Assembly (NCBI GenBank): GCA_964353465.1 | Contig: CAYGWQ010000003.1 | Span: forward strand, 1 to 54,731 | DNA length: 54,731 nucleotides | Direction of reading: 5' to 3' | Source of the DNA: an uncultured Acidobacteriota bacterium | Lineage (GTDB): Bacteria; Acidobacteriota; UBA6911 | Part shown: positions 1 to 54,731 of the stretch, piece by piece | How the letters are laid out: each line of letters opens with the position of its first letter | How positions within the stretch are numbered: position 1 is the first letter of the stretch | Position numbers and translations under genes: made by a program | Notes under the pieces: model-generated | Databases searched by the model: none | The model's input: only the letters and a program-made list of their open reading frames with translations | What the model was told of the DNA's origin: nothing

Positions 1-490
1 GCATGTCGCGGCTCGGATTCGGGGAAGGCTCAGGCTTCGCCGGGGCTGCAGGCACAGTCACCGCCGGGCCCGGCGCAGGCTGCCAGCGTATCGATCCGTC
101 GCTGAAACAGATGTTGATGCCGGCGCCGCCGTGATTAGATGGGGAGCGATCCTGGACGATCGGCTTTGGCCCGGAACCGCTTGCGGGCGGCGAGAGAATG
201 TAATCCGATTTGGCGTCGATTTCCTGGCGCAGGAGTATTTCGGTTGAAGTGCCGGGGCAGGTAAAGGCTTTGAGCTCCGTGATGTAGCCTGCAAAGCAGA
301 GTTCGGACAGTGATGCAGGCATGCGCCCCTGATTCACTCGAGAGAAGAGAACGCAGGCGCGGCCCAACCGCTGCAGTCGTTCGCGGCAGTCGCGCACGGG
401 ATCCTCCGCCGGGAATAAACCGGCACCTGGTCCCATGATGGTGAGAGGCAGCAGACAGATGAGAAAGGCAAGCACAATGCGTTTTGTCAT
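1..490 (-). CDS. hypothetical exported protein (partial; C-terminus lies beyond the window start)
   Basis: Hand translation of the minus strand from ATG 490-488 gives MTKRIVLAFLICLLPLTIMGPGAG... and stays open to the window edge. It is missing from the ORF track because there is no stop in the window. The N-terminus is hydrophobic and signal-like. The distal stretch NHGGAGINICFSDGSIRW resembles the H-X9-DG motif of DUF1559-type proteins, with spacing one residue longer. The listed ORF 58..294 is in a different frame. Confidence 0.45.
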   Translation of the reverse strand, partial: MTKRIVLAFLICLLPLTIMGPGAGLFPAEDPVRDCRERLQRLGRACVLFSRVNQGRMPASLSELCFAGYITELKAFTCPGTSTEILLRQEIDAKSDYILSPPASGSGPKPIVQDRSPSNHGGAGINICFSDGSIRWQPAPGPAVTVPAAPAKPEPSPNPSRDM

Positions 491-724
491 GATCAAGACC
501 TCACGACTCAGCTGTATTGCCTGAAATGGATTGCGCGCCATGGGTGAACCGCTGACTGGCCCAATATTATATCCCAGGTTTCGACAATTTCGGCCGCCTT
601 GTTTGCGGAGCGGGTGAGGGTTTTGCAGCAAATGCTTTTCATCTGTCACAACGATTTGTTAGTATGGAAGTCACCCAAGAGATATTCCTATTTTTGCCGC
701 GTCAAAGAAACACCGGGAGGGATT

Positions 725-1798
725 ATGAAAAGATTTTCCGCCTGCGCCTTCTTATTGGTTTCGTTGCTGCTGAAGCCAGGCTTGCCGACTATGGCGCAGA
801 ACATGGTCGAGGGGCGGACACAAGAGTTTGTGGCACTCGCGAACAGCCCCGGTTTGTGTGTGACCAGAGTCGAGCCCCGGGTCGTGTTGTTCCGGGTGGA
901 ATGCATCCAACCGAAATTTCAAGCCGTGATCTGGGAGGGGCTCCCGCGTGAAGGTGATTTCATCGACACTTCTGGAGCGAATTGGGTGCGGATTCGGGCA
1001 TTCTATTCGTTTGCGGCAGGCGAAAGCCGGCTCACAGGGCAAGGAGTGCAGGTAAAGATCGCGGAGTGGGCGCCAGGTGTATCGACGCAACGAAAGACCA
1101 ATACCATACGCCTGTCCAATCAACCGTGGGATTTCTCCCTGCGCGGCCAGAATCCGTGCGCCGGCGGACAACCGGCGGCCGATGCCGGCTACAAAGTTCG
1201 ACCGGGATCCGTTGAACCGCCGCGCGCTGGGGGAGCGGAGGCCATCGACCTGTCATTTTGCCGTGATATTGCGGGAACCTGGAGGTTCCGCGATGGCGGC
1301 ACCATGGAGCTCGATCCCCAGGGCGGCGCCATCGGATTTGACCGCAACCGGAAAGAAACGAACCGGGGCCGATGGAAGTGCCTCCGCGGAACCGGCGTAA
1401 CAATTGAGATCAGCTGGAACATAGGGGGATGGAGGGATACTCTCCGGCTCTCTCCCGATTCACTGCGGCTGGAAGGACAGAACCAGATGAATACTCAGCT
1501 TCGGGGCGAACGGGTGACTTCAAACCTGGTGAAATGTCAGGCGGTGGCAGGAGTCTGGAGATGGTTTAATGGAGAAATCACCGAACTGGACCGGAACGGC
1601 GGAGCGGTTGGATTTGATCGCAACTCCAAGGAGGTGAACCGCGGGAACTGGCGATGTCTCGAAGGCACGGCAGTGAGGATCGAAATCACCTGGTTGAAGG
1701 GTGGCTGGGTGGATACACTCACCCTCAGTTCGAATCTCCAAAGGCTCGAAGGACAGAATCAGGCCAAATCGAAGGTGTGGGCCGAACGAATGAAGTGA
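725..1798 (+). CDS. secreted hypothetical protein with two tandem ~85-aa repeat domains
   Basis: Inside ORF 599..1798. The internal ATG at 725 is preceded by GGGAGGG (714-720) and followed by the signal-like MKRFSACAFLLVSLLLKPGLPTMAQ. The C-terminal half contains two clearly homologous repeats (CRDIAGTWRFRDGG...LEGQNQ and CQAVAGVWRWFNGE...LEGQNQ). Confidence 0.7.
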   Translation: MKRFSACAFLLVSLLLKPGLPTMAQNMVEGRTQEFVALANSPGLCVTRVEPRVVLFRVECIQPKFQAVIWEGLPREGDFIDTSGANWVRIRAFYSFAAGESRLTGQGVQVKIAEWAPGVSTQRKTNTIRLSNQPWDFSLRGQNPCAGGQPAADAGYKVRPGSVEPPRAGGAEAIDLSFCRDIAGTWRFRDGGTMELDPQGGAIGFDRNRKETNRGRWKCLRGTGVTIEISWNIGGWRDTLRLSPDSLRLEGQNQMNTQLRGERVTSNLVKCQAVAGVWRWFNGEITELDRNGGAVGFDRNSKEVNRGNWRCLEGTAVRIEITWLKGGWVDTLTLSSNLQRLEGQNQAKSKVWAERMK

Positions 1799-1926
1799 GG
1801 AAGACAAAAATCGGCAGGTGGCCATTGAAAACCGATAAAAATGGGACACGGATTCACACGGATCGGATGAGCATCTTTCGCCGCCGCCGATCTGTGTTTG
1901 ATCTAAGACCTCTTATCAGAATATAG

Positions 1927-2117
1927 TGTACCCCAAAAACTGGACAGGTGATTAAGGTGTAAAATCGCTACCGCCTCGGGGGGGAAGAGCGATGAAGAAA
2001 GAGCGGAAGCGGTATGATGGAACACTCAAGGCAAAAGTGGCGGTGGAAGCGATCAAAGGTCAGCGGACGGTAAACGAAATTGCATCGGCCTACGGAATCC
2101 ATCCGCATCAAGTCACT
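1927..2117 (+). mobile_element. IS3-family insertion sequence remnant: left terminal repeat plus truncated orfA (about the first 42 codons)
   Basis: TGTACCCCAAAAACTGGACAGGTGA starting at 1927 looks like an IS3/IS150-group terminal inverted repeat. The ORF from 1992 reads MKKERKRYDGTLKAKVAVEAIKGQRTVNEIASAYGIHPHQVT, the HTH N-terminus typical of IS3-family OrfA. The resemblance stops at about 2117. Confidence 0.6.
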
Positions 2118-2120
2118 GAC

Positions 2121-2504
2121 CAGCCCCAGTCGCTCCCACATCTGGTGCCCCACATGCACCGGCCCAGCCTGCCGCGCCTCCTCGACCTCCACCCGGTCGG
2201 TGTCCACCTTCACCATCGCGCCGGCAGGCGGGCGAGAGCCGCGGCGCTTGGCGCTACGCCGCCGCGCCGATTCCAGCACAGCCTCGAACTTCGCGTCGGA
2301 AGCATCCAAAGGCAACTGGCCCCGCAGAGCGGATTCCAGCCGGTGAGCCAGAGCCAGCCATTCCTCCGCTGCAGCGGGAGCGAGATTGCCGAGGGAACAA
2401 ATGGAGCGTTGGCCCGGCCCCTTGGGCGTGTGGACCGATTCGACGAAGAGATAGTTGGTGTAGGTTTTACCTTTGTATTTCCGGGTACTCTTGCGAATGT
2501 ACAT
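2121..2504 (-). pseudogene. IS1634/IS4-like DDE transposase, N-terminal fragment only
   Basis: MYIRKSTRKYKGKTYTNYLFVESVHTPKGPGQR... is a typical IS1634-group transposase N-terminus. It is recognisable for about 128 codons (to ...GHQMWERLGL, near 2121), where it abuts the IS3 fragment head-on. The rest of listed ORF 1968..2504 is just antisense of the IS3 piece. The AT-rich 2505-2760 may be the leftover IS end. Confidence 0.55.
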
Positions 2505-2882
2505 TTTCCACTACATATATCTAACTGTCCTTTCACTGTCAAGACAAATCCTCACTATATTAGTCACTATTTTCAGGATTTAGAGAGCCGTCTAATGAAA
2601 ACAAAGGACTTGTTGCTGGCAATCCCCTGAAAATACCGAAAATCGCGCGGCCGCATTCGGAAGCTGGGTTAGCAGCGTCCATGGTAAGACACGGCAATAC
2701 AATTATTTACGACTCGGCTGAGTTTCTTCACCACACGGGCATTATCCAGCCGGAGCAAGCCTAATCAGGGCTGCAAGATTGGCGGGCGAGAAGGTTGAAT
2801 GCACAGCATATTCGCCGCCTGTCCCGATCCCCAGGGAGAGCAGCTTCCAGGAGCCGGACCTGGACGGCGCGCAGGGCGCGCT

Positions 2883-5564
2883 TCATTTTCCCTTGCCGGC
2901 GCCGGCCCAGCGCGGGTCGTTCTCGGGCAGGTATTTGCCGACCAACTCGAGCAGTTCGATGGCGTTCAAGCTCCACTGGGAGGTGTTGTTGGTCGACACG
3001 CCCGGGACTTCGTCCACGGCGATCGGGACGTCCGCACTCTCGATCCTCGCGGATGAGAACATCTGGCGGGCGCCGCCCCTGAGGCCCGTTCCCAGAAAGT
3101 CCTGCCAGGCGCGCCGGGCCAGCCTGGCGTCCAGTTTCACATAGGCCGCGAAGGCCGCCATCTTGGCATAGGAATCGCCACGGCTGCTGTTCATGGCCGC
3201 GCCCAGAACCTTCACCTGCTCTTCGGCAGGCGCCGTCAGCAGCTCGCAATACTGCAGCCATGCCTCGTCCCACTCCGGCAGCTGGATCAGGCCGCGCATC
3301 TCGAAGCACAGTTCCGGCCCGCCGAACAAATTCGCCAAGTGAGGCGTGAACACTTCATCGTGCAGGTGGTACAGCATCCCGGTCTTGGGATCGTATCCAT
3401 ACGACTGCCCGGAAAACATCTTGTGCGGCATCGCGGCCATGCACTTCATCCCGGTCATGATCTTGTCACGGTACCGGGTATCGCCCGTCCGTTCCCAGGC
3501 CACCAGCCAGTTGCTGCAGAAGGCGAGCCAGTCCGGGCCTACGCGGGCGTGCGTGGGATATTGGGTCTTCGGTTCAATCTTGCGGAGCGGATCGATGTCC
3601 ACCAGGCGGAAATCGACGTCAACGACTTCCTGCATCAGATCGCCAGTGCGCTCGTCGGTCGTGAGGTAGTAATAAAACCGTTTGAGCATGGCCGCGCTGA
3701 TCCGTGCCTCCTTGGCGCCGTCGCCCCAGTGGCGCACGTTGTGGCGCGATCCCAATCCCGCGAACCGGCCCAGATGGTAGACGTCCACTTCCTGAACGTG
3801 CCGCGTCATCGCCTCGGCCATGCGGAAGACGTCGGGCCGCCCCGTGCGCAGGAAGCCGTACCACAGCCACAGCTCCGGCCCCAGCTCGCCGTTGGCCCAG
3901 GCAAAGCCGCCGACATCACTGCGCCAAGTGTGACGGGCCGGTTCATACGAGTGCATCACGTCGCCGTAGTCCCAGAAGCCGTACCAGCGCCGCTGTTCGA
4001 TCTGGCCCTGATAGAAAGCGATGGCCAGGTCGAGCTGTTCTTCGATCCACTTCTTCCCCGGTGTCGAGCGGTCGGGGAGGCTCCAGAAGCCGAATGCCGG
4101 GATCGAGTGGTAGTACTCCGGCGTGCACACCAGCCGCGGCATTTCAGCTCCGGCCCTGGACAACTTCAACAACTCCTCATTCCCGGGGGTTTCCGCAAAT
4201 GCGCGTAACGTCAACTCGGTCGTGCGCGCCACGCCGGTGGCGGTGCTGAAGCCTTTGTCGATGTCCTCGTACGATGCTTCGAGCCCGTGCTCTTTGATGT
4301 CGTAGTGCCGCAGGTCCATCGCCGGCGCATCCGGCGAATACATCCAGGCGGTCAGCTCCGCCGTCTCGGCGCCGGCCCCGGCGATCTCCAACCCGGTCGG
4401 CGCCAGCTGCCAGAAGTTCTTCATCCCCACGGCCAGGCCGCCGGTCGTGTCACCCACGAAAGCCAGCCCCAGCGACCGCTTCCCTGCCGCGACGTTGATC
4501 CAGCTGCTGTGTGCGCCGGTTCGCTTCTGGATCGCGAAAGAGTCGGCCGAGATCTGCACCAGCTTGTAGCCGTCCCAGACAGCCATCATTTCCACGTTCT
4601 GCTTGCCGGGGAGATCCTCGAGGTTGGGAATCGGTTTGCCGGCCACTTGCCTGGCATACAGGTCAGGAGACGGATTCCGCCTGCCGGCGATCAGCCGCAC
4701 CGGCTCCGCGAGCATCCCCGTTTCGCCGGCCAGGCGCACGTGGCGGTTATGCAACTGCTCTCGCATCGGGATCGAAAATCGCACGCCCAGGCCGCGGATA
4801 AAGTCTTTCTCCTGGTCGCCGTCAAAGACGAAGGAGTGGACCATGTGCACCGAATCGAGGCCCGCGTAAAAGTAGAGACGCAGCGTGAACGGCAGCCAGG
4901 CGCGGCCCGACCTGGCAGCTTGATGATTCCCTTCTATTTTGACTACTGCGCGGACGGGGCCGGACTGCTCCAGCGTCACCGTCCGGATCCGGCTGACAAA
5001 CGTTTCCTCGCGCAGTGTTCCGGCGCTCTCCAAATCGGCGCGGTTCTCCAGCACTGCGATCAGCCGGCCGCTTCGCCCCACTTCCCGGCCGGCGATTTTC
5101 AGGGATTCGATGAAAGTAGCGCCCTCGCCGGGAATGCGGCATTGGATCGCGCCGGTATCAATATCAATGGCGCCGGCATTTCGGACCGCACGGACAACGG
5201 CTTGCGGCAGTGCCGGATTGCCCGGCGCCAACATCAACGGCCCGGCGAGTTCGGGACCGGCGCTGATCGCATGGCCCGTCCACTTGAGAGAGCCGTCAGG
5301 CCAGTACGCCAGCGGCCAGGTCTGCACCGGTACGACTCTGCCGCCGGCTGCCGCCAGAGAAAACGCAGTGTTCTTAAGCATCGATCCCTTCGGCCAGGGA
5401 ACCCCGAAACTGACGCCCTGAGTTACGGATGGTACGGCGCGGCCGAGCCAGTTGAGGGAGACAGCCTTCGCCGGAACCTGGGGCAACAACTCCTGGGAGG
5501 GCCGGAAGCTGGAAAAGAATCCCACAGCAAGCAACAGAGGAAGGAAACGCTTTTTCCGATTCAT
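2883..5564 (-). CDS. exported pectin-cluster enzyme, YetA-like / putative PL26-type exo-rhamnogalacturonan lyase family (family assignment tentative)
   Basis: Inside ORF 2883..5696. The start was moved to ATG 5564 (MNRKKRFLPLLLAVGFFSS signal) because the upstream 44 codons translate the intergenic 9-bp repeat. It is a protein of about 890 aa with motifs I associate with YetA-like exo-rhamnogalacturonan lyase family proteins (WPLAYWPDGSLKWTGHA, GFWDYGDVMHSY, RHNVRHWGDG). The genomic context is GH28/GH105. Confidence 0.6.
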   Translation of the reverse strand: MNRKKRFLPLLLAVGFFSSFRPSQELLPQVPAKAVSLNWLGRAVPSVTQGVSFGVPWPKGSMLKNTAFSLAAAGGRVVPVQTWPLAYWPDGSLKWTGHAISAGPELAGPLMLAPGNPALPQAVVRAVRNAGAIDIDTGAIQCRIPGEGATFIESLKIAGREVGRSGRLIAVLENRADLESAGTLREETFVSRIRTVTLEQSGPVRAVVKIEGNHQAARSGRAWLPFTLRLYFYAGLDSVHMVHSFVFDGDQEKDFIRGLGVRFSIPMREQLHNRHVRLAGETGMLAEPVRLIAGRRNPSPDLYARQVAGKPIPNLEDLPGKQNVEMMAVWDGYKLVQISADSFAIQKRTGAHSSWINVAAGKRSLGLAFVGDTTGGLAVGMKNFWQLAPTGLEIAGAGAETAELTAWMYSPDAPAMDLRHYDIKEHGLEASYEDIDKGFSTATGVARTTELTLRAFAETPGNEELLKLSRAGAEMPRLVCTPEYYHSIPAFGFWSLPDRSTPGKKWIEEQLDLAIAFYQGQIEQRRWYGFWDYGDVMHSYEPARHTWRSDVGGFAWANGELGPELWLWYGFLRTGRPDVFRMAEAMTRHVQEVDVYHLGRFAGLGSRHNVRHWGDGAKEARISAAMLKRFYYYLTTDERTGDLMQEVVDVDFRLVDIDPLRKIEPKTQYPTHARVGPDWLAFCSNWLVAWERTGDTRYRDKIMTGMKCMAAMPHKMFSGQSYGYDPKTGMLYHLHDEVFTPHLANLFGGPELCFEMRGLIQLPEWDEAWLQYCELLTAPAEEQVKVLGAAMNSSRGDSYAKMAAFAAYVKLDARLARRAWQDFLGTGLRGGARQMFSSARIESADVPIAVDEVPGVSTNNTSQWSLNAIELLELVGKYLPENDPRWAGAGKGK

Positions 5565-5605
5565 AGATATTTCCAATCGCTGATTCGCTGCGAAGCGTCG
5601 CAGAC

Positions 5606-5631
5606 CACGAAATACACGAAATATACGAAAT
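5606..5631. repeat. 9-bp tandem repeat R1 (CACGAAATA x3, imperfect)
   Basis: cacgaaata-cacgaaata-tacgaaat. It lies 10 nt after the GH28 stop (5642) and 41 nt before the downstream start (5564). It is inverted relative to R2 and R3. Confidence 0.85.
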
Positions 5632-5641
5632 CCTTTGTCGG

Positions 5642-7225
5642 CTAATAAATCTGCCGGGCCGCGCGCTCGAGTCTCGTGTCGGCGAGGCCTTTGCACTGAT
5701 GAAGGCTGAAGTCCTCGATATTCTTCAACACGAAGGTCGGAACATCCGGAGCATGTTGTGCCTTGACATGCTGGAAGTCTGCGCCCTTGACCTCCCAGAG
5801 GACGAACGCCGGCCGAAGGTCTTCCTTCAGGTAGCTGACCTCGACATTGCTCAGCTCGATTCCCTTAACGTGGCGGATGAAGAAGCCGTAAGCCGGGATC
5901 TCGCCGAACATTCTTGGTTCAGGGTAGTCGTTCTCCCTCTCGGGCGGTTCCAGCGCAGCCTGTTCCTTCGTGCCGCCTCCCTGATAGAAGATACGGATAT
6001 TGCTCAATTTCACATCTTCAATGTCATGGCCGGGGATGCCGCTGATGATCGATCCGAAGCGCGGATCGGCGTTGTACACAAGGATATTGCTGAGGATCAC
6101 GCGCCGCAGCGCGCCCACGGGAGTGCCCTGAGGGCCGCGCATGCGGCTGCCGAGCCGGAGGAATATCGGCGCGTTCACGATATCGCGCATCGTTATGTTC
6201 GTGATGGTGATATCTTCGAGCAGCCCGCCGTCCACGGTCTCGAGCGCGAGCCCGCGACAGCAGACAAACACGCAGTTGGAGATCGTGATATTTTTAAAGC
6301 CGCCATTCGATTCCGTGCCGAACTTGATGCGCCCCGTAACCCCGCCGCGATCGGGGGCCTGCGCATCGTTGCGTTGATAGGTGCCGTCCAGGAACGTCCC
6401 CCGGTCATAGCCGCTGACCTGGCAGTTGGTGATGGTCACGTTTTCGGTGGCACGCGCAAACCCCAGCCCGTACGAACTCTTGAGGCAAATGGCATCGTCC
6501 CAGGGCGAGTTGACGCTGCAGTTGGCGATGCGCACATTGCGGCAGGAGTCGATATTGATGCCGTCGCGGTTGGTGTCGATCCTGAGATTGTCAATGGTGA
6601 GATTGTCCACCCCGGTCGCCAGCATGCCGAAGTGGCCGCCCTGAAGGATCGAGATGTCGCGGATCGTGACATTGCGGCAGAGTTTGAGGCCGATGGATTT
6701 ATTGCCTACGCCCGGGCGCGGGTTGCCTTCGCGGGTCAGGCCTTTGCCGTAGATCATTCCCTGACCGAGGATTGAGACGTTTTCAATGCCCTCACCCCAG
6801 ATCAGACTGTTGTGCCAGTGGCTATGGCCGAAGTCCTGGAATTTGTCCGACGGGTTTGGCTCGGCCGGATCATAGCCGCCGCTGCTTTCTGCCGGCGGCG
6901 GATCGGCCGCCAGGATCGTCGCGCCTTGTTCGAGGTACAACGATATCCTGCTTTTGAGGCGGATCGAGAAACTCAGGTAGGTCCCGGCCGGAAAACGAAC
7001 TGTGCCTCCCCCCGCGGCCGCTGCTGCTTCGATCGCCTTGTTAATCGCCGGAGTGTCCAGCGCCTGGCCATCGCCTTTAGCGCCAAACGATCTCACATCG
7101 TAAACCCCCGCCAGCCCTCCCGGAACTGGTGCAACCCCCTCCTTCTGCGCCTGCGCTGCCGACAGGCAGGCCGCCAAAATCAGCAGGCCCAGGGCTGTGA
7201 AGAAAAACGGCCTCCTATTCATCAT
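5642..7225 (-). CDS. glycoside hydrolase family 28 (polygalacturonase / rhamnogalacturonase-like), exported
   Basis: Inside ORF 5642..7273. The start is at ATG 7225 or 7222 (MMNRRPFFFTALGLLILAACLSAAQA signal). Beta-helix GH28 motifs are present: VRSFGAKGDG, TNRDGINID, SPWDDAICLKS, GRIKFGTES. Confidence 0.9.
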   Translation of the reverse strand: MMNRRPFFFTALGLLILAACLSAAQAQKEGVAPVPGGLAGVYDVRSFGAKGDGQALDTPAINKAIEAAAAAGGGTVRFPAGTYLSFSIRLKSRISLYLEQGATILAADPPPAESSGGYDPAEPNPSDKFQDFGHSHWHNSLIWGEGIENVSILGQGMIYGKGLTREGNPRPGVGNKSIGLKLCRNVTIRDISILQGGHFGMLATGVDNLTIDNLRIDTNRDGINIDSCRNVRIANCSVNSPWDDAICLKSSYGLGFARATENVTITNCQVSGYDRGTFLDGTYQRNDAQAPDRGGVTGRIKFGTESNGGFKNITISNCVFVCCRGLALETVDGGLLEDITITNITMRDIVNAPIFLRLGSRMRGPQGTPVGALRRVILSNILVYNADPRFGSIISGIPGHDIEDVKLSNIRIFYQGGGTKEQAALEPPERENDYPEPRMFGEIPAYGFFIRHVKGIELSNVEVSYLKEDLRPAFVLWEVKGADFQHVKAQHAPDVPTFVLKNIEDFSLHQCKGLADTRLERAARQIY

Positions 7226-7260
7226 CGCAATCTCCAATCTACCTCGAAACCTTCGACCGG

Positions 7261-7288
7261 ATATTTCGTGCATTTCGTGTATTTCGTA
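7261..7288. repeat. 9-bp tandem repeat R2 (TATTTCGTG x3, imperfect)
   Basis: atatttcgtg-catttcgtg-tatttcgta. It lies 1 nt from the GH2 stop (7290) and 35 nt upstream of the GH28 start (7225). Confidence 0.85.
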
Positions 7289-7289
7289 A

Positions 7290-10200
7290 TTATCTTTCCT
7301 GTAGTTTCCGTTCGTCCGTGATCAATGCCAGTTCCGCGAGCGCAGCCGTAGTGTCTGAGCCGAAACCGGATAGCGCCGTGAACTTCAGGAAGCGCGCCGT
7401 AACCGTCTGCGCAAACCGGACTCGCTGCGGGGAAAACGACGAGGCCAGCTCGCCGCGTGCCGCTTCCCGCCATTGACTGCCGTCGTCGCTCACCTGGACG
7501 AGGTACTCGCGGATGTCGCCCTGGTGTTCGCGGTGGTTTTGACGCGGCATGCAGACGAGGCCGGACATGGCGACGGGAGCCGGGAAACTGACGATCAGCT
7601 CGTGCGGGTATCCCGGTCCGCGTTCGCCGGCCAGCCAAAACGTATTGGGATCGCCATCGACGGCATTCGCCGGCTGGCCGGCCGCCTGGGCCTTGGCGCC
7701 GAGCTTGCGCATGATTTGTGTATCGAACAGCAACGAGCGCATTTCCGAAGTCGAGACGGCGACCGTCGGCTCAAATCGCGTGGTGGCCATGTAGTCCAGC
7801 AGCGAACGGCGCAATTGCCGGGCTGCGGGCCGTGAGTCCAGAGAATCCACCAGGTCGGCGGAACAGACCATCAGCCGGCCGCGGCCGACCTTGCACTCGA
7901 ACACCATGCCGAGTTTGTAGTTGCGATTCCAATCGTCAATGGGTTGCACAATCGGCTGAAGCCCGCGCGGCAGGCGATCCAGGTTTATGGCACGCATGCG
8001 CCGGACAAGCTCGATCCACTGCCAGTCGAAGGACGATTCCGTAGGGAAACCCGACAGCGCCGGATGCCTGGCATCGCACCAGAGTCCCAACATGCGGCCC
8101 CAGCCCGGAGTCATCATCCGGTTCCAGAAAATCGGCACGACGTCGAGCGGCGGGCTGGTCCAGTCAAGATCTGCCGGGCGAGGAAGAAAGAGCAACTTGC
8201 CGCCGGCCATTAAGGCAGCTTCCGCCTCATCCCATGCGCTGGTGATCAATACATCGCTCGCCGGCGCAGAATCCGCCTGCGCCGGATACAGCCAGAACTT
8301 CCAGTCGTTCTCAAAGGCTGTCCCCTGGAGTCCCACAACCAGCTTGTAAGCCTGCGGCGCTGCCAGATGTGAAAGATCCAAGGATATTTTGCCCAGTGGG
8401 ATGTTTTTGCCGAGAGGGATCGTCGCGGCCTGCAATTGCCCTCTCGCAACCGTGGCGCCGCCGGCATTCACAATCTTCCAAACAGGCACGGCTCCCACGA
8501 TCGGTTGGGAGCCAAAATGCGCCGCTTCCACATCGGCGTCCAACCGGTCTGCTGTGGTGAACACCTGGTTCTTGAGCCGCACCAGCGGCACGGTGGTGTT
8601 GCAGAAACGCCGGAATTCTTCGGGCGTTGCGTAGCCTTTGGATTCCCAGAACGGATCGAGCAGGCCGACCAGTGCCGTACCCTGCCCGATATAATCGTGC
8701 AGGTCCAGCAACTGGAATCCGCTCAGCCCGGGCGTGCGCAGGTTGGCTTCGATATCTTCCTTGTAGCAGGCCAGCTGATAGCGGCCCGAGGCATAGGCGA
8801 AGTCCCGGTTCCTGTCGAGCAGGCCATGCGCGGCCAGTGAGTCGCGGAAGATCTCGTAGTTTCCCGGCCGCAGGTAGCCGGTGAATTTTTTGATAACATC
8901 GTAGTTGGGGTATGCGCACCACTGCCCCGTTTCATGAGACACGACAGGAATGTTGACCCCCTTTAATGAGCTCGCGTAATCCCGCCCGAACCACGCCGAT
9001 TCCTTGCGCAGCATGTTCAGGCCGATGCGGTGGACCGCGAGGTAATCGGCGCCCTCCACGGGTCCGGGCGCGTCGATCAACGACCAGCCGGTGCCCGTCG
9101 TATAGAGCCGCCGCGGGTCTTCGCGGCGGAAGTGCTCCACCCACCTGGGCAGGGACTGCTTCCAGTTGCCGCCCGGTTCATTGCTCGGGGAAAGGAGCAT
9201 GAATGACGGATGGTTCCCATAGGACTTGATCATCCGCGCAGTTTCCTCGTACATCATCCGCTCCATCTCACTTCCCGGGCTGATCTCATTCCACATGCCG
9301 CATTCGGGTTGAAAATAGAAACCCAGTTCGTCCGCAGCGATGAACGCCGCCTCGGGCGGACACCAGGAATGAAAGCGCATGTGATTCAATCCCCAGGCCT
9401 GGCAGATGCGGATGATCCGCTTCCAGGATGCCACGTCGGAGGGCGGGTAACCGGTAAGCGGGAAGTCACCGCCGTTGTGGGTGCCGCGCAGGTTCGCTTT
9501 GCGGCCGTTGAGGATGAACTCGTTTCCCTGCGCCCGGAACTCACGCAGTCCGAAGACCAGCTCGCGGCGATCGTCGGCCTGATCTCCTGTGAGCAGCAAT
9601 GTCAGCCGTTGCAGGGCCGGAGTGAATTCATCCCACGGCTGCGCGTCTTTGCTCAGCGGCACCTCGAGTTCCGCTCTTCCTCCCTTGGCATCCATGGCCA
9701 CTGGGGTCGAGATGCTGCCGACGCTCAACGTCACCGTTCCGGTCCGGCCCGTCCTGTTGCCGATCTGAACCTTGATGAGCGCGGACTTCTTCGCCACGTT
9801 GGAAAACACCTGGGCGTCGTCGATCCAGACGGGGCTGGTCGCGGTCAGCTCGATCTTTCCTGTGATCCCATTCCAACTGCTGCCCAGGGAGTCGGATACA
9901 CTATGGGCGTCAGGACGATAGGGCAGGATCATGCGGTTGTCCACCCGGATGCTCAGGCGGTTCCTGCCGGGCGCCATGATTCCGAGGTCGTACACGTGCG
10001 GCGCCACAAGACTGTTGCACGATCCTATTTTCGTTTTGCCGAGCCAGACCGTAGTCTCCCAGCGCGGCCTTTCCAGGGTCAGCACTACCCGGCGGCCCTG
10101 CCAGGCACGCGGAATCTCGATGTCGCGTTGATACCAAGCCGCGCCTAGATAATGCCGGGGCGGCTGGCTGAGGAAAGGCACCTTGACGTTGCCCGTCTTC

Positions 10201-10508
10201 GCGTATGCTTTGTAGTCGTCGCGCAGATACCAGAAGTGGTCGTGTAATCCGTGCACCCAGGGTGTGCCGGTGCTGATTGCGTCGCCATATCCTTGCGCCT
10301 GGAGAATGCCGGGCAACGCAATCCGATCCTGCAAATCCCTCCCGAACCACTGCTCCTTCACCCCCGCATCCATCCTATCCAGCGCGAACCGCCAGCTCCC
10401 CGCCAGGCTGATGGGCGCTTTCGGGGCCGCAGCTGGCGCCATTGACATCCCATGTGATAGAACGCCGGCCATTGCGGAAACCAGAAAACCCTTCAGTATA
10501 ATCTTCAT
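7290..10508 (-). CDS. glycoside hydrolase family 2 with C-terminal F5/8 type C (discoidin) domain, exported
   Basis: Inside ORF 7290..10550. The start is at ATG 10508 (MKIILKGFLVSAMAGVL signal). It has a GH2 sugar-binding-type N-terminus (GSWRFALD..., AWYQRDIEIP), a TIM-barrel segment (LNHMRFHSWCPPEAAFIAADELGFYFQPE) and a C-terminal NAVDGDPNTFW discoidin-type motif. Confidence 0.85.
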   Translation of the reverse strand: MKIILKGFLVSAMAGVLSHGMSMAPAAAPKAPISLAGSWRFALDRMDAGVKEQWFGRDLQDRIALPGILQAQGYGDAISTGTPWVHGLHDHFWYLRDDYKAYAKTGNVKVPFLSQPPRHYLGAAWYQRDIEIPRAWQGRRVVLTLERPRWETTVWLGKTKIGSCNSLVAPHVYDLGIMAPGRNRLSIRVDNRMILPYRPDAHSVSDSLGSSWNGITGKIELTATSPVWIDDAQVFSNVAKKSALIKVQIGNRTGRTGTVTLSVGSISTPVAMDAKGGRAELEVPLSKDAQPWDEFTPALQRLTLLLTGDQADDRRELVFGLREFRAQGNEFILNGRKANLRGTHNGGDFPLTGYPPSDVASWKRIIRICQAWGLNHMRFHSWCPPEAAFIAADELGFYFQPECGMWNEISPGSEMERMMYEETARMIKSYGNHPSFMLLSPSNEPGGNWKQSLPRWVEHFRREDPRRLYTTGTGWSLIDAPGPVEGADYLAVHRIGLNMLRKESAWFGRDYASSLKGVNIPVVSHETGQWCAYPNYDVIKKFTGYLRPGNYEIFRDSLAAHGLLDRNRDFAYASGRYQLACYKEDIEANLRTPGLSGFQLLDLHDYIGQGTALVGLLDPFWESKGYATPEEFRRFCNTTVPLVRLKNQVFTTADRLDADVEAAHFGSQPIVGAVPVWKIVNAGGATVARGQLQAATIPLGKNIPLGKISLDLSHLAAPQAYKLVVGLQGTAFENDWKFWLYPAQADSAPASDVLITSAWDEAEAALMAGGKLLFLPRPADLDWTSPPLDVVPIFWNRMMTPGWGRMLGLWCDARHPALSGFPTESSFDWQWIELVRRMRAINLDRLPRGLQPIVQPIDDWNRNYKLGMVFECKVGRGRLMVCSADLVDSLDSRPAARQLRRSLLDYMATTRFEPTVAVSTSEMRSLLFDTQIMRKLGAKAQAAGQPANAVDGDPNTFWLAGERGPGYPHELIVSFPAPVAMSGLVCMPRQNHREHQGDIREYLVQVSDDGSQWREAARGELASSFSPQRVRFAQTVTARFLKFTALSGFGSDTTAALAELALITDERKLQER

Positions 10509-10548
10509 ATTTTCATTCCAGAGGCTGGAATACCGATTTATCGGGCCC

Positions 10549-10575
10549 ACTTTCGTGTATTTCGTGTATTTTGTG
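10549..10575. repeat. 9-bp tandem repeat R3 (TATTTCGTG x3, imperfect)
   Basis: actttcgtg-tatttcgtg-tattttgtg. It lies 3 nt from the stop of the upstream gene (10579) and 40 nt upstream of the GH2 start (10508). Confidence 0.85.
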
Positions 10576-10578
10576 GTT

Positions 10579-13425
10579 TCATTTGGCGATCAACCGAATC
10601 GGGCCAAGCAAACCAGACGGAACGGGCTGCACTTTGTCCATATCCTGCGGCTCGAACCGAACGCCGTAGCGCAGGTTGAGAAGCCGATAGTCCGGCAGCC
10701 TTCGCCCGGCCATGTGGTTGATTGCCGTATTACCTACCACGATGCGTATCTTGTTCTCTCCCGGCTTGAGCAGATCTTTCACGTCAAGCAAGTACGGCGG
10801 GCACCAGACTGATCCCGCCCGCTGGTCATTGACATACACCACCGCCGCCTCGCGAACGGGAGCATCGAGCCAGGTCTGCATGCCGGTGCCTCTGGGTGGC
10901 GCCACAGGGAGCGGCTTCCCTTCGCCAAAATCCAGCAGCACTCTGTGGCCACCCCGGAGCATGTCCTCCGGCAAGGTCAGTTCTTTCTCATAAGTTGCCA
11001 GGCCGGAGAAGAAAAGCGTTTCTCCATCCTCGGTCCACGATCGCAGGCGATCCATCCGGATGGTCCTGCCACCAGGCCCGAAAGCGACTTGCCAGCCGGT
11101 GCTCAGATCCATCGGTCCTGGAATTGCCGCAGCGCTTCGAATCGGGAGGAGCGCAGGAGCGCGCCTTGAAAACACGAGAACCCGGGAACCATAAGGTTCC
11201 AGGTCGACAGGGACGATCGTACCTCCCGCTTGCCCGGCCTCCACTTCTGCTGCCGATGCCCGTCCCGTGAACGGATCCCACCACTCCGCCTGCATGCCTT
11301 GAATCCGGAAGGTCGCTTTCAAGCTTTGGCGCACATTGGCGGTGTTGGCAAGAAAGTAGATTTCTTCCGACCCTGTGCTGCGGTGAACGAAGCCGACCTC
11401 CGCTACCGCCGGCGAGAGCATCAGGTCGGGGCGCACCAGCTGTGCCAGCCGGCTTCCGATCTGGCGGTCCTCCTTTTCGAAGTGTGCCGGCGCCGATGGA
11501 CCTTCAAACATGCGGCGAGAGATATCCTTGATCTGATTCTGTTCCGCCTCGGTCGCCGTGAAGCCCGGCGCGAGGCCGGGCAACCGGCGCGTAGCGATCA
11601 CCTTGCCTCCGCTGCGTGCGAAATCCTCGAGCTTCTGCAGCGTGTCGAGCGGGATGCGCTCGACATTGGGAAGAACTACCGCTCGATATCGGTTCGTTCC
11701 CAGGGCAAGCACGCCGTTTTCAATCCGGCCGATCTGCCGGAGGGCCTCGTCATCGAAGAAATCGAGATTGAAACCGGCTTCGAGCACTTTGGCAACTACT
11801 TCCGGACCGATCTGCCTGCCGAGAGTCTCGATCATGTTCACGCGCCCGAGGGAGAAGGCCGCCCAGGCGTCGTGGTTGGGCAGATACAGTGCCACATCGT
11901 TGTCGGGCTGCCCCTGGCGCAGCAGGAAGCTGAGCCGCTGCAGGTAGTGGGATAGGTCCGGCATGACAATCCACCACGGATTCTTCTCGTTGAAAACGCC
12001 TGCGGCATAAAACCTCCAGCCAGGATACGCGACGCCTTCCGCGGTGTAGGGCCAGCCGTGTCCGATCAGCTGATTGACCCCTTGCAGGAAGTGGAGGTCA
12101 GCTTCGGCCTTCACATCAAGAGGAGTCGCCCGGAAAGTTGGCGAGTGCAGCCAGGTCCAGGTCTCCGAGGAAGTCACCGGGCGCCCGTATAGATGACTGG
12201 CCGAGGAAGCCCACCGCGAGGCACGGAGCACTTTCCACTGGGATCCTTCGCCCTCGGACAGATCTGCGTAAGCATTGCTCGAAATCGTAGCGGGCGGAAT
12301 GCCATATCCCTGGATGCGGAATCTCGTGCGATTCCGCTGGGACCATGCGCGCATCGGTGTGAGGAACCGTTCGTTCAACAGTTCGGTGAGCGTCAGCCCC
12401 CAGTCGTGGCGCACGCCGGAGGATTTCGGTCCGAGGTCGGCGACGAGCGCCGGCAGATGCGGTTTCAGGTCATAGCCGCGCCGTTTCTGAAACTCCGCAG
12501 GAAAATCGCCGGTCCAGTCGGATTCGTACACTTCCAGGCTGTCGCAGAAGATCGCGTAGGGGGGATTGGAGCCGAACGCCTGCATCAGCCGGTCCCCTAC
12601 TCTTTTCAGGTAATGGTCGACAGCGGCGCCGTCATAGTGGTTGAGCACAAATCCTTCGCCCCCCACCGCTGGTCGCTTCACCATCATGCCGGTGCGGCCG
12701 GCGATGAAGAAGAGAACCTCATGCGGCCCATCGAGGCCGGAAGGTAGAAATACTATGCCATCCTTGATATCCGTGATCTCGCGTACGCTCTCGCCAACGA
12801 CCGATTGACCCTGGGAGCGGGCAAGAAAAACGGCCAAAAGTTTTTCACCTGCGGGGATGTCCGGCAACGGCACGCGGCGCAGACTCTCCGCACCCTTCAC
12901 CCGCTCGCAGCGCAGTCGTCCGGCCGCTTGGCCGATCGCCACCTGCGGCCCGCCGAAGGGCCAGCCGCTGCCGAGCGTCAGATCCATGCGCAGCCCGAGT
13001 TCGCGCGCTTTTTCCGAAGTGAATCGCAGCATCTCGATGAACTCGTCCGAGAGATAGGGAAGAGTCCTGATGCCGGTGGCCGGGTCGTCGAGTGCAACGG
13101 GGTAGACCGGCTGCACCTCGAAGCCGCCGATGCCGCCCTCTTTCATCATGCGCATCTCACGTTCCAGTCCAGTTCTCGTTACCGCCGGCCCGAACCACCA
13201 CCAGCGCATCATAATGCGGCTGTCATCGGGAGGATTTTGGAAAAGTCTCAGCAAGCCGGCGGCGCCCTGAGCTGCTCCCGCCTGGCTCGCAGCAGGACGA
13301 GCGCTTCGTTGCGCAGGCGCAGTAAGCGCAGCAACTGCAAGGAGGACTGGAAGGAACATCATGATCGTCATTTTTATCGCTGGCTTCGAATGATGCTTGA
13401 GTCTGGATTCCATTGGCCGTGCCAT
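10579..13425 (-). CDS. exported glycosyl hydrolase, GH106-like (putative alpha-L-rhamnosidase type) with C-terminal galactose-binding-like domain
   Basis: Inside ORF 10579..13605. ATG 13425 is the preferred start (GGAG/AGGAA just upstream); ATG 13371 is also possible. The N-terminal [22 protein letters not shown]...[11 protein letters not shown] pattern is the one I associate with Pfam Glyco_hydro_106-type proteins. The family call is from memory only. Confidence 0.65.
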
Positions 13426-13518
13426 ATTGTGTTCCTCTGCTCCAAAATTGGGTATGTCCCGGCCGCGGCCTGGACACGGATCGGCGCACGCAGTTATTGA
13501 CCTCGGCAGCCAGAGCCC

Positions 13519-13635
13519 CGTCCGGCGGCCGGGGCCTACTTGGCCGAACCCAGGTGGGCGCCGGATGCCAGACGGCGCTCCTGTTCTTTTATCGCAACAC
13601 CGCAAGCCTCGTCCGGCGGCCGGGTCCTACTTGGC
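13519..13635. repeat. two copies of a 26-bp direct repeat (CGTCCGGCGGCCGGGNCCTACTTGGC) 91 bp apart
   Basis: Copies are at 13519-13544 and 13610-13635 and differ at one position. They lie in the intergenic region between CDS 13656..15860 and the start of CDS 10579..13425. Confidence 0.8.
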
Positions 13636-13655
13636 ACGCCGGTTGACGCATCCTC

Positions 13656-15860
13656 CTAGAGAAGTGATGGATTCAAGTCTTCCCAGCGTACAGTCCAGGA
13701 CCCATCGCGCGGGAATCCCGGCGCCTGCGAGCTTGCCGCTCCCCGCCACCCGGCCGCCATCATTGCGATTGCATAAAGCAGCCCGCCGTTTCCCGGCAAG
13801 TAGCACGGCAGATCCTTGCGCTGCCAGTTGTGGCCGTTGGCAAGGTATTTATTTTTCTCTGTACTCATCATGAGTGCCTCGATCGCCAGTTCGGGTTCGC
13901 CCAGCCGCGCTGCCGTCATGGCAGTCAACGGATAATCCCAGCCCCAGGTCCTCTCCCACTGCCATTCTTTCATCACTTTGTAAAGCGTGCGGCGCATGGT
14001 TTCGCGATCCACGCCCTCCCCGGGCAAAACGCCGAGCGCCCCAAGCATCGAGGGATGGTCGAAATTCCGTTCCGAGTAAGTCTGCGGGCAATTCTCGTGG
14101 GCAAGATAGACGCCCGCTTGCACGGGCAGGGGCGTCAGGTGGGATATAACATCATCCCATTCAGAGTTGCGTTTCATCCCCGACAGCTCGCGCCATTGCT
14201 GAGCGATGTTCAGCCCATAGGCCCAGTAGGCCAGCTCGAACGTCGGATTCCACGTTTCCCGAGGCGGATGGTTCTCCTGAGCCGGGATGACAGGCGGCCC
14301 GAGCACATACCGTTGCGATTTCGGATCCGGAAAAGCATACGAAGCCATGAATGCCGCCGACTCGAAGACGAGGGACCCATATCGCTTGAGCGCCGCCCGA
14401 TCCCCGAGGACCCGGCGGCACAACTCGGCATAGAAAATCGGATGAGGTTGCTGCCAGATGAGCAACGGCCCGATCGGAGAGGGGCTATCGCGGCCTTCCG
14501 GTCCGACCATCTTCGGCCAGCGGGCCCCGTTATAGCCTTGGGCCACAGCCGTGCGGCGCGCTGCCGGCAGGATGGAGTGGTACCAGGCGAGGCTCCTTTC
14601 CAGCAAGGGGAGCCGGTTCCACACGGCGAAGTGAGCTGCGTGCCACCAGTGCATCTCGAGATGGAACTTGCCGTACCAGCTGTTTACGGTCAGTCCCGTC
14701 TCCTGCGGCGGCATCGATCCGCAACATTGAATGGCAGTCAGGTATTGCGACAGCACAATGCGGCGCTCCAGTTCAGGTGCTCGCGGGTCCCTGCTGCCGG
14801 CCAGTTCGACGGCACCGCCGCGCGTCCAGAAGCGTTTCCAGTGCGTGGCGCTCTCCGCAAGAGACGAGGCGGCACTCGGCAGAGACCTGTTCGATGGACG
14901 CGGGGAAAACGATACGACAAATTCCAGACGATGGTTCTCCTTTGCCGGAGCCAGGAGAAAATCATGAATATCTTCGGCGGTGAAAGATGCCCGGCCGGTC
15001 CAGTGGACTGCCGCAAAATATTCTTCTGCGTCCAGCTTGCGGCGGATCTCGGCGCGCTCAGCGGTGTTCCTGATTAGGTCGGATTTATGCCGGTCAGGTT
15101 TTTGCCAATCGGCGGCCTGCATGCCCGGCGAGCCGTAGGGAAAGGAAAAGTGAACAGCGAGTCGCCCCTCATCGATCAGTGAAGACTCGATGAGTACGGC
15201 GAGCAGATCCAGGGCCGGATGAACCGCTGTCGTAACCGCAACCGTGCGGCCTTCAACTACAAAGCGGCTCATTAGCCTGCCCGCCCAGAGATCCAGTTTT
15301 TGGTCGATATCGCCAATGTCTTCCGCCTGGACCTCTCTTCCGCCGGCCATCTTCATGCGCAGGCCGATCCGGCCGAGATGCAGACGGTGAGGATTCTCCC
15401 TCAGCCAGGTGTAGAGTTCGCTTTGGCCTGCCGCGCTGGTTGCGTAGCCGACTTGTCGGCCGTGAGTATCGTAAGGGACAAGGCGCAGCGCCCCGGGATC
15501 GAGACTCGCCGGCACCGGCGCGGCGTGCCACCCCCACTGGGACATCGTGCAAAGCGGCATGGTCTGCGCGTACTTTGCGGGGAAGGTCTGCAGCCCCGTA
15601 ATGTCGGCGGTGAAGGCGAACTCGCCGTTGCCGAGAGAAAACGGCGACAGCGGATCGAGCTTCCGCAGCCTGGGATCGTGGCGGGCAACAAGAGCCGCCC
15701 GGTCAATCCGGACCGTTCTGCCGGATTGCGCGCCTGGAATTGAGGCCCCCTGACCGGGAATCGCGAAATGCTGCGGCCGATTGAATACAGCAATGCCCGC
15801 CGGGATCAGCCCCCCTGACGCTGCCAGTTTTTTGAGAAACCTGCGCCGCGGAATCTTCAT
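13656..15860 (-). CDS. Tat-exported putative glycoside hydrolase of unassigned family
   Basis: Inside ORF 13656..15986. The start is at ATG 15860, giving MKIPRRRFLKKLAASGGLIPAG (twin-arginine signal). It is a protein of about 730 aa embedded in the pectin cluster. The Trp/His-rich segment NSWYGKFHLEMHWWHAAHFAVWNR suggests an (alpha/alpha)6-type glycosidase, but I cannot assign a family. Confidence 0.7.
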   Translation of the reverse strand: MKIPRRRFLKKLAASGGLIPAGIAVFNRPQHFAIPGQGASIPGAQSGRTVRIDRAALVARHDPRLRKLDPLSPFSLGNGEFAFTADITGLQTFPAKYAQTMPLCTMSQWGWHAAPVPASLDPGALRLVPYDTHGRQVGYATSAAGQSELYTWLRENPHRLHLGRIGLRMKMAGGREVQAEDIGDIDQKLDLWAGRLMSRFVVEGRTVAVTTAVHPALDLLAVLIESSLIDEGRLAVHFSFPYGSPGMQAADWQKPDRHKSDLIRNTAERAEIRRKLDAEEYFAAVHWTGRASFTAEDIHDFLLAPAKENHRLEFVVSFSPRPSNRSLPSAASSLAESATHWKRFWTRGGAVELAGSRDPRAPELERRIVLSQYLTAIQCCGSMPPQETGLTVNSWYGKFHLEMHWWHAAHFAVWNRLPLLERSLAWYHSILPAARRTAVAQGYNGARWPKMVGPEGRDSPSPIGPLLIWQQPHPIFYAELCRRVLGDRAALKRYGSLVFESAAFMASYAFPDPKSQRYVLGPPVIPAQENHPPRETWNPTFELAYWAYGLNIAQQWRELSGMKRNSEWDDVISHLTPLPVQAGVYLAHENCPQTYSERNFDHPSMLGALGVLPGEGVDRETMRRTLYKVMKEWQWERTWGWDYPLTAMTAARLGEPELAIEALMMSTEKNKYLANGHNWQRKDLPCYLPGNGGLLYAIAMMAAGWRGAASSQAPGFPRDGSWTVRWEDLNPSLL

Positions 15861-16031
15861 TCGCACACCAATGGTGAGAAATGCTCTGTATTTATCGTCC
15901 TGTCGGCGATCCGGTCTGGTTGATATATTGCGAACATGTGGCCCCGGAAGTAAAGCCCGATTTTTCGTCCAGGGCCCGTATTGCAATATGAAACATGCCT
16001 TGATCTATGAAGTAGCGCAGCAGAAAAAACC

Positions 16032-16097
16032 GGAACCACGAAATACGCGAAATACACGAAATCACAGGGGCGATCTTTTCGTGTATTTCGTGGTTCC
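16032..16097. repeat. R4: inverted pair of the 9-bp repeat forming a long hairpin
   Basis: GGAACCACGAAATAC (16032-16046) is the perfect reverse complement of GTATTTCGTGGTTCC (16083-16097). The left arm carries one extra 9-bp unit (GCGAAATAC). It sits in the divergent region between starts 15860(-) and 16416(+). Confidence 0.85.
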
Positions 16098-16415
16098 TGA
16101 ATGCGGGTCATCCGGGCACTCGCCATATCATGGCGGACCGACAAACCGGGATGCTGAGCCCCCGGCACAGATCTGTTCCTTATCAGATGTTTTGCAGTGC
16201 GCAACACAGGGTGAGGTTTAAAAAGCTCTTGACGCAAATCCGGCAGGTGATCAGGATACGACTTGGTGCTTTCCAATGATCGCTTGCGTTCATAGGGGAG
16301 CCGCTGCTCGCCCCTGTGTTCCTCCATTTTCGCCTTTTCAGATGCAGCAAAGCGGCAAAAGGGACTTCTTCGACATTTTGTGATTCTGTGCCACAGAATA
16401 GCAGCGAGGTAAACC

Positions 16416-18608
16416 ATGGGATACTACTTCGAAGATCATCAGAGCATGTTTGCGCGAGTCGGCGGGCAGGTGGAGAAAACCCTCGACAGCATTGTCAAGC
16501 GGTATGTGGGGCAGAATCCGCCTCATCCTCTGACCTTCCGGGCCTATAGTAGGAGAGGCATCTTGCGAGGCAAAGACTATCGCTACCACGCAGACTTCAA
16601 TGAGGTCTTTCCCGAAGCGGAACGCGAGCAGTTCGTGTGCGCATGGGCGAGGTATTGGGCAGATACCGCCTTGGAACTGAAATTCGACGTAACCTGTTTC
16701 GGCCCGATCGTCCTTTATTGCAACGGACAGGTCATCTTCAAATCCAACATTTTCTCCGAGCGCTACAGCGATCAGAGGCACTCCCTGTTTATCCCCGTGC
16801 AGGCAGGCTGGAACCATCTCGTCATCCGGTTCAAAAAGACCCGCGCTGGTTTTGGCGGCATTTTCGGGACCTGGCTCGGCAAGCTTCCTTATTACTTCCT
16901 GATGCCGACGGAAGAGAGGAAGGGACAGGAGGGCTGGATCTTCACGGGACCAATGTCCGCCGAGCTTCCCACCCTGCCTGGCGCGGGCATGAGCGAGAAA
17001 GACACCGGCCTCCAATGGTACCCGGAACAGGAATGGGATGCGGCCAAACGGAAGTTGGCGCAGCTTCAGCGGATCTACGGGCTCATGCCCGATACCTTTG
17101 CAGTAGGGTGGACCCGGGCCCGTTTCATGCGCCCGGGCACGGGCGAGTATGCCTTGAAGGGCCGCCATCACGGCCCGATTGAGGTGTATGTCAAAGACAA
17201 GCTGGTGTACAGCGCCCGATCATCGGGGAAAATCGCCGCCGGTATCCGGGCTCCTTTCGGAAATCACGATGTGATGGTCAAGTGCGGGTGCGGGCGCGCC
17301 GATTGGGGCTTCGATCTTTCGATTCGAAACGGGAATGATCCCGTTCCCATTATCAGTCCCTGCAACATCATGGGCAGTTCTCAGGCATGGCTCTACATCG
17401 GCCCTTTCGCACAATCCGCAAAACTCGATCTGAAGAAGCTGAGAGATTTGAGCAAAGTCTTCCCCAGCGTGGAGCGAGAAACCTACTGGCGTCTCGACAT
17501 GCCGGACACGTGGCTGCGGCCGTACAACGAAAATCCCCTGTACGGCAGGTGGAACTATCCGCTGGGCGTGACTCTATACGGGCTGCTTCACAGCGCCAAG
17601 GCGATCGGCTCGGAGGAAGTTCAGCAGTACGTCGTCAGGCATATCCAGTTCTGCTGTGACATGTTCCGCTATGCCTTGTGGGATAAAGAGCAATACGGCG
17701 GCGCCACGACGGTGCATCACCTGTTGTCCAGCATCGACAGTCTGGACGACTGCGGCTCCTTTGGGTCCTGCATGCTTGAAGTTGCCAGGCATTTCGAGAT
17801 ACGAGGCTATAAGCAGATCGCCGAATATGTCGCGGATTACATATCCAACAGGCAGATCCGGCTCCCCGACGGCACATTCTTCCGCAAAAACCTGATGCAC
17901 GTCTTTCATGAGAACACCATGTGGGCGGATGACCTCTACATGAGTGTTCCCTTCCTCTGCCGGTATTATCAACTGACCGGAGACACCAGGTATATCGACG
18001 ACGCGGCCCGGCAATTCCTGGGATTCAAGAAGCACCTTTTCATACCCAAGTGGAAAGTCATGTCTCACGTGTACGACTTCAAGCGGCAGATGGCCACAGG
18101 AGTGCCGTGGGGGCGCGGCAACGGTTGGGTACTCTTTTCGCTCTCCGAGCTGCTCGCGGTGTTGCCCAAGGACCATGCTCAAAGGCCCGCGGTACTGGAG
18201 ATGTTCCGCGAGCTGTGCCAAGGGTACCTCGCCCTGCAGGACGAAGCGGGCATGTGGCACCAGGTGCTGAACCACCACGATTCCTATCCGGAAACCTCCT
18301 GCACATCGATGTTCACTTACGCGTTTGCAAGGGGAATACAATACGGCTGGCTGGAAAAGCCGGAGGCTTACATCCAGGCGGTATTCAAGGCCTGGGAAGC
18401 GCTCAACAAGATCTCCATCGATCAGGGGGGCAACGTGCATGGCGTCTGCCGGGGCTCGGAGTTTTCCTTCACTCCGGAGTACTACAAGAAAGAGCTCCTG
18501 TGGAATCTGAATGACACGCACGGCATCGGAATTGTCCTGCTGGCCGGTGTGGAAGTTCTGCGGTTGATGAAGCACCTGGCATCCGAATCGAAGAGGAAGA
18601 TGAGATGA
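16416..18608 (+). CDS. unsaturated rhamnogalacturonyl hydrolase (GH105, YteR/YesR-like) with ~340-aa N-terminal extension, cytoplasmic
   Basis: The C-terminal half carries GH105/GH88 hallmarks: WADDLYMSVPFL, WGRGNGW, ETSCTSMFTYA, DTHGIGIVLLAG. There is no signal peptide. The stop overlaps the next start (ATGA at 18605-18608). Confidence 0.9.
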   Translation: MGYYFEDHQSMFARVGGQVEKTLDSIVKRYVGQNPPHPLTFRAYSRRGILRGKDYRYHADFNEVFPEAEREQFVCAWARYWADTALELKFDVTCFGPIVLYCNGQVIFKSNIFSERYSDQRHSLFIPVQAGWNHLVIRFKKTRAGFGGIFGTWLGKLPYYFLMPTEERKGQEGWIFTGPMSAELPTLPGAGMSEKDTGLQWYPEQEWDAAKRKLAQLQRIYGLMPDTFAVGWTRARFMRPGTGEYALKGRHHGPIEVYVKDKLVYSARSSGKIAAGIRAPFGNHDVMVKCGCGRADWGFDLSIRNGNDPVPIISPCNIMGSSQAWLYIGPFAQSAKLDLKKLRDLSKVFPSVERETYWRLDMPDTWLRPYNENPLYGRWNYPLGVTLYGLLHSAKAIGSEEVQQYVVRHIQFCCDMFRYALWDKEQYGGATTVHHLLSSIDSLDDCGSFGSCMLEVARHFEIRGYKQIAEYVADYISNRQIRLPDGTFFRKNLMHVFHENTMWADDLYMSVPFLCRYYQLTGDTRYIDDAARQFLGFKKHLFIPKWKVMSHVYDFKRQMATGVPWGRGNGWVLFSLSELLAVLPKDHAQRPAVLEMFRELCQGYLALQDEAGMWHQVLNHHDSYPETSCTSMFTYAFARGIQYGWLEKPEAYIQAVFKAWEALNKISIDQGGNVHGVCRGSEFSFTPEYYKKELLWNLNDTHGIGIVLLAGVEVLRLMKHLASESKRKMR

Positions 18609-19468
18609 TGCGGATCGGCGTGCGCGCTCACGATTTCGGGAAATTGCCCGCCGAGGAACTTGCCGGCAGGATTGCGGCCAAGGGCCTCTCGTGCGTTCAA
18701 TTGGCTTTATCCAAGGCCATCGCCGGCATCGATTTGAAACCGGGCGAGCTGAATCCCGGCATGGCATTCCACATCGGGCAGGCGTTTCACCGGCACGGGC
18801 TGCAAATCGCTGTGCTGGGCTGTTACATAAATCCGATTCATCCCGATCCGGAGACGAGACGTGTGCTGCTGGGCCTCTTCAAGGAGCACCTGCGGTTCGC
18901 CCGCGATTTTGGCTGCGGCCTGGTGGCTCTGGAGACCGGGTCACTCAACGCCGACTATTCGTTTCATCCAGACAACCATGGAGAGCCCGCTTTTCAGATC
19001 TTTCTCTCCAGCATTGCCGCGCTGGTCGAAGAGGCCGAGACATTCGGCGTGATCGTGGGCATCGAAGGAGTGACCACCCACGTCGTCTCCACACCCGCCA
19101 GGATGCGAAAAACTCTCGACATCATAGGATCCAATCATCTCCAGGTTGTATTCGACCCGGTGAATCTGCTGTCGGCAGACAACTATCAGGACCAGGATCG
19201 TGTCTTGCAGGAAGCGTTCGATCTGTACGGTGATCGCATCGTCGTCGTTCACGCCAAGGATTTCATCGTGGAAGACCGGACGTGGAAAACAGTGCGCACG
19301 GGCCGCGGATGTCTCAACTATCCAATGTTGCTGGGAATGATCCGAAAGAGGAAGCCATACATCAGTATTCTGTTGGAGGAGGTGAGCGAGGACACGGTCG
19401 AGGAATGCCTGCAGTTCCTCCACAAGACGGCATCTGCTGCACACGAACATTCTGCCGTAAAAACTTGA
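18605..19468 (+). CDS. sugar phosphate isomerase/epimerase (xylose-isomerase-like TIM barrel)
   Basis: MMRIGVRAHDFGKLPAEELAGRIAAKGLSCVQLAL... is typical of the AP-endonuclease-2 / xylose-isomerase-like TIM family. It is translationally coupled to the GH105 gene. Confidence 0.8.
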   Translation: MMRIGVRAHDFGKLPAEELAGRIAAKGLSCVQLALSKAIAGIDLKPGELNPGMAFHIGQAFHRHGLQIAVLGCYINPIHPDPETRRVLLGLFKEHLRFARDFGCGLVALETGSLNADYSFHPDNHGEPAFQIFLSSIAALVEEAETFGVIVGIEGVTTHVVSTPARMRKTLDIIGSNHLQVVFDPVNLLSADNYQDQDRVLQEAFDLYGDRIVVVHAKDFIVEDRTWKTVRTGRGCLNYPMLLGMIRKRKPYISILLEEVSEDTVEECLQFLHKTASAAHEHSAVKT

Positions 19469-19482
19469 CTTCGGGTGAGAGG

Positions 19483-19851
19483 CTACTCAGCCTCGAAATA
19501 GGGGACCGCCATCTGGGAATCCAGGCTTATCATGATCCGACGGACTTCACGGATAAAGGGATCAGGCAAATCACCTTTCAGGACGTGCGCAACGGCATCC
19601 AAGCACTCCAGCGAAGGCTGCAGTCCAACGATCAACGCGCCGTTGACACATCGTCCGATTATTGTTTGACGTACCGACGAAACCTGGCAATCCAGAAACT
19701 GCTTGTGGAAGAAGGGAACGCCGCATGTACCACCGGAAGCCTGTCGCAAATCCGATGATTCGCATTCGGGTTGCTTGATTGCGGCCGGCTGAGACTGCGC
19801 CCTGACTGCCCACAAAACCAGGATATTACTTCGAGGCCGCAAGAGCTGCAA
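19483..19851 (-). CDS. small hypothetical Cys-containing protein (weak call)
   Basis: 122-aa ORF in a visibly lower-GC stretch, with a hydrophobic N-terminal segment (ILVLWAVRAQSQPAAI). No family was recognised. It competes with the overlapping plus-strand ORF 19282..19758. Confidence 0.3.
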   Translation of the reverse strand: MQLLRPRSNILVLWAVRAQSQPAAIKQPECESSDLRQASGGTCGVPFFHKQFLDCQVSSVRQTIIGRCVNGALIVGLQPSLECLDAVAHVLKGDLPDPFIREVRRIMISLDSQMAVPYFEAE

Positions 19852-19889
19852 TGCGGATCACCCCGGTGCCCACAATCGACCGGCTAATT

Positions 19890-19926
19890 AAGTAAGGAAT
19901 ACTTCCCTTACTTGAATGCAATGCAT
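19890..19926. promoter_or_regulatory. palindromes upstream of vapB (candidate autoregulatory operator / promoter region)
   Basis: AAGTAAGG (19890-19897) pairs with CCTTACTT (19906-19913), and ATGCA-A-TGCAT lies at 19916-19926. Both are 20-55 nt upstream of the vapB ATG. AbrB-type antitoxins usually bind such dyads. Confidence 0.25.
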
Positions 19927-19946
19927 AAAAATGCTACCATGTAGAC

Positions 19947-20213
19947 ATGAAAGCAACGATTACGAGCAAGGGGCAGATAACCATACCCGCCAGGGTGCGG
20001 CGCAGGCTCAATCTGAAAGCGGGCCAGGTTATGGAGTTTGACGAAGAGGCCCCCTATCTCAAGGCGACACGGATGTTCGATCCCGCCGAGATGTATGCGG
20101 CGATCGGATGCTGCAAGGACAAGGGCGTACCCGCCAGGTCGGCGCAGGAGTGGCTGAATAAGACCCGAGGCAAGGTCATACTGCCCGAGGACAGAGATGC
20201 GCACGGCGATTGA
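19947..20213 (+). CDS. vapB: AbrB/MazE/SpoVT-family antitoxin (VapB-type)
   Basis: MKATITSKGQITIPARVRRRLNLKAGQVMEF is the canonical SpoVT/AbrB swapped-hairpin motif. It overlaps the downstream PIN gene by 17 nt. Confidence 0.8.
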   Translation: MKATITSKGQITIPARVRRRLNLKAGQVMEFDEEAPYLKATRMFDPAEMYAAIGCCKDKGVPARSAQEWLNKTRGKVILPEDRDAHGD

Positions 20214-20607
20214 TTCCTCCGTTCTGTGGAGCATCTTCAAGGGTGAGAGTGACGCAAGGGCGTGGGTGGATTTGCTGATGGCGGCGCGCCGCGAGTCGCG
20301 CCTAATCGTGTGCAGCATTGTTTTTGCCGAGATCGCTCCGCTCTTCGCCAGCCTGGAGGATCTCATCTCAAGGCTTGAGTCGCTCGGCATAGACTACGAT
20401 TCGATCGCACCCGCGAGTGCATTCTCGGCGGGAGTGATTTTCAGAACCTATCGTCAGGAGGGGGGCCCCCGAAAACATCTGATTCCTGATTTTCTGGTTG
20501 GGGCGCACGCCCTCCTTCAGGCCGGTTGCCTCGCAGCCCGCGACCGCGGCTACCTGCGCCGTTACTTCCCGAAGCTCCGCATCATAACACCGGAACAGCC
20601 CTTGTGA
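20197..20607 (+). CDS. vapC: PIN-domain ribonuclease toxin (VapC-type)
   Basis: MRTAIDSSVLWSIF... (first acidic residue), ...VFAEIAPLF..., ...LIPDFLVGAHAL... together form the PIN-domain signature. Confidence 0.85.
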   Translation: MRTAIDSSVLWSIFKGESDARAWVDLLMAARRESRLIVCSIVFAEIAPLFASLEDLISRLESLGIDYDSIAPASAFSAGVIFRTYRQEGGPRKHLIPDFLVGAHALLQAGCLAARDRGYLRRYFPKLRIITPEQPL

Positions 20608-20765
20608 GACCGGTGAAACCGGGGATGCAACCCTAATTGGATTTGCCTGTCTACCTGGATCGAAAAATCTTTTCAGCTTACACTCAATGCCATCACTGCA
20701 AAGTTTGAAGAAACCCGGTCGCCTATCGGGATACACTATAAGATCAATGCCAAAAGGAGGGCTGG

Positions 20766-21758
20766 ATGGCGAAGCCGAAAGTGTTCGTTACCCGCGTCAT
20801 TCTTGATCAAGGAATGAATCTCATCTCGGGATTCTGCGATGCCGACGTCTGGCCCGGGGAACTACCACCCAATCGCGAGGAGATTCTCGAGCGCGCTCGC
20901 GGCGTGGATGGGCTGCTCTGCCTGCTGACCGACAGGATCGATGGCGCGATAATGGATGCCGTCGGTCCCCAATTGAAGGTCATCAGCAATCATGCCGTCG
21001 GGTTCGACAACATCGCCGTTTCCGATGCCACCGCTCGAGGAATTCCTGTTGGTAATACGCCGGGCATTCTCACCGAAGCGACCGCCGACATTGCTTTCGC
21101 GCTTCTGATGGCCGCCGGACGTCGGGTTGTGGAAGGGGACCGGATCGTCCGCGGCGGCGGGTGGAAAACGTGGAGTCCCTCCTTTATGCTGGGGGCCGAT
21201 TTCGTGGGGGCAACCCTGGGCCTCGTGGGCTTTGGACGCATCGGGCGAGCGGTCGCCCGCCGCGCTGCCGGCTTCGGCATGCGCATCCTCTATTTTGATC
21301 CCCAAACTACTGCCCCCGAAGCCGGCGTGGCCGCCGAGCCCGTCGAGTTGGATGCGCTTCTGCGCGAGGCGGATTTCGTTTCCATCCACACGCCACTCAA
21401 CGATGATACCCGCCATCTCGTCGACGCCGCGTTCCTGGCAAAGATGAAGCCGACGGCGATCCTGGTGAACACCGCGCGCGGCCCGATCGTAGACCAGAAG
21501 GCTCTCTATGACACGCTCCAGTCCCGCCGCATTTTCGCCGCCGGCCTGGATGTCACAGATCCTGAACCCCTGCCGATTGACAGCCCGCTTCTCGAGCTGA
21601 ACAACCTGGTCGTGTGTCCTCACATCGCCAGCGCCAGCTGGGCGACGCGCGCCAGGATGTCGCTGCTGGCCGCCGAGAACCTCATCGCCGGTCTAAAGGG
21701 CGAGCGCCTGCCCAATTGCGTCAATCCCGAGGTCTATTCTGCGATATTTCGAGGTTGA
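20766..21758 (+). CDS. D-2-hydroxyacid dehydrogenase (glyoxylate/hydroxypyruvate reductase-like)
   Basis: AAAGGAGGG lies upstream. NAD-binding GLVGFGRIGRAVARR is present, and the catalytic region ...NTARGPIVD...AGLDV...HIASA is typical of the family. Confidence 0.9.
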   Translation: MAKPKVFVTRVILDQGMNLISGFCDADVWPGELPPNREEILERARGVDGLLCLLTDRIDGAIMDAVGPQLKVISNHAVGFDNIAVSDATARGIPVGNTPGILTEATADIAFALLMAAGRRVVEGDRIVRGGGWKTWSPSFMLGADFVGATLGLVGFGRIGRAVARRAAGFGMRILYFDPQTTAPEAGVAAEPVELDALLREADFVSIHTPLNDDTRHLVDAAFLAKMKPTAILVNTARGPIVDQKALYDTLQSRRIFAAGLDVTDPEPLPIDSPLLELNNLVVCPHIASASWATRARMSLLAAENLIAGLKGERLPNCVNPEVYSAIFRG

Positions 21759-21947
21759 GTAGCCTGTCACCAAAATTACACTTGAGGGGAATGACAAGGC
21801 CGTCACGGAGGTCTTAACCTTCCGCTATTTCGAAAGTCCCTCCTTGTGCATTTTCCGATCTTATCCTGGATACCACGGCTGCATCAGACCTGGCTTTGTT
21901 ATTAACATGGCCTTTTCCTGCTGTTAATCTTAAACTGGTTCAGATTG

Positions 21948-23561
21948 CTATTTTTTCTCGATGAGCGGGGGGAATTGGACCAGAATTTCTCCATAGATAC
22001 AGCCCTTCCGGATTTCCACCCGCTCCAGGCGCACCTCCTGTGCTCTTCCCAGCCGTGCATTGGGTATGGATACAAATCTGAGATCGTAGGTGCCGCAAGG
22101 CACATCATTGACCGTAAATTTGCCGCTGGCATTTTCGAAGAACCGGGAATGGGATCGGGCGAAGGGCACCCCTGAGGGGATCAAAAGCAACCAGAACCTT
22201 ATCGCCGGACGGCCTGAGTCGCCGAACACCCGCCCGAAGATACCGCCTTCGGGGCGCCTCATCAATATCTCGATGCCGGAGAGGGCAGGCTTGTTGTTGT
22301 TGAAAGTGAGCCGTTGCACCAGGTAGCCTGCTTTGGAAACATCGATCTTCGTCACAGGCATATCCCCGAGCATTACCGAGAATCTGCCGGCTTCATCGCT
22401 GTCTGCGTATGCCGTTATGCTTTCCATCGCGCCTGTAACCTTGATTTTTGCTCCGGAGATGATCTCGCCGGATTCGCCAGCGACGCTTCCATGGAACGTC
22501 TCTCCATCATCGAGGACAACCGTGGAAGGCGGGGCAATCGGGTCCAGAATAATGGTTCGGACGTGGTAGCATTCTGCCATCATCCTGCACTTGAAAGGGG
22601 CTGTCGTTGGAGGCACGGCGAATTTGACGATCCCATGCTCGTCGCTCGAGGTGCTGCCGGGGGTGCCTTCACCCTCAGGCGCCGCCTGCACGCCGGGAAG
22701 AATCGCGCCTCGACGGTTTTTTACCAGGAAAGAGAACACCAGTGCCTCCGCCAGATGAAAATCAATCCGCTGGCAGCCATCAGCTTTTAAGATGACGGTC
22801 TCGCTTTCCGGGAGGTGTCGCTGAGACCGTGCACTGACGCTTATTCCGGGGCCCTCAGGCAGCTCACCAATGGTATATCTTCCGGCGGGATCCGCAATCC
22901 CAACCGGCGGCGAGAAGCCAAAGGCGTCGAGAAGGCCAGCTGGGGGCAGAGACATAACAAACACGGAAACCGCAGCGCCCGCGATCGCATGCCCTTTTTC
23001 GTCAAAAACATGACCATTAACGCACCCAGGAGCCGGCAGAAGATGGTAGTTTTTCACGACGGTTTTCTGATATGAGAAGTCGATCAAATCCTTTTTCCGG
23101 GTGTGCTTTTCCTTCCGAATAGAGACGAACGCCTGGATGGCCGTACTCAGGCGAATTGTGAATCGTCCCTCAAAATCGCAAGCCTGGGAGGATATTGGCG
23201 CTGGCCACTCATATGCCGGCGGTTCCGGCCATGAGCTGTGCAGTGAAACGATTGCGCCGGGCAACGGGTCCTCCCGCTCGGTCATGACTTTCCCGGTCAG
23301 CAGATATTCCGTGCCCTGTTCATGATCCTGCAGGGTTGCCTCGTCTATTGGAACGTAAACCGGAGCATATTTCCATCCGGCCAACTGTGGAGGACGCGTT
23401 TCTGCGCTATCTGGCGGAGCGCTGGAACGATCAAGGGCAAGATCCCTGCGGTCTACTGTCCGGCTTGCAGACGGATCGATGGATCGCCTGCTTACCAGCC
23501 ACAGCAGGCAGATGATGAACGGCAACAGCAGCCAAAACCAGCGCTTCCTGTCACGTAGCAT
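21948..23561 (-). CDS. membrane-anchored protein with several carboxypeptidase-regulatory-like (CarboxypepD_reg) domains
   Basis: It has an N-terminal TM segment (WFWLLLPFIICLLWLV). G-x-V-x-D/E-x-G-x-P-hydrophobic-x-GA-x-V modules recur (GKVMTEREDPLPGAIVSL, GHVFDEKGHAIAGAAVSV, GSVAGESGEIISGAKIKV). Confidence 0.7.
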   Translation of the reverse strand: MLRDRKRWFWLLLPFIICLLWLVSRRSIDPSASRTVDRRDLALDRSSAPPDSAETRPPQLAGWKYAPVYVPIDEATLQDHEQGTEYLLTGKVMTEREDPLPGAIVSLHSSWPEPPAYEWPAPISSQACDFEGRFTIRLSTAIQAFVSIRKEKHTRKKDLIDFSYQKTVVKNYHLLPAPGCVNGHVFDEKGHAIAGAAVSVFVMSLPPAGLLDAFGFSPPVGIADPAGRYTIGELPEGPGISVSARSQRHLPESETVILKADGCQRIDFHLAEALVFSFLVKNRRGAILPGVQAAPEGEGTPGSTSSDEHGIVKFAVPPTTAPFKCRMMAECYHVRTIILDPIAPPSTVVLDDGETFHGSVAGESGEIISGAKIKVTGAMESITAYADSDEAGRFSVMLGDMPVTKIDVSKAGYLVQRLTFNNNKPALSGIEILMRRPEGGIFGRVFGDSGRPAIRFWLLLIPSGVPFARSHSRFFENASGKFTVNDVPCGTYDLRFVSIPNARLGRAQEVRLERVEIRKGCIYGEILVQFPPLIEKK

Positions 23562-23876
23562 CCGATTCGCCCTGAACCAATAGTAGATCTTGTAGTTTTG
23601 AATGATACACCCGTCGACCTGGTTCGAACGGGTATATAGCTATATAAACGTAAAATGCGGGCAATCGGCTGAGAAAAATCAAATGAGTTCCGTCCAAGGG
23701 AAATGACCGGAAGATCGGCGGGAGGCTCGCGGTTGTCAGCGGTGGCCAACGAGATCTCATCTAATCTCGACGTTGTGTGGATTATCAGCGAAATTGTATG
23801 TTAAGTTTAAGAGTAAGTCATTTTCGTGATTCGCAGCCGGCAGGCCCACACATCAGCCTCGCAAGGAGGTTATCCC

Positions 23877-25733
23877 ATGAATACCATACGGCCCCATGTT
23901 CGCGGCACCGCCCTGTTAGTCTTCATCATCACGCTTTGCTTCGCCATTCCGAAGGCAACGGCGGACATCCGGGAGGATTTCTCTTTTTGGATCACGCTCG
24001 AATCCGTTGAAAAGATAGGCGAGGGAACCAGTGCTTTGACGGGCAGGGTGGCCGGTCTGCCGGTAAGGATATTATTGAACAATGCAACGACGGTTCATGA
24101 TGCGGCGGGACAGCCTGTCGATCCCTATGCGATCGGAGTCGGCGCCATCGTCCTTGTCAGGGCGGACTGGGGCAGGGAGGGCCTCGTCGCCAGGGCAATC
24201 TCCGTCAGCAATGAGGACGAGATGGTGATGACCGGTGTTCTGGAGTTCGCCTCTGCGGACCGGATCCGCGTGTCGAATACCGATCTGCGGCGCAGCGAAC
24301 TTACTTCGCTGGATCCCTCGGCCAGTCCCGGGCAACTTGTCGTAGCCCACATCCGCTTTGATCCTGATGGAGGAATGACGGCGATCAGCTTACAGGCGCA
24401 ACCCAGCCTGCGGCTATACGGCAGAATCACCAGAGTCCAGAAGACCGGGGCATCTGAGGGTATCGTGCAGGTCGCATCGAAGAGTGTCAGGGTTACACAA
24501 TCTTCGGCTTTGCTGGCAGCAGGGGACGTGAAGCTGTCTTTCGACGATCTCAAGGAGGGGCAGTATGTGGACTTGTCGGGAGAGATCAACAACGGCCTGG
24601 TGACCGCCCGGAAAATCCTGGTCTCGAATCCTCAGGAAGTGATCATCTTCGGCAAAATCACTGCATTTAACTCAAGATCCGTCTCCGTTAAGGGCGAAGA
24701 GGGGGTTTGCATTGTCAGGATGGATCCGCACACTGAAGTTCTCGGCACCCTTGCCTTGAATGCCCCGGTCGGCATAAGGACCGTGTTGCAGGGCGACAGT
24801 TCCCTGCTGGCTGCCAGAATCATGGTGTCCGAACGAGGTGCCGGCATTAGCAGCGTTCGTGGAGTCATTGCCAGCCTCGGCAATGGCTTCTTCATGGTGG
24901 GTGCCGTCAAAGTATCGGTCAATGCCCAGACCGTCATCATCTCCAAGGAAGGGACGCTGAGCTTCGCCGAACTGAAGGTCGGCGATCAGGTAGCCGCAGT
25001 CGGCAGCAAACAGAGCGATGGTTCTTTGCTCGCAGCCAAAGTCGAGGTGTCCAGGCCCCAGCCGGTCTTCAGCAACGTTCAGGGCACGATCACCAGCCTG
25101 GGCAACTCCTTCTTCATGGTGGGCGCCGTTAAGGTGTCGGTCGGCACACAGACCGTCATTGTTTCCAAGGGCAGAACTTTGAGCTTCTCCGACTTGAAGG
25201 CAGGCGATCAGGTATATGCCGCCGGCATCAAACAGGCGGACGGTTCGCTGCTCGCCGCCAAGATCGAGGTGTTCACGCCGGCGCCGGTTGTCAGCACTGT
25301 TCGGGGAGTGATTGTCAGCCTCGACAATGGCTTCTTCATGGTTGGGGCCGTCAAAGTGTCGATCAATGCACAGACCGTCATTGTATCCAAAGGCAAGACC
25401 TTGAGCTTCGCCGATCTGAAAGTCGGCGACCAGGTTGCTGCTGTCGGAAGCAAGCAGCCCGACGGTTCTCTCGTGGCGACCAAGATCGAAGTGGCTGTGC
25501 CTCAGCCGGCCGTCAGTACCATTCAGGGCACGATCACCGGCCTCGGCAACTCATTCTTTATAGTGGGCAGCCTACAGGTCAACGTCAGCGCGCAGACCGT
25601 CATCGTGTCCAAAGGGAAGGCACTGAGCTTCGCTGACCTGAAGATTGGAGATCAGATCTTTGCTGCGGGCAATAGGCAGGCTGATGGCTCTCTCCTGGCG
25701 CTCAAAATTGAAGTGGCCACGCCCAAGCGCTGA
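23877..25733 (+). CDS. secreted protein built of DUF5666-like repeats
   Basis: Inside ORF 23826..25733. ATG 23877 is preceded by AGGAGG (23863-23868). The signal is MNTIRPHVRGTALLVFIITLCFAIPKATA. Modules of the form G-x-I/V-x-x-L...V-x-V-x-x-x-T-x-I...L-x-x-G-D-x-V...G-S-L-x-A-x-K-I/V-E-V recur. Confidence 0.8.
   Translation: MNTIRPHVRGTALLVFIITLCFAIPKATADIREDFSFWITLESVEKIGEGTSALTGRVAGLPVRILLNNATTVHDAAGQPVDPYAIGVGAIVLVRADWGREGLVARAISVSNEDEMVMTGVLEFASADRIRVSNTDLRRSELTSLDPSASPGQLVVAHIRFDPDGGMTAISLQAQPSLRLYGRITRVQKTGASEGIVQVASKSVRVTQSSALLAAGDVKLSFDDLKEGQYVDLSGEINNGLVTARKILVSNPQEVIIFGKITAFNSRSVSVKGEEGVCIVRMDPHTEVLGTLALNAPVGIRTVLQGDSSLLAARIMVSERGAGISSVRGVIASLGNGFFMVGAVKVSVNAQTVIISKEGTLSFAELKVGDQVAAVGSKQSDGSLLAAKVEVSRPQPVFSNVQGTITSLGNSFFMVGAVKVSVGTQTVIVSKGRTLSFSDLKAGDQVYAAGIKQADGSLLAAKIEVFTPAPVVSTVRGVIVSLDNGFFMVGAVKVSINAQTVIVSKGKTLSFADLKVGDQVAAVGSKQPDGSLVATKIEVAVPQPAVSTIQGTITGLGNSFFIVGSLQVNVSAQTVIVSKGKALSFADLKIGDQIFAAGNRQADGSLLALKIEVATPKR
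24855..25730 (+). repeat. four in-frame 222-bp tandem repeats (74 aa each, last one shorter) with A-B-A-B pattern, inside CDS 23877..25733
   Basis: Units start at 24855, 25077, 25299 and 25521, spaced exactly 222 bp. Units 1 and 3 begin VRGVI.SL.NGFFMVGAVKVS.NAQTVI. Units 2 and 4 begin (V/I)QGTIT.LGNSFF.VG. Confidence 0.9.
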
Positions 25734-25749
25734 TAGGCGGAGGAATTCA

Positions 25750-26508
25750 TTATTTTCTGTCGTGAAATCCGCTCAGCCCTTCGTGCAAGCCCTGCAGGGG
25801 CGGGAAGAGAATAGGCCCCGGCGCGGCTTTCGGCTTGAACCGGAAATCGATGTCGTCATCCCCGCAATAGCCAACTCCCGGGAAATCGAAGTCCGGACCG
25901 GCAGCCAGGACGGCTTGCTTGCCATCGGCGCTCAATACTCCAACCGTTGCCTTGACGGCGGATGCCTTGCGCCCGGAGGTGAAGATGACTTCGAATTCGC
26001 CGCTTTCGTAAAGCGCGAGGGCAAAATTAAAACCGGCATTGGCAAAAGTGTCGGGAGCCGGCACGACACTCATCCAGTAGATAAGATGAATTCGGTTCGG
26101 CGCCATTCCCATGGTCGCCGTCCAGACGGTGTTGGCCCATTGGGCGTGCCCTGCCTCCATTCGCAGGTCGGTCCAGAACGCGAAGATGCTGTTGCACGGC
26201 GCCGCGGCGGCCGGCAGAGTGGTGTTGGCGGCGACGCTCGTGCGCGCTTCGCGATCGAAAGTGATATAGCCGTTGTCGCTGATGAAATATCCGCTCACGT
26301 CCTTCCCGAAAAACTTCCACGGAAACGGCAGCGCCTGCCACGCGGACAGCTCGTTGTCCTTGGGAGGGCTGAACGCCTGCTGAGCGCTCTGACGGAATGA
26401 GAACAGGAAATCGTGGTCACCAACGGATCGTGCAAATTCGTAAGTCTGGCCATAAAGCCCGGCGGCGCTTAACACGATAAGGATTCCCGCACAAGCGATC
26501 TTTTTCAT
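25750..26508 (-). CDS. secreted hypothetical protein (beta-sandwich-like; LPFPWKFFG...SDNGYITF motif)
   Basis: Inside ORF 25750..26682. ATG 26508 is preceded by AAGGAG. The signal is MKKIACAGILIVLSAAGLYGQ. The start lies 20 nt after the stop of the upstream antiporter gene. The last ~25 codons are encoded by repeat copy D. Confidence 0.6.
   Translation of the reverse strand: MKKIACAGILIVLSAAGLYGQTYEFARSVGDHDFLFSFRQSAQQAFSPPKDNELSAWQALPFPWKFFGKDVSGYFISDNGYITFDREARTSVAANTTLPAAAAPCNSIFAFWTDLRMEAGHAQWANTVWTATMGMAPNRIHLIYWMSVVPAPDTFANAGFNFALALYESGEFEVIFTSGRKASAVKATVGVLSADGKQAVLAAGPDFDFPGVGYCGDDDIDFRFKPKAAPGPILFPPLQGLHEGLSGFHDRK
25753..25827. repeat. truncated copy (D) of the structured palindromic element: end motif plus first hairpin unit
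   Basis: TTTTCTGTCGTGAAATCC (25753-25770) matches the GGTTTCTGTCGCGAAAC end motif. Exactly 19 nt later, the same spacing as in copies B and C, comes GCCCTGCAGGGGCGGGAAGAGAATAGGCCCCGG. Similarity then ends. Confidence 0.6.
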
Positions 26509-26527
26509 TCCTGCTCCTTTCTTCAGC

Positions 26528-27679
26528 CTACGTCCAATAGAAAACGGGGACACAGCAGTCCGGCGCCAGGTTCGCCCAGCGCAATGCGGTCTCGGGAAGG
26601 AAATAGAATACGATGCAAAGCATGATGTAGACAGCCAAAAGCTGTACGCCCTCCATCCAATTGGACTCCCCATCACGCGCAATCTCGTTGGTAATGATCA
26701 CTGCCAGGAAGATGGCAAGCACTTCCGCCGGAGTGAAAACCAGGTTCATCGGTTCCGGCCCCACAAAAAGACTGGCCACAACAAGAACAGGGGCCACGAA
26801 AAGAGCGATCTGGATGCTGCTGCCGATGGCGACACCCAGACTGAGGTCCATACGGTCCTTTGCGGCCAGGACCACCGCCGTGCTGTGTTCGGCGGCGTTA
26901 CCGATGATCGCCACGATCACCAGGCCGACAAAAAGGCTGTTCAGACCGAAGGCATGCGCGGCCATTTCCACCGAGCCGACGAGGATTTCACTCATCCAGG
27001 CGATCAGCGCAGTGACCAGACCCAGCAAGAGCAGGCTCTTGCGGAGAGGCCATGCCGAATGCTTCTCATCCGCCACGGTGGCGCCCTCGCCCCGGTGGCC
27101 GGCAAAGAAGTGCTTATGGGTGCGCAGGCCGAAAATGAGCGACAGCCCGTACGTAATCAGCAGCACAACCGCAAACTCCAGGCTCAGATCCGCCTCGGCT
27201 ACCCGCCCTTGCGGTCCGGCGAGCCAGTGAAATGCCGCCGGCAGGATCAACCCGATGGTGGCCAGCGTCATCATGGTTGCCTGGATCCGGGCGCCGCCGG
27301 CATGGAAAGCCTGCGTCTTGTGCTTGAAGCCGCCGGCCAGAAAGGCGGCTCCCATAACCAGCAGAATGTTGCCGATAATGGACCCGGTCAGCGAAGCCTT
27401 GACGACATCGTAGAGCCCGGCGCGCAAGGCGACAAGAGCAATGATCAGCTCCGCTGCGTTGCCGAAAGTGGCGTTGAGGAGCCCGCCGACGCCTTCACCG
27501 GCGCGCGCCGCCAGGTGTTCCGTGGCTTTTCCCATCCAGCCGGCGAGAGGGATGATGGCGAGACAAGCTGCAAGAAAAATAGTCCCATGCCAATCGCGGC
27601 CGATGAATTCCAGCGCCACGGTGATGGGGAGGAAAACCAGCAACCAGTCGAGTCTGGGCTTGAGCCACGAGCGCTTCAT
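26528..27679 (-). CDS. cax: Ca2+/H+ antiporter (CaCA family, ChaA/Cax type)
   Basis: Polytopic membrane protein with the two alpha-repeat signatures GNAAELIIALVAL and GNAAEHSTAVVLA that are typical of calcium/proton exchangers. Confidence 0.9.
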   Translation of the reverse strand: MKRSWLKPRLDWLLVFLPITVALEFIGRDWHGTIFLAACLAIIPLAGWMGKATEHLAARAGEGVGGLLNATFGNAAELIIALVALRAGLYDVVKASLTGSIIGNILLVMGAAFLAGGFKHKTQAFHAGGARIQATMMTLATIGLILPAAFHWLAGPQGRVAEADLSLEFAVVLLITYGLSLIFGLRTHKHFFAGHRGEGATVADEKHSAWPLRKSLLLLGLVTALIAWMSEILVGSVEMAAHAFGLNSLFVGLVIVAIIGNAAEHSTAVVLAAKDRMDLSLGVAIGSSIQIALFVAPVLVVASLFVGPEPMNLVFTPAEVLAIFLAVIITNEIARDGESNWMEGVQLLAVYIMLCIVFYFLPETALRWANLAPDCCVPVFYWT

Positions 27680-27705
27680 GCGTGTCTGTCTCCCGTAGAG
27701 CGATG

Positions 27706-27731
27706 AAAAAGCCTGAGCCCGCCTGGGCTCA
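27706..27731 (-). terminator. candidate intrinsic terminator after CDS 27729..29036
   Basis: On the minus strand the sequence reads UGAGCCC-AGGC-GGGCUCA followed by GGCUUUUUC. The stem includes the stop codon. The U-tract is short and offset by 3 nt, so the call is modest. Confidence 0.4.
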
Positions 27732-29036
27732 ACGCAACTTCAGGCGATGGATGACCATCTTCTCAGGGTATAGCCGAACCGGTTGATTGCGCCTGTCAAA
27801 TCCCATCTCGGGCTGTTCAGCGAGCCAGAAGGCGCCCTCACCGCAAGCGATTGCATTGACAGGGTAGTTCAGCGGTTCAAAGCTTCGTACCTTCCCCGAC
27901 TGGGTATCTATTCTCAGAATGACGCTGAGACGAGGCCGTGTCTTGTCGAACCCGTACCAGTTGTCCAGCGGCTTGCCGTCCGCGCCCAGCTTTACTTTTT
28001 CGATGGTTCCCGTGCCCACAAGATCGGCGCCATCAAAGTCCAGACCGCCTACGCCGTAGATCCGGTATCCCTCCAATTGAACGTTCATCGCCGCGCCCGC
28101 CTCGCCGGTCTCCGGGTTGACCTTCTGGATGCCGAGGTGGCTGGCAACGAACAGCGCGCCCTCGCGGAATGCGATGCCACGGGCGCCATACACCTTGCTG
28201 ATCTTGTTCGCAGCGGTCTCGACGGCGAGCCCCCATTCCTCCTTCCTGAGGTCGAACCGCAGGATGCCCTGCCCTGCGGTCCAGCCGTAGGGGAGGAGGT
28301 AAAGGATGTTCCCGTCGCTGGCAAGATCAACATAGATATCCGTGCCCTTTACCGCAATCGTCCGTTGCGTCTTGCCCGTCGCCGGGTCCAATGCATACAA
28401 AGTGTTCTTGTGCAGGCAATAGAGCACGCTCCCGACCCGGCACAGGCCGCTCAGACGATCATCCACCGGCGCTTTGAAAACCGAGCTCGTGCCGGCCTTT
28501 GAAATACTTGCGGGGCGCGGGGCGCGGGCATCCCATTCTTTGTCGGCCCGGTAGAGTGCGAACCGTGTCAGCGCGGTTTCCATCTGATGCAGAAAAGGTG
28601 CGGTTTCAGCATAGCCGCTCCAGCGGAAGATATTTTCCTCTTTCGCGCTGAGAATGAGCATGCTGGGATAGGCGGAGACGGAGAACCTCTTGGCGAGCTC
28701 TGGCGTGACGTCTCGGTCCACGACTACGCAATTGAACTTCCCCGCTAATTCGAGCAATTCCGGTTGGGAGAAAGAACCTTTCTCCAGCCTGGCGCACCAC
28801 GTTCACGTCGCATACGTGAAATAGGCAAAGATGGGCTTGCCGTTCCGGCGGGCGAGGTTCAGGGCTTCCGCGTAAGAGTAGGAGAAGGGAACTTTCCCCA
28901 GGACGCGATGTGGTTCCTTCGCCGGCTCCTGCACAGAAGGCTGCTGGTGATCAGCGCTTGTCGCGGCTGACCCGGCGGAGTTGAAACAGAGGCCACAGCC
29001 CAGCAACAGGATTGCCGGATACATCTTCAGTCGCAT
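27729..29036 (-). CDS. candidate selenoprotein: exported thioredoxin-fold (U-x-W-C) domain fused to a beta-propeller-like domain; in-frame TGA at 28805-28803
   Basis: ORFs 28803..29264 and 27729..28757 share one frame and are separated only by one TGA. Read-through gives ...GKPIFAYFTYAT-U-TWCARLEKGSFSQPELLELAGKFNCVVVDRDVTPELAKRFSVSAYPSMLIL..., a complete Trx-like fold with TGA at the first redox Cys position. The start ATG 29036 (AAGGGA upstream) gives the lipoprotein-like signal MRLKMYPAILLLGCGLC. A hairpin follows the TGA (see next feature). The alternative reading is a nonsense pseudogene. Confidence 0.6.
28760..28792 (-). promoter_or_regulatory. candidate bacterial SECIS hairpin downstream of the in-frame UGA
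   Basis: The minus-strand RNA reads UGA-ACGUGGUGCG-CCAGG-CU-GGAGAAAG-GUU-CUUUCUCC-CAA-CCGG. There is an 8-bp perfect upper stem (28767-28785) with a G/U-containing apical loop, plus a lower helix CC(A)GG/CCGG with an internal loop. The stem begins 17 nt after UGA. Confidence 0.5.
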
Positions 29037-29165
29037 GACATCCCTTTCCCGGCCGAATCTGGTTCGAGCCGCTGATGGCGCCCCTATTGTAGCGTTTCCC
29101 GATACACGATCTGAATCGAATTCTGTTTTTTTGGAACTGAAGATAAAACTCAGCTTGCTCAGCTC

Positions 29166-29434
29166 GTATCTGTTGCGAGATGCCTTCCGAGCCCTCGCGG
29201 CAAAGCCCTGGAGGGGCGGAAAGATAGTAGCCGGGGGCGCAAGCCCCCGGATAGGATGTTGCATTGAAGGAGCCCTGGTAGGGGCGAAAGAGCATTGTAT
29301 GTACCCTCGTTCTCTCGCCCCTCCAGGGCTCCGAGATGCTCTCCCATCCGACCCCGGGCTTGCGCCCGGGGCGACTCTCTGGCCGCCCCTGCGGGGCTGG
29401 GCTGGAGGGCGGAGCGAATTTCACGATTGAGTCC
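29166..29434. repeat. structured palindromic MITE-like element, copy A (inverted relative to B and C)
   Basis: It contains GCCCTGGAGGGGCGGAAAGATAGTAGCCGGGGGCGCAAGCCCCCGGATAGGAT, a central palindrome, and then the inverted second arm ...CCCCGGGCTTGCGCCCGGGG...GCCCCTGCGGGGC. The end motif GTATCTGTTGCGAGATGCC lies at 29166. The element sits in the divergent region between starts 29036(-) and 29833(+). Confidence 0.8.
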
Positions 29435-29832
29435 AGCTCGCCGACCTTAGGGGCGAAGGGCAAAGTGGTCAAGGGACATGGGAAAACCGGGGACCAAAAT
29501 CAGGGCTGATCGCAGATCTTGCCCTTGAAACTTCGAATGAGGGCATCCAGCAGCCCTTCTACTGTGAAGTACTCTGTTGCAAGGAGGTCCTTGAGCCATG
29601 ATCCTAATGTCCTTTGGCTCCTTGAACCGACTCGAACAAACGCAGCCCGATCCTTATTATTTTCAATCAGTTGTGTAATTTCCGAGACGTGCTATACTGG
29701 CCCGGTTCCCCGGTCCCGCATGACCGGGAATGATAGAGCAGCCAATTCATGTTATGGAATACCGGACAGGAACGGCACATACCGTGAGAGTCGTGACCCG
29801 CGAGTCTCGCATCATGCAGGGAACTGCACCTT

Positions 29833-31248
29833 ATGAGAAAAACGAAAATTGTCTGCACGATTGGTCCGGCCAGCCGCAGTCAGGAAAAGCTGGAGGCGCT
29901 CATCCTCGCCGGAATGGATGTAGCCCGCCTGAACTTCTCCCACGGGACCCATGAAGAGCATGGTCAGGTAATCCGTTCTGTGCGGGAAATCAGCGCGCGC
30001 CTGGGGCGCTCTGTGGCGATTCTGCAGGATTTGTGCGGCCCCAAGATCCGCACCGGCGCGCTGCAGGGCGGCGCCGGGGTGAACCTGGCAGCGGAGGCGG
30101 AGATCACCATAACCACCCTGCCCGTGTTGGGAAATGCCTCGCTGATTGCAACCACTTACTCCAGCCTTCCCGCGGATGTCCGACCCGGCGACCGCATCCT
30201 TCTTGCCGACGGAATGATGGAGCTGCAGGTGCTCGCCACCGACTCGACTTCGGTGCGCTGCCGCGTTGTGCATGGAGGTCTCCTTGGAGAGCACAAGGGC
30301 ATGAATTTGCCCGGAGTGCCCTTGAGCACACCCGCCGTTACCGAGAAGGACCTTGCCGACCTCGATTTTGGCGTGGCTCACGGCGTGGATTATGCGGCCA
30401 TCAGTTTTGTGCGCCAAGCGGATGATTTACTGCAGGTGCGGCATCTGCTCCAGGAGCGCCAGGCAGATATCCCGATTATCGCTAAGATAGAAAAACCGGA
30501 GGCGGTGCAAAACCTGGATGCAATCCTGGCAGCGTGCGATGGCGTCATGGTGGCACGTGGAGACCTCGGAGTAGAGGTGAACCCGGAAAAGGTTCCCATT
30601 TTACAGAAGCAGATCATCGAGGCGGCCAATTGCCGCGGTGTGCTTGTTATTACCGCCACTCAGATGCTGGAATCGATGATAACCAATCCCCGTCCCACGC
30701 GCGCGGAAGCAAGCGACGTGGCCAACGCTATCCTGGACGGCACCGATGCCGTCATGTTGTCTGCCGAAACATCCATAGGGCAATTTCCCCTGGAAGCCTT
30801 GAAGATGATGGTGCGCATCGCCCTGGAAGCGGAAGCCAGCGGCCGGGGGAGTGCCGCAGCAGAGCAGAAACGCTGCCGGTATCCCCAGGCGATTGCGCAC
30901 GCGGCGTGCACGATCGCCGGGGACCTTGAGCTCAAGGTGATCTGTGCCTTTACCCAATCGGGCCATACCGCACGCCTGGTTTCCAAGGAACGGCCCGGCG
31001 TGCCTATCCTGGCCTTCACGCACACTCCGCTCGTCTTCAACCGTGTGGCTCTCTATTGGGGCGTATCGCCCCTGCTGGTGGGCTTTGCCGGCAGTGCCGA
31101 GGATCTGTTCCAATGCGTTGAGGCGGAGCTCCTCACTCGACGCCTGGCAGCGGTTGGCGATTCCGTGGTCGTTCTCGGCGGTATGCCCCTGGCCATTGGA
31201 GGGGCAACCAATTTCCTGCGCATCCTGCGCGTGGGCGACGGCAGATGA
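29833..31248 (+). CDS. pyk: pyruvate kinase
   Basis: MRKTKIVCTIGPAS...MDVARLNFSHGTHEEH...GPKIRTG...IIAKIE...MVARGDLGVE... are canonical pyruvate kinase motifs. Confidence 0.95.
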   Translation: MRKTKIVCTIGPASRSQEKLEALILAGMDVARLNFSHGTHEEHGQVIRSVREISARLGRSVAILQDLCGPKIRTGALQGGAGVNLAAEAEITITTLPVLGNASLIATTYSSLPADVRPGDRILLADGMMELQVLATDSTSVRCRVVHGGLLGEHKGMNLPGVPLSTPAVTEKDLADLDFGVAHGVDYAAISFVRQADDLLQVRHLLQERQADIPIIAKIEKPEAVQNLDAILAACDGVMVARGDLGVEVNPEKVPILQKQIIEAANCRGVLVITATQMLESMITNPRPTRAEASDVANAILDGTDAVMLSAETSIGQFPLEALKMMVRIALEAEASGRGSAAAEQKRCRYPQAIAHAACTIAGDLELKVICAFTQSGHTARLVSKERPGVPILAFTHTPLVFNRVALYWGVSPLLVGFAGSAEDLFQCVEAELLTRRLAAVGDSVVVLGGMPLAIGGATNFLRILRVGDGR

Positions 31249-31593
31249 CACCACGGATCAGGTGATTACAGGCGGCATCGCGTTCCCATTGCATCGACTC
31301 GGATACCTCAGCATGGTTCCGGATCCATGGGCATGCCCGGGCCATCATTCACCCTTTGCCTGAATGGCGCTTGCTAGAGAGCGGCTGAAATCACAACTGC
31401 GGCGAAACGCAGGATGGTCAGCGCCAAGAGGCACCTGTCTCTGCAGATTCCAAGCTGTTCTCGGGTTGCTTATTGGAAAAGAAGAGGGTAATAATCAGGC
31501 TTCCGGGGTTCATGGGAGCCCTGCTTTCGTATCTACTGCCTGAAACAAATCCGGCGTCGGTCCGATCCCGGATATCTCGTTGCGCGGAGGCCT

Positions 31594-32991
31594 ATGATGT
31601 TGATCCCACTGCGTTTCATCGGTCTTGTCTCTGGTACTGCTGCCATCCTAATCCTGTTGATCAACTCAGCCAGCCATGTTTCGGCATGGGAGTATCCTCA
31701 GTTGACCACTCGCAGTGCAGAACAGGCAGGGCCGGCATCGGGCGTTGCCGTGCCAATGCCGCACATCCTGACTCCGCGCGAACAAGCCAACGTTTATAAC
31801 AACTCGCTGAAGATCCGGCTCGAGCAGATTGTTCCTCAGATCATGCGCGAAGAGGGCATCGACTTGTGGCTCGTGATCTGTCGCGAAAACAACGAGGACC
31901 CGGTCTACTTTTCCCTGGTGCCCTTCACTACGCTGTATGCAAGCCGGTTGCAGATTCTCGTCTTTCATGATCGCGGACCCTCGGGTTTCGAACGTTTCTC
32001 GGTGAATTTCCGGCAGATGGGCGAGTGGTACAAAAGCGTCTGGGACCCTGCGAAGACGGACCAGTGGACCCGCTTGGCCGAGGTCATTAAGGAGCGCAAT
32101 CCGAAAGTCATCGGCATCAATGAATCGGAGATGGACAACTACGGCGACGGGCTGACCTCGTCCTTGAAGGCCGGCCTGGTGTCGGCCATCGGCCCCGAGT
32201 ACGCGAAGCGATTACAATCGGCCGCGCGGGTTGCCGTGCGGGTACTGGAACGGCGCACGGCCGAGGAGCTTGAAGTGTATCCACAGATTGTCGCGATTGC
32301 CCACGCCATCATCGCCGAGGCCTTTTCGAACCAGGTGATTACGCCGGGGGTGACGACCACGGAGGACGTGGTGTGGTGGATGCGTGAGCGTTCGCGACGA
32401 CTGGGATTCACCAATTGGTTCCAGCCCTCGGTCTCCATTCAGCGCCCGAAGGACAGCCCGTTCAAGACCAGCCAGGTGATCCACCGGGGCGACCTTTTGC
32501 ACTGCGACTTCGGCATCGTGTACCTGAAGCTCTGCACCGATACGCAGCAACAGGCTTACATCCTCAAAGAAGGGGAGATCGACGCTCCCCCAGGGCTCCG
32601 CAGCGCGATGGCCCAATGCAATCGGCTGCAGGACATCCATATGGAGGAGATGAAGGTGGGCCGCACCGGGAACCAGGTTCTCTCCTCGGCGCTGAAGCGT
32701 GCCAGGGACGAAGGGCTGAAGCCCAGCATCTATTCACACCCGCTCGGAGTCCACGGTCATGCGGCGGGTGCGCCGGTAGGTCTGACCGACAAACAGGACG
32801 GCGTGCCGGGCGACGGCGACTACCCGATTTTCGCCGATACCGTTATCTCCATCGAGCTGAATAATCGTGCGAGCGTCCCCGAGTGGGGCAACCAGGAGGT
32901 GCGCATTGCATTGGAGCAGGACGCAGTAGTCTCACCAGGCCGCACGTACTTTCTGGACAAGCGGCAGACCGCACTCCACCTGATTCGATAG
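31594..32991 (+). CDS. M24-family metallopeptidase (Xaa-Pro aminopeptidase/creatinase-like), N-terminal membrane anchor or signal
   Basis: Pita-bread fold metal-ligand context is present (LHCDFGIVY..., HPLGVHGHAAG..., ISIELN). The N-terminus is hydrophobic (LVSGTAAILILLINSASHVSA). Confidence 0.75.
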   Translation: MMLIPLRFIGLVSGTAAILILLINSASHVSAWEYPQLTTRSAEQAGPASGVAVPMPHILTPREQANVYNNSLKIRLEQIVPQIMREEGIDLWLVICRENNEDPVYFSLVPFTTLYASRLQILVFHDRGPSGFERFSVNFRQMGEWYKSVWDPAKTDQWTRLAEVIKERNPKVIGINESEMDNYGDGLTSSLKAGLVSAIGPEYAKRLQSAARVAVRVLERRTAEELEVYPQIVAIAHAIIAEAFSNQVITPGVTTTEDVVWWMRERSRRLGFTNWFQPSVSIQRPKDSPFKTSQVIHRGDLLHCDFGIVYLKLCTDTQQQAYILKEGEIDAPPGLRSAMAQCNRLQDIHMEEMKVGRTGNQVLSSALKRARDEGLKPSIYSHPLGVHGHAAGAPVGLTDKQDGVPGDGDYPIFADTVISIELNNRASVPEWGNQEVRIALEQDAVVSPGRTYFLDKRQTALHLIR

Positions 32992-33748
32992 GTTGGAATT
33001 TCGGGGACAGGCGCCATAACCTCGAACCTCTCGAACAAACCTGCCTTTGTGCACTCTGGAATTTCCAGGTTACGGCGCCTGCCGCCCCTCTCATTGTTTG
33101 GATTTCGACGGAGTGTGATCCCCTCGGCGCATGGGATGGCGGCCTCACGCCCCAGCACTCCCGGGCAGAGGCGTGCCAAAAATCCTAGCTCGAACGCCTG
33201 AGCCTCTGTATAATAGATCCAGACGATCGATGCGGAAGCTGCGGAGCGGCTCGCCGAAGTCGACACAACATCTTATCTCCGAACCTGATCGGCGGCCGCA
33301 CCAAAGACTGGCATTCAAAGCGCCGTCAATTCCGACTATCACCCACGGAATCCTTGAACCACATTTAATCAGAAGCACCGTTTTTTACGGGAGTGTCTTT
33401 TGGGTCAGGCTCGAAAGCATTGGCGATCGGTTTCAGACCTGGACATGCGATAGTTTTGTCAAGCAAGCGGCAGGAAACAGCAAATGCGCTCCTTCTCATT
33501 TTCAGAGTAATCGTGAACGAGGAACCATAAAAGTCTCTCCCAAGGGGAGAAAAATGAAGGCAATGCTTTCACGGCATAACGTAATGGCGCACGGATCATT
33601 GAAGGAGGCGCTTCGCTCCCGCGGCACAGCGTTTGTTGCGGAGTTGGATACATAGGTGACTGCTTATGAGAGTTCTCGGCTCAAGGGGATCAGGATAGGG
33701 CTTGGCAGTGGTTTCTGGCCTCAAGCTTTTCCATTTTGGGAGGATTTT

Positions 33749-35299
33749 ATGAAACAAAGGACTCTGATCTTCGTTTTCGTCACTTTTCTCGCAATTCTGG
33801 CATGGGCGCCCCAAGCAAGTCTGGCGCAGACACCAATCCCGTCGCCAGTTCTTACGTTCTTGGGAACCAATGACTATATTGGCTCCGACGGGAATCCTTA
33901 CACAAGCTATAATCTCAGTGTCAGCAACTGGCAATTCTTTCCGGCCTACTTGTTCGAGCCGGCCCCCAGCCTTCCGCCTTGCGGTTTAAATCGCAATGCT
34001 TCGCGCACATGGGTATATATATACAAAGCGGATGGTACTTACATTTACGGATTCTGTGCACTCAAAAACCCGCAGGATCTGACGGCAATCTGGTTCGGCC
34101 TTCTGAAAGGCACGCCTCCGCCGGCGGAGGTCTACATTACGCTATGGGATCGGATTACTGATAAAACGTGGACATCTAACACGGTCCCGATTTCTGATGC
34201 CAGCCCAAACGGCTACCCCCCTGTCTCGCTGCCTTTAGACAAAGACGGCGGCACGAACCTATATGAATTCGCCGACAACCTTTTCAACTACAAGGTAATA
34301 TACCCAGCGTTCACCCCACCGGCTTATGACGTTTATCTGGTAGTGCAACCTATCCTAATATCGCAGGATGAACTCGACGCACTTGTTGTTGGGACCGCTT
34401 TCGCGGGAGTTCGAATCGTCCCCTACGGTGGGTTGGAGGGCTTCGGAGTCCTCTTTCGGGTTACGTGTGAAAATTCGGCTGGCACTCCTATCCCTTGCCC
34501 GGCTCCGGGAGGCACTTATGAAGTCAAGACCAGCTGGGGGCCTACCGGTCAGGTCATTGTCGCTCCGGCTTTTTTGAGGGCCCCCGAGGGCACGAATGAT
34601 TGGGAGAACATCTTCACCAACTACTATGAGGATAGAATCGATCCTACAGGCGCAGGCCGTGCCTGTTGTCGCTATTCTGACTTCGTGTTCGTCGATGGAG
34701 GAAGTGCCATGGCTGGCGCCTCGCCCCCGACTATCAGGATCACCACACCGCAGAACGGCGCAACGTACGCAGTCAACCAGAAAGTCGCGGCTAATTATGT
34801 CTGCAGCGGTTCGTATCTAAAGTCTTGCCTCGGTTCCGTACTTTCAGGCAGGCCTATCGATACCTCGTCACCGGGCACCAAGACCTTTGAGGTCAATGCA
34901 ACTGTTACCTCCGGCCCGACGGCGGTTCAAGTCGTGACGTACTATGTCGGGGCCTTCGACCTTCGCCTGCTCTATAACCCGAGCATATCAATAAAGAGCG
35001 GATGGCCTATCCTAATAATGCTGGAACTCCGTGATGCCGCTGGCAAGAACATGTCGTCATCGAAAATCAGATTAAAAGCTGTAAGGATTGTACGGGCGAG
35101 TTCGAACGCAGGAGGCACACCGCAGCCTTGGGGCTTCGCCAAATCGTGCAAGGACTTCCTATATATTCCATGGCCGGCCAAAGGATGGTACGTTTTCCTT
35201 CTGGACACCCGGGGACTCGGGGCCGGGTCGTATTTACTACAATTTACCGTCTCGGCGGATTCGGGGTCCACTTACTCTGCGCCTTTCAAAATAAAGTGA
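33749..35299 (+). CDS. secreted hypothetical protein (orphan; Ig-like C-terminal region)
   Basis: Inside ORF 33656..35299. ATG 33749 is preceded by GGGAGGA. The signal is MKQRTLIFVFVTFLAILAWAPQASLA. The sequence is visibly more AT-rich than its neighbours. No family was recognised. Confidence 0.65.
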   Translation: MKQRTLIFVFVTFLAILAWAPQASLAQTPIPSPVLTFLGTNDYIGSDGNPYTSYNLSVSNWQFFPAYLFEPAPSLPPCGLNRNASRTWVYIYKADGTYIYGFCALKNPQDLTAIWFGLLKGTPPPAEVYITLWDRITDKTWTSNTVPISDASPNGYPPVSLPLDKDGGTNLYEFADNLFNYKVIYPAFTPPAYDVYLVVQPILISQDELDALVVGTAFAGVRIVPYGGLEGFGVLFRVTCENSAGTPIPCPAPGGTYEVKTSWGPTGQVIVAPAFLRAPEGTNDWENIFTNYYEDRIDPTGAGRACCRYSDFVFVDGGSAMAGASPPTIRITTPQNGATYAVNQKVAANYVCSGSYLKSCLGSVLSGRPIDTSSPGTKTFEVNATVTSGPTAVQVVTYYVGAFDLRLLYNPSISIKSGWPILIMLELRDAAGKNMSSSKIRLKAVRIVRASSNAGGTPQPWGFAKSCKDFLYIPWPAKGWYVFLLDTRGLGAGSYLLQFTVSADSGSTYSAPFKIK

Positions 35300-35430
35300 G
35301 TGGGATTGAAAGTGGCAGACCCTTTTGAGTGGCGGGTCACCCGCGCGAGGGGTCTGTCTCTGGAAACGCAGTTGGCCGCAAGATTCGCAACGGGGTTTCT
35401 GGGGATATCCAAGGCTGAGGGGAGCCCAGT

Positions 35431-38400
35431 TTATTGCACCTTGCCACCCTGGGACCAGTGCATGGATTCCGTATAGATCGAGTTCAGGTCCGCACGCTGC
35501 AGGACATTGGCTGCCCCGGGCTCCTTGCGGATCTCTTCGAGGAGACGAACGGTCTCGCGGTAATGGCTTGCAGCCTCTGTGCCTTTGCCCGTCATGCGAA
35601 GGAGTGTCGCCATCAGGTAGTGAGTCCTTGCCAGCGTTGCTCGCAGCCCCAGCTTTTCACCGCTGGCCAAGGCACGTCCGAGCTCCTGCTGGGCGCGGGC
35701 ATAATCCTTGACATTCATCAAGGCTTCGGCCCTGTAAACGGAGCACTCTGCCACGAGGTACTTCCAGCCCAGGGAATCCGCTTCGCGCGACAATTCCTCG
35801 AGCTCCTTGACGGCCGCCTGAGTGTGGCCTTCTTTTACAGCCAACCTCGCCAGATCGAATCGGCAATGCAAGACCTTGCCCCGGTCCCCGGCCCGTGAGG
35901 CGGTCTGCAAAGCCCGCTGATAGAGATCGCGGGCCGATTTGTAGTCTCCCCGGATGAAAGGAACGTCGCCTTGATAATTGAGAATCTGGGCAACAAAGGC
36001 ATCGTTCTTGAGTTCTCGGGTCAGACTCATCGCTTCGTCCAGGCACTTTTGCGCCTCGTCACTCCGTCCCGCCTGTATCAGCGCGTCCCCGTAACTGCTA
36101 AGGATCTCCACCATCCAGAAGCTGCGATCTCCGAGCTCCTGAAAAGTCTTCAGCGCATCCTGCTTGGAGCTGACCGCTGCGCCGTACCGCCCCTGGTATA
36201 GGAAGAGGGTTCCGATGCTGGACGATTCTATGGCCGTTCCGCGCTTGTCACCGGTGCCCCGGTAGAGTTCCAGGGCGCGAAGGTAGTAAGACAGGGCCCG
36301 GTCATACAGGCCCATATTGGCGTTGGTCTCCGCCAGGTTATGCACCGTTTCCGCGATCTCGTCGGGGTGCTTGCTCTTCTCGCGCAACTGAAGAGCCTGC
36401 TGAAAATAGGTGGCTGCGTCTTCATACTGCCCTTTAACGAAGTAGCTGCTCCCAATGTTGTTCAGACATAAACCCTGATACTCTTCGTTGCCCAATTCCC
36501 GCTGGATCTTGAGCGCTTCCTTGATCAGGATCAACGCCTGATCGTGCTGGCCGCGGTCGTGGTAGAAACCGCCTAAATTAATCAGGGTTTCACCCAGGCC
36601 TACCCTGTCTCCAATCTCTCTCTCGAGTTGCAGCGCCTCCTCGTAGCTCTTCAGGGCAAGATCCGGCCTGCCGAGGCGCTCCTGGATCTGGGCGATCGGA
36701 TCCAGGCTCGCAGCTATGCCTCGCTTGTCGCCCAGGCGGCGCTTGATGGCCAGCGATTCCTGGTAATTGCGCAGCGCCTCGTCATCCTTGTTGAGCAGCC
36801 GGTAGGCGATAGCGATGGCCTGGAGGACTGCTGCTTTCCCTTCTTCGTTTTCAAGCTGGATGGCCAGCGTCAGGGCGCGGTTCAGATAATCGAGACCCCC
36901 CTGGGGATTCCCGCTCTTGTTTTCAACTCGACCCCTGGCCAGCAGGGCGTCCACTGATTTCGGATCACGCTCCAGAACCCTGCTGTAGTGCTCGCGAGCT
37001 TTGTCGAACAAGCCCGCCTGTTCGTTAAGCTGCGCGAGGTTGAACTGGATCTCAGCATCCTCGGGAAGCGCCTTGGCCAGTTTCTCGTAGGATTCAATGG
37101 CCTTTGCGTAATCCATCTTGACCTGCGCATAGCCGGCGAGGATCCGGGTTTTCTCATGCAGCGGAAGCTTGTCGCTCAAGTCCACAGCCTTGCGCGACGC
37201 TTGTTCCGCCTCGTTGTCATACCCGAGTCTGGCAAGGGTTTGACCCAGTTTGGCATATGCCAGTGCGAACTCCGGATCCTCCTTGGTGGCGGCCTGGAAC
37301 TGCTTTTGCGCCTCGAGATTCTTCCCCTGACGCAACAGCTGAAGACCTTCGTTATAATTGCGGAGCGCCAGCAGAGACTTGGAGGTAGGCATAAACGACT
37401 GCGCCTGCAGTTCTTTCACGGCAGACTCCGACAGGGAGAGGTTCTCGCGAATCGCTTGCGCCAGACGGTCTACTGCTGCCGGCAATGCTCCCTGGTTGGG
37501 CGCCTCCGTTTTTAATGCCGCCGTCCGTTCCTGTTTAAGGTCGTACAATGTGGCGTCAATGCGAACCTGTTCCCCCATCCTCGCAAATTGCCCCCAGACC
37601 ACCGTCTGCGCGTTGCTGAATTCCGCCAGGCGGCGCAAGGTTCTGGCATCCAAATTTGTATCCGCCGTGATGCGAAGATCCTGCAGAACCTGGTGCAGCC
37701 GTTCGGAAGAAACCATCCGAAGAGAAGACGACTGTCCCACGTCCGTACTTAGCCACTCGGCCAGGCTCGATCCGAGCCAGTCCAGAGATGGGTCACCGGA
37801 GGCGTTGCGAAAGGGGATGATGGCCAGCGAGACGACAGGACCCGCGGGCGTCGGCTTGACCGCTGTGCTGAATATTTTCCCGCGGAACACGAGGCCGACG
37901 ATCAGGATCAACACGAGGGCCAATCCCGATGCGATCCATTTCATTGGGAACTGCCGTACCGTCTGGAACCAGGGCTGGCGTAGAGTGGTGATATCCGTGC
38001 GCGGGCCGTGCCGCGCTTCAAGATCCCGTGCAATTTCCTGCGCGCTTGCGTAGCGCCGCTGCGTGTCAATTTCCAGGCACCGGACCACGATATCATTGAT
38101 GTACTTTGGTATCGTAGGATCCAGCTCGATCGGGGGGCGAGCGGGTTGCTGTGTGCGTTTTAGCAGCATCCCATAGGGGGTCGAGGCTTCATAGGGAGAC
38201 TGGCCGGTTAGCAACTCGTAGAAGATGATGCCGAGCGAGAACAGGTCCGACCTCGCATCGACCTCCTCGCCCTTGGCTTGCTCCGGTGACATGTATGCCG
38301 GAGTGCCAACCAACGTGCCGATTTGCGTGAGGCCGCTCGTATCCTTCGAGTGGGCGATTCCAAAATCCATGACCGCCACCCGGCCGTGCTTGTCCATCAT

Positions 38401-38991
38401 GATGTTCTGGGGTTTGAGGTCCCTGTGGATCACACCTTCCGCATGTGCGGCTTCCAGGCCGTGACAGACCTGCTCGATAATCCCGGCAGCTTCTTCCGGC
38501 GGCAACTTCCCGCGCTCGGCCCGAATGTTTTTCAGATCCCGGCCGTCAATATACTCCATGGAAATGAACTTCGTGCCTTCGGCTTCCCCCAGGTCGAAGA
38601 TGCGAATCACATTTTTGTGGGTGATCTGCCGCGCCAGGATCAATTCCTGCTTAAATCGCCGTGTGAGGTCCGGATGCCCGGCCAGATCTGGGCGAATGAC
38701 TTTCAGCGCAACCTCCCGGTCGACCTCGCGATCTCGAGCTTTATAAACCGCGCCCATCCCACCCTGACCGAGCATTTGCAGGATCTCATAACGCCCGCCT
38801 AGAACGTGTCCTGGCTGCAGCGCATGGGCGGGGCCGGAGATGCCTGTCTCGGGCTCAGTGTGTGTGCGGAGGTCACAAGCGCCCATATCGATAGTGGCTG
38901 TGGGTGCGCTTCCAGGGTCAAGAGGGGTGCTACATTTCGGGCATCGAATTGAGCCAGCGGGCGTGGCAACGTGACACTCAGGGCACTCCAT
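35431..38991 (-). CDS. Ser/Thr protein kinase with N-terminal zinc ribbon, one TM segment and a long TPR-repeat region
   Basis: MECPECHVATPAGSIRCPKCSTPL is a zinc ribbon. Hanks kinase motifs are present: GQGGMGAVYKA, HRDLKPQNIM, DFGIA, GTPAYMSPEQ. A TM helix (LALVLILIVGLVF) follows, then many TPR-like repeats. Confidence 0.9.
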   Translation of the reverse strand: MECPECHVATPAGSIRCPKCSTPLDPGSAPTATIDMGACDLRTHTEPETGISGPAHALQPGHVLGGRYEILQMLGQGGMGAVYKARDREVDREVALKVIRPDLAGHPDLTRRFKQELILARQITHKNVIRIFDLGEAEGTKFISMEYIDGRDLKNIRAERGKLPPEEAAGIIEQVCHGLEAAHAEGVIHRDLKPQNIMMDKHGRVAVMDFGIAHSKDTSGLTQIGTLVGTPAYMSPEQAKGEEVDARSDLFSLGIIFYELLTGQSPYEASTPYGMLLKRTQQPARPPIELDPTIPKYINDIVVRCLEIDTQRRYASAQEIARDLEARHGPRTDITTLRQPWFQTVRQFPMKWIASGLALVLILIVGLVFRGKIFSTAVKPTPAGPVVSLAIIPFRNASGDPSLDWLGSSLAEWLSTDVGQSSSLRMVSSERLHQVLQDLRITADTNLDARTLRRLAEFSNAQTVVWGQFARMGEQVRIDATLYDLKQERTAALKTEAPNQGALPAAVDRLAQAIRENLSLSESAVKELQAQSFMPTSKSLLALRNYNEGLQLLRQGKNLEAQKQFQAATKEDPEFALAYAKLGQTLARLGYDNEAEQASRKAVDLSDKLPLHEKTRILAGYAQVKMDYAKAIESYEKLAKALPEDAEIQFNLAQLNEQAGLFDKAREHYSRVLERDPKSVDALLARGRVENKSGNPQGGLDYLNRALTLAIQLENEEGKAAVLQAIAIAYRLLNKDDEALRNYQESLAIKRRLGDKRGIAASLDPIAQIQERLGRPDLALKSYEEALQLEREIGDRVGLGETLINLGGFYHDRGQHDQALILIKEALKIQRELGNEEYQGLCLNNIGSSYFVKGQYEDAATYFQQALQLREKSKHPDEIAETVHNLAETNANMGLYDRALSYYLRALELYRGTGDKRGTAIESSSIGTLFLYQGRYGAAVSSKQDALKTFQELGDRSFWMVEILSSYGDALIQAGRSDEAQKCLDEAMSLTRELKNDAFVAQILNYQGDVPFIRGDYKSARDLYQRALQTASRAGDRGKVLHCRFDLARLAVKEGHTQAAVKELEELSREADSLGWKYLVAECSVYRAEALMNVKDYARAQQELGRALASGEKLGLRATLARTHYLMATLLRMTGKGTEAASHYRETVRLLEEIRKEPGAANVLQRADLNSIYTESMHWSQGGKVQ

Positions 38992-39070
38992 AATCCAGTG
39001 CTTCCCCGGAAATCACTGCTTTGCCATAGCATAAGTCCTTGGGCAACTGCAATTCAAGCAACTTCAATGT

Positions 39071-40795
39071 TTAGGCTCCATTCTCCTTTTCCTCGAATAG
39101 CGGCACGATTTGGAACCGGCCCACGTCTACCAGCCCCTTGTCGGTGATCTTGAGCGCTGGTATTACGGGCAGGGCCAGAAAGGAGATGGCCGTGAACGGG
39201 TCGCGCAGATGGGAACCGAGCTGATGTGCGGCACGGATAAGGTTTTCCATCTGATCGCGCACCGCTTCGATCGGCTGATCGCTCATCAGTCCGGCGATGG
39301 GCAAAGGAAGCCTGGCCACGACACGGTCGCCTTCGACGGCAGCCATGCCGCCACGCATATCCGCAACGGCGTGTGCCGCAGTCATCATAGCAGCATCATC
39401 CACGCCCACGACGACGATGTTGTGGCTGTCATGGGCAATGGTCGAAGCGATTGCGCCGCGTCGCAGCCCTATCCCTCGCACCAGTCCCAATCCGAAGTTT
39501 CCGGTAGCCAGGTGCCGCTCGATGACGGCAATCTTGGCCACATCATGGCCCGGATCACTGACCACCTCTCCCGCCCTGATGGTCAGATCTTCCACCAGAT
39601 GTTCCGTGATCAGCTGGTCGGGAATCACGCCAATAACGCGCCCGCGCCGCCCCTGCGCGGGAATGCGCAGGTCCACCCGTTCCCAGTTGACATTCATGGA
39701 GGAGCGCAGGACAGCCGGTTTTAGCGGCCGTTCCCAGGCAATGACCTCGCCGTCCCGCGCAGCGAGCCGCCCGCCCCGAAAGACCATCTCTGCCCGGATA
39801 TTGTTGAGATCGGAGAATACCACCAGATCGGCGCGCTTGCCCGGCGCGATACCGCCGCGGTCGAACAACCGAAAATAGTTAGCGGTATTGAGCGTGGCCA
39901 TCGCGATCGCCATGAAAGGAGAAACCCCTTCCGAAACAGCTTTGCGGATCAGGAAATCAATGTGTCCTTCATTCAGCAGGTCCGCCGGCTGCCGGTCGTC
40001 GGTGCAGAAGCATACGCGGGGCCCGTTGGCGACAGTGAGCCCCGGAATAAGGCTGAGAAGATTGCGTGCGTTGGTTGCCTCGCGGATGAACACCACCATT
40101 CCCAGGCGAAGTTTTTCCCTCATCTCTTCGACGGTGGTGGATTCATGATCGGATCCGATGCCTGCCGCCACATACGCCACCAGGTCCCGGCCCGTCAGTC
40201 CCGGCGCGTGCCCGTCGCGGATTCCCTCCTCGAATCCTCGCAGTTTGTTGAGCACTTCTTCGTCGCCGAATATGACGCCGGGAAAGTTCATCATTTCACC
40301 CAGGCCCAGCACCCAACGGTCGCTCAGGTAATGCGAAATGTCATACCACCTCAGGTAGGCGCCGGCCGTTTCCATATCCGTTGCAGGCACGCAGGAAGGC
40401 ATCATGACATACACAGAGAGGGGGTTGTATTTGGCGGCATCGAACATGTAGCGGATGCCTTCCAGGCCCAGCACGTTGGCAATCTCATGAGGATCAATGA
40501 TGACGGTGGTCGTCCCGCGCGCGACCACCGCGCGGGCGAACTCATGCGGCGGGACCATGCTGCTTTCAATGTGAACGTGCGCGTCGATAAAGCCTGGACA
40601 GACATAGCGCCCGCCCAGGTCCATCACCTGACGGGCGGTGTAGCCGGAGCCCACGCCGGCGATTCGGCCATCGGCCAGCGCAATGTCGGTGGGATAGGTT
40701 TCTCCCGTGTAGACGTTGACAATACGCGCATTCGTCAACAGCATCTCGGCGGGCTCGGTTCCCCGCGCCAGCTTGATGATCTGGGCCAATTCCAT
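39071..40795 (-). CDS. ade: adenine deaminase
   Basis: LLTNARIVNVYTGE...GGRYVCPGFIDAHVHIESSM...TTVIIDPHEIANV... is typical of the Ade/AdeC amidohydrolase family, as is the size of about 570 aa. Confidence 0.9.
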   Translation of the reverse strand: MELAQIIKLARGTEPAEMLLTNARIVNVYTGETYPTDIALADGRIAGVGSGYTARQVMDLGGRYVCPGFIDAHVHIESSMVPPHEFARAVVARGTTTVIIDPHEIANVLGLEGIRYMFDAAKYNPLSVYVMMPSCVPATDMETAGAYLRWYDISHYLSDRWVLGLGEMMNFPGVIFGDEEVLNKLRGFEEGIRDGHAPGLTGRDLVAYVAAGIGSDHESTTVEEMREKLRLGMVVFIREATNARNLLSLIPGLTVANGPRVCFCTDDRQPADLLNEGHIDFLIRKAVSEGVSPFMAIAMATLNTANYFRLFDRGGIAPGKRADLVVFSDLNNIRAEMVFRGGRLAARDGEVIAWERPLKPAVLRSSMNVNWERVDLRIPAQGRRGRVIGVIPDQLITEHLVEDLTIRAGEVVSDPGHDVAKIAVIERHLATGNFGLGLVRGIGLRRGAIASTIAHDSHNIVVVGVDDAAMMTAAHAVADMRGGMAAVEGDRVVARLPLPIAGLMSDQPIEAVRDQMENLIRAAHQLGSHLRDPFTAISFLALPVIPALKITDKGLVDVGRFQIVPLFEEKENGA

Positions 40796-40945
40796 GGGCT
40801 GATCTCCTTATCGTTGTTTGCCTATCCGTCGCGAGCCTCTGTCGCCTGAGCCTTACGATTCGTCAATTGGTTGCCGGATCCATGGCCATACGGCCCCAAA
40901 ATGTTCCAGCTGATTCCCGAAACGCGGATCACCCTCCGCCCGGCA

Positions 40946-42301
40946 CTATTTATTCCGCCATCCTCTCACCGGCCCCGGGTGGAAAAAATCTTCCGGCACC
41001 ATCACGCCGTCGCGCTTAAAGACCATGCCGCTTTTCATGACAAACTGGACATTGCGCAGGGCGTCGATATCCGTCAAGGGATTGCCCGGCACGGCAATGA
41101 TGTCGGCGTACATTCCCGCTTTGATCGGACCGCGCTCCCTGTCCACATCGGCGGCCTTGTAGCCATTGACCGTTAGCGCACGGAGAATGTCGGGGGCCGG
41201 AATGCCCGCCGCCTTCCAGGTCAAGAGGAAGTTGATCGTAAGCTCTCCCCTGGTCAGCCACCGGCCGGTCTTCTCGTCCTTCATCCGGTCATTCCAATAG
41301 TCGAAGTCCGTGGAAAAAGTCAGCGGCACCTTGTTCGCAAAGGCACTTTTCAGTTTGGCAACCGTGCGCTCAAATGCCTCCTTCGAACCCCGGTACGGAG
41401 TGAAGGGCGTATCGGTGCCCGCCAGGAAAATGCCCTTCTGGGCCATCGCCTTGTGATGCTCCTCCGTCAGCGCGCTGCCATGGGCAATGATATACACCCC
41501 CGCTTCAATGGCGCGCCGCGCGCCATCCGGCGTCTGCACGTGCCCTTCCACCTTGCAGCCTCCGGTCGCCGCCTCCTTCATGGCAAGCTTGATATCGTCG
41601 ACCGAGTAGCCCCAAGGCTTGCAATCAATGCAGAGCTTGATGGTTTTGGCTCCGAACAGCATGTTCTCGCGGACCGCGCGTACGATCTCGTCCGGGCTGT
41701 TGGCATCAATGTATTCCGGATACATGATGTTGTGATTCTTATACATTTCCGGCGAAGGCCAGAACTGCCCGCCGGTGCTGCCGATCATCGGCCCTGAGGG
41801 GATCACGGTCGGACCCGGAAGCCATCCCTGTTCAATGGCCTGTCTCAGCGCCGCGTCCGCATACAGACCATTGTTCCCGACGTCCCGGACAACTGTGAAC
41901 CCGGAGCTCAGCAGCTGTATGCCATTGGAAGCAGCTTGAATCGCCCGCAGCGGCGTCGAGTCCATCACGTACGTCAGGTAATAATAGTTATTCTCCGGCA
42001 CTTCCTTGTAGGTTATGGCCATGTGCGTGTGGGCGTCGACCAGTCCCGGCAGTACCGTCAGTTTTGAAAGATCGATGACGCTCGCACCCGGAGGAATCGG
42101 CAGATCGGAGCCGACCTCTTTAATCCTCTCCCCCTGGATCAAAATGATCTGGTTTACGGCCGCCATTCCCGTTTCGGGATCGATGAGCCGGCCGGCTCGG
42201 ATGGCGGTTATGCCGGATTGCGCCGGCGGAGCCGCGATTTGCGCCCCGATCGGCAAGGCCAGCAGCAAAAGTGAAGTCGCGCAGGCTATTCGTCTCAACA
42301 T
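40946..42301 (-). CDS. exported amidohydrolase-family metallohydrolase (substrate unknown)
   Basis: GAAAGGAG lies upstream. The signal is MLRRIACATSLLLLALPIGAQ. LPGLVDAHTHM and the later H...H...D pattern are typical of the amidohydrolase superfamily. Confidence 0.8.
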   Translation of the reverse strand: MLRRIACATSLLLLALPIGAQIAAPPAQSGITAIRAGRLIDPETGMAAVNQIILIQGERIKEVGSDLPIPPGASVIDLSKLTVLPGLVDAHTHMAITYKEVPENNYYYLTYVMDSTPLRAIQAASNGIQLLSSGFTVVRDVGNNGLYADAALRQAIEQGWLPGPTVIPSGPMIGSTGGQFWPSPEMYKNHNIMYPEYIDANSPDEIVRAVRENMLFGAKTIKLCIDCKPWGYSVDDIKLAMKEAATGGCKVEGHVQTPDGARRAIEAGVYIIAHGSALTEEHHKAMAQKGIFLAGTDTPFTPYRGSKEAFERTVAKLKSAFANKVPLTFSTDFDYWNDRMKDEKTGRWLTRGELTINFLLTWKAAGIPAPDILRALTVNGYKAADVDRERGPIKAGMYADIIAVPGNPLTDIDALRNVQFVMKSGMVFKRDGVMVPEDFFHPGPVRGWRNK

Positions 42302-42521
42302 ACTACTCCTTTCAGGAAGGGGTAATGCTTTTCAGCGTATCTCGCATTTGTATCGCGCCGGCGCCGGGAGGGCAAGCCCGATTTGCAGGGCATATGCTTG
42401 CGTCTCATCGCGCATTCATGGATGTCCGGGAAAACCCGACGGAGAAAACAGGCGGGGCTGGCGCACCGCAATAGAAGCCAGGCAAAATCCGCATAGAGAA
42501 TATCCGTTATCACTGGAACAT

Positions 42522-43901
42522 TCACGAGCAACGGCGCGCGGCGCGCCGGATAAACCGTCCATACCCCGTTTCGCCGAGCCATACCCCTTTTTCCACAACA
42601 ACCCTGCCACGGCACAGAACCGTCTCGGCATCCCCCTGAACCCGGAAGCCCTCATACATAGAGTAATCCACACGCATGTGATGAGAGCGCGCCGAGATCG
42701 TGTGTTCCCGGCAGGGATCCCACACGACGATATCGGCATCGCTGCCCACAGCAATCACACCCTTGCGCGGCCAGAGGCCAAACAGCTTGGCCGGCGTCGT
42801 CGACACGATATCCACCCAACGATGCAAGGTGATGCGTCCCTGGGTCACGCCATGGTGAAACAGCAGCTGCAAGCGATTTTCAACGCCGGGACCGCCGTTG
42901 GGGATCCTGGCAAAACCTTCGCGTGCGCACTCCATCTTGAATTTCGAATACACGGGACAATGGTCGGTAGCAACAACCTGGATGCTGTTTTCCTGCAGCC
43001 CCTGCCAGAGTCTGTCCTGGTCCCTCTTTTCGCGTGCGGGGGGCGAAAAGACGTATTTCGCTCCCTCGAAGTCCGGACGGTCGAGGTCTGCGATCGAAAG
43101 CAGCAGATATTGGGGGCAAGTCTCGGCGAAAACCGGGAGACCCTCCGCGCTAGCTTGGGCGATTTGTTCCAGCGCATCGGCGGCGGAAAGATGCACGATG
43201 TATACGGGCGCCCCCGCCAGCCTGGCCAGCGCGATGGCACGGCCCACGGCCTCCGATTCCGCGGCGGACGGACGGGTAAGCGCATGATGGATGGGCAGAA
43301 TGTCGCCCGCAGCGATCGCCTCCTGCACCAGGAGGTCGATCATCAGGCCATTCTCCGCGTGGAGGCACACGAGCCCGCCGTTTTGTGTCGTCCGCCGCAT
43401 TGCGCGCAGGATGGTCCGATCGTCGGCCATCAATGATTGCGGATAGGCCATGAACAGTTTGAAGCTGGGCACGCCTGCATGCACCATTTCGTCCAGGTCC
43501 TCCAGATGTGCTTCGGGCAGATCCGTGACGATTATGTGGAGGCCGTAGTCGACCGTTGCCTTCTCGCCCTTTTTCAGCCAGATGTCCAGGGCGTCGCGCA
43601 TTCTCATGCCACGGGACTGGACTGCAAAATCGATCAGGCAGGTCGTTCCGCCGAAAGCGGCCGCGCGCGTGCCGGTTTCAAAATCATCACTCGTCACGGT
43701 GCCGCTGAACGGCATATCAAGGTGAGTATGGACATCTACACCACCCGCGATCACGTACTTCCCCGTTGCATCGATGACCTTGTCTGCCCGGATCCCAAGG
43801 TCCTCGCCGATGGCCTTGATCGTTTCATCTGCGATATAGATGTCCGCGCGGAAATCCCTATCGGCAGTTACAATTCGGCCATTCCTGATAAGGATGGACA
43901 T
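42522..43901 (-). CDS. hydA: dihydropyrimidinase / D-hydantoinase
   Basis: MSILIRNGRIVTADRDFRADIYI...IAGGVDVHTHLDMPF.GT...DDFETGTRAAAFGGTT is the canonical cyclic amidohydrolase N-terminus. The start lies 8 nt after the stop of the upstream gene. Confidence 0.9.
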   Translation of the reverse strand: MSILIRNGRIVTADRDFRADIYIADETIKAIGEDLGIRADKVIDATGKYVIAGGVDVHTHLDMPFSGTVTSDDFETGTRAAAFGGTTCLIDFAVQSRGMRMRDALDIWLKKGEKATVDYGLHIIVTDLPEAHLEDLDEMVHAGVPSFKLFMAYPQSLMADDRTILRAMRRTTQNGGLVCLHAENGLMIDLLVQEAIAAGDILPIHHALTRPSAAESEAVGRAIALARLAGAPVYIVHLSAADALEQIAQASAEGLPVFAETCPQYLLLSIADLDRPDFEGAKYVFSPPAREKRDQDRLWQGLQENSIQVVATDHCPVYSKFKMECAREGFARIPNGGPGVENRLQLLFHHGVTQGRITLHRWVDIVSTTPAKLFGLWPRKGVIAVGSDADIVVWDPCREHTISARSHHMRVDYSMYEGFRVQGDAETVLCRGRVVVEKGVWLGETGYGRFIRRAARRCS

Positions 43902-43909
43902 ACCGTTCC

Positions 43910-45265
43910 CTACTCGCCGGACACCAAACGGCGGGCTATGCGGTTGTGCCTTTCGATCAGGGGCACCAGGTCTATGGTCAGCAGGCTGCCACCCTGGACC
44001 ACAACCCTGCCGTTAATGATGGAGAGGTCCACACGCTGGGGCGCGCAAAACACCAGGGCAGCCATCGGGTCGTGAAGCGCTCCGGCATAGTCGAGCCGAT
44101 CCAGGCGGAAACCGATCAAATCGGCAGCCTTGCCCGGCGCCAACACTCCGATATCGTCGCGGCCCAGGACGCTTGCGCCGCCGGCCGTCGCCAGCCACAG
44201 GGCATCTCCGGCGGATAGGGCCGCCGGGTTCCCGGAGACGCGCTGCAACAACAGCGCCATCCGCGCCTCTGCGAGCAGGTGGGAAGAGTCATTGCTGGCC
44301 GAGCCATCCGCTCCCAATCCGATTCGGACTCCTGCATCGAGAAACGCCCGGACCGGCGCAATGCCGGATGCCAGGCGCATGTTGGAACTGGGGCAGTGGC
44401 ATACACCGGTGGCGGTTCGCGACATCCGTCCGATCTCCGCTGCATTGATATGCACCCCATGTGCGTACCAGACATCGCTGCCGACCCAATCCAGGCTCTC
44501 GGCATACGCCACCGGCCGCCGGCCGAACCGGCCGAGGCAGAATTTCTCCTCATCCAATGTCTCTGCCAGGTGAGTGTGCAGGTGCACACCATAGAAACGG
44601 GCTAAAGCCGCGGACTCGCGCATTAAGTCCGGTGTCACCGAAAATGGGGAACAAGGGGCGACAACAATCCGCTGCATGGCGTACAACCGAGGGTCGTGGT
44701 AGGTCTCGATGGCGCGCCGCGTCTCTTTGAGAATAAATCCCTCGTCCTCCACCACCCGGTCCGGCGGCAGCCCGCCTTTGCTCTCCCCCAGACTCATCGA
44801 ACCCCGGCTGGCGTGGAAGCGGATGCCTATCTCGTGTGCCGCTTGAATCTCGTCGTCAATGCGGCAGCCATCCGGGTAAATATACAGATGATCGGAAGCG
44901 GTGGTGCAGCCGGACAGGATCAATTCGGCCAGACCGACTTGGGCGCTTGTATAGATGGCTTCGGGCGTCAACCCGGCCCAGATGGGATATAGAGTCTTGA
45001 GCCATTGGAAAAGCGTGGCGTCCTGCGCTGCCGGGACAGCGCGCGTCAGAGTCTGACAGAGATGGTGGTGGGTATTTACCAGTCCGGGCAGGATGATCAT
45101 GCCGGCGGCATTCATGACCTGGTCGGCGGTAGCGGGCAGCTCGGCGGTTGGCCCGACCTGTTCTATGACGTTGTCTCGAATCCATACGCCGCCGTCTGAG
45201 ATACAGCGACGGTGCGCGTCCATGGTCACCAACAGATCAGCATGTTTCACCAGCAGCGTAGGCAT
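43910..45265 (-). CDS. 8-oxoguanine deaminase-like aminohydrolase (guanine/cytosine deaminase-related; occupies the position SsnA has in E. coli)
   Basis: Inside ORF 43910..45280. ATG 45265 is preferred, with GGAGA 9 nt upstream. TLLVKHADLLVTMD...GGVWIRDNVIEQVGPTAELP..ADQV...LPGLVNTHHHLCQTLTRAVPAAQDA.LF.WLKTLYPIW closely recalls proteins annotated as 8-oxoguanine deaminase. Confidence 0.75.
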   Translation of the reverse strand: MPTLLVKHADLLVTMDAHRRCISDGGVWIRDNVIEQVGPTAELPATADQVMNAAGMIILPGLVNTHHHLCQTLTRAVPAAQDATLFQWLKTLYPIWAGLTPEAIYTSAQVGLAELILSGCTTASDHLYIYPDGCRIDDEIQAAHEIGIRFHASRGSMSLGESKGGLPPDRVVEDEGFILKETRRAIETYHDPRLYAMQRIVVAPCSPFSVTPDLMRESAALARFYGVHLHTHLAETLDEEKFCLGRFGRRPVAYAESLDWVGSDVWYAHGVHINAAEIGRMSRTATGVCHCPSSNMRLASGIAPVRAFLDAGVRIGLGADGSASNDSSHLLAEARMALLLQRVSGNPAALSAGDALWLATAGGASVLGRDDIGVLAPGKAADLIGFRLDRLDYAGALHDPMAALVFCAPQRVDLSIINGRVVVQGGSLLTIDLVPLIERHNRIARRLVSGE

Positions 45266-45286
45266 AAGCTCGATCTCCATATAACT

Positions 45287-45587
45287 GGTTTCTGTCTCGA
45301 AACCGGCTCCGCTCCTAGCCCTGCCCCGCAGGGGCGGAAAGAGAATAGCCCCGGGCGCAAGCCCGGGGTGGGATCCGTGAGCAGCACGAAGCCCTGAAAG
45401 GGCGACAGAAAGAGGTTGCAGCCAAAGATCTTTCGCCCTTACCAGGGCTCATTCAATGCGACATCCTATCCGGGGGCTTGCGCCCCCGGCTACCATCTTT
45501 CCGCCCCTCCAGGGCGCGGCCTGCACATTCTGCTGCCTCCGGGGCTCAGCCGGCACATTCTGCGGCCTGGTTTCGCGACAGATACTA
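45287..45587. repeat. structured palindromic MITE-like element, copy B
   Basis: Parts in order: left end GGTTTCTGTCTCGAAACC; arm alpha GCCCCGCAGGGGCGGAAAGAGAATAGCCCCGGGCGCAAGCCCGGGGTGGGAT; central palindrome AGCCCTGAAAGGGCGA...TTTCGCCCTTACCAGGGCT; inverted arm beta ATCCTATCCGGGGGCTTGCGCCCCCGGCTACCATCTTTCCGCCCCTCCAGGGC; an internal ~30-bp duplication (GCACATTCTGC twice); right end GGTTTCGCGACAGATAC. It lies between the ygfK stop and the next start. Confidence 0.85.
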
Positions 45588-45621
45588 ACTGGTTTCCACC
45601 CATCCCTCGGCCGCCTGGATG

Positions 45622-48600
45622 CTAATGAACCTTCCAGGCGTCCTCCGCAAGGCTAAAAGGAAGGAAGGCTGCCGATGCAGTCAGACCTTTAAGGATGACG
45701 TACATTTCCGCGGGCTCGACCAGCGGGAGTTCACCTGAAAAGGTCTTTTTCAATTCTACGGTCCTGATGGAGAAATCGACGCTCGTTAACACGGCTTTCA
45801 GCATATGGTTTTCAAAAACAACCTCACCGCTGCTTTCTCTCCAGGTGAGCGTCGACTCTCTCCCTCCCTCCCGTCTTCTAATGGTCCATCCCCCGCCTAT
45901 TGTATCGAGGTAGAAGGCATTGTCATGCTCCCCTGCAAAATCAGCTGCCCGGAAAAAGAGCCGGGGCTTCTCCAGGTAAGGCCGGCCCCTGTGAACGCAA
46001 AAAGTCGCACAATTGCCGCAGTCATTGCACAGGTCATGCAAATGGATAATCTGCCGGGTCTGACCCACCCGGAAAACGGTCGCCCCGGTCACTGCGGGAA
46101 GCCCATTGCGGCAGGAAAGCACAGGCAGATTCAGATCTTCAGGCGAGACAATATAGGCCTGGTTGGCACGATTCGGGCACACATCCACGCACTTGTCGCA
46201 AAAGCTGGAGCACAGCAGGCAGCGGGCCGCTTCACGGCGAGCAGCCTCTTCGGCCAGCGTTCCTTCCACCAGCGCAAAGCTGCCGCGCCGATCCGGCGGT
46301 ATCAGCGGCGCTTCTTGCCGCATTTCTTTTCGAGCGCGAGCGCGCCGGACCGCCGCGATTTCGTCTCCCGAGAGCTCCGCCGGAGGCGCAGGCAGCGGCC
46401 GGAATTCGATGCCGAATTCCGCACAAATTGCCTCCGCAGCACGGCGGCCATCCGCACAGGCCGCTATGATGCTCCCCGGCCCGCGGACGGCATCCCCGCC
46501 CGCGTAGATGTGCTGCGCGCCTGCATTTCCGGTCTCAGGATGGACTGCGATGGATCCGTTGTTGCAGAGCGGTACGGCGCTCCCTTGGAGGAAAGTGAGA
46601 TCCGGGCTCTGGCCGACGGCCACGACAATGGACTCGGCCTCGATCTGGAACTCGCTGCCCGGAATGGGCACGGGTCGCCTGCGGCCATCAGTGCCGGGCT
46701 CACCGGGCCTGTTCCTTATGCATTCCAGTGCGGCCACCCTGTCATCCCGCGGGATCACCCGGACCGGAGACACGAGTTCCTGCAATCGGATACCCTCTTC
46801 AAGGGCACCCTCGATATCCTCCTCGCCGGCAGGCATGTCCTCCCGAGTCCTCCTGTAGACAACCAGCACAGGATGGCGCGTGAGCCGCTGGGCTGCGCGA
46901 GCAGCGTCCATGGCGGTGTTACCTCCGCCTATGACCAGAACCCTGGGTCCCAGATCGATTGGCTGCCCAAGCCGCGCCTGCTGCAGGAGGTCCAAAGCCG
47001 CCATCACTCCCTGCGCCTGCATGCCTTCAATGTATAACGGCGCGTTCTTCTGAAATCCGCTCGCAACGTAAACCGCATCAAAACCATGGCTCAACAAATC
47101 TTCAGGCGGCTGGGCAACCGGCTGGCGGAGTTTGATTGCAACGCCCAGACGGACGATCCGGTCAATGTCCGCCTGAATGACCTCGGAGGGCAGGCGGAAG
47201 CCGGGAGCCAGGCGCATCATTCCTCCCGCTTTATCCTTGGCTTCGAAGACAGTGACCTGGATGCCATTCAACGCCAGGAAGTAAGCAGCGGACAGCCCGG
47301 ATGGTCCGCCGCCTATTACAGCGGTCCGCCGGCAGAGCCGGTCCCTCACGGGCAGCGTGATCCGGCCCTTTTCAGCGGCAAATCTCTTGAGCGCCCGAAT
47401 GGCTATCGGCTCGTCATAATTGCTCGCAGAGCGCGTACAGCACCTTTGACACAGCTGGGTACAAATATAGCCGGTCGCGCCCGGCAGCGGATTCTGCGCC
47501 ATAATAATCTCCAGCGCACGGTCATACTCCCCCCGGGAAATCCGCAGGGCATATTCGGGGACATCCTGGCGCACGGCGCACTGCTCCACGCAAGGGGCGG
47601 AGATACAATCGAACAATGCCAGCCCCGAGTCGACCTTAGGCAATCCATGGGAATACCACCGTCTCTTATAGCGTGGATTCGCGAGTGCGTCGGCCGCCGC
47701 TTGAGCCAGGTTCGCCAGCTTGTTCCGGGCCAGTTCATCGAGGCTTGCGGCGCCCTGTGCGCGCATTGCAGCTTCGAGGTTTTCCAGGTATTGAGGCAAC
47801 CGGGCATAGCCGCCGGGCTTGAGCAGATCCGTGGCCACGGTAACCGGCCGTGCGCCGGCTGCCAGAATGCGGCTCACGTTGAACGCATCTGCACCGCCGG
47901 AATAAGAGACGTTTACATTACCGTGGAACTCTTCCGCCAGCTTGTGGAAGAGGTGAATGGTGAGTGGATAGAGAGCGCGGCCGGACATGTACATCTCATC
48001 GCCGGACAGGCTCCCCTTGTGGTTGAGCGTTGGCAGTGTATTGCTCAGTTTGACGCCAAAAGTCAAACGGCACCCCGCAGCCAGCCGCTGGAGCGACCGG
48101 ATCAGTTCCACAGCCTGCCCGTATCGCAGGTCTTTTTCAAACACGGCATCGGGAACCTTCACTTCGTGAAATCCCAGATCGCCGCGAAGCATGGCAAAGA
48201 CGGCTTCTTTCCCGAGCAACGTTGGATTTAGTTTGACTGCAGTGTGGAGGCCTCTATCTTCCAGCAGGTAGCAGGCAATCTGTTCAATCTCCCCAGGCGG
48301 ACAGCCGTGCATGGTGGAGAGTGTGACACTGTTGGCGATTTGGGAGGGGATTGCCACATCTTTGAACTGGGGAAATCTGGCTCGCAGCACGGCACGGATC
48401 CCGGCCAGTTCCGCGGATGCGTTCTTCATCCGATCCATGAAGCGGCTCATGGGAGCGCTCCGGATGCCTGACAGGGTGTAGCCGACGCTCATGTTGAATA
48501 TGGTTCCGAGCGGAATCCGTTCATCAAAGCCGAGCATACGGTGCAGGACATGAATCAAAGCCCAGGCCTTGATGTACTCGTTGGCCGACTCAGCCAACTT

Positions 48601-48936
48601 GAGTTCTTGCGACCATTCGATGTTGTATCCTTCATCCTCCATGTCCATGCATGGCCGGGGTATGTCCAGCTCGTCGAGGACTTGCACGGTTTTGAGCTCA
48701 ATGAAGCGCCCGCCGCAAAGCCATGCGGAGACGATGTTCTGGGCCAGCTGAGTGTGGGGCCCTGCCGCCGGGCCGATCGGAGTTGCCAGATATTGTCCGA
48801 AGATATCCGGAATCCCGTAGGGGCTGTCGCGTCCGGGCACATGAAAGAGCGAGCGATCTATTCCGAAAATGGAATGCCGCTGCCGATATTCTTCCAGAAT
48901 CCAACTGAGAAGGACTTCAAATGGAAGAATGCGCAT
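45622..48936 (-). CDS. ygfK: YgfK-family protein (annotated in databases as putative selenate reductase subunit YgfK): DHODH-like + Fe-S + GltD-like FAD/NAD(P) domains
   Basis: The N-terminus MRILPFEVLLSWILEEYRQRHSIFGI...ATPIGPAAGPHTQLAQNIVSAWLCGGRFIELKTVQVLDELDIPRPC.DMEDEGYN.EWSQEL matches my memory of E. coli YgfK closely. It has about 1100 aa, GGGPSG/GGGNTAMD dinucleotide motifs and Cys clusters. Confidence 0.85.
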   Translation of the reverse strand: MRILPFEVLLSWILEEYRQRHSIFGIDRSLFHVPGRDSPYGIPDIFGQYLATPIGPAAGPHTQLAQNIVSAWLCGGRFIELKTVQVLDELDIPRPCMDMEDEGYNIEWSQELKLAESANEYIKAWALIHVLHRMLGFDERIPLGTIFNMSVGYTLSGIRSAPMSRFMDRMKNASAELAGIRAVLRARFPQFKDVAIPSQIANSVTLSTMHGCPPGEIEQIACYLLEDRGLHTAVKLNPTLLGKEAVFAMLRGDLGFHEVKVPDAVFEKDLRYGQAVELIRSLQRLAAGCRLTFGVKLSNTLPTLNHKGSLSGDEMYMSGRALYPLTIHLFHKLAEEFHGNVNVSYSGGADAFNVSRILAAGARPVTVATDLLKPGGYARLPQYLENLEAAMRAQGAASLDELARNKLANLAQAAADALANPRYKRRWYSHGLPKVDSGLALFDCISAPCVEQCAVRQDVPEYALRISRGEYDRALEIIMAQNPLPGATGYICTQLCQRCCTRSASNYDEPIAIRALKRFAAEKGRITLPVRDRLCRRTAVIGGGPSGLSAAYFLALNGIQVTVFEAKDKAGGMMRLAPGFRLPSEVIQADIDRIVRLGVAIKLRQPVAQPPEDLLSHGFDAVYVASGFQKNAPLYIEGMQAQGVMAALDLLQQARLGQPIDLGPRVLVIGGGNTAMDAARAAQRLTRHPVLVVYRRTREDMPAGEEDIEGALEEGIRLQELVSPVRVIPRDDRVAALECIRNRPGEPGTDGRRRPVPIPGSEFQIEAESIVVAVGQSPDLTFLQGSAVPLCNNGSIAVHPETGNAGAQHIYAGGDAVRGPGSIIAACADGRRAAEAICAEFGIEFRPLPAPPAELSGDEIAAVRRARARKEMRQEAPLIPPDRRGSFALVEGTLAEEAARREAARCLLCSSFCDKCVDVCPNRANQAYIVSPEDLNLPVLSCRNGLPAVTGATVFRVGQTRQIIHLHDLCNDCGNCATFCVHRGRPYLEKPRLFFRAADFAGEHDNAFYLDTIGGGWTIRRREGGRESTLTWRESSGEVVFENHMLKAVLTSVDFSIRTVELKKTFSGELPLVEPAEMYVILKGLTASAAFLPFSLAEDAWKVH

Positions 48937-49024
48937 GGTACAGGCTCACCAATCCAGCTCAAAGCGCGGCAGGCAAGGACTGCCGGACCACAGGTGCGGG
49001 CAGCACGAAGACAATATCCTTACC

Positions 49025-49294
49025 GGTTTCTGTCGCGAAACTCGCTCGGCCAGTAAGCAAGCCCCGGAGGGGCAGGAAGAGAATAGCCCCGGGCGCAAGC
49101 CCGGGGTTGGATCGGAAAGCCACGCAGAGCCCCGGAGGGGCGACAGAAAAATGTCGCGCACAAATGTCTTTCGCCCCTGCCGGGGCTCCATAAATGCAAT
49201 ATCCTATCCGGGGGCTCGCGCCCCCGGCTACTATCTTTCTGCCCCTCCGGGGCGCGGCTAGCGCATTCTGCGGCCGAGTTTTGCAACAGTTAAC
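49025..49294. repeat. structured palindromic MITE-like element, copy C
   Basis: Same architecture and orientation as copy B. The left end is GGTTTCTGTCGCGAAACT, and hp1 GCCCCGGAGGGGC follows 19 nt later. It carries the GCAA-loop hairpin, a central palindrome, inverted arm beta (loop TCGC) and a degenerate right end GAGTTTTGCAACAGTTAAC. It lies between the Mo-subunit stop and the ygfK start. Confidence 0.85.
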
Positions 49295-49350
49295 TGGCCA
49301 ATCTGTGCCATTCGGACACAAACTGCAATTCTTTGGATTGGCCGGTTAAC
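49289..49350. repeat. 15-bp inverted repeat (GTTAACTGGCCAATC / GATTGGCCGGTTAAC, 1 mismatch) with 32-nt spacer
   Basis: The arms are at 49289-49303 and 49336-49350. It sits immediately right of element copy C and is followed by GACAGAAAC (reverse complement of GTTTCTGTC, the element end-motif core) at 49352-49360. Confidence 0.6.
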
Positions 49351-49430
49351 TGACAGAAACTAGATTGTGTCGCGAAGCGCCATTCGGGCCCCCGCGGCAA
49401 CGCCCCGGATCAAGTTCGAATTTCGAATTT

Positions 49431-51665
49431 CTATCGCCCCTCCGACAGGGCTTTCCAAACCCGTTCCGCAGTCAGCGGAAACTCGTCAAACCATATCCCC
49501 GTGGCATCATGGACAGCAGCGATCAGAGCAGGAGCCAGCGCGATGAAGGGCATCTCGCCCATGCCGCGCGCTCCCCATGGGCCGATGGGATTGGGCTCTT
49601 CCACGATGATCATTTCCACGCGCTCCGGGATGTCCGCAGTGGTGGGCATCAGATAGGTGCTCAGATTAGGCGTCATCACCCGACCCCCGGCCGTCACAAA
49701 GTCCTCGCAAGTGGCCCACCCGGCGGCCTGGACCACGCCGCCCTCGATCTGTCCCGCAACCTGTTGCGGATTGATCGCCTTGCCCACATCGTTGGCACTG
49801 ATAACGCGCAGAATGCGTAACGCGCCGGTTTCGATATCCACCTCTACCTCCACCGCCTGGGCAACATAGCCGTAAGAAAAACTGGGGGTGCCCTGGCCGG
49901 TTTCCGAATCGAACGGGGTGGTCTTGGGTGACAGATACGTGTAATCCCCGACGGCCGGCCTCTCCTTGGCACGCCACTTTTTCAGCGCTTCGGCAGCGGC
50001 CCCGCGGATCGCGTTGCCGCTCATCAAGGTCATGCGCGAAGCAGACACGGAACCGGAACTGCTGGGACTGGTGGCAGTGTCCGCGGTAACCAACCGCACC
50101 CGTTCCAGAGGCACGTGGAGTGCCTCCGCTGCCATCTGGCAAATTACGGTGTGGGTGCCCTGCCCCACCTCTGCGCTGCCGATATACACCACCGCCTCTT
50201 CAATCTCTGCCTCACCGCTTAAGGCAATCTTCACCCGGCAATTGTCCTGATAGCCGAACGAATAACCCACATTCTTGAGGGCGATGGCGAAACCAATCCC
50301 TCGTCGCAGGGGGGATTGCGACTTCTGAGGCGAAGGCTTGCACCACCCCTGTTCTGTCTGCTGCCAGCCGGCGGCGCGGGCGCACCGTCCGGCAACCTCC
50401 GCCAGGCTCACGCCTTCGGGCAGAGGCGTGCCCATAGGGGTCAGGCTGCCTTCCCCCAGCAGGTTTTTGAGCCGCAGTTCGAGCGGATCCATGTTCAGCG
50501 CCTGTGCCAGTTTGTTCATCTGCATCTCGGCAGCAAAGATCGCCTGAGGGGAGCCGAAGCCGCGAAAGGCGCCGCTCGGCGGATTATTGGTGTACACCCC
50601 ATCGACATCGACTTTGATATTGGGAATCACGTAAGCACCGGCACAGGTTGCGGTGGTATTGCCAAGGACCTTGTTGGTGGTGTAGCAGTAAGCACCGCCG
50701 TCGGCCACGACGTGGATTTCTGCGGCCACCAATTTCCCCTCGCGGGTAGCGCCCCACTTGCTGCGGATCCAGAAAGGATGGCGCTTGCAGTGGCCCAGGA
50801 TGGATTCCTCCCTGCTCCAGACCATTTTGACGGGGCGCCGCAGCTTCCATGCTGCCAGCGCCAGCACGATTTGCACGGAAATATCTTCTCTGCCGCCGAA
50901 GGCCCCGCCGATGGCAGGGTAGGTCACGCGCACTTGATCGAGGGGCAATTCCAATGCATGGGCGATCTGGTGCTGATCTTCCGACGTCCACTGACCCGCA
51001 ACGGCGACCGTGATCCGGCCCTCATCGTCAAGATAGGCAAGCCCGGCCTCGGGCTGCAGGTAGGCGTGCTCCTGGGAAGGCGTATGGTACTCGGCCTCCA
51101 CGACGACATCGGCCTGTTTCCAGCCGCTTGCCATGTCCCCCCTGCGGATTTGATGGTGCGAGATAAGATTGCCTTCGGCGCGCAGCTCGGGGTGGATCTC
51201 GCTGAGGTAGCGGCGGCTGTGGAGTTGAGGAGCCCCCGGCTTAAGCGCTTCGAACGGGTCGGTGAGGACCGGAAGGTCCTGGTACTCCACGTGCATGACC
51301 TCACGCGCTGCAGCAGCGGCACTCTCGGTTTCAGCCACTATCAGCGCGACCTGGTCGCCGACAAAACGCACAACTTCGGCGCCCGCCTTCGAGGACCCGG
51401 GACCGCACAGCACCGGTTGGTCCGGGATCTGCAGGCCGCGCTCATTTACCGGCACATCGCGCGCGGTATAGACCGCGACCACACCGGGGACTGCCTCCGC
51501 CGCGGATGAGTCTATGCTCAGGATGCGGGCGTGAGGACGCCGGGCAAACAGGATTTTGGCCTGCAGCATGCCAGCCATGCTCAGGTCGCCCGGATATTTC
51601 GCCTCGCCCGTAACCTTGGCATGAGCATCGATACGGGGCGCGGATTGACCGACACTTTGTGTCAT
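49431..51665 (-). CDS. xanthine dehydrogenase-family molybdenum hydroxylase, molybdopterin-binding large subunit
   Basis: Inside ORF 49431..51839. ATG 51665 overlaps the upstream stop (ATGA). MTQSVGQSAPRIDAHAKVTGEAKYPGD (a/b-hammerhead start), GGAFGGRED and GFGSPQ..FA.E motifs are typical. Confidence 0.9.
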   Translation of the reverse strand: MTQSVGQSAPRIDAHAKVTGEAKYPGDLSMAGMLQAKILFARRPHARILSIDSSAAEAVPGVVAVYTARDVPVNERGLQIPDQPVLCGPGSSKAGAEVVRFVGDQVALIVAETESAAAAAREVMHVEYQDLPVLTDPFEALKPGAPQLHSRRYLSEIHPELRAEGNLISHHQIRRGDMASGWKQADVVVEAEYHTPSQEHAYLQPEAGLAYLDDEGRITVAVAGQWTSEDQHQIAHALELPLDQVRVTYPAIGGAFGGREDISVQIVLALAAWKLRRPVKMVWSREESILGHCKRHPFWIRSKWGATREGKLVAAEIHVVADGGAYCYTTNKVLGNTTATCAGAYVIPNIKVDVDGVYTNNPPSGAFRGFGSPQAIFAAEMQMNKLAQALNMDPLELRLKNLLGEGSLTPMGTPLPEGVSLAEVAGRCARAAGWQQTEQGWCKPSPQKSQSPLRRGIGFAIALKNVGYSFGYQDNCRVKIALSGEAEIEEAVVYIGSAEVGQGTHTVICQMAAEALHVPLERVRLVTADTATSPSSSGSVSASRMTLMSGNAIRGAAAEALKKWRAKERPAVGDYTYLSPKTTPFDSETGQGTPSFSYGYVAQAVEVEVDIETGALRILRVISANDVGKAINPQQVAGQIEGGVVQAAGWATCEDFVTAGGRVMTPNLSTYLMPTTADIPERVEMIIVEEPNPIGPWGARGMGEMPFIALAPALIAAVHDATGIWFDEFPLTAERVWKALSEGR

Positions 51666-53128
51666 AGGATCTCCCCTTTTCCGACGGCTCTCTCTACCGC
51701 GCGCATGATTTTGTAATACCCGGTACAGCGGCACAGGTTGCCGCTCAGCCCGGCGATGATCTGCTCGCGGGTGGGATTGGGGATTTCCTCCAGCATGCTG
51801 GAACTCGCCATGACAAACCCGGGCGTGCAGTAACCGCACTGCACGGCTCCTTCATCAATCATTGCCTGCTGCACAGGATGGAGCTTGCCGTCTCGAGCCA
51901 TGCCCTCAATGGTAATCAGCTGCGTGCCGTGGGCTCGGGGAGCCGGAACCAGGCAAGCCAGCACTGCGATACCATCCATGAACACCGTGCATGCGCCGCA
52001 CTCACCCTCGCCGCACCCCTCCTTGGTGCCAGTTAATTGCAGGTCCTCACGGAGCATGTCCAGCAATCTTTTGCCGCCGGCACCGGGTATGAGCATCTGC
52101 TTGCCGTTCACCACGCACTCGATGATCTCGGGACCGCCATCGTGATGACAGAGCGATGTCCCCGCCCAGTGCGGGAAACGGCCGTTGGATTTTCCCCACA
52201 GCATCGGCGCGGCTCTGCCGCCGGTCCCATGCCGGTCGCCGTCGCGAAGCGCGGCGAGAGCGCGATGCACGAGAACACGCGCGGCCGCGCGGCGATACTC
52301 CGCTCCGGACCTGACATCCGAAATGGGAGCGGCAACCTGCGCGGCCAGATCGGCAGCTTCGGCGATACCTTCATCACTGAGCACTTTTCCCAGAAGCGCC
52401 TGCTCCGCTTCCGGAGCCCGGATGATCGTCGGAGCGACGCTGCCCAGCGCGATGCGTGCCGCGGAAACGGTAGAGCCATTCATGGTCAGAACAACTGCGG
52501 CGTTGACGAGGGCAATCGCATTCGCGCGTCGCAAGCCCGCCTTCAAAAAGATGCCCCGCTGATGCGCACCGAGAGCCGGAAATGCGATATCGGTCACCAT
52601 CTCATCCGGGGCGACCGCCGTGCGCCTTACCCCGGCATAAAAATCGGGGAACGAGAGAACGCGCCGGCCCCGAACACTGCGCAGTGTCAGGCGGGCATCC
52701 AGGGCCCACAGCGCCGTGATGGTATCGTTGGCCGGGGAAGCCGTGACGAGATTGCCCGTCACCGTACCCCGGTTGCGCACCTGAGGAGTGCCCACCTGGC
52801 TGCAAGCCAGCGCCAGCGGCCATGCTTTCTCCCTCAGGATCTCCGCGGAGGCAGCCTGATTGTGCGTGAGCGCGGCACCGAGATGGATCTGTCCCTCGTC
52901 ATCCGCGCGGATAAGGTCCAGTTGCGGGATGCGGGTCACGTCGAACAGAACACAGTCGCGTCCGGCATTGCGCTGCCATTCGACCAGGAGGTCAGTGCCG
53001 CCGGCGATGATGCAAGCCCTGTCGCCATATTCGGCCAGGAGGCGCAGGGTTTCTTCCACGGATGTCGGTGTTCGGTAAGTTCGCCACACAACGAATCGCT
53101 CCCGTTTGTCAAATCCACCCTGTGGCAT
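51662..53128 (-). CDS. fused FAD-binding (CoxM/XdhB/YgfM-like) and [2Fe-2S] (CoxS-like) subunit of the molybdenum hydroxylase
   Basis: The N-terminal ~290 aa carry IIAGGTDLLV and the FAD-binding PCMH-type pattern. The C-terminal ~160 aa carry GCGEGECGACTV and CGYCTPG...LCRCTGY, the two 2Fe-2S cluster motifs. Confidence 0.85.
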   Translation of the reverse strand: MPQGGFDKRERFVVWRTYRTPTSVEETLRLLAEYGDRACIIAGGTDLLVEWQRNAGRDCVLFDVTRIPQLDLIRADDEGQIHLGAALTHNQAASAEILREKAWPLALACSQVGTPQVRNRGTVTGNLVTASPANDTITALWALDARLTLRSVRGRRVLSFPDFYAGVRRTAVAPDEMVTDIAFPALGAHQRGIFLKAGLRRANAIALVNAAVVLTMNGSTVSAARIALGSVAPTIIRAPEAEQALLGKVLSDEGIAEAADLAAQVAAPISDVRSGAEYRRAAARVLVHRALAALRDGDRHGTGGRAAPMLWGKSNGRFPHWAGTSLCHHDGGPEIIECVVNGKQMLIPGAGGKRLLDMLREDLQLTGTKEGCGEGECGACTVFMDGIAVLACLVPAPRAHGTQLITIEGMARDGKLHPVQQAMIDEGAVQCGYCTPGFVMASSSMLEEIPNPTREQIIAGLSGNLCRCTGYYKIMRAVERAVGKGEIL

Positions 53129-53155
53129 CGGAAGGCATGCCGCCGGGGCCTGCTT

Positions 53156-54616
53156 CTACAACAACCCGGTCATCTCGTTGAACTGTTCGATCAAAGAATC
53201 GATCGCCTCAGCCTGTCCGTGGATGTTGCTCCAATAGTTGCGATCGTACCACTGAGACTGGATCTCCTGGTAGCTCTTGCCCTGCTGCTCAACCCAGGTG
53301 TAGTACTTGAGATTGTGCACGCGCTTGCGCGCCGGATAGCTCAACTCCTCGATATTCTCGGTGCCCTGCCCCCGCAGGTATTGATGAAAGGCAACGGCGG
53401 CATCCCGGCTGGTGAATTCTCCGCGCGCGGCCGTCAGCTCCTGCAACCGGCTCCGGTACATCTCCATCGAGTCGGTCAGGACCGTAATCACCGTATCCCC
53501 TTCACCCCACTCGTACCATCGCGCCATTTTTATCGCGGACAGAAGGTTCGCCGCCCCCGAAATGCCGAGGAGCGATAATTGTTCGACAAATATCCCGGGC
53601 ACACCCATCCTGACCAGGTATTTCCTGCCTTCCGCCTCGTTGAACAAACGGATGAGCTGCATGGTTGCTTCGTCGTCGATCGCCATGACCATGTCGGTAT
53701 TGCGGACGTTGTGGATCCAGGGCACGTGCTTGTCCCCGATCCCTTCAATGCGGTGGGAACCGAAGCCGTTCATCAGCAGCGTAGGACACTGCAGCGCCTC
53801 GCTGGCCGCCAGTTTGCTGGCCGGAAAGATCTCTTTCAGGTAATCCCCGGCGCCCATCGTGCCGGCAGAGCCGGTGGTGAATACCGACCCGCGCAGAACC
53901 TCGGCGGGCCGCAACGCCGTCCGCAGCACTTCTTCCATGGCCCGGCCGGTGACCTCATAGTGCCAGAGGTGGTTGCCGAACTCCTCGAACTGATTGAAGA
54001 TCATCAGGTCCTGGCCGGAACGGCGCAACTCCCAGCACTTGTCAAAGATCTCCTTGACATTGCTTTCCGTCCCCGGCGTGGCAATCACTTCCCCGGCCAC
54101 CCTGGAGAGCCAGTCGAACCGTTCGCGGCTCATCCCTTCGGGGAGAATGGCGACGGACTCGCAAGCCAGCAGTGCCGAATCGTATGCGCCGCCGCGGCAG
54201 TAGTTGCCCGTGGAAGGCCAGACCGCCTTCTGCGTGGTCGGGTCAAACTGACCCGTGACCAGGCGAGGGACCAGGCAGCCGAACGCGGCGCCGACCTTAT
54301 GAGCGCCGGTGGGGAACCATTTGCCCACCAGGGCGAAGATACGGGCCTCCACGCCGGTGAGTGACGACGGAAACTCGAGGCAGTTCACGGCGCCGAAATC
54401 GCCGCCGCTTGGCACCGGATCGTTGTGCCACGTGATGCGGAACAGGTTGAGTGAGTTCAGGTCCCAGAGTCCAATGCTCCGGAGTCGGGCCTTGATGGCA
54501 TCCGGGATCCGCGATGGATCCTTCATTTGCGCGAAGGTGGGAATGACGATACTTCTCTCTTTGGCTCTTTGGACGACTCGCTTCAAACGCTCTTGATTTA
54601 CGGTTAGATCGATCAT
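53156..54616 (-). CDS. fold-type II PLP-dependent enzyme (Trp-synthase-beta-like), function unassigned
   Basis: Inside ORF 53156..54655. ATG 54616 is preferred, with AAGGAA upstream. FPTGAHKVGAAF resembles the TrpB HTGAHK PLP-lysine motif, and a later GTGGT-like glycine-rich stretch (FTTGSAGTMGAG) is present. It has about 486 aa and is the first gene of the same-strand string. Confidence 0.7.
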   Translation of the reverse strand: MIDLTVNQERLKRVVQRAKERSIVIPTFAQMKDPSRIPDAIKARLRSIGLWDLNSLNLFRITWHNDPVPSGGDFGAVNCLEFPSSLTGVEARIFALVGKWFPTGAHKVGAAFGCLVPRLVTGQFDPTTQKAVWPSTGNYCRGGAYDSALLACESVAILPEGMSRERFDWLSRVAGEVIATPGTESNVKEIFDKCWELRRSGQDLMIFNQFEEFGNHLWHYEVTGRAMEEVLRTALRPAEVLRGSVFTTGSAGTMGAGDYLKEIFPASKLAASEALQCPTLLMNGFGSHRIEGIGDKHVPWIHNVRNTDMVMAIDDEATMQLIRLFNEAEGRKYLVRMGVPGIFVEQLSLLGISGAANLLSAIKMARWYEWGEGDTVITVLTDSMEMYRSRLQELTAARGEFTSRDAAVAFHQYLRGQGTENIEELSYPARKRVHNLKYYTWVEQQGKSYQEIQSQWYDRNYWSNIHGQAEAIDSLIEQFNEMTGLL

Positions 54617-54671
54617 TGGGCCCGTTTCCTTTGCTCGCGAATCAATCCAATGCATGCAGCGCTACTAGTGT

Positions 54672-54689
54672 AGTTCCTGTCGCGAAACT
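54672..54689. promoter_or_regulatory. solo copy of the element end motif (AGTTCCTGTCGCGAAACT), 56-73 nt upstream of the PLP-enzyme start; operator or start of another element copy truncated by the window edge
   Basis: It matches GGTTTCTGTCGCGAAACT (copy C left end) at 15 of 18 positions. No hairpin unit follows in the 42 nt remaining before the window end. Confidence 0.4.
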
Positions 54690-54731
54690 CCCTTTTCGGA
54701 CCGAATCTTCCGCCAACCAGACCAATCATGT

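Follow-up and report, generated by a model that had tools for sequence, protein, structure and literature searches.

The question raised by this locus is whether two open reading frames on the minus strand of the 54.7-kb stretch of DNA analysed here (the window) are two genes, the remains of one, or a single gene in which an internal stop codon is read as selenocysteine (Sec). The ORFs, 28803..29264(-) and 27729..28757(-), lie in the same frame. The upstream one ends at a TGA codon (28805-28803), beyond which come 15 sense codons (TWCARLEKGSFSQPE) and then a TTG at 28757; coordinates and sequence are as an earlier, sequence-only reading of the window had described them. From the ATG at 29036 to the stop codon at 27729 the frame comprises 435 codons, with the internal TGA as its sole interruption and no further stops or frameshifts in the window copy, and the junction reads ...GKPIFAYFTYAT-[TGA]-TWCARLEKGSFS... 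The true start is ATG 29036 and not 29264. This ATG is kept in relatives, and the upstream ORF as listed, with its start at 29264, overlaps an Acido-Lenti-1 RNA motif (29204-29250). The upper limit of 29036 adopted in the sequence-only reading is therefore the real start, whereas the listed ORF start runs over the RNA motif. The whole interval is very probably one gene, encoding an exported thioredoxin-propeller selenoprotein whose UGA is read as Sec. Its features are collected in Table 1. No other TGA-split candidate was found in the unannotated gaps of the window.

Table 1. Features of the predicted selenoprotein gene and its flanks
Feature	Position	Strand	Residues	Description or basis
Complete gene, predicted selenoprotein	27729..29036	-		435 codons including one predicted Sec-UGA; stop TGA 27731-27729; homologues colinear throughout
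Predicted selenocysteine codon TGA	28803..28805	-	78	TGA/Cys column in homologues (counts in text)
Redox motif U-T-W-C (predicted)	28794..28805	-	78-81	Cys forms have CHWC, CSWC, CVWC, CYWC, CFWC or CAWC
Predicted signal peptide MRLKMYPAILLLGCGLCFNSAGS	28968..29036	-	1-23	Basic n-region and hydrophobic stretch, in every full-length clade member
Thioredoxin-like domain, DsbH/DUF255/Trx7 type	28557..28904	-	~45-160	Pfam matches, nearest structures, AF2
A-Y-P-S loop	28662..28673	-	122-125	A122, Y123, P124 and S125 each kept in at least 90% of the family
Five-bladed beta-propeller	27732..28499	-	~180-435	AF2 and Foldseek
SECIS-like hairpin GGAGAAAG-GUU-CUUUCUCC	28767..28785	-		8-bp stem, GUU loop; apical loop starts 25 nt after UGA; -8.7 kcal/mol
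Sigma-70-like promoter candidate	29086..29115	-		TTCAGA, 18-nt spacer, TACAAT; ~50 nt 5' of ATG
Intrinsic-terminator-like hairpin and T-run	27703..27732	-		8-pair stem, 4-nt loop, then GCTTTTTCAT; directly 3' of the stop codon

For domain assignment the product was scored against Pfam with U replaced by C (gathering cutoff, 27 bits). Three models matched above gathering within residues 54-148: Thioredox_DsbH/DUF255 (PF03190, 39.1 bits), Thioredoxin_7 (PF13899, 31.0 bits) and Thioredoxin_2 (PF13098, 30.3 bits). The thioredoxin domain therefore spans the TGA, as expected from the earlier proposal that a single uninterrupted module is encoded across the stop. Its nearest solved structures are 2lst, 3ira, 2kuc and 2ju5, and the AF2 model of a Cys-containing homologue (P0013) contains the thioredoxin fold. 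Among NCBIfam families it resembles TsoB and two periplasmic reductases, DsbH and, in its C-terminal domain, DsbD. Chlamydia DsbH is a periplasmic disulfide reductase. The conserved A-Y-P-S loop lies at the presumed cis-proline position of the thioredoxin fold.

The comparison of homologous genes covered 36 related loci, drawn from Acidobacteriota, Planctomycetota and Gemmatimonadota and including a Brocadiaceae MAG. The family spans several phyla, four being counted for the TGA genes. At this codon 30 homologous genes have TGA and seven have TGC or TGT; the window has TGA, as do all six relatives of its clade (L015-L020, 62-91% identical) and 24 less closely related genes of Planctomycetota, Gemmatimonadota and Terriglobia. 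The flanks are kept throughout (...YFT[FY]xx-[U/C]-xWCxxLE...), and the recurrence of TGA or a Cys codon at one position between conserved flanks is thus more than chance. The alignment, which had been suggested as a check, shows Cys or TGA in the column and conservation that crosses the junction, and it places the TGA at the first Cys of the C-x-W-C motif, as had been claimed. Upstream of the TGA, dN/dS was 0.12-0.50 with dS up to 1.1, indicating that this part is translated in the same frame, and purifying selection was seen on both sides of the codon.

The position is either Sec or Cys in this family, and the Sec forms are truncated by gene callers. All Sec-form database entries examined were truncated 'hypothetical protein' records lacking the signal peptide and active site. 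They begin at differing downstream codons (LLELAG, MAGQF, VDRDF, MLVLS, MWCK...), and hence there is no conserved internal start. The Cys-form homologues are complete and carry signal peptides. Both redox residues are missing from some family members, and the thioredoxin/Sec half is gone from a close relative (L037, whose propeller is 79% identical), which indicates that the family can decay. No gene neighbours were conserved across the family, leaving functional assignment without neighbourhood support; lineage-specific neighbours were housekeeping genes (homoserine dehydrogenase, a Cys/Met PLP enzyme) or had no Pfam match.

Folding of the RNA near the TGA, proposed in the sequence-only reading, showed a SECIS-like hairpin at the right distance, but the 76-nt region around the UGA was no more stable than shuffled sequence (z = +0.79). 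Because that energy is not significant, the case for the hairpin rests on its position, its conservation and the control provided by the Cys forms. The hairpin agrees with the published bSECIS constraints (loop of 3-9 nt, stem of 4-16 bp, G in the first two loop positions, spacing of 16-37 nt, and -7.5 kcal/mol or below). Five of the six clade sequences tested, the window included, pass them, and none of the seven Cys forms does. Codons +6 to +11 (LEKGSF), which overlie the hairpin, are the gene's only run of three or more codons that are synonymously invariant across the window's clade (invariant codons make up a background fraction of 0.217), and dS is depressed over +1 to +15. These comparisons support an RNA-level constraint acting on the putative element. 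As the hairpin is invariant within the clade, it yields no compensatory covariation. Rfam searches of positions 27500-30000 (E <= 10) and of the whole window returned no SECIS family, only Acido-Lenti-1 motifs.

A different hairpin, of invariant sequence GCCRCGGUCGYGGC, was found in the larger clade of Planctomycetota, Gemmatimonadota and Terriglobia. Counted from the UGA, its GGUC loop begins at 44 nt, beyond the published 16-37 nt bSECIS window. In the alignment of this element 98% of cells were paired, and one pair occurs as A-U, G-U or G-C and is never broken; there were no double-sided changes, and covariation was no better than in shuffles. Locally, the Sec forms read A[TA]V[VA]A where most Cys forms have SSVIE. 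The tree places the window's clade as sister to Cys forms. These patterns can be accommodated by a broader reading, in which the proteins form an uncatalogued, multi-phylum group of exported thioredoxin-propeller selenoproteins that recruited Sec in at least two independent events and by two distinct SECIS solutions, the second hairpin dictating the local amino acids. We put this reading forward tentatively, and consider it possible but on balance doubtful.

The N-terminal sequence had been described as lipoprotein-like because of the motif LLLGC. This motif is present in the window and in L015, L016, L017 and L020; L019 has WLLGLAAFASG, and L018 a different h-region. The Cys is thus absent from two orthologues, and the reading of the protein as an SPase II substrate was rejected. 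An ordinary signal peptide appears more likely from this comparison.

The AF2 model of the window's downstream ORF had a mean pLDDT of 87.7, with the propeller blocks mostly above 90. This model and that of P0013 are both confident, and together they comprise the thioredoxin fold and a five-bladed propeller; Foldseek agrees with AF2 on the C-terminal beta-propeller that had been suspected from the sequence. The best PDB folds for the propeller were the type-I (plant/bacterial) glutaminyl cyclases 3mbr, 3nol, 3nok and 2iwa, which are themselves five-bladed propellers (TM on target 0.65-0.73, 12-15% identity). Generic YncE/BamB/PQQ-type blades fit the sequence better than cyclase profiles, and PF05096 (type-I glutaminyl cyclase) had no match in the window protein at E <= 0.1. 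A glutaminyl-cyclase function finds no support in the sequence, the likeness being at the level of the fold.

Selenoproteins are known from Acidobacteria, UxxC redox proteins typically show Cys-to-Sec conversion, and the Sec trait is commonly lost in bacteria (PMC1794560). Such a loss would allow the gene to be a stranded one, intact in sequence but terminating at codon 78 since Sec decoding disappeared recently. The Sec machinery was indeed not seen within the range searched: ARAGORN found no tRNA-Sec in the 54.7-kb window or in the 36 related loci, and selA, selB and selD had no Pfam or NCBIfam match among the window's 30 largest ORFs. Five independent members of the clade, down to 62% identity, nevertheless retain both TGA and hairpin in an intact ORF, a combination that would be lost if the UGA were not decoded. 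A YgfK equivalog is encoded in the window as well; its family is reportedly linked to selenium-dependent molybdenum hydroxylases, and this hints at selenium use. A stranded gene is therefore very unlikely.

Alternatively, the UGA could be decoded by near-cognate read-through as Cys or Trp, or could be a true stop between two polypeptides, the second beginning at the possible TTG start. A non-Sec residue would leave unexplained why homologues invariably have Cys, the classic partner of Sec, at this position, and why the UGA is followed by a hairpin of SelB-type consensus. Two polypeptides are opposed by the downstream start, which is unconserved, carries no signal peptide and falls in the middle of the thioredoxin fold; when AF2 was applied to the downstream ORF by itself, the thioredoxin remnant was of low confidence (pLDDT 43-75). 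We regard either possibility as highly improbable.

Hardly any weight can be given to the view that this is a decaying pseudogene whose Cys codon has mutated to TGA. The change from TGY to TGA requires one base, the close relative L037 lacks the whole N-terminal half, and the frame is broken elsewhere in the gene in L017, L028 and L036. Decay does not, however, account for TGA at exactly this codon in homologous genes of four phyla, for purifying selection on either side of it, for the lack of other stops or frameshifts in the window copy, or for a conserved hairpin restricted to the TGA forms. The chance of a one-base sequencing or assembly error is negligible, since assemblies made independently, across many samples and projects, carry the same TGA.

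The proposal that a selenoprotein lies hidden here as two ORFs is thus upheld by the TGA/Cys column, by conservation across the junction and by the SECIS-like hairpin. According to this selenoprotein reading, the gene is probably monocistronic. The promoter candidate is a consensus match only, one site being observed against 0.7 expected in shuffles, and the evidence for it is accordingly weak. For the terminator-like hairpin one site was observed against 2.1 expected, so the argument is its position and not its count. Translation would begin at ATG 29036, and codon 78 would be recoded as selenocysteine by SelB and Sec-tRNA(Sec), SelB presumably being recruited by the intragenic 8-bp GUU-loop hairpin 25 nt downstream of the UGA. 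The signal peptide would then take the protein across the inner membrane. The mature protein is predicted to consist of a DsbH/DsbD-gamma-like thioredoxin domain, bearing the active site U78-T-W-C81, fused to the five-bladed propeller. As to function, we lean towards a periplasmic selenol/thiol-disulfide oxidoreductase, with a direction that is probably reducing or isomerising. Sec would act as the attacking nucleophile and Cys81 as the resolving residue, and the propeller may bind a substrate or partner.

The likeness to known proteins is partial in each case. DsbH (Chlamydia; NF043050, PF03190, 2ju5) and the C-terminal thioredoxin domain of DsbD are the best sequence matches of the thioredoxin domain and share export and the C-x-W/x-C motif, but they have Cys rather than Sec and no propeller, and the window protein scores 28.4 bits against the NF043050 equivalog cutoff of 190. 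NHLRC2-type proteins combine a thioredoxin-like CxxC domain with a six-bladed NHL beta-propeller. The architectural idea is the same, by analogy only, since theirs is a different family with Cys instead of Sec and with six blades. NF041199, the Trx7/PDZ (seleno)protein, likewise joins a Sec-bearing Thioredoxin_7-type domain to a non-redox domain, but its motif is CxxU, with Sec at the other end, and its partner is PDZ; at 20.6 bits the window protein falls below the cutoff of 300. Scores were also below cutoff for NF041383 (VPGUxxT type 2, motif VPGU; 18.0 bits against 275) and NF045694 (TsoB, motif UxxxxU; 22.0 bits against 805), and full-length Cys homologues likewise fall below the cutoffs of all three of these models.

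The 'Thiol:disulfide interchange protein' selenoprotein family (PF13098, UxxC; representative WP_011366075.1) has Sec at the N-terminal Cys of a thioredoxin-fold CxxC and has Cys homologues. The window protein shares the PF13098 domain (30.3 bits) and UxxC with it, but differs in its better match to PF03190, its x-W dipeptide and its C-terminal five-bladed propeller of ~250 residues. No propeller fusion is listed in the 2026 inventory, which covers 119 prokaryotic selenoprotein families. The family described here was found neither in that inventory nor in NCBIfam release 20, consistent with the earlier statement that it matches no selenoprotein family that could be named, and no prior description was found in literature on DUF255 or beta-propellers together with selenoproteins. 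It appears to be new as a family, yet its kind is well known: exported thioredoxin-fold UxxC proteins with Sec in place of the N-terminal Cys.

The finding leaves the picture of how Sec decoding works unchanged. It adds to the inventory a well-supported family from the poorly represented phyla Acidobacteriota, Planctomycetota and Gemmatimonadota, and it exposes a systematic annotation error, the truncation of the Sec forms in the database entries examined. Bacterial SECIS models can usefully be tested on the two hairpin placements within one family. With its Sec and Cys forms on one exported oxidoreductase scaffold, the family is also a natural series in which it can be tested what Sec buys in the periplasm. 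If the broader reading outlined above is true, the thioredoxin-propeller fusion would be a new selenium-dependent periplasmic redox module.

The frame that runs from ATG 29036 to the stop codon at 27731-27729 on the minus strand is interrupted only by the TGA at 28805-28803. A sequence-only reading had described two ORFs in one frame, separated by this TGA and 15 sense codons, with the TGA at the first Cys of a thioredoxin (Trx) CxxC motif, and both statements were confirmed. When the 435-residue read-through product was scanned with C substituted for U, it exceeded the Pfam gathering thresholds of Thioredox_DsbH/DUF255 (39.1 bits), Thioredoxin_7 (31.0 bits) and Thioredoxin_2 (30.3 bits). These matches cover residues 54-148, so that one Trx domain extends across the TGA, and this codon takes the place of the first Cys in a C-x-W-C motif. 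The start at 29264 listed for the upstream ORF was rejected, as an Acido-Lenti-1 RNA motif takes up 29204-29250 and the N-terminus of relatives, MR(L/P)KMYP..., aligns with ATG 29036.

A protein search with the window protein gave 34 relatives. The closest twelve (60-93% identity) are ORFs of 259-349 residues starting 3′ of the CxxC, with a start codon that differs in each. P0013, P0014, P0015 and P0017, which are more distant, are full-length proteins that have a signal peptide and a CHWC, CSWC or CVWC motif. The aligned codon was then read in the DNA of 36 related loci. It is TGA throughout the window's clade (six members, L015-L020, 62-91% identity) and in 24 genes at greater distance, from Planctomycetota (a Brocadiaceae MAG among them), Gemmatimonadota and Terriglobia. 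It is TGC or TGT at seven loci, two of them metagenome contigs and the others from Vicinamibacteraceae, Phycisphaerales and Planctomycetota. The peptide ...YFT[FY]xx-[U/C]-xWCxxLE... is unbroken through this codon in every case, so that the proposed comparison of homologues gave TGA or a Cys codon in the column (30 versus 7) with conservation on both flanks. Between the window and its clade, dN/dS 5′ of the TGA is 0.12-0.50 with dS up to 1.1, indicating that this part is translated in frame. Recurrence of the TGA across homologous loci, with continuous flanking peptide, excludes an assembly error; the same observations, together with the upstream dN/dS, exclude a decaying pseudogene. All Sec-form NCBI entries seen are truncated hypothetical proteins. 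The window gene is very probably a genuine, mis-annotated selenoprotein gene. One Terriglobia MAG (L007, contig CAVUAF010000015.1) carries tandem paralogues at 2826 and 4112, both with TGA and both with the +44 hairpin described below.

The bacterial SECIS model of a 2026 review (PMC13188914) specifies a loop of 3-9 nt with G within its first two positions, a stem of 4-16 bp, a spacing of 16-37 nt and at most -7.5 kcal/mol. The perfect hairpin downstream of the TGA satisfies this model, at -8.7 kcal/mol. Under a strict implementation of these rules, five of the six clade sequences tested (the window among them) passed and none of the seven Cys-form genes did. When five clade members were aligned by codon, the LEKGSF codons over the hairpin (+6..+11) formed the gene's only run of at least three synonymously invariant degenerate codons; with a background invariant fraction of 0.217, six in succession at a given position have a probability of about 1e-4. 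Codons +1..+15 also show lowered dS. The 76-nt region around the UGA is no more stable than shuffled sequences (z = +0.79). There is no covariation within the window's clade, because the hairpin sequence never varies there, and no Rfam family matches it.

The distant Sec forms share another invariant hairpin, absent in Cys forms, whose GGUC loop begins 44 nt after the UGA, beyond the published 16-37 nt. Its R-Y pair alternates between A-U, G-U and G-C and is never broken; formal covariation was not significant. This hairpin seems to constrain the residues encoded there to A[TA]V[VA]A, versus SSVIE in most Cys forms. Only five of these genes have a consensus-compliant hairpin closer to the TGA. 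In a neighbour-joining tree (no support values) the window's clade lies beside the Cys forms P0013 and P0067, away from the main Sec clade, the one with the +44 hairpin. The two SECIS placements and the tree topology suggest two independent Cys-to-Sec events, which are a reported general trend among UxxC proteins (PMC1794560).

Features of the window and of related Sec-form loci
Feature	Position	Strand	Remarks
Promoter-like site	29115-29086	-	upstream of selenoprotein gene
Perfect hairpin GGAGAAAG-GUU-CUUUCUCC	28785-28767	-	starts 17 nt after UGA, loop at +25
Terminator-like hairpin	immediately 3′ of stop	-	
Invariant hairpin GCCRCGGUCGYGGC	41-57 nt after TGA		distant Sec forms (L003-L014, L022-L036)
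Acido-Lenti-1 RNA motif (RF01687)	29204-29250	-	
Acido-Lenti-1 RNA motif (RF01687)	29352-29398	+	
Acido-Lenti-1 RNA motif (RF01687)	49060-49106	-	
Pectin/rhamnogalacturonan utilisation gene set	2883-19468		
Purine/pyrimidine catabolic cluster	39071-54655		

The promoter-like site and terminator-like hairpin suggest that the selenoprotein gene is a monocistronic unit. Its flanking genes encode pyruvate kinase and a member of the Na/Ca-exchanger family; family-wide, no neighbouring gene is conserved. No tRNA-Sec was found within the window, and none of its 30 largest ORFs, when scanned, matched a sel gene. The window does encode a YgfK equivalog (TIGR03315, 971 bits against a cutoff of 835) in the purine/pyrimidine cluster, together with an XDH-like molybdenum hydroxylase. 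YgfK was reportedly tied to selenium-dependent molybdenum hydroxylases by Haft and Self in 2008. The equivalog is thus a weak hint of selenium use, possibly a second one in this genome. Selenoproteins are known from Acidobacteria (PMC1794560; PMC12013277).

This cluster encodes adenine deaminase, an amidohydrolase-family protein (best NCBIfam match Xaa-Pro dipeptidase, below cutoff), dihydropyrimidinase and 8-oxoguanine deaminase; in addition to YgfK and the XDH-like molybdenum subunit, it includes a PLP enzyme and a subunit in which FAD and 2Fe-2S parts are fused. The pectin set comprises a PcRGLX-like lyase, GH28-like, GH2 with F5/8 type C, GH106 alpha-L-rhamnosidase, GH88 and xylose-isomerase-like TIM barrel proteins. 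Of the Acido-Lenti-1 copies, two exceed the gathering threshold of 37 (39.9 and 39.6 bits), and the remaining one scores lower (27.2). The 800-bp spacer 5′ of the selenoprotein gene holds two copies as an inverted pair. The third copy, between the YgfK and XDH genes, falls within a 120-aa ORF (48959-49321), and this ORF is for that reason unlikely to be a gene. In its behaviour the motif resembles a repeat dispersed between genes, and its presence is in favour of an acidobacterial source for the window.

The N-terminus has a hydrophobic core after a basic n-region. A lipoprotein-like signal had been proposed from LLLGC, which the window shares with L015, L016, L017 and L020; as L018 and L019 lack it, an ordinary signal peptide is the likelier reading. 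The solved sequences nearest to the Trx domain are the bacterial Trx-like 2lst, 3ira (DUF255 domain), 2kuc and 2ju5, the last deposited as "Thioredoxin Disulfide Isomerase" and presumably DsbH. NCBIfam similarities to DsbH, the DsbD C-terminal domain and TsoB are all far below cutoffs. An AYPS loop at the Trx cis-proline position is almost invariant in the family. A five-bladed beta-propeller is seen in the AF2 models both of P0013, a Cys homologue (pLDDT 85.5), and of the downstream ORF in the window (87.7, mostly >90 in the propeller), in agreement with the propeller-like C-terminal domain proposed earlier. In the downstream ORF modelled alone, what is left of the Trx domain is predicted with low confidence (pLDDT 43-75), which fits the earlier view that this piece cannot stand alone. 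Among PDB structures, the propeller most resembles type-I glutaminyl cyclases (TM on target 0.64-0.73, 12-16% identity); we do not claim cyclase activity, because PF05096 has no match in the window protein and the sequence profiles that match are those of generic YncE/BamB/PQQ blades.

When 1.84 billion representative proteins were searched with a profile, 91 clusters matched at E <= 1e-30. The ~60 best matches (E <= 1e-50, approximately) align as one continuous segment with a portion of the profile or the greater part of it, and later ones are long propeller proteins with multiple repeats. CxWC or CAPC motifs occur in 10 of the 16 longer members retrieved. Loss affects both Cys in P0044 and P0080, whereas P0064 keeps the second only, and the DnaJ-fused forms P0075, P0104 and P0118 have no motif; the Trx-propeller scaffold therefore also exists in forms that probably lack redox activity. 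P0075 and P0118 have a DnaJ-like N-terminal extension of ~350 residues; P0104 is a long form related to these, with its N-terminus truncated. In P0010 (L037/L038/L039, 9300-10780; attributed by NCBI to an Acidobacteriia MAG), which occurs in many samples and in another genomic context, the propeller is 79% identical to that of the window; the signal peptide and Trx/Sec half are lost, and the remnant begins near ...ELYRSGREWNA.

Among the 119 prokaryotic selenoprotein families of a 2026 inventory, Trx-fold UxxC families include Thiol:disulfide interchange protein (PF13098), thiol-disulfide isomerase-like (cd02966), DsbA-like and DsbG-like; Sec at the N-terminal Cys of CxxC is, as had been noted, a known arrangement. 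The inventory's Trx7/PDZ family is CxxU, whereas the window protein is UxxC. In line with the earlier remark that the propeller fusion fits no familiar selenoprotein family, no DUF255/DsbH-type or propeller-fused family was found in the inventory, no NCBIfam release 20 model scored above cutoff for the window protein or for six homologues, of which five are full-length Cys forms, and literature searches found no prior description of the family. The window selenoprotein belongs to a well-known kind, the Trx-fold UxxC selenoproteins, and its predicted function is that of a periplasmic selenol/thiol oxidoreductase in which the propeller would serve as a substrate-binding module.

Follow-up and report, generated by a model that had tools for sequence, protein, structure and literature searches.

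Probable MITEs with Acido-Lenti-1 hairpin modules and ISNCY-type termini in an Acidobacteriota contig

The window analyzed here is an entire Acidobacteriota contig of 54,731 nucleotides. It carries three full copies (A, B and C) of a structured repeat, together with a truncated copy, an older end fragment and an extra terminus (Table 1). The genes around copies B and C form a conserved, co-directional cluster (xanthine dehydrogenase/ygfK/amidohydrolase). All copies in the window are intergenic, as the first-pass annotation had stated, and no plausible ORF is found inside them; the ORFs that run across the copies are situated between real genes and amount to translations of the repeat. The full copies measure 269-335 bp, which is under the limit of about 500 bp for MITEs, and have no coding capacity. 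Identity between B and C is 80% over 254 nt; between B and A, which is inverted, it is 87% over 199 nt. The seven architectural features that had been listed for the repeat, from the end motif and the hairpins to the central palindrome and the inverted second arm, can all be read directly in the sequence. Folding of copy B against shuffled sequences gave z = -7.5 as ssDNA and z = -7.3 as RNA. Full-length relatives were found in many further genomes and metagenomes, and the repeats go far beyond what chance would produce.

The ends of the three full copies agree with those of the first-pass annotation within 1-2 nt wherever they can be defined. Copy B exceeds the norm of ~267 bp because of a ~30-nt internal duplication near its right end (~45517-45568). 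For copy C, the start was correctly placed but the end was not: the element extends to ~49360 instead of 49294, since an unrelated palindrome interrupts the right terminus. The identical palindromic insert is found at the same point in another locus (L015), and an intact target-site duplication (TSD) is missing at copy C. What had been described as a solo end is indeed present, and can be specified as what is left of the right end of an older copy. A shared TA (49361-62) joins this fragment to C, and a 90% orthologue (L151) has it as well. The truncated copy is likewise present, at 25753-25827.

A further terminus, close to the contig end, had been overlooked. It belongs to a further member of this terminus superfamily and forms one end of it; that member may be the partner insertion sequence (IS) described below. 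The contig breaks 45 nt past this terminus, which fits an assembly break at a multi-copy element. The sequence that follows the terminus shows no resemblance to the sampled IS ends, and a metagenome scan with it returned no match.

Table 1. Repeat copies, termini, duplications and hairpin modules in the window (TIR, terminal inverted repeat; hp1 and hp2, the two hairpins of the arm module).
Feature	Positions	Strand	Remarks
Truncated copy	25753-25827	+	Left TIR TTTTCTGTCGTGAAA after TA, hp1, linker, half of hp2
Copy A	29166-29434	-	Full copy (putative MITE), 269 bp, inverted; TIRs degenerate (3 and ~5 mismatches)
TSD of A	29160-29165 and 29435-29440	.	CAGCTC twice, read from sequence
Acido-Lenti-1 module of A	29204-29250	-	39.9 bits
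Acido-Lenti-1 module of A	29352-29398	+	27.2 bits, degenerate
Copy B	45288-45585	+	Full copy (putative MITE), 298 bp
TSD of B, left	45282-45287	.	TAACTG
TSD of B, right	45586-45591	.	TAACTG
Left TIR of B	45288-45302	+	GTTTCTGTCTCGAAA, 14/15 to consensus
Right TIR of B	45571-45585	-	TTTCGCGACAGATAC written on + strand, 14/15
Acido-Lenti-1 module, left arm of B	45322-45368	-	37.0 bits
Acido-Lenti-1 module, right arm of B	45470-45516	+	34.3 bits (gathering score 37)
Copy C	49026-49360	+	Full copy (putative MITE), right TIR split by foreign ~61-nt palindrome
Left TIR of C	49026-49040		15/15 to consensus
Acido-Lenti-1 module, left arm of C	49060-49106	-	39.6 bits
Acido-Lenti-1 module, right arm of C	49208-49254	+	36.4 bits
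Right TIR remnants of C	49279-49289 and 49353-49360		
Palindromic insert in C right terminus	49290-49350	.	TTAACTGGCCAATC...GATTGGCCGGTTAAC, ~61 nt, unrelated to the repeat
Older-copy right-end fragment	49363-49408	+	GATTGTGTCGCGAAG + ~30 nt subterminal sequence
Terminus at contig end	54671-54731	+	TA + GTTCCTGTCGCGAAAC (TA and terminus = 54671-54688), then non-composite sequence

Alignment of the window copies with their relatives yields flush ends of the form GTTTCTGTCGCGAAA...TTTCGCGACAGAAAC. The TIR consensus is 15 bp long (GTTTCTGTCGCGAAA) and can be written in a 15-16-bp form as GTTTCTGTCGCGAAA[C/T]. Conservation of the terminus is at least 0.88 at every position, alike in the composite repeats, in presumed MITEs with other cargo and in IS copies. 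Perfect 6-bp TSDs flank both A and B, and the TAACTGG-like strings that the first-pass annotation had seen near both ends correspond to the TSD of B. Exact ends and duplications, for which a search among relatives had been proposed, could be defined as 15-bp TIRs with 6-bp TSDs. Among 41 paired elements, the flanking hexamers are identical in 14 and differ by at most one mismatch in 23. Positions -6 to -1 read T-A-R-Y-T-A, with 14-20 of 21 loci agreeing per position in a set unselected on flanks; the metagenome loci, on the other hand, were pulled with the terminus pattern, so that TA is forced on one side. Short inverted terminus pairs (117-311 bp) number 26, of which 14 enclose the hairpin module and 12 have unrelated interiors.

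Two other readings of the flanks were considered. The presence of TA at nearly all ends suggested a TA-only duplication of the IS630/Tc1-like kind, which was rejected in favor of a 6-7-bp TSD because the hexamers repeated at A and B are perfect and non-TA, and because eight further loci (L046, L116, L117, L134, L014, L084, L141 and L142) show direct repeats of a non-palindromic hexamer or heptamer. The flanking hexamer could also have been a part of the TIR; this was rejected since non-palindromic hexamers are direct-identical in six cases and inverted-identical in none.

Read at the sequence level, orthologous loci reveal insertion polymorphism, with occupied and empty versions of the same sites. 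The locus of an 84%-identical YgfK orthologue (L152) has neither B nor C, and its spacers of 51 and 82 nt correspond to 341 and 494 nt in the window. When B and one TAACTG are removed, the window sequence aligns to this locus without a gap where the two sides meet. In the relatives at 90% and 80%, the corresponding spacer is occupied by different cargoes, again bounded by the same terminus, and the 90% relative (L151) has the composite repeat at site C in the opposite orientation. Across four close relatives, these intergenic spacers are found in four different states.

The first-pass annotation had also suggested looking for a transposase whose IS ends share the terminal motif, and such an IS was found in soil metagenome contigs; within the window, a hint of one comes only from the terminus at the contig end. 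Sixteen inverted terminus pairs are of IS size, with a spacing of 1.83-2.49 kb and a mode of ~2.09 kb; 12 of the 16 fit the 17-nt pattern at both ends, although selection used one end only. The IS-encoded protein of 472-473 aa scores 427.1 bits on the NCBIfam model NF033593 ('ISNCY family transposase', cutoff 325) and stays under the cutoffs of the IS5 and IS1182 models. Its Pfam domains are DUF772 and DDE_Tnp_1, the latter borderline (21.8-23.5 bits vs 23). The duplications of this ~2.1-kb IS are of the same TARYTA type, and of the same 6-7 bp, as those of the putative MITEs. A repeat length of 6-7 bp is listed for the ISDol1 group of ISNCY. Transposase, TIRs and duplications of 6-7 bp are common to the ~2.1-kb IS and to ISNCY insertion sequences of the NF033593 type, relatives of IS5 and IS1182; it differs from them in an additional, DUF6788-like ORF of 121-127 aa upstream of the transposase, whereas the window elements encode nothing. 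The sequence that the IS and the composites have in common is confined to the terminus of ~16 bp, with different subterminal sequence. As similarity ceases past this point, simple deletion from the IS does not account for the repeat.

Between the termini lies a quasi-palindromic core of ~200 nt, in which two outward-facing modules matching Rfam family RF01687 (Acido-Lenti-1) flank a central palindrome that forms a hairpin pair. A check against Rfam, with Acido-type motifs in mind, had been recommended, and it is the arm module of ~46 nt that matches. Three of the six window arms (39.9, 39.6 and 37.0 bits) reach the gathering score of 37 bits, and modules in other loci score 44-56 bits, with a maximum of 56.5. 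The two-hairpin structure is backed by compensatory change. Pairing in hp2 amounts to 98.1%, double changes occur at 5 of 8 pairs, and the covariation score of 0.296 (0.074 in shuffles) was reached by none of 500 shuffles. In hp1, 300 of 315 pairs are Watson-Crick, across 27 distinct stems. The non-Watson-Crick pairs reveal no strand bias, with G·T and A·C counts of 5 vs 4 in hp2 and 5 vs 6 in hp1. Relative to the Rfam orientation, GNRA and GNA loops fall on the other strand. Across phyla, the hairpins as well as the unpaired linker between them are conserved. A permissive Rfam search also returned miRNA and snoRNA matches, which lie far under their gathering scores and were set aside as noise.

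The published Acido-Lenti-1 motif resembles the arm module in its 8-bp tetraloop hairpin, GGCUA-type linker and 5-bp hairpin; it shares a phylum with the window elements, and its seed is itself repetitive (Weinberg et al., 2010; PMC2864571). Its description runs to two sentences, as an sRNA, with no composite, termini, duplications or transposase (Weinberg et al., 2010; PMC2864571), whereas the module here is the cargo of an element bounded by TIRs and TSDs. The first-pass annotation had reckoned that a match to a described repeat or ncRNA family would refute its reading. The arm module is indeed in Rfam, but the composite, its termini and its transposon nature are undescribed. The RF01687 match leaves the mobility reading unrefuted, and means that Rfam already covers a part of the element, under the label of an sRNA. 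Searches of the literature on Acido-Lenti-1, ISDol1 and acidobacterial MITEs yielded no account of the element.

We consider it highly probable that the repeats are a MITE family mobilized in trans by the ISNCY-type transposase of an IS with the same termini. The earlier suggestion had been a MITE or a REP/BIME-like repeat; its first half is supported, on each criterion open to sequence analysis, by the TIRs, the TSDs, the IS-shared termini and the empty sites. For the second, no RAYT/TIRYT partner was found in the loci searched. What the sequences establish are the termini, the duplications, the ends shared with the IS, the polymorphic insertions and the compensatory changes that conserve the hairpins; we infer that the ISNCY-type transposase moves these particular window copies. 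A DDE transposase would recognize the 15-16-bp TIRs and cut and paste the non-coding MITEs in trans; the transposase of the ~2.1-kb IS, of ISNCY type (IS5-related, DUF772 + DDE_Tnp_1), probably fills this role. Integration would involve a 6-bp (sometimes 7-bp) staggered cut at a quasi-palindromic TARYTA or TAGWCTA, with duplication of the target. New insertions would often lie beside old ones, since the duplicated target adjoins an existing end, and this would give rise to abutting copies and hotspots. The proposed cargo comprises two outward-facing Acido-Lenti-1 double hairpins and a central hairpin pair. These hairpins presumably act at the DNA level, or represent tolerated structured RNA in the operon transcript, and not an sRNA gene.

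Bacterial MITEs with an IS partner include RUP of Streptococcus pneumoniae, associated with IS630-Spn1, and the Correia/NEMIS elements of Neisseria. They have TIRs and short TA-containing duplications and are often co-transcribed with their neighbors; the termini of RUP are shared with the IS, and those of Correia/NEMIS are reminiscent of one. In these respects they resemble the window elements, and both are short, non-coding, quasi-palindromic, intergenic and multi-copy. The window family differs from RUP in that its terminus and 6-7-bp TARYTA duplication match an ISNCY/IS5-like element and not IS630. It departs from both RUP and Correia in having only ~16 bp in common with the IS, and in a covarying double-hairpin interior that is also found outside this terminus.

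Indeed, Planctomycetota and other acidobacterial families possess the hairpin core without this terminus, which is also absent from the flanks of all 89 published RF01687 seed members. Given this spread of the core beyond the terminus, the ISNCY-type transposase cannot explain the spread of the module as a whole. We tentatively entertain, as a possibility that is rather doubtful at present, that the 46-nt double hairpin is a structure-selected module which has been repeatedly recruited behind different transposon termini and is neither an sRNA gene nor MITE filler. Such a module would be shared by Acidobacteriota, Planctomycetota, Armatimonadota and Lentisphaerae; its terminus would be ISNCY-type here, and elsewhere other inverted repeats or none. 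If this were true, the hairpins may act in DNA, by aiding transposition or the extrusion of cruciforms, or in RNA, by giving their carriers a terminator- or stabilizer-like function. As a corollary, the Rfam model is possibly on the wrong strand.

The wider distribution of the core also bears on the proposal that it is REP/REPIN-like and mobilized as ssDNA by an HUH tyrosine transposase (RAYT/TIRYT), with the DDE termini secondary or irrelevant. We regard this as unlikely, although core copies that lack DDE termini are found in several phyla and the module behaves as a building block. All 22 close inverted pairs are outward-facing dimers, and inward-facing dimers (L012), tandem arrays (published Lentisphaera seed) and singletons occur as well, a layout that matches the HH/TT/cluster organization reported for REPs (PMC3733652). 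As in REP/REPIN/BIME (RAYT) and TIR/TIRYT repeats, the hairpins are GC-rich. On the GNRA-loop strand, GTAG or ATAG stands directly 5' of the base-paired hp2 in most copies of the subfamily. Acidobacteria possess a distinct TIRYT clade flanked by 'double palindromic' repeats with a large and a small hairpin (Di Nocera et al., 2013; PMC3733652), which is analogous to the layout of the module. Against this proposal, the window copies have clean DDE-type TIRs and TSDs, and HUH transposition makes neither. Searches with tblastn, using E. coli RayT and four acidobacterial TIRYTs, gave no match at E <= 0.1 in the 752 kb of module-bearing loci (at least 70 modules), where no RAYT/TIRYT was found beside any module and no HUH-motif ORF near a module had a Pfam match. 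ORF1552-type TIRYT loci have their own repeat, with no RF01687 match at E <= 1. Of the three TIRYTs of K. versatilis, only ORF1552 has a repeat that is a multi-copy family (Di Nocera et al., 2013; PMC3733652); Acido-Lenti-1 is multi-copy in this organism and therefore apparently flanks none of the three. Neither the Lentisphaera nor the L012 variants conserve the GTAG tag, and the module combines two hairpins with a conserved linker of 12-13 nt, as opposed to a single REP palindrome. Two candidates were discarded in the course of these searches: the best tblastn match (E = 0.14, L017) falls within an ORF with desaturase-like histidine boxes, and the sole widely spaced module pair that could enclose a gene (L006, 515-nt gap) holds no plausible ORF.

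An RNA-level explanation would see in the composite a host-selected, cis-acting RNA, such as a bidirectional terminator or attenuator or a REP/ERIC-type 3'-end stabilizer, that has spread via host benefit. On each strand, the downstream arm has a GC hairpin of 8 bp and, after it, a tail rich in pyrimidines/U (CUAUUCUCUUUCC), and a terminator scan flags hp2 + CTATTCTCTT as terminator-like on the transcribed strand of both B and C, the tail being interrupted. The intergenic position of every window copy and the cross-phylum conservation of hairpins and unpaired linker would fit as well. Class C introns target terminator-like stem-loops. Group II introns occur close to published Lentisphaera copies of Acido-Lenti-1 (Weinberg et al., 2010; PMC2864571), which, speculatively, would also fit a terminator-like hairpin. 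Yet the number of terminator-like hits in the region is within the noise of shuffled sequence (7 vs 4.0 +/- 2.8), and a relative has just 51-82 nt between the genes that flank B and C, a setting in which polar effects would be expected of a strong terminator. Close relatives lack the element, which makes it dispensable, and TIRs, TSDs and a matching IS account for its spread with no need of host benefit. We therefore think it improbable that host benefit drove the spread, but a cis-acting RNA role could be compatible with a MITE as a secondary property.

Least of all do we believe that the modules are bona fide sRNA genes (Rfam 'Gene; sRNA') and the repeats multi-copy sRNA loci: the gathering score reached by half of the window arms, the strong compensatory changes, notably in hp2, and the covariation grade of 'probably RNA' given to the motif by Weinberg et al. 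(2010; PMC2864571) count toward it, but the modules are inverted pairs within TIR/TSD-bounded elements that are present or absent among close relatives, they stand in either orientation relative to flanking genes, no promoter-like site was found in or beside B or C, the hairpins lack a G·U vs A·C strand bias, and the GNRA/GNA loops on the opposite strand speak against an sRNA as annotated. Lying within a co-directional cluster, B and C would be included in an mRNA instead of forming transcription units of their own.

Read as MITEs, the window copies would correct a database annotation: at least in Acidobacteriota, Acido-Lenti-1 'sRNA' matches would mark the interior of a transposable element, and such matches have already been reported as ncRNA genes in genome papers. 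In addition, a transposon system from abundant, poorly studied soil phyla would become testable, with precisely known ends, a TARYTA target of 6-7 bp, a partner IS that carries a DUF6788-like accessory ORF, and more than a dozen different cargoes on one terminus. Its rapid turnover in a conserved operon could serve as a natural system for the effect of structured insertions on operon expression. The hairpin core, for its part, is separable from the terminus, and its pairing is maintained across phyla.

The palindromic repeats of the window are, in our judgement, likely MITEs mobilised by a DDE transposase. The first-pass annotation had read them as MITE-like elements or REP/BIME-like structured repeats, and the MITE reading is supported by defined termini, target-site duplications, a transposase element (IS) with the same terminus, and empty orthologous sites. 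Direct reading of the regions and repeat mapping within the window both recover the three full copies it had claimed, A, B and C; B and C share 80% identity across 254 nt, while A, in reverse orientation, has 87% identity with B across 199 nt. The architecture attributed to them is wholly present, with the end dyad GGTTTC-N6-GAAAC, the GCCCC-NNN-GGGGC hairpin, GGAAAGAGAATA, the GCAA-capped 8-bp hairpin, the central palindrome and the mirrored arm each legible in the sequence. Folded as a single strand, B reaches -87.5 kcal/mol as ssDNA (z = -7.5 against shuffled controls) and -169.2 kcal/mol as RNA (z = -7.3). Alignment of full-length composites gives flush termini, GTTTCTGTCGCGAAA ... TTTCGCGACAGAAAC.

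Positions of the repeat copies, their fragments and other repeats
Feature	Position	Remark
Copy A	29166-29434	CAGCTC on either side
Copy B	45288-45585	TAACTG on either side
Copy C	start 49026, true end ~49360	right terminus split by insert
Unrelated palindrome, ~61 nt	49290-49350	inside right terminus of C
End fragment of older copy	49363-49408	adjoins C after a TA
Truncated copy	25753-25827	
Sixth terminus	54671-88	TA then GTTCCTGTCGCGAAAC, followed by different sequence; 45 nt from contig end
9-nt-unit arrays	5595-5632, 7263-7287, 10551-10578, 16026-16063	four dispersed sites
ORF1552-type flanking repeats, L155 (acidobacterial)	2926-2998 and 3466-3537	
ORF1552-type flanking repeats, L158 (acidobacterial)	2930-2998 and 3463-3536	

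For C, previously placed at 49025-49294, the start stands at 49026, whereas the end moves to ~49360 beyond the ~61-nt palindrome. This palindrome, TTAACTGGCCAATC...GATTGGCCGGTTAAC, interrupts C directly after ...GCAACAG, and a related one lies at the corresponding point of a composite from an unrelated Terriglobia MAG, again in the right terminus (L015, ~795-857). Either the palindrome is another very small mobile element, one that would target this terminus, or a subfamily may have spread after gaining the insert. What had been called a solo end is a terminal remnant of an older copy, also found in the 90% orthologous locus L151. A 310-aa ORF on the - strand (25750-26682), without Pfam match, has its end adjoining and reading through the truncated MITE, so that its last ~25 codons would be MITE-derived if the gene is real. 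Beyond the sixth terminus the sequence is unlike the composite, ends in ...ATCATGT (54731) and has no match in an exact-match metagenome scan; the contig probably ends there through an assembly break at a multi-copy element, possibly the autonomous IS.

Target-site duplications, left undefined in the first-pass annotation, are TAACTG for B, which accounts for the "TAACTGG-like string" remarked upon there, and CAGCTC for A. A duplication of TA only is rejected, as longer flanks show direct repeats of 6-7 bp. Their vocabulary is narrow (TAGCTA, TAGTTA, TAACTA, TAATTA, TAGTCTA, TAGACTA); of 41 pairs, 14 have identical flanking hexamers and 23 have no more than one mismatch. Hexamers that are not their own reverse complement form direct repeats in six cases and inverted repeats in none, which rules out an extension of the terminal inverted repeat and identifies the hexamer as a target duplication. 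Positions -6 to -1, counted in 21 loci not selected on their flanks, read T (18/21), A (14/21), R (19/21), Y (20/21), T (19/21), A (18/21). Elements often abut via one hexamer, as in ...GAAAC-TAACTA-GTTTC... (L014, L058, L090, L141), which fits the renewed use of a duplicated target beside an existing end. In six IS copies (L085, L058, L107, L102, L131, L077) the two flanking repeats differ in length by 1 nt, TAGCTA being paired with TAGACTA or TAGTCTA. Simple decay of the duplication does not account for this recurrent difference, which may stem from staggered cuts of 6 versus 7 bp or from insertion beside earlier footprints.

Synteny is conserved around orthologues of the YgfK-like gene that separates B from C, which range over 90, 84, 80 and 77% identity. 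The nearest named orthologue of its protein comes from an Acidobacteriota MAG, which places the window, a complete contig of 54,731 bp, in that phylum. In L152 (84%) the YgfK-amidohydrolase spacer measures 51 nt against 341 nt in the window, and the spacer between the xanthine dehydrogenase (XDH) and YgfK genes 82 nt against 494 nt; element material is absent from both L152 spacers. The window minus B and one TAACTG aligns to L152 gap-free at the junction. In L154 (77%) the XDH and YgfK genes overlap, and site C is therefore empty. At the position of B, L150 (90%) has the shared terminus with a different cargo; L153 (80%) carries a third cargo with this terminus elsewhere in the B-site spacer, and L151 (90%) a double-module composite at site C, in opposite orientation and with degenerate ends. 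The differing spacers thus amount to four states in four relatives, which is strong evidence for recurrent insertion. The other-cargo MITEs lie at ~4395-4600 (L150) and ~7380-7560 (L153), and one of them is at the exact B position (GGAAAC|TAGTCA|GTTTCTGTCGCGAAAC); the outer GGAAAC resembles an element end, which suggests successive insertions at a hotspot.

Searching metagenomes for TAGTTYCTGTCGCGAAA gave 120 contigs. Their inverted terminus pairs are either short (26 pairs, 117-311 bp) or long (16 pairs, 1.83-2.49 kb, mode ~2.09 kb). The 16 long units supply the transposase with shared IS ends that had been envisaged: they contain two collinear ORFs, a transposase of 472-473 aa and an upstream DUF6788-like ORF of 121-127 aa. 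The transposase scores 427 bits on NCBIfam NF033593, "ISNCY family transposase" (cutoff 325), and matches Pfam DUF772, with a borderline DDE_Tnp_1 match and weaker IS5/IS1182 similarity. The 17-nt pattern is present at both ends in 12 of these 16, the scan having demanded one end only. The hairpin module occurs in 14 of the 26 short elements, and unrelated interiors in the other 12. Composites, other-cargo MITEs and IS copies share a 15-nt terminal consensus (>=0.88 per position) and diverge beyond about position 16-18; the IS-bearing loci have no Rfam match. Such a picture is what one would expect of a MITE superfamily that shares a single transposase, and the window elements are the subfamily with an Acido-Lenti-1 core as cargo.

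Arm-pattern relatives, several of them full-length composites of 267-270 bp, were found by a genome-collection scan in Acidobacteriota, Planctomycetota, Armatimonadota and one Clostridia bin. In some variants (L014 4667-4936 and 4943-5210, L121 527-670, L060 4675-4936, L042 853-1114) the tetraloop of the 8-bp hairpin is replaced by GAGCGAAGCGA or GAGCGCAGCGA; these loops include GCGAAGC, a very stable DNA mini-hairpin. The L121 variant is a 144-bp "half" element with a single central 8-bp hairpin common to both arms.

Mobilisation of the hairpin core by a RAYT/TIRYT tyrosine transposase is unsupported for the types queried, though another Y1 clade could still act in this way. The ORF1552-type Y1_Tnp genes do have an inverted double-hairpin flanking repeat, GTATCAGG-GCACGGC-TTCC-GCCGTGC ... 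GGGC-TTTA-GCCC, whose large-plus-small hairpin layout is like that of the Acido-Lenti-1 module, but sequence and covariance model differ; L155 has in addition a second, partial copy at 635-1230. Against this route, a tblastn search of 752 kb with E. coli RayT (query sequence in agreement with the alignment in PMC3733652) and four acidobacterial TIRYTs has no hit at E <= 0.1; the K. versatilis ORF1552 homologues carry this repeat of their own in their flanks, without an RF01687 match at E <= 1; and in K. versatilis a multi-copy repeat is found only for ORF1552 (PMC3733652).

The arm module itself proves to be already catalogued. Rfam search places two Acido-Lenti-1 (RF01687) matches in each of A, B and C, the left arm always on the - strand and the right on the + strand, ~101 nt apart; the six arms score 39.9, 39.6, 37.0, 36.4, 34.3 and 27.2 bits (gathering score 37 bits). 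The motif was reported from Acidobacteria and Lentisphaerae, sometimes near group II introns, and graded from covariation as probably an RNA, its description being limited to occurrence, intron proximity and this rating (Weinberg et al., 2010; PMC2864571). The RF01687 seed is repetitive: some of its Lentisphaera members form tandem arrays, and one pair is inverted with the spacing of the window copies. The composite terminus was not found in the flanks of any of its 89 members.

Across 39 loci a profile search yielded 70 instances of the module, which comprises a 5-bp (hp1) and an 8-bp hairpin (hp2). All 22 close inverted pairs face outward (hp2 inside, hp1 outside; modal gap 99-104 nt), and none shows the reverse arrangement. 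Both stems are kept by compensatory change: hp2 has 510 Watson-Crick, 5 G·T, 4 A·C and 9 other pairs in 18 distinct stems, hp1 300, 5, 6 and 4 in 27. Across 60 distinct modules aligned without gaps, pairing in hp2 amounts to 98.1%, with double-sided change in 5/8 pairs, and its covariation, in modules collected using a lenient pairing filter, is 0.296 against 0.074 in shuffles (0/500 reach 0.296) and <=0.087 with slid partners. Left (CCCCGGGC/GCCCGGGG) and right (CCGGGGGC/GCCCCCGG) hp2 stems differ in the window copies and close relatives, and the local hairpins are therefore kept where arm-to-arm pairing is lost. A strand-specific RNA in the Rfam orientation is argued against by the equal rarity of G·T and A·C in the stems and by the loops, which are GNRA in hp2 (GCAA, GCGA, GTGA, GTAA, GAAA) and C-GNA-G triloops in hp1 on the opposite strand. 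We infer selection for hairpins on both strands, at the DNA level or as RNA from either direction, rather than an sRNA gene. Many Lentisphaera seed rows have A·C in hp2 (CCUAGCUC...GAGCCAGG), which would be G·U on the other strand; the Rfam model may lie on the wrong strand, if the motif is ever an RNA.

Rfam-positive cores (44-56 bits) without GTTTCTGTCGCGAAA occur in Tepidisphaeraceae, another Planctomycetota MAG, Pyrinomonadaceae, Chloracidobacterium and other lineages. There the palindrome stops at hp1 or runs into different inverted repeats, and in L012 module pairs face inward within another repeat. Given these several architectures the module is a building block, as REPs likewise are (PMC3733652); that it is a cross-phylum, structure-selected double hairpin recruited by different transposon termini is a tentative and rather doubtful extension. 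MITEs as a kind of element and the arm module as an Rfam family are already known. New relative to the literature searched are the composite element, its exact termini and 6-7-bp TARYTA duplication, the ISNCY-type partner with its DUF6788-like ORF, the superfamily in which one terminus bounds many cargoes, and the conclusion that an Acido-Lenti-1 match in Acidobacteriota indicates the inside of a transposon.

The genes on either side of B and C, for XDH subunits, the YgfK-like protein and an amidohydrolase, all run along the - strand; with spacers of only 51-82 nt between them in a relative, the elements are probably transcribed as part of an operon mRNA. In both copies hp2 with CTATTCTCTT behind it scores as terminator-like on the transcribed strand, but the total for the region (7) lies inside the shuffle range of 4.0 +/- 2.8, and no promoter-like site was located in or beside the elements. 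A terminator or stabiliser role is speculative.

Other repeats in the window include four to five tandem 222-nt (74-codon) units at 24849-25728, 72-77% identical, in a gene (23826-25733) whose 635-aa protein contains the DUF5666 domain four times and matches a Hint module weakly. A 9-nt unit, ACGAAATAC / ACGAAATAT, forms short arrays in both orientations with up to 93% identity, which may represent a repeated operator or binding-site array.
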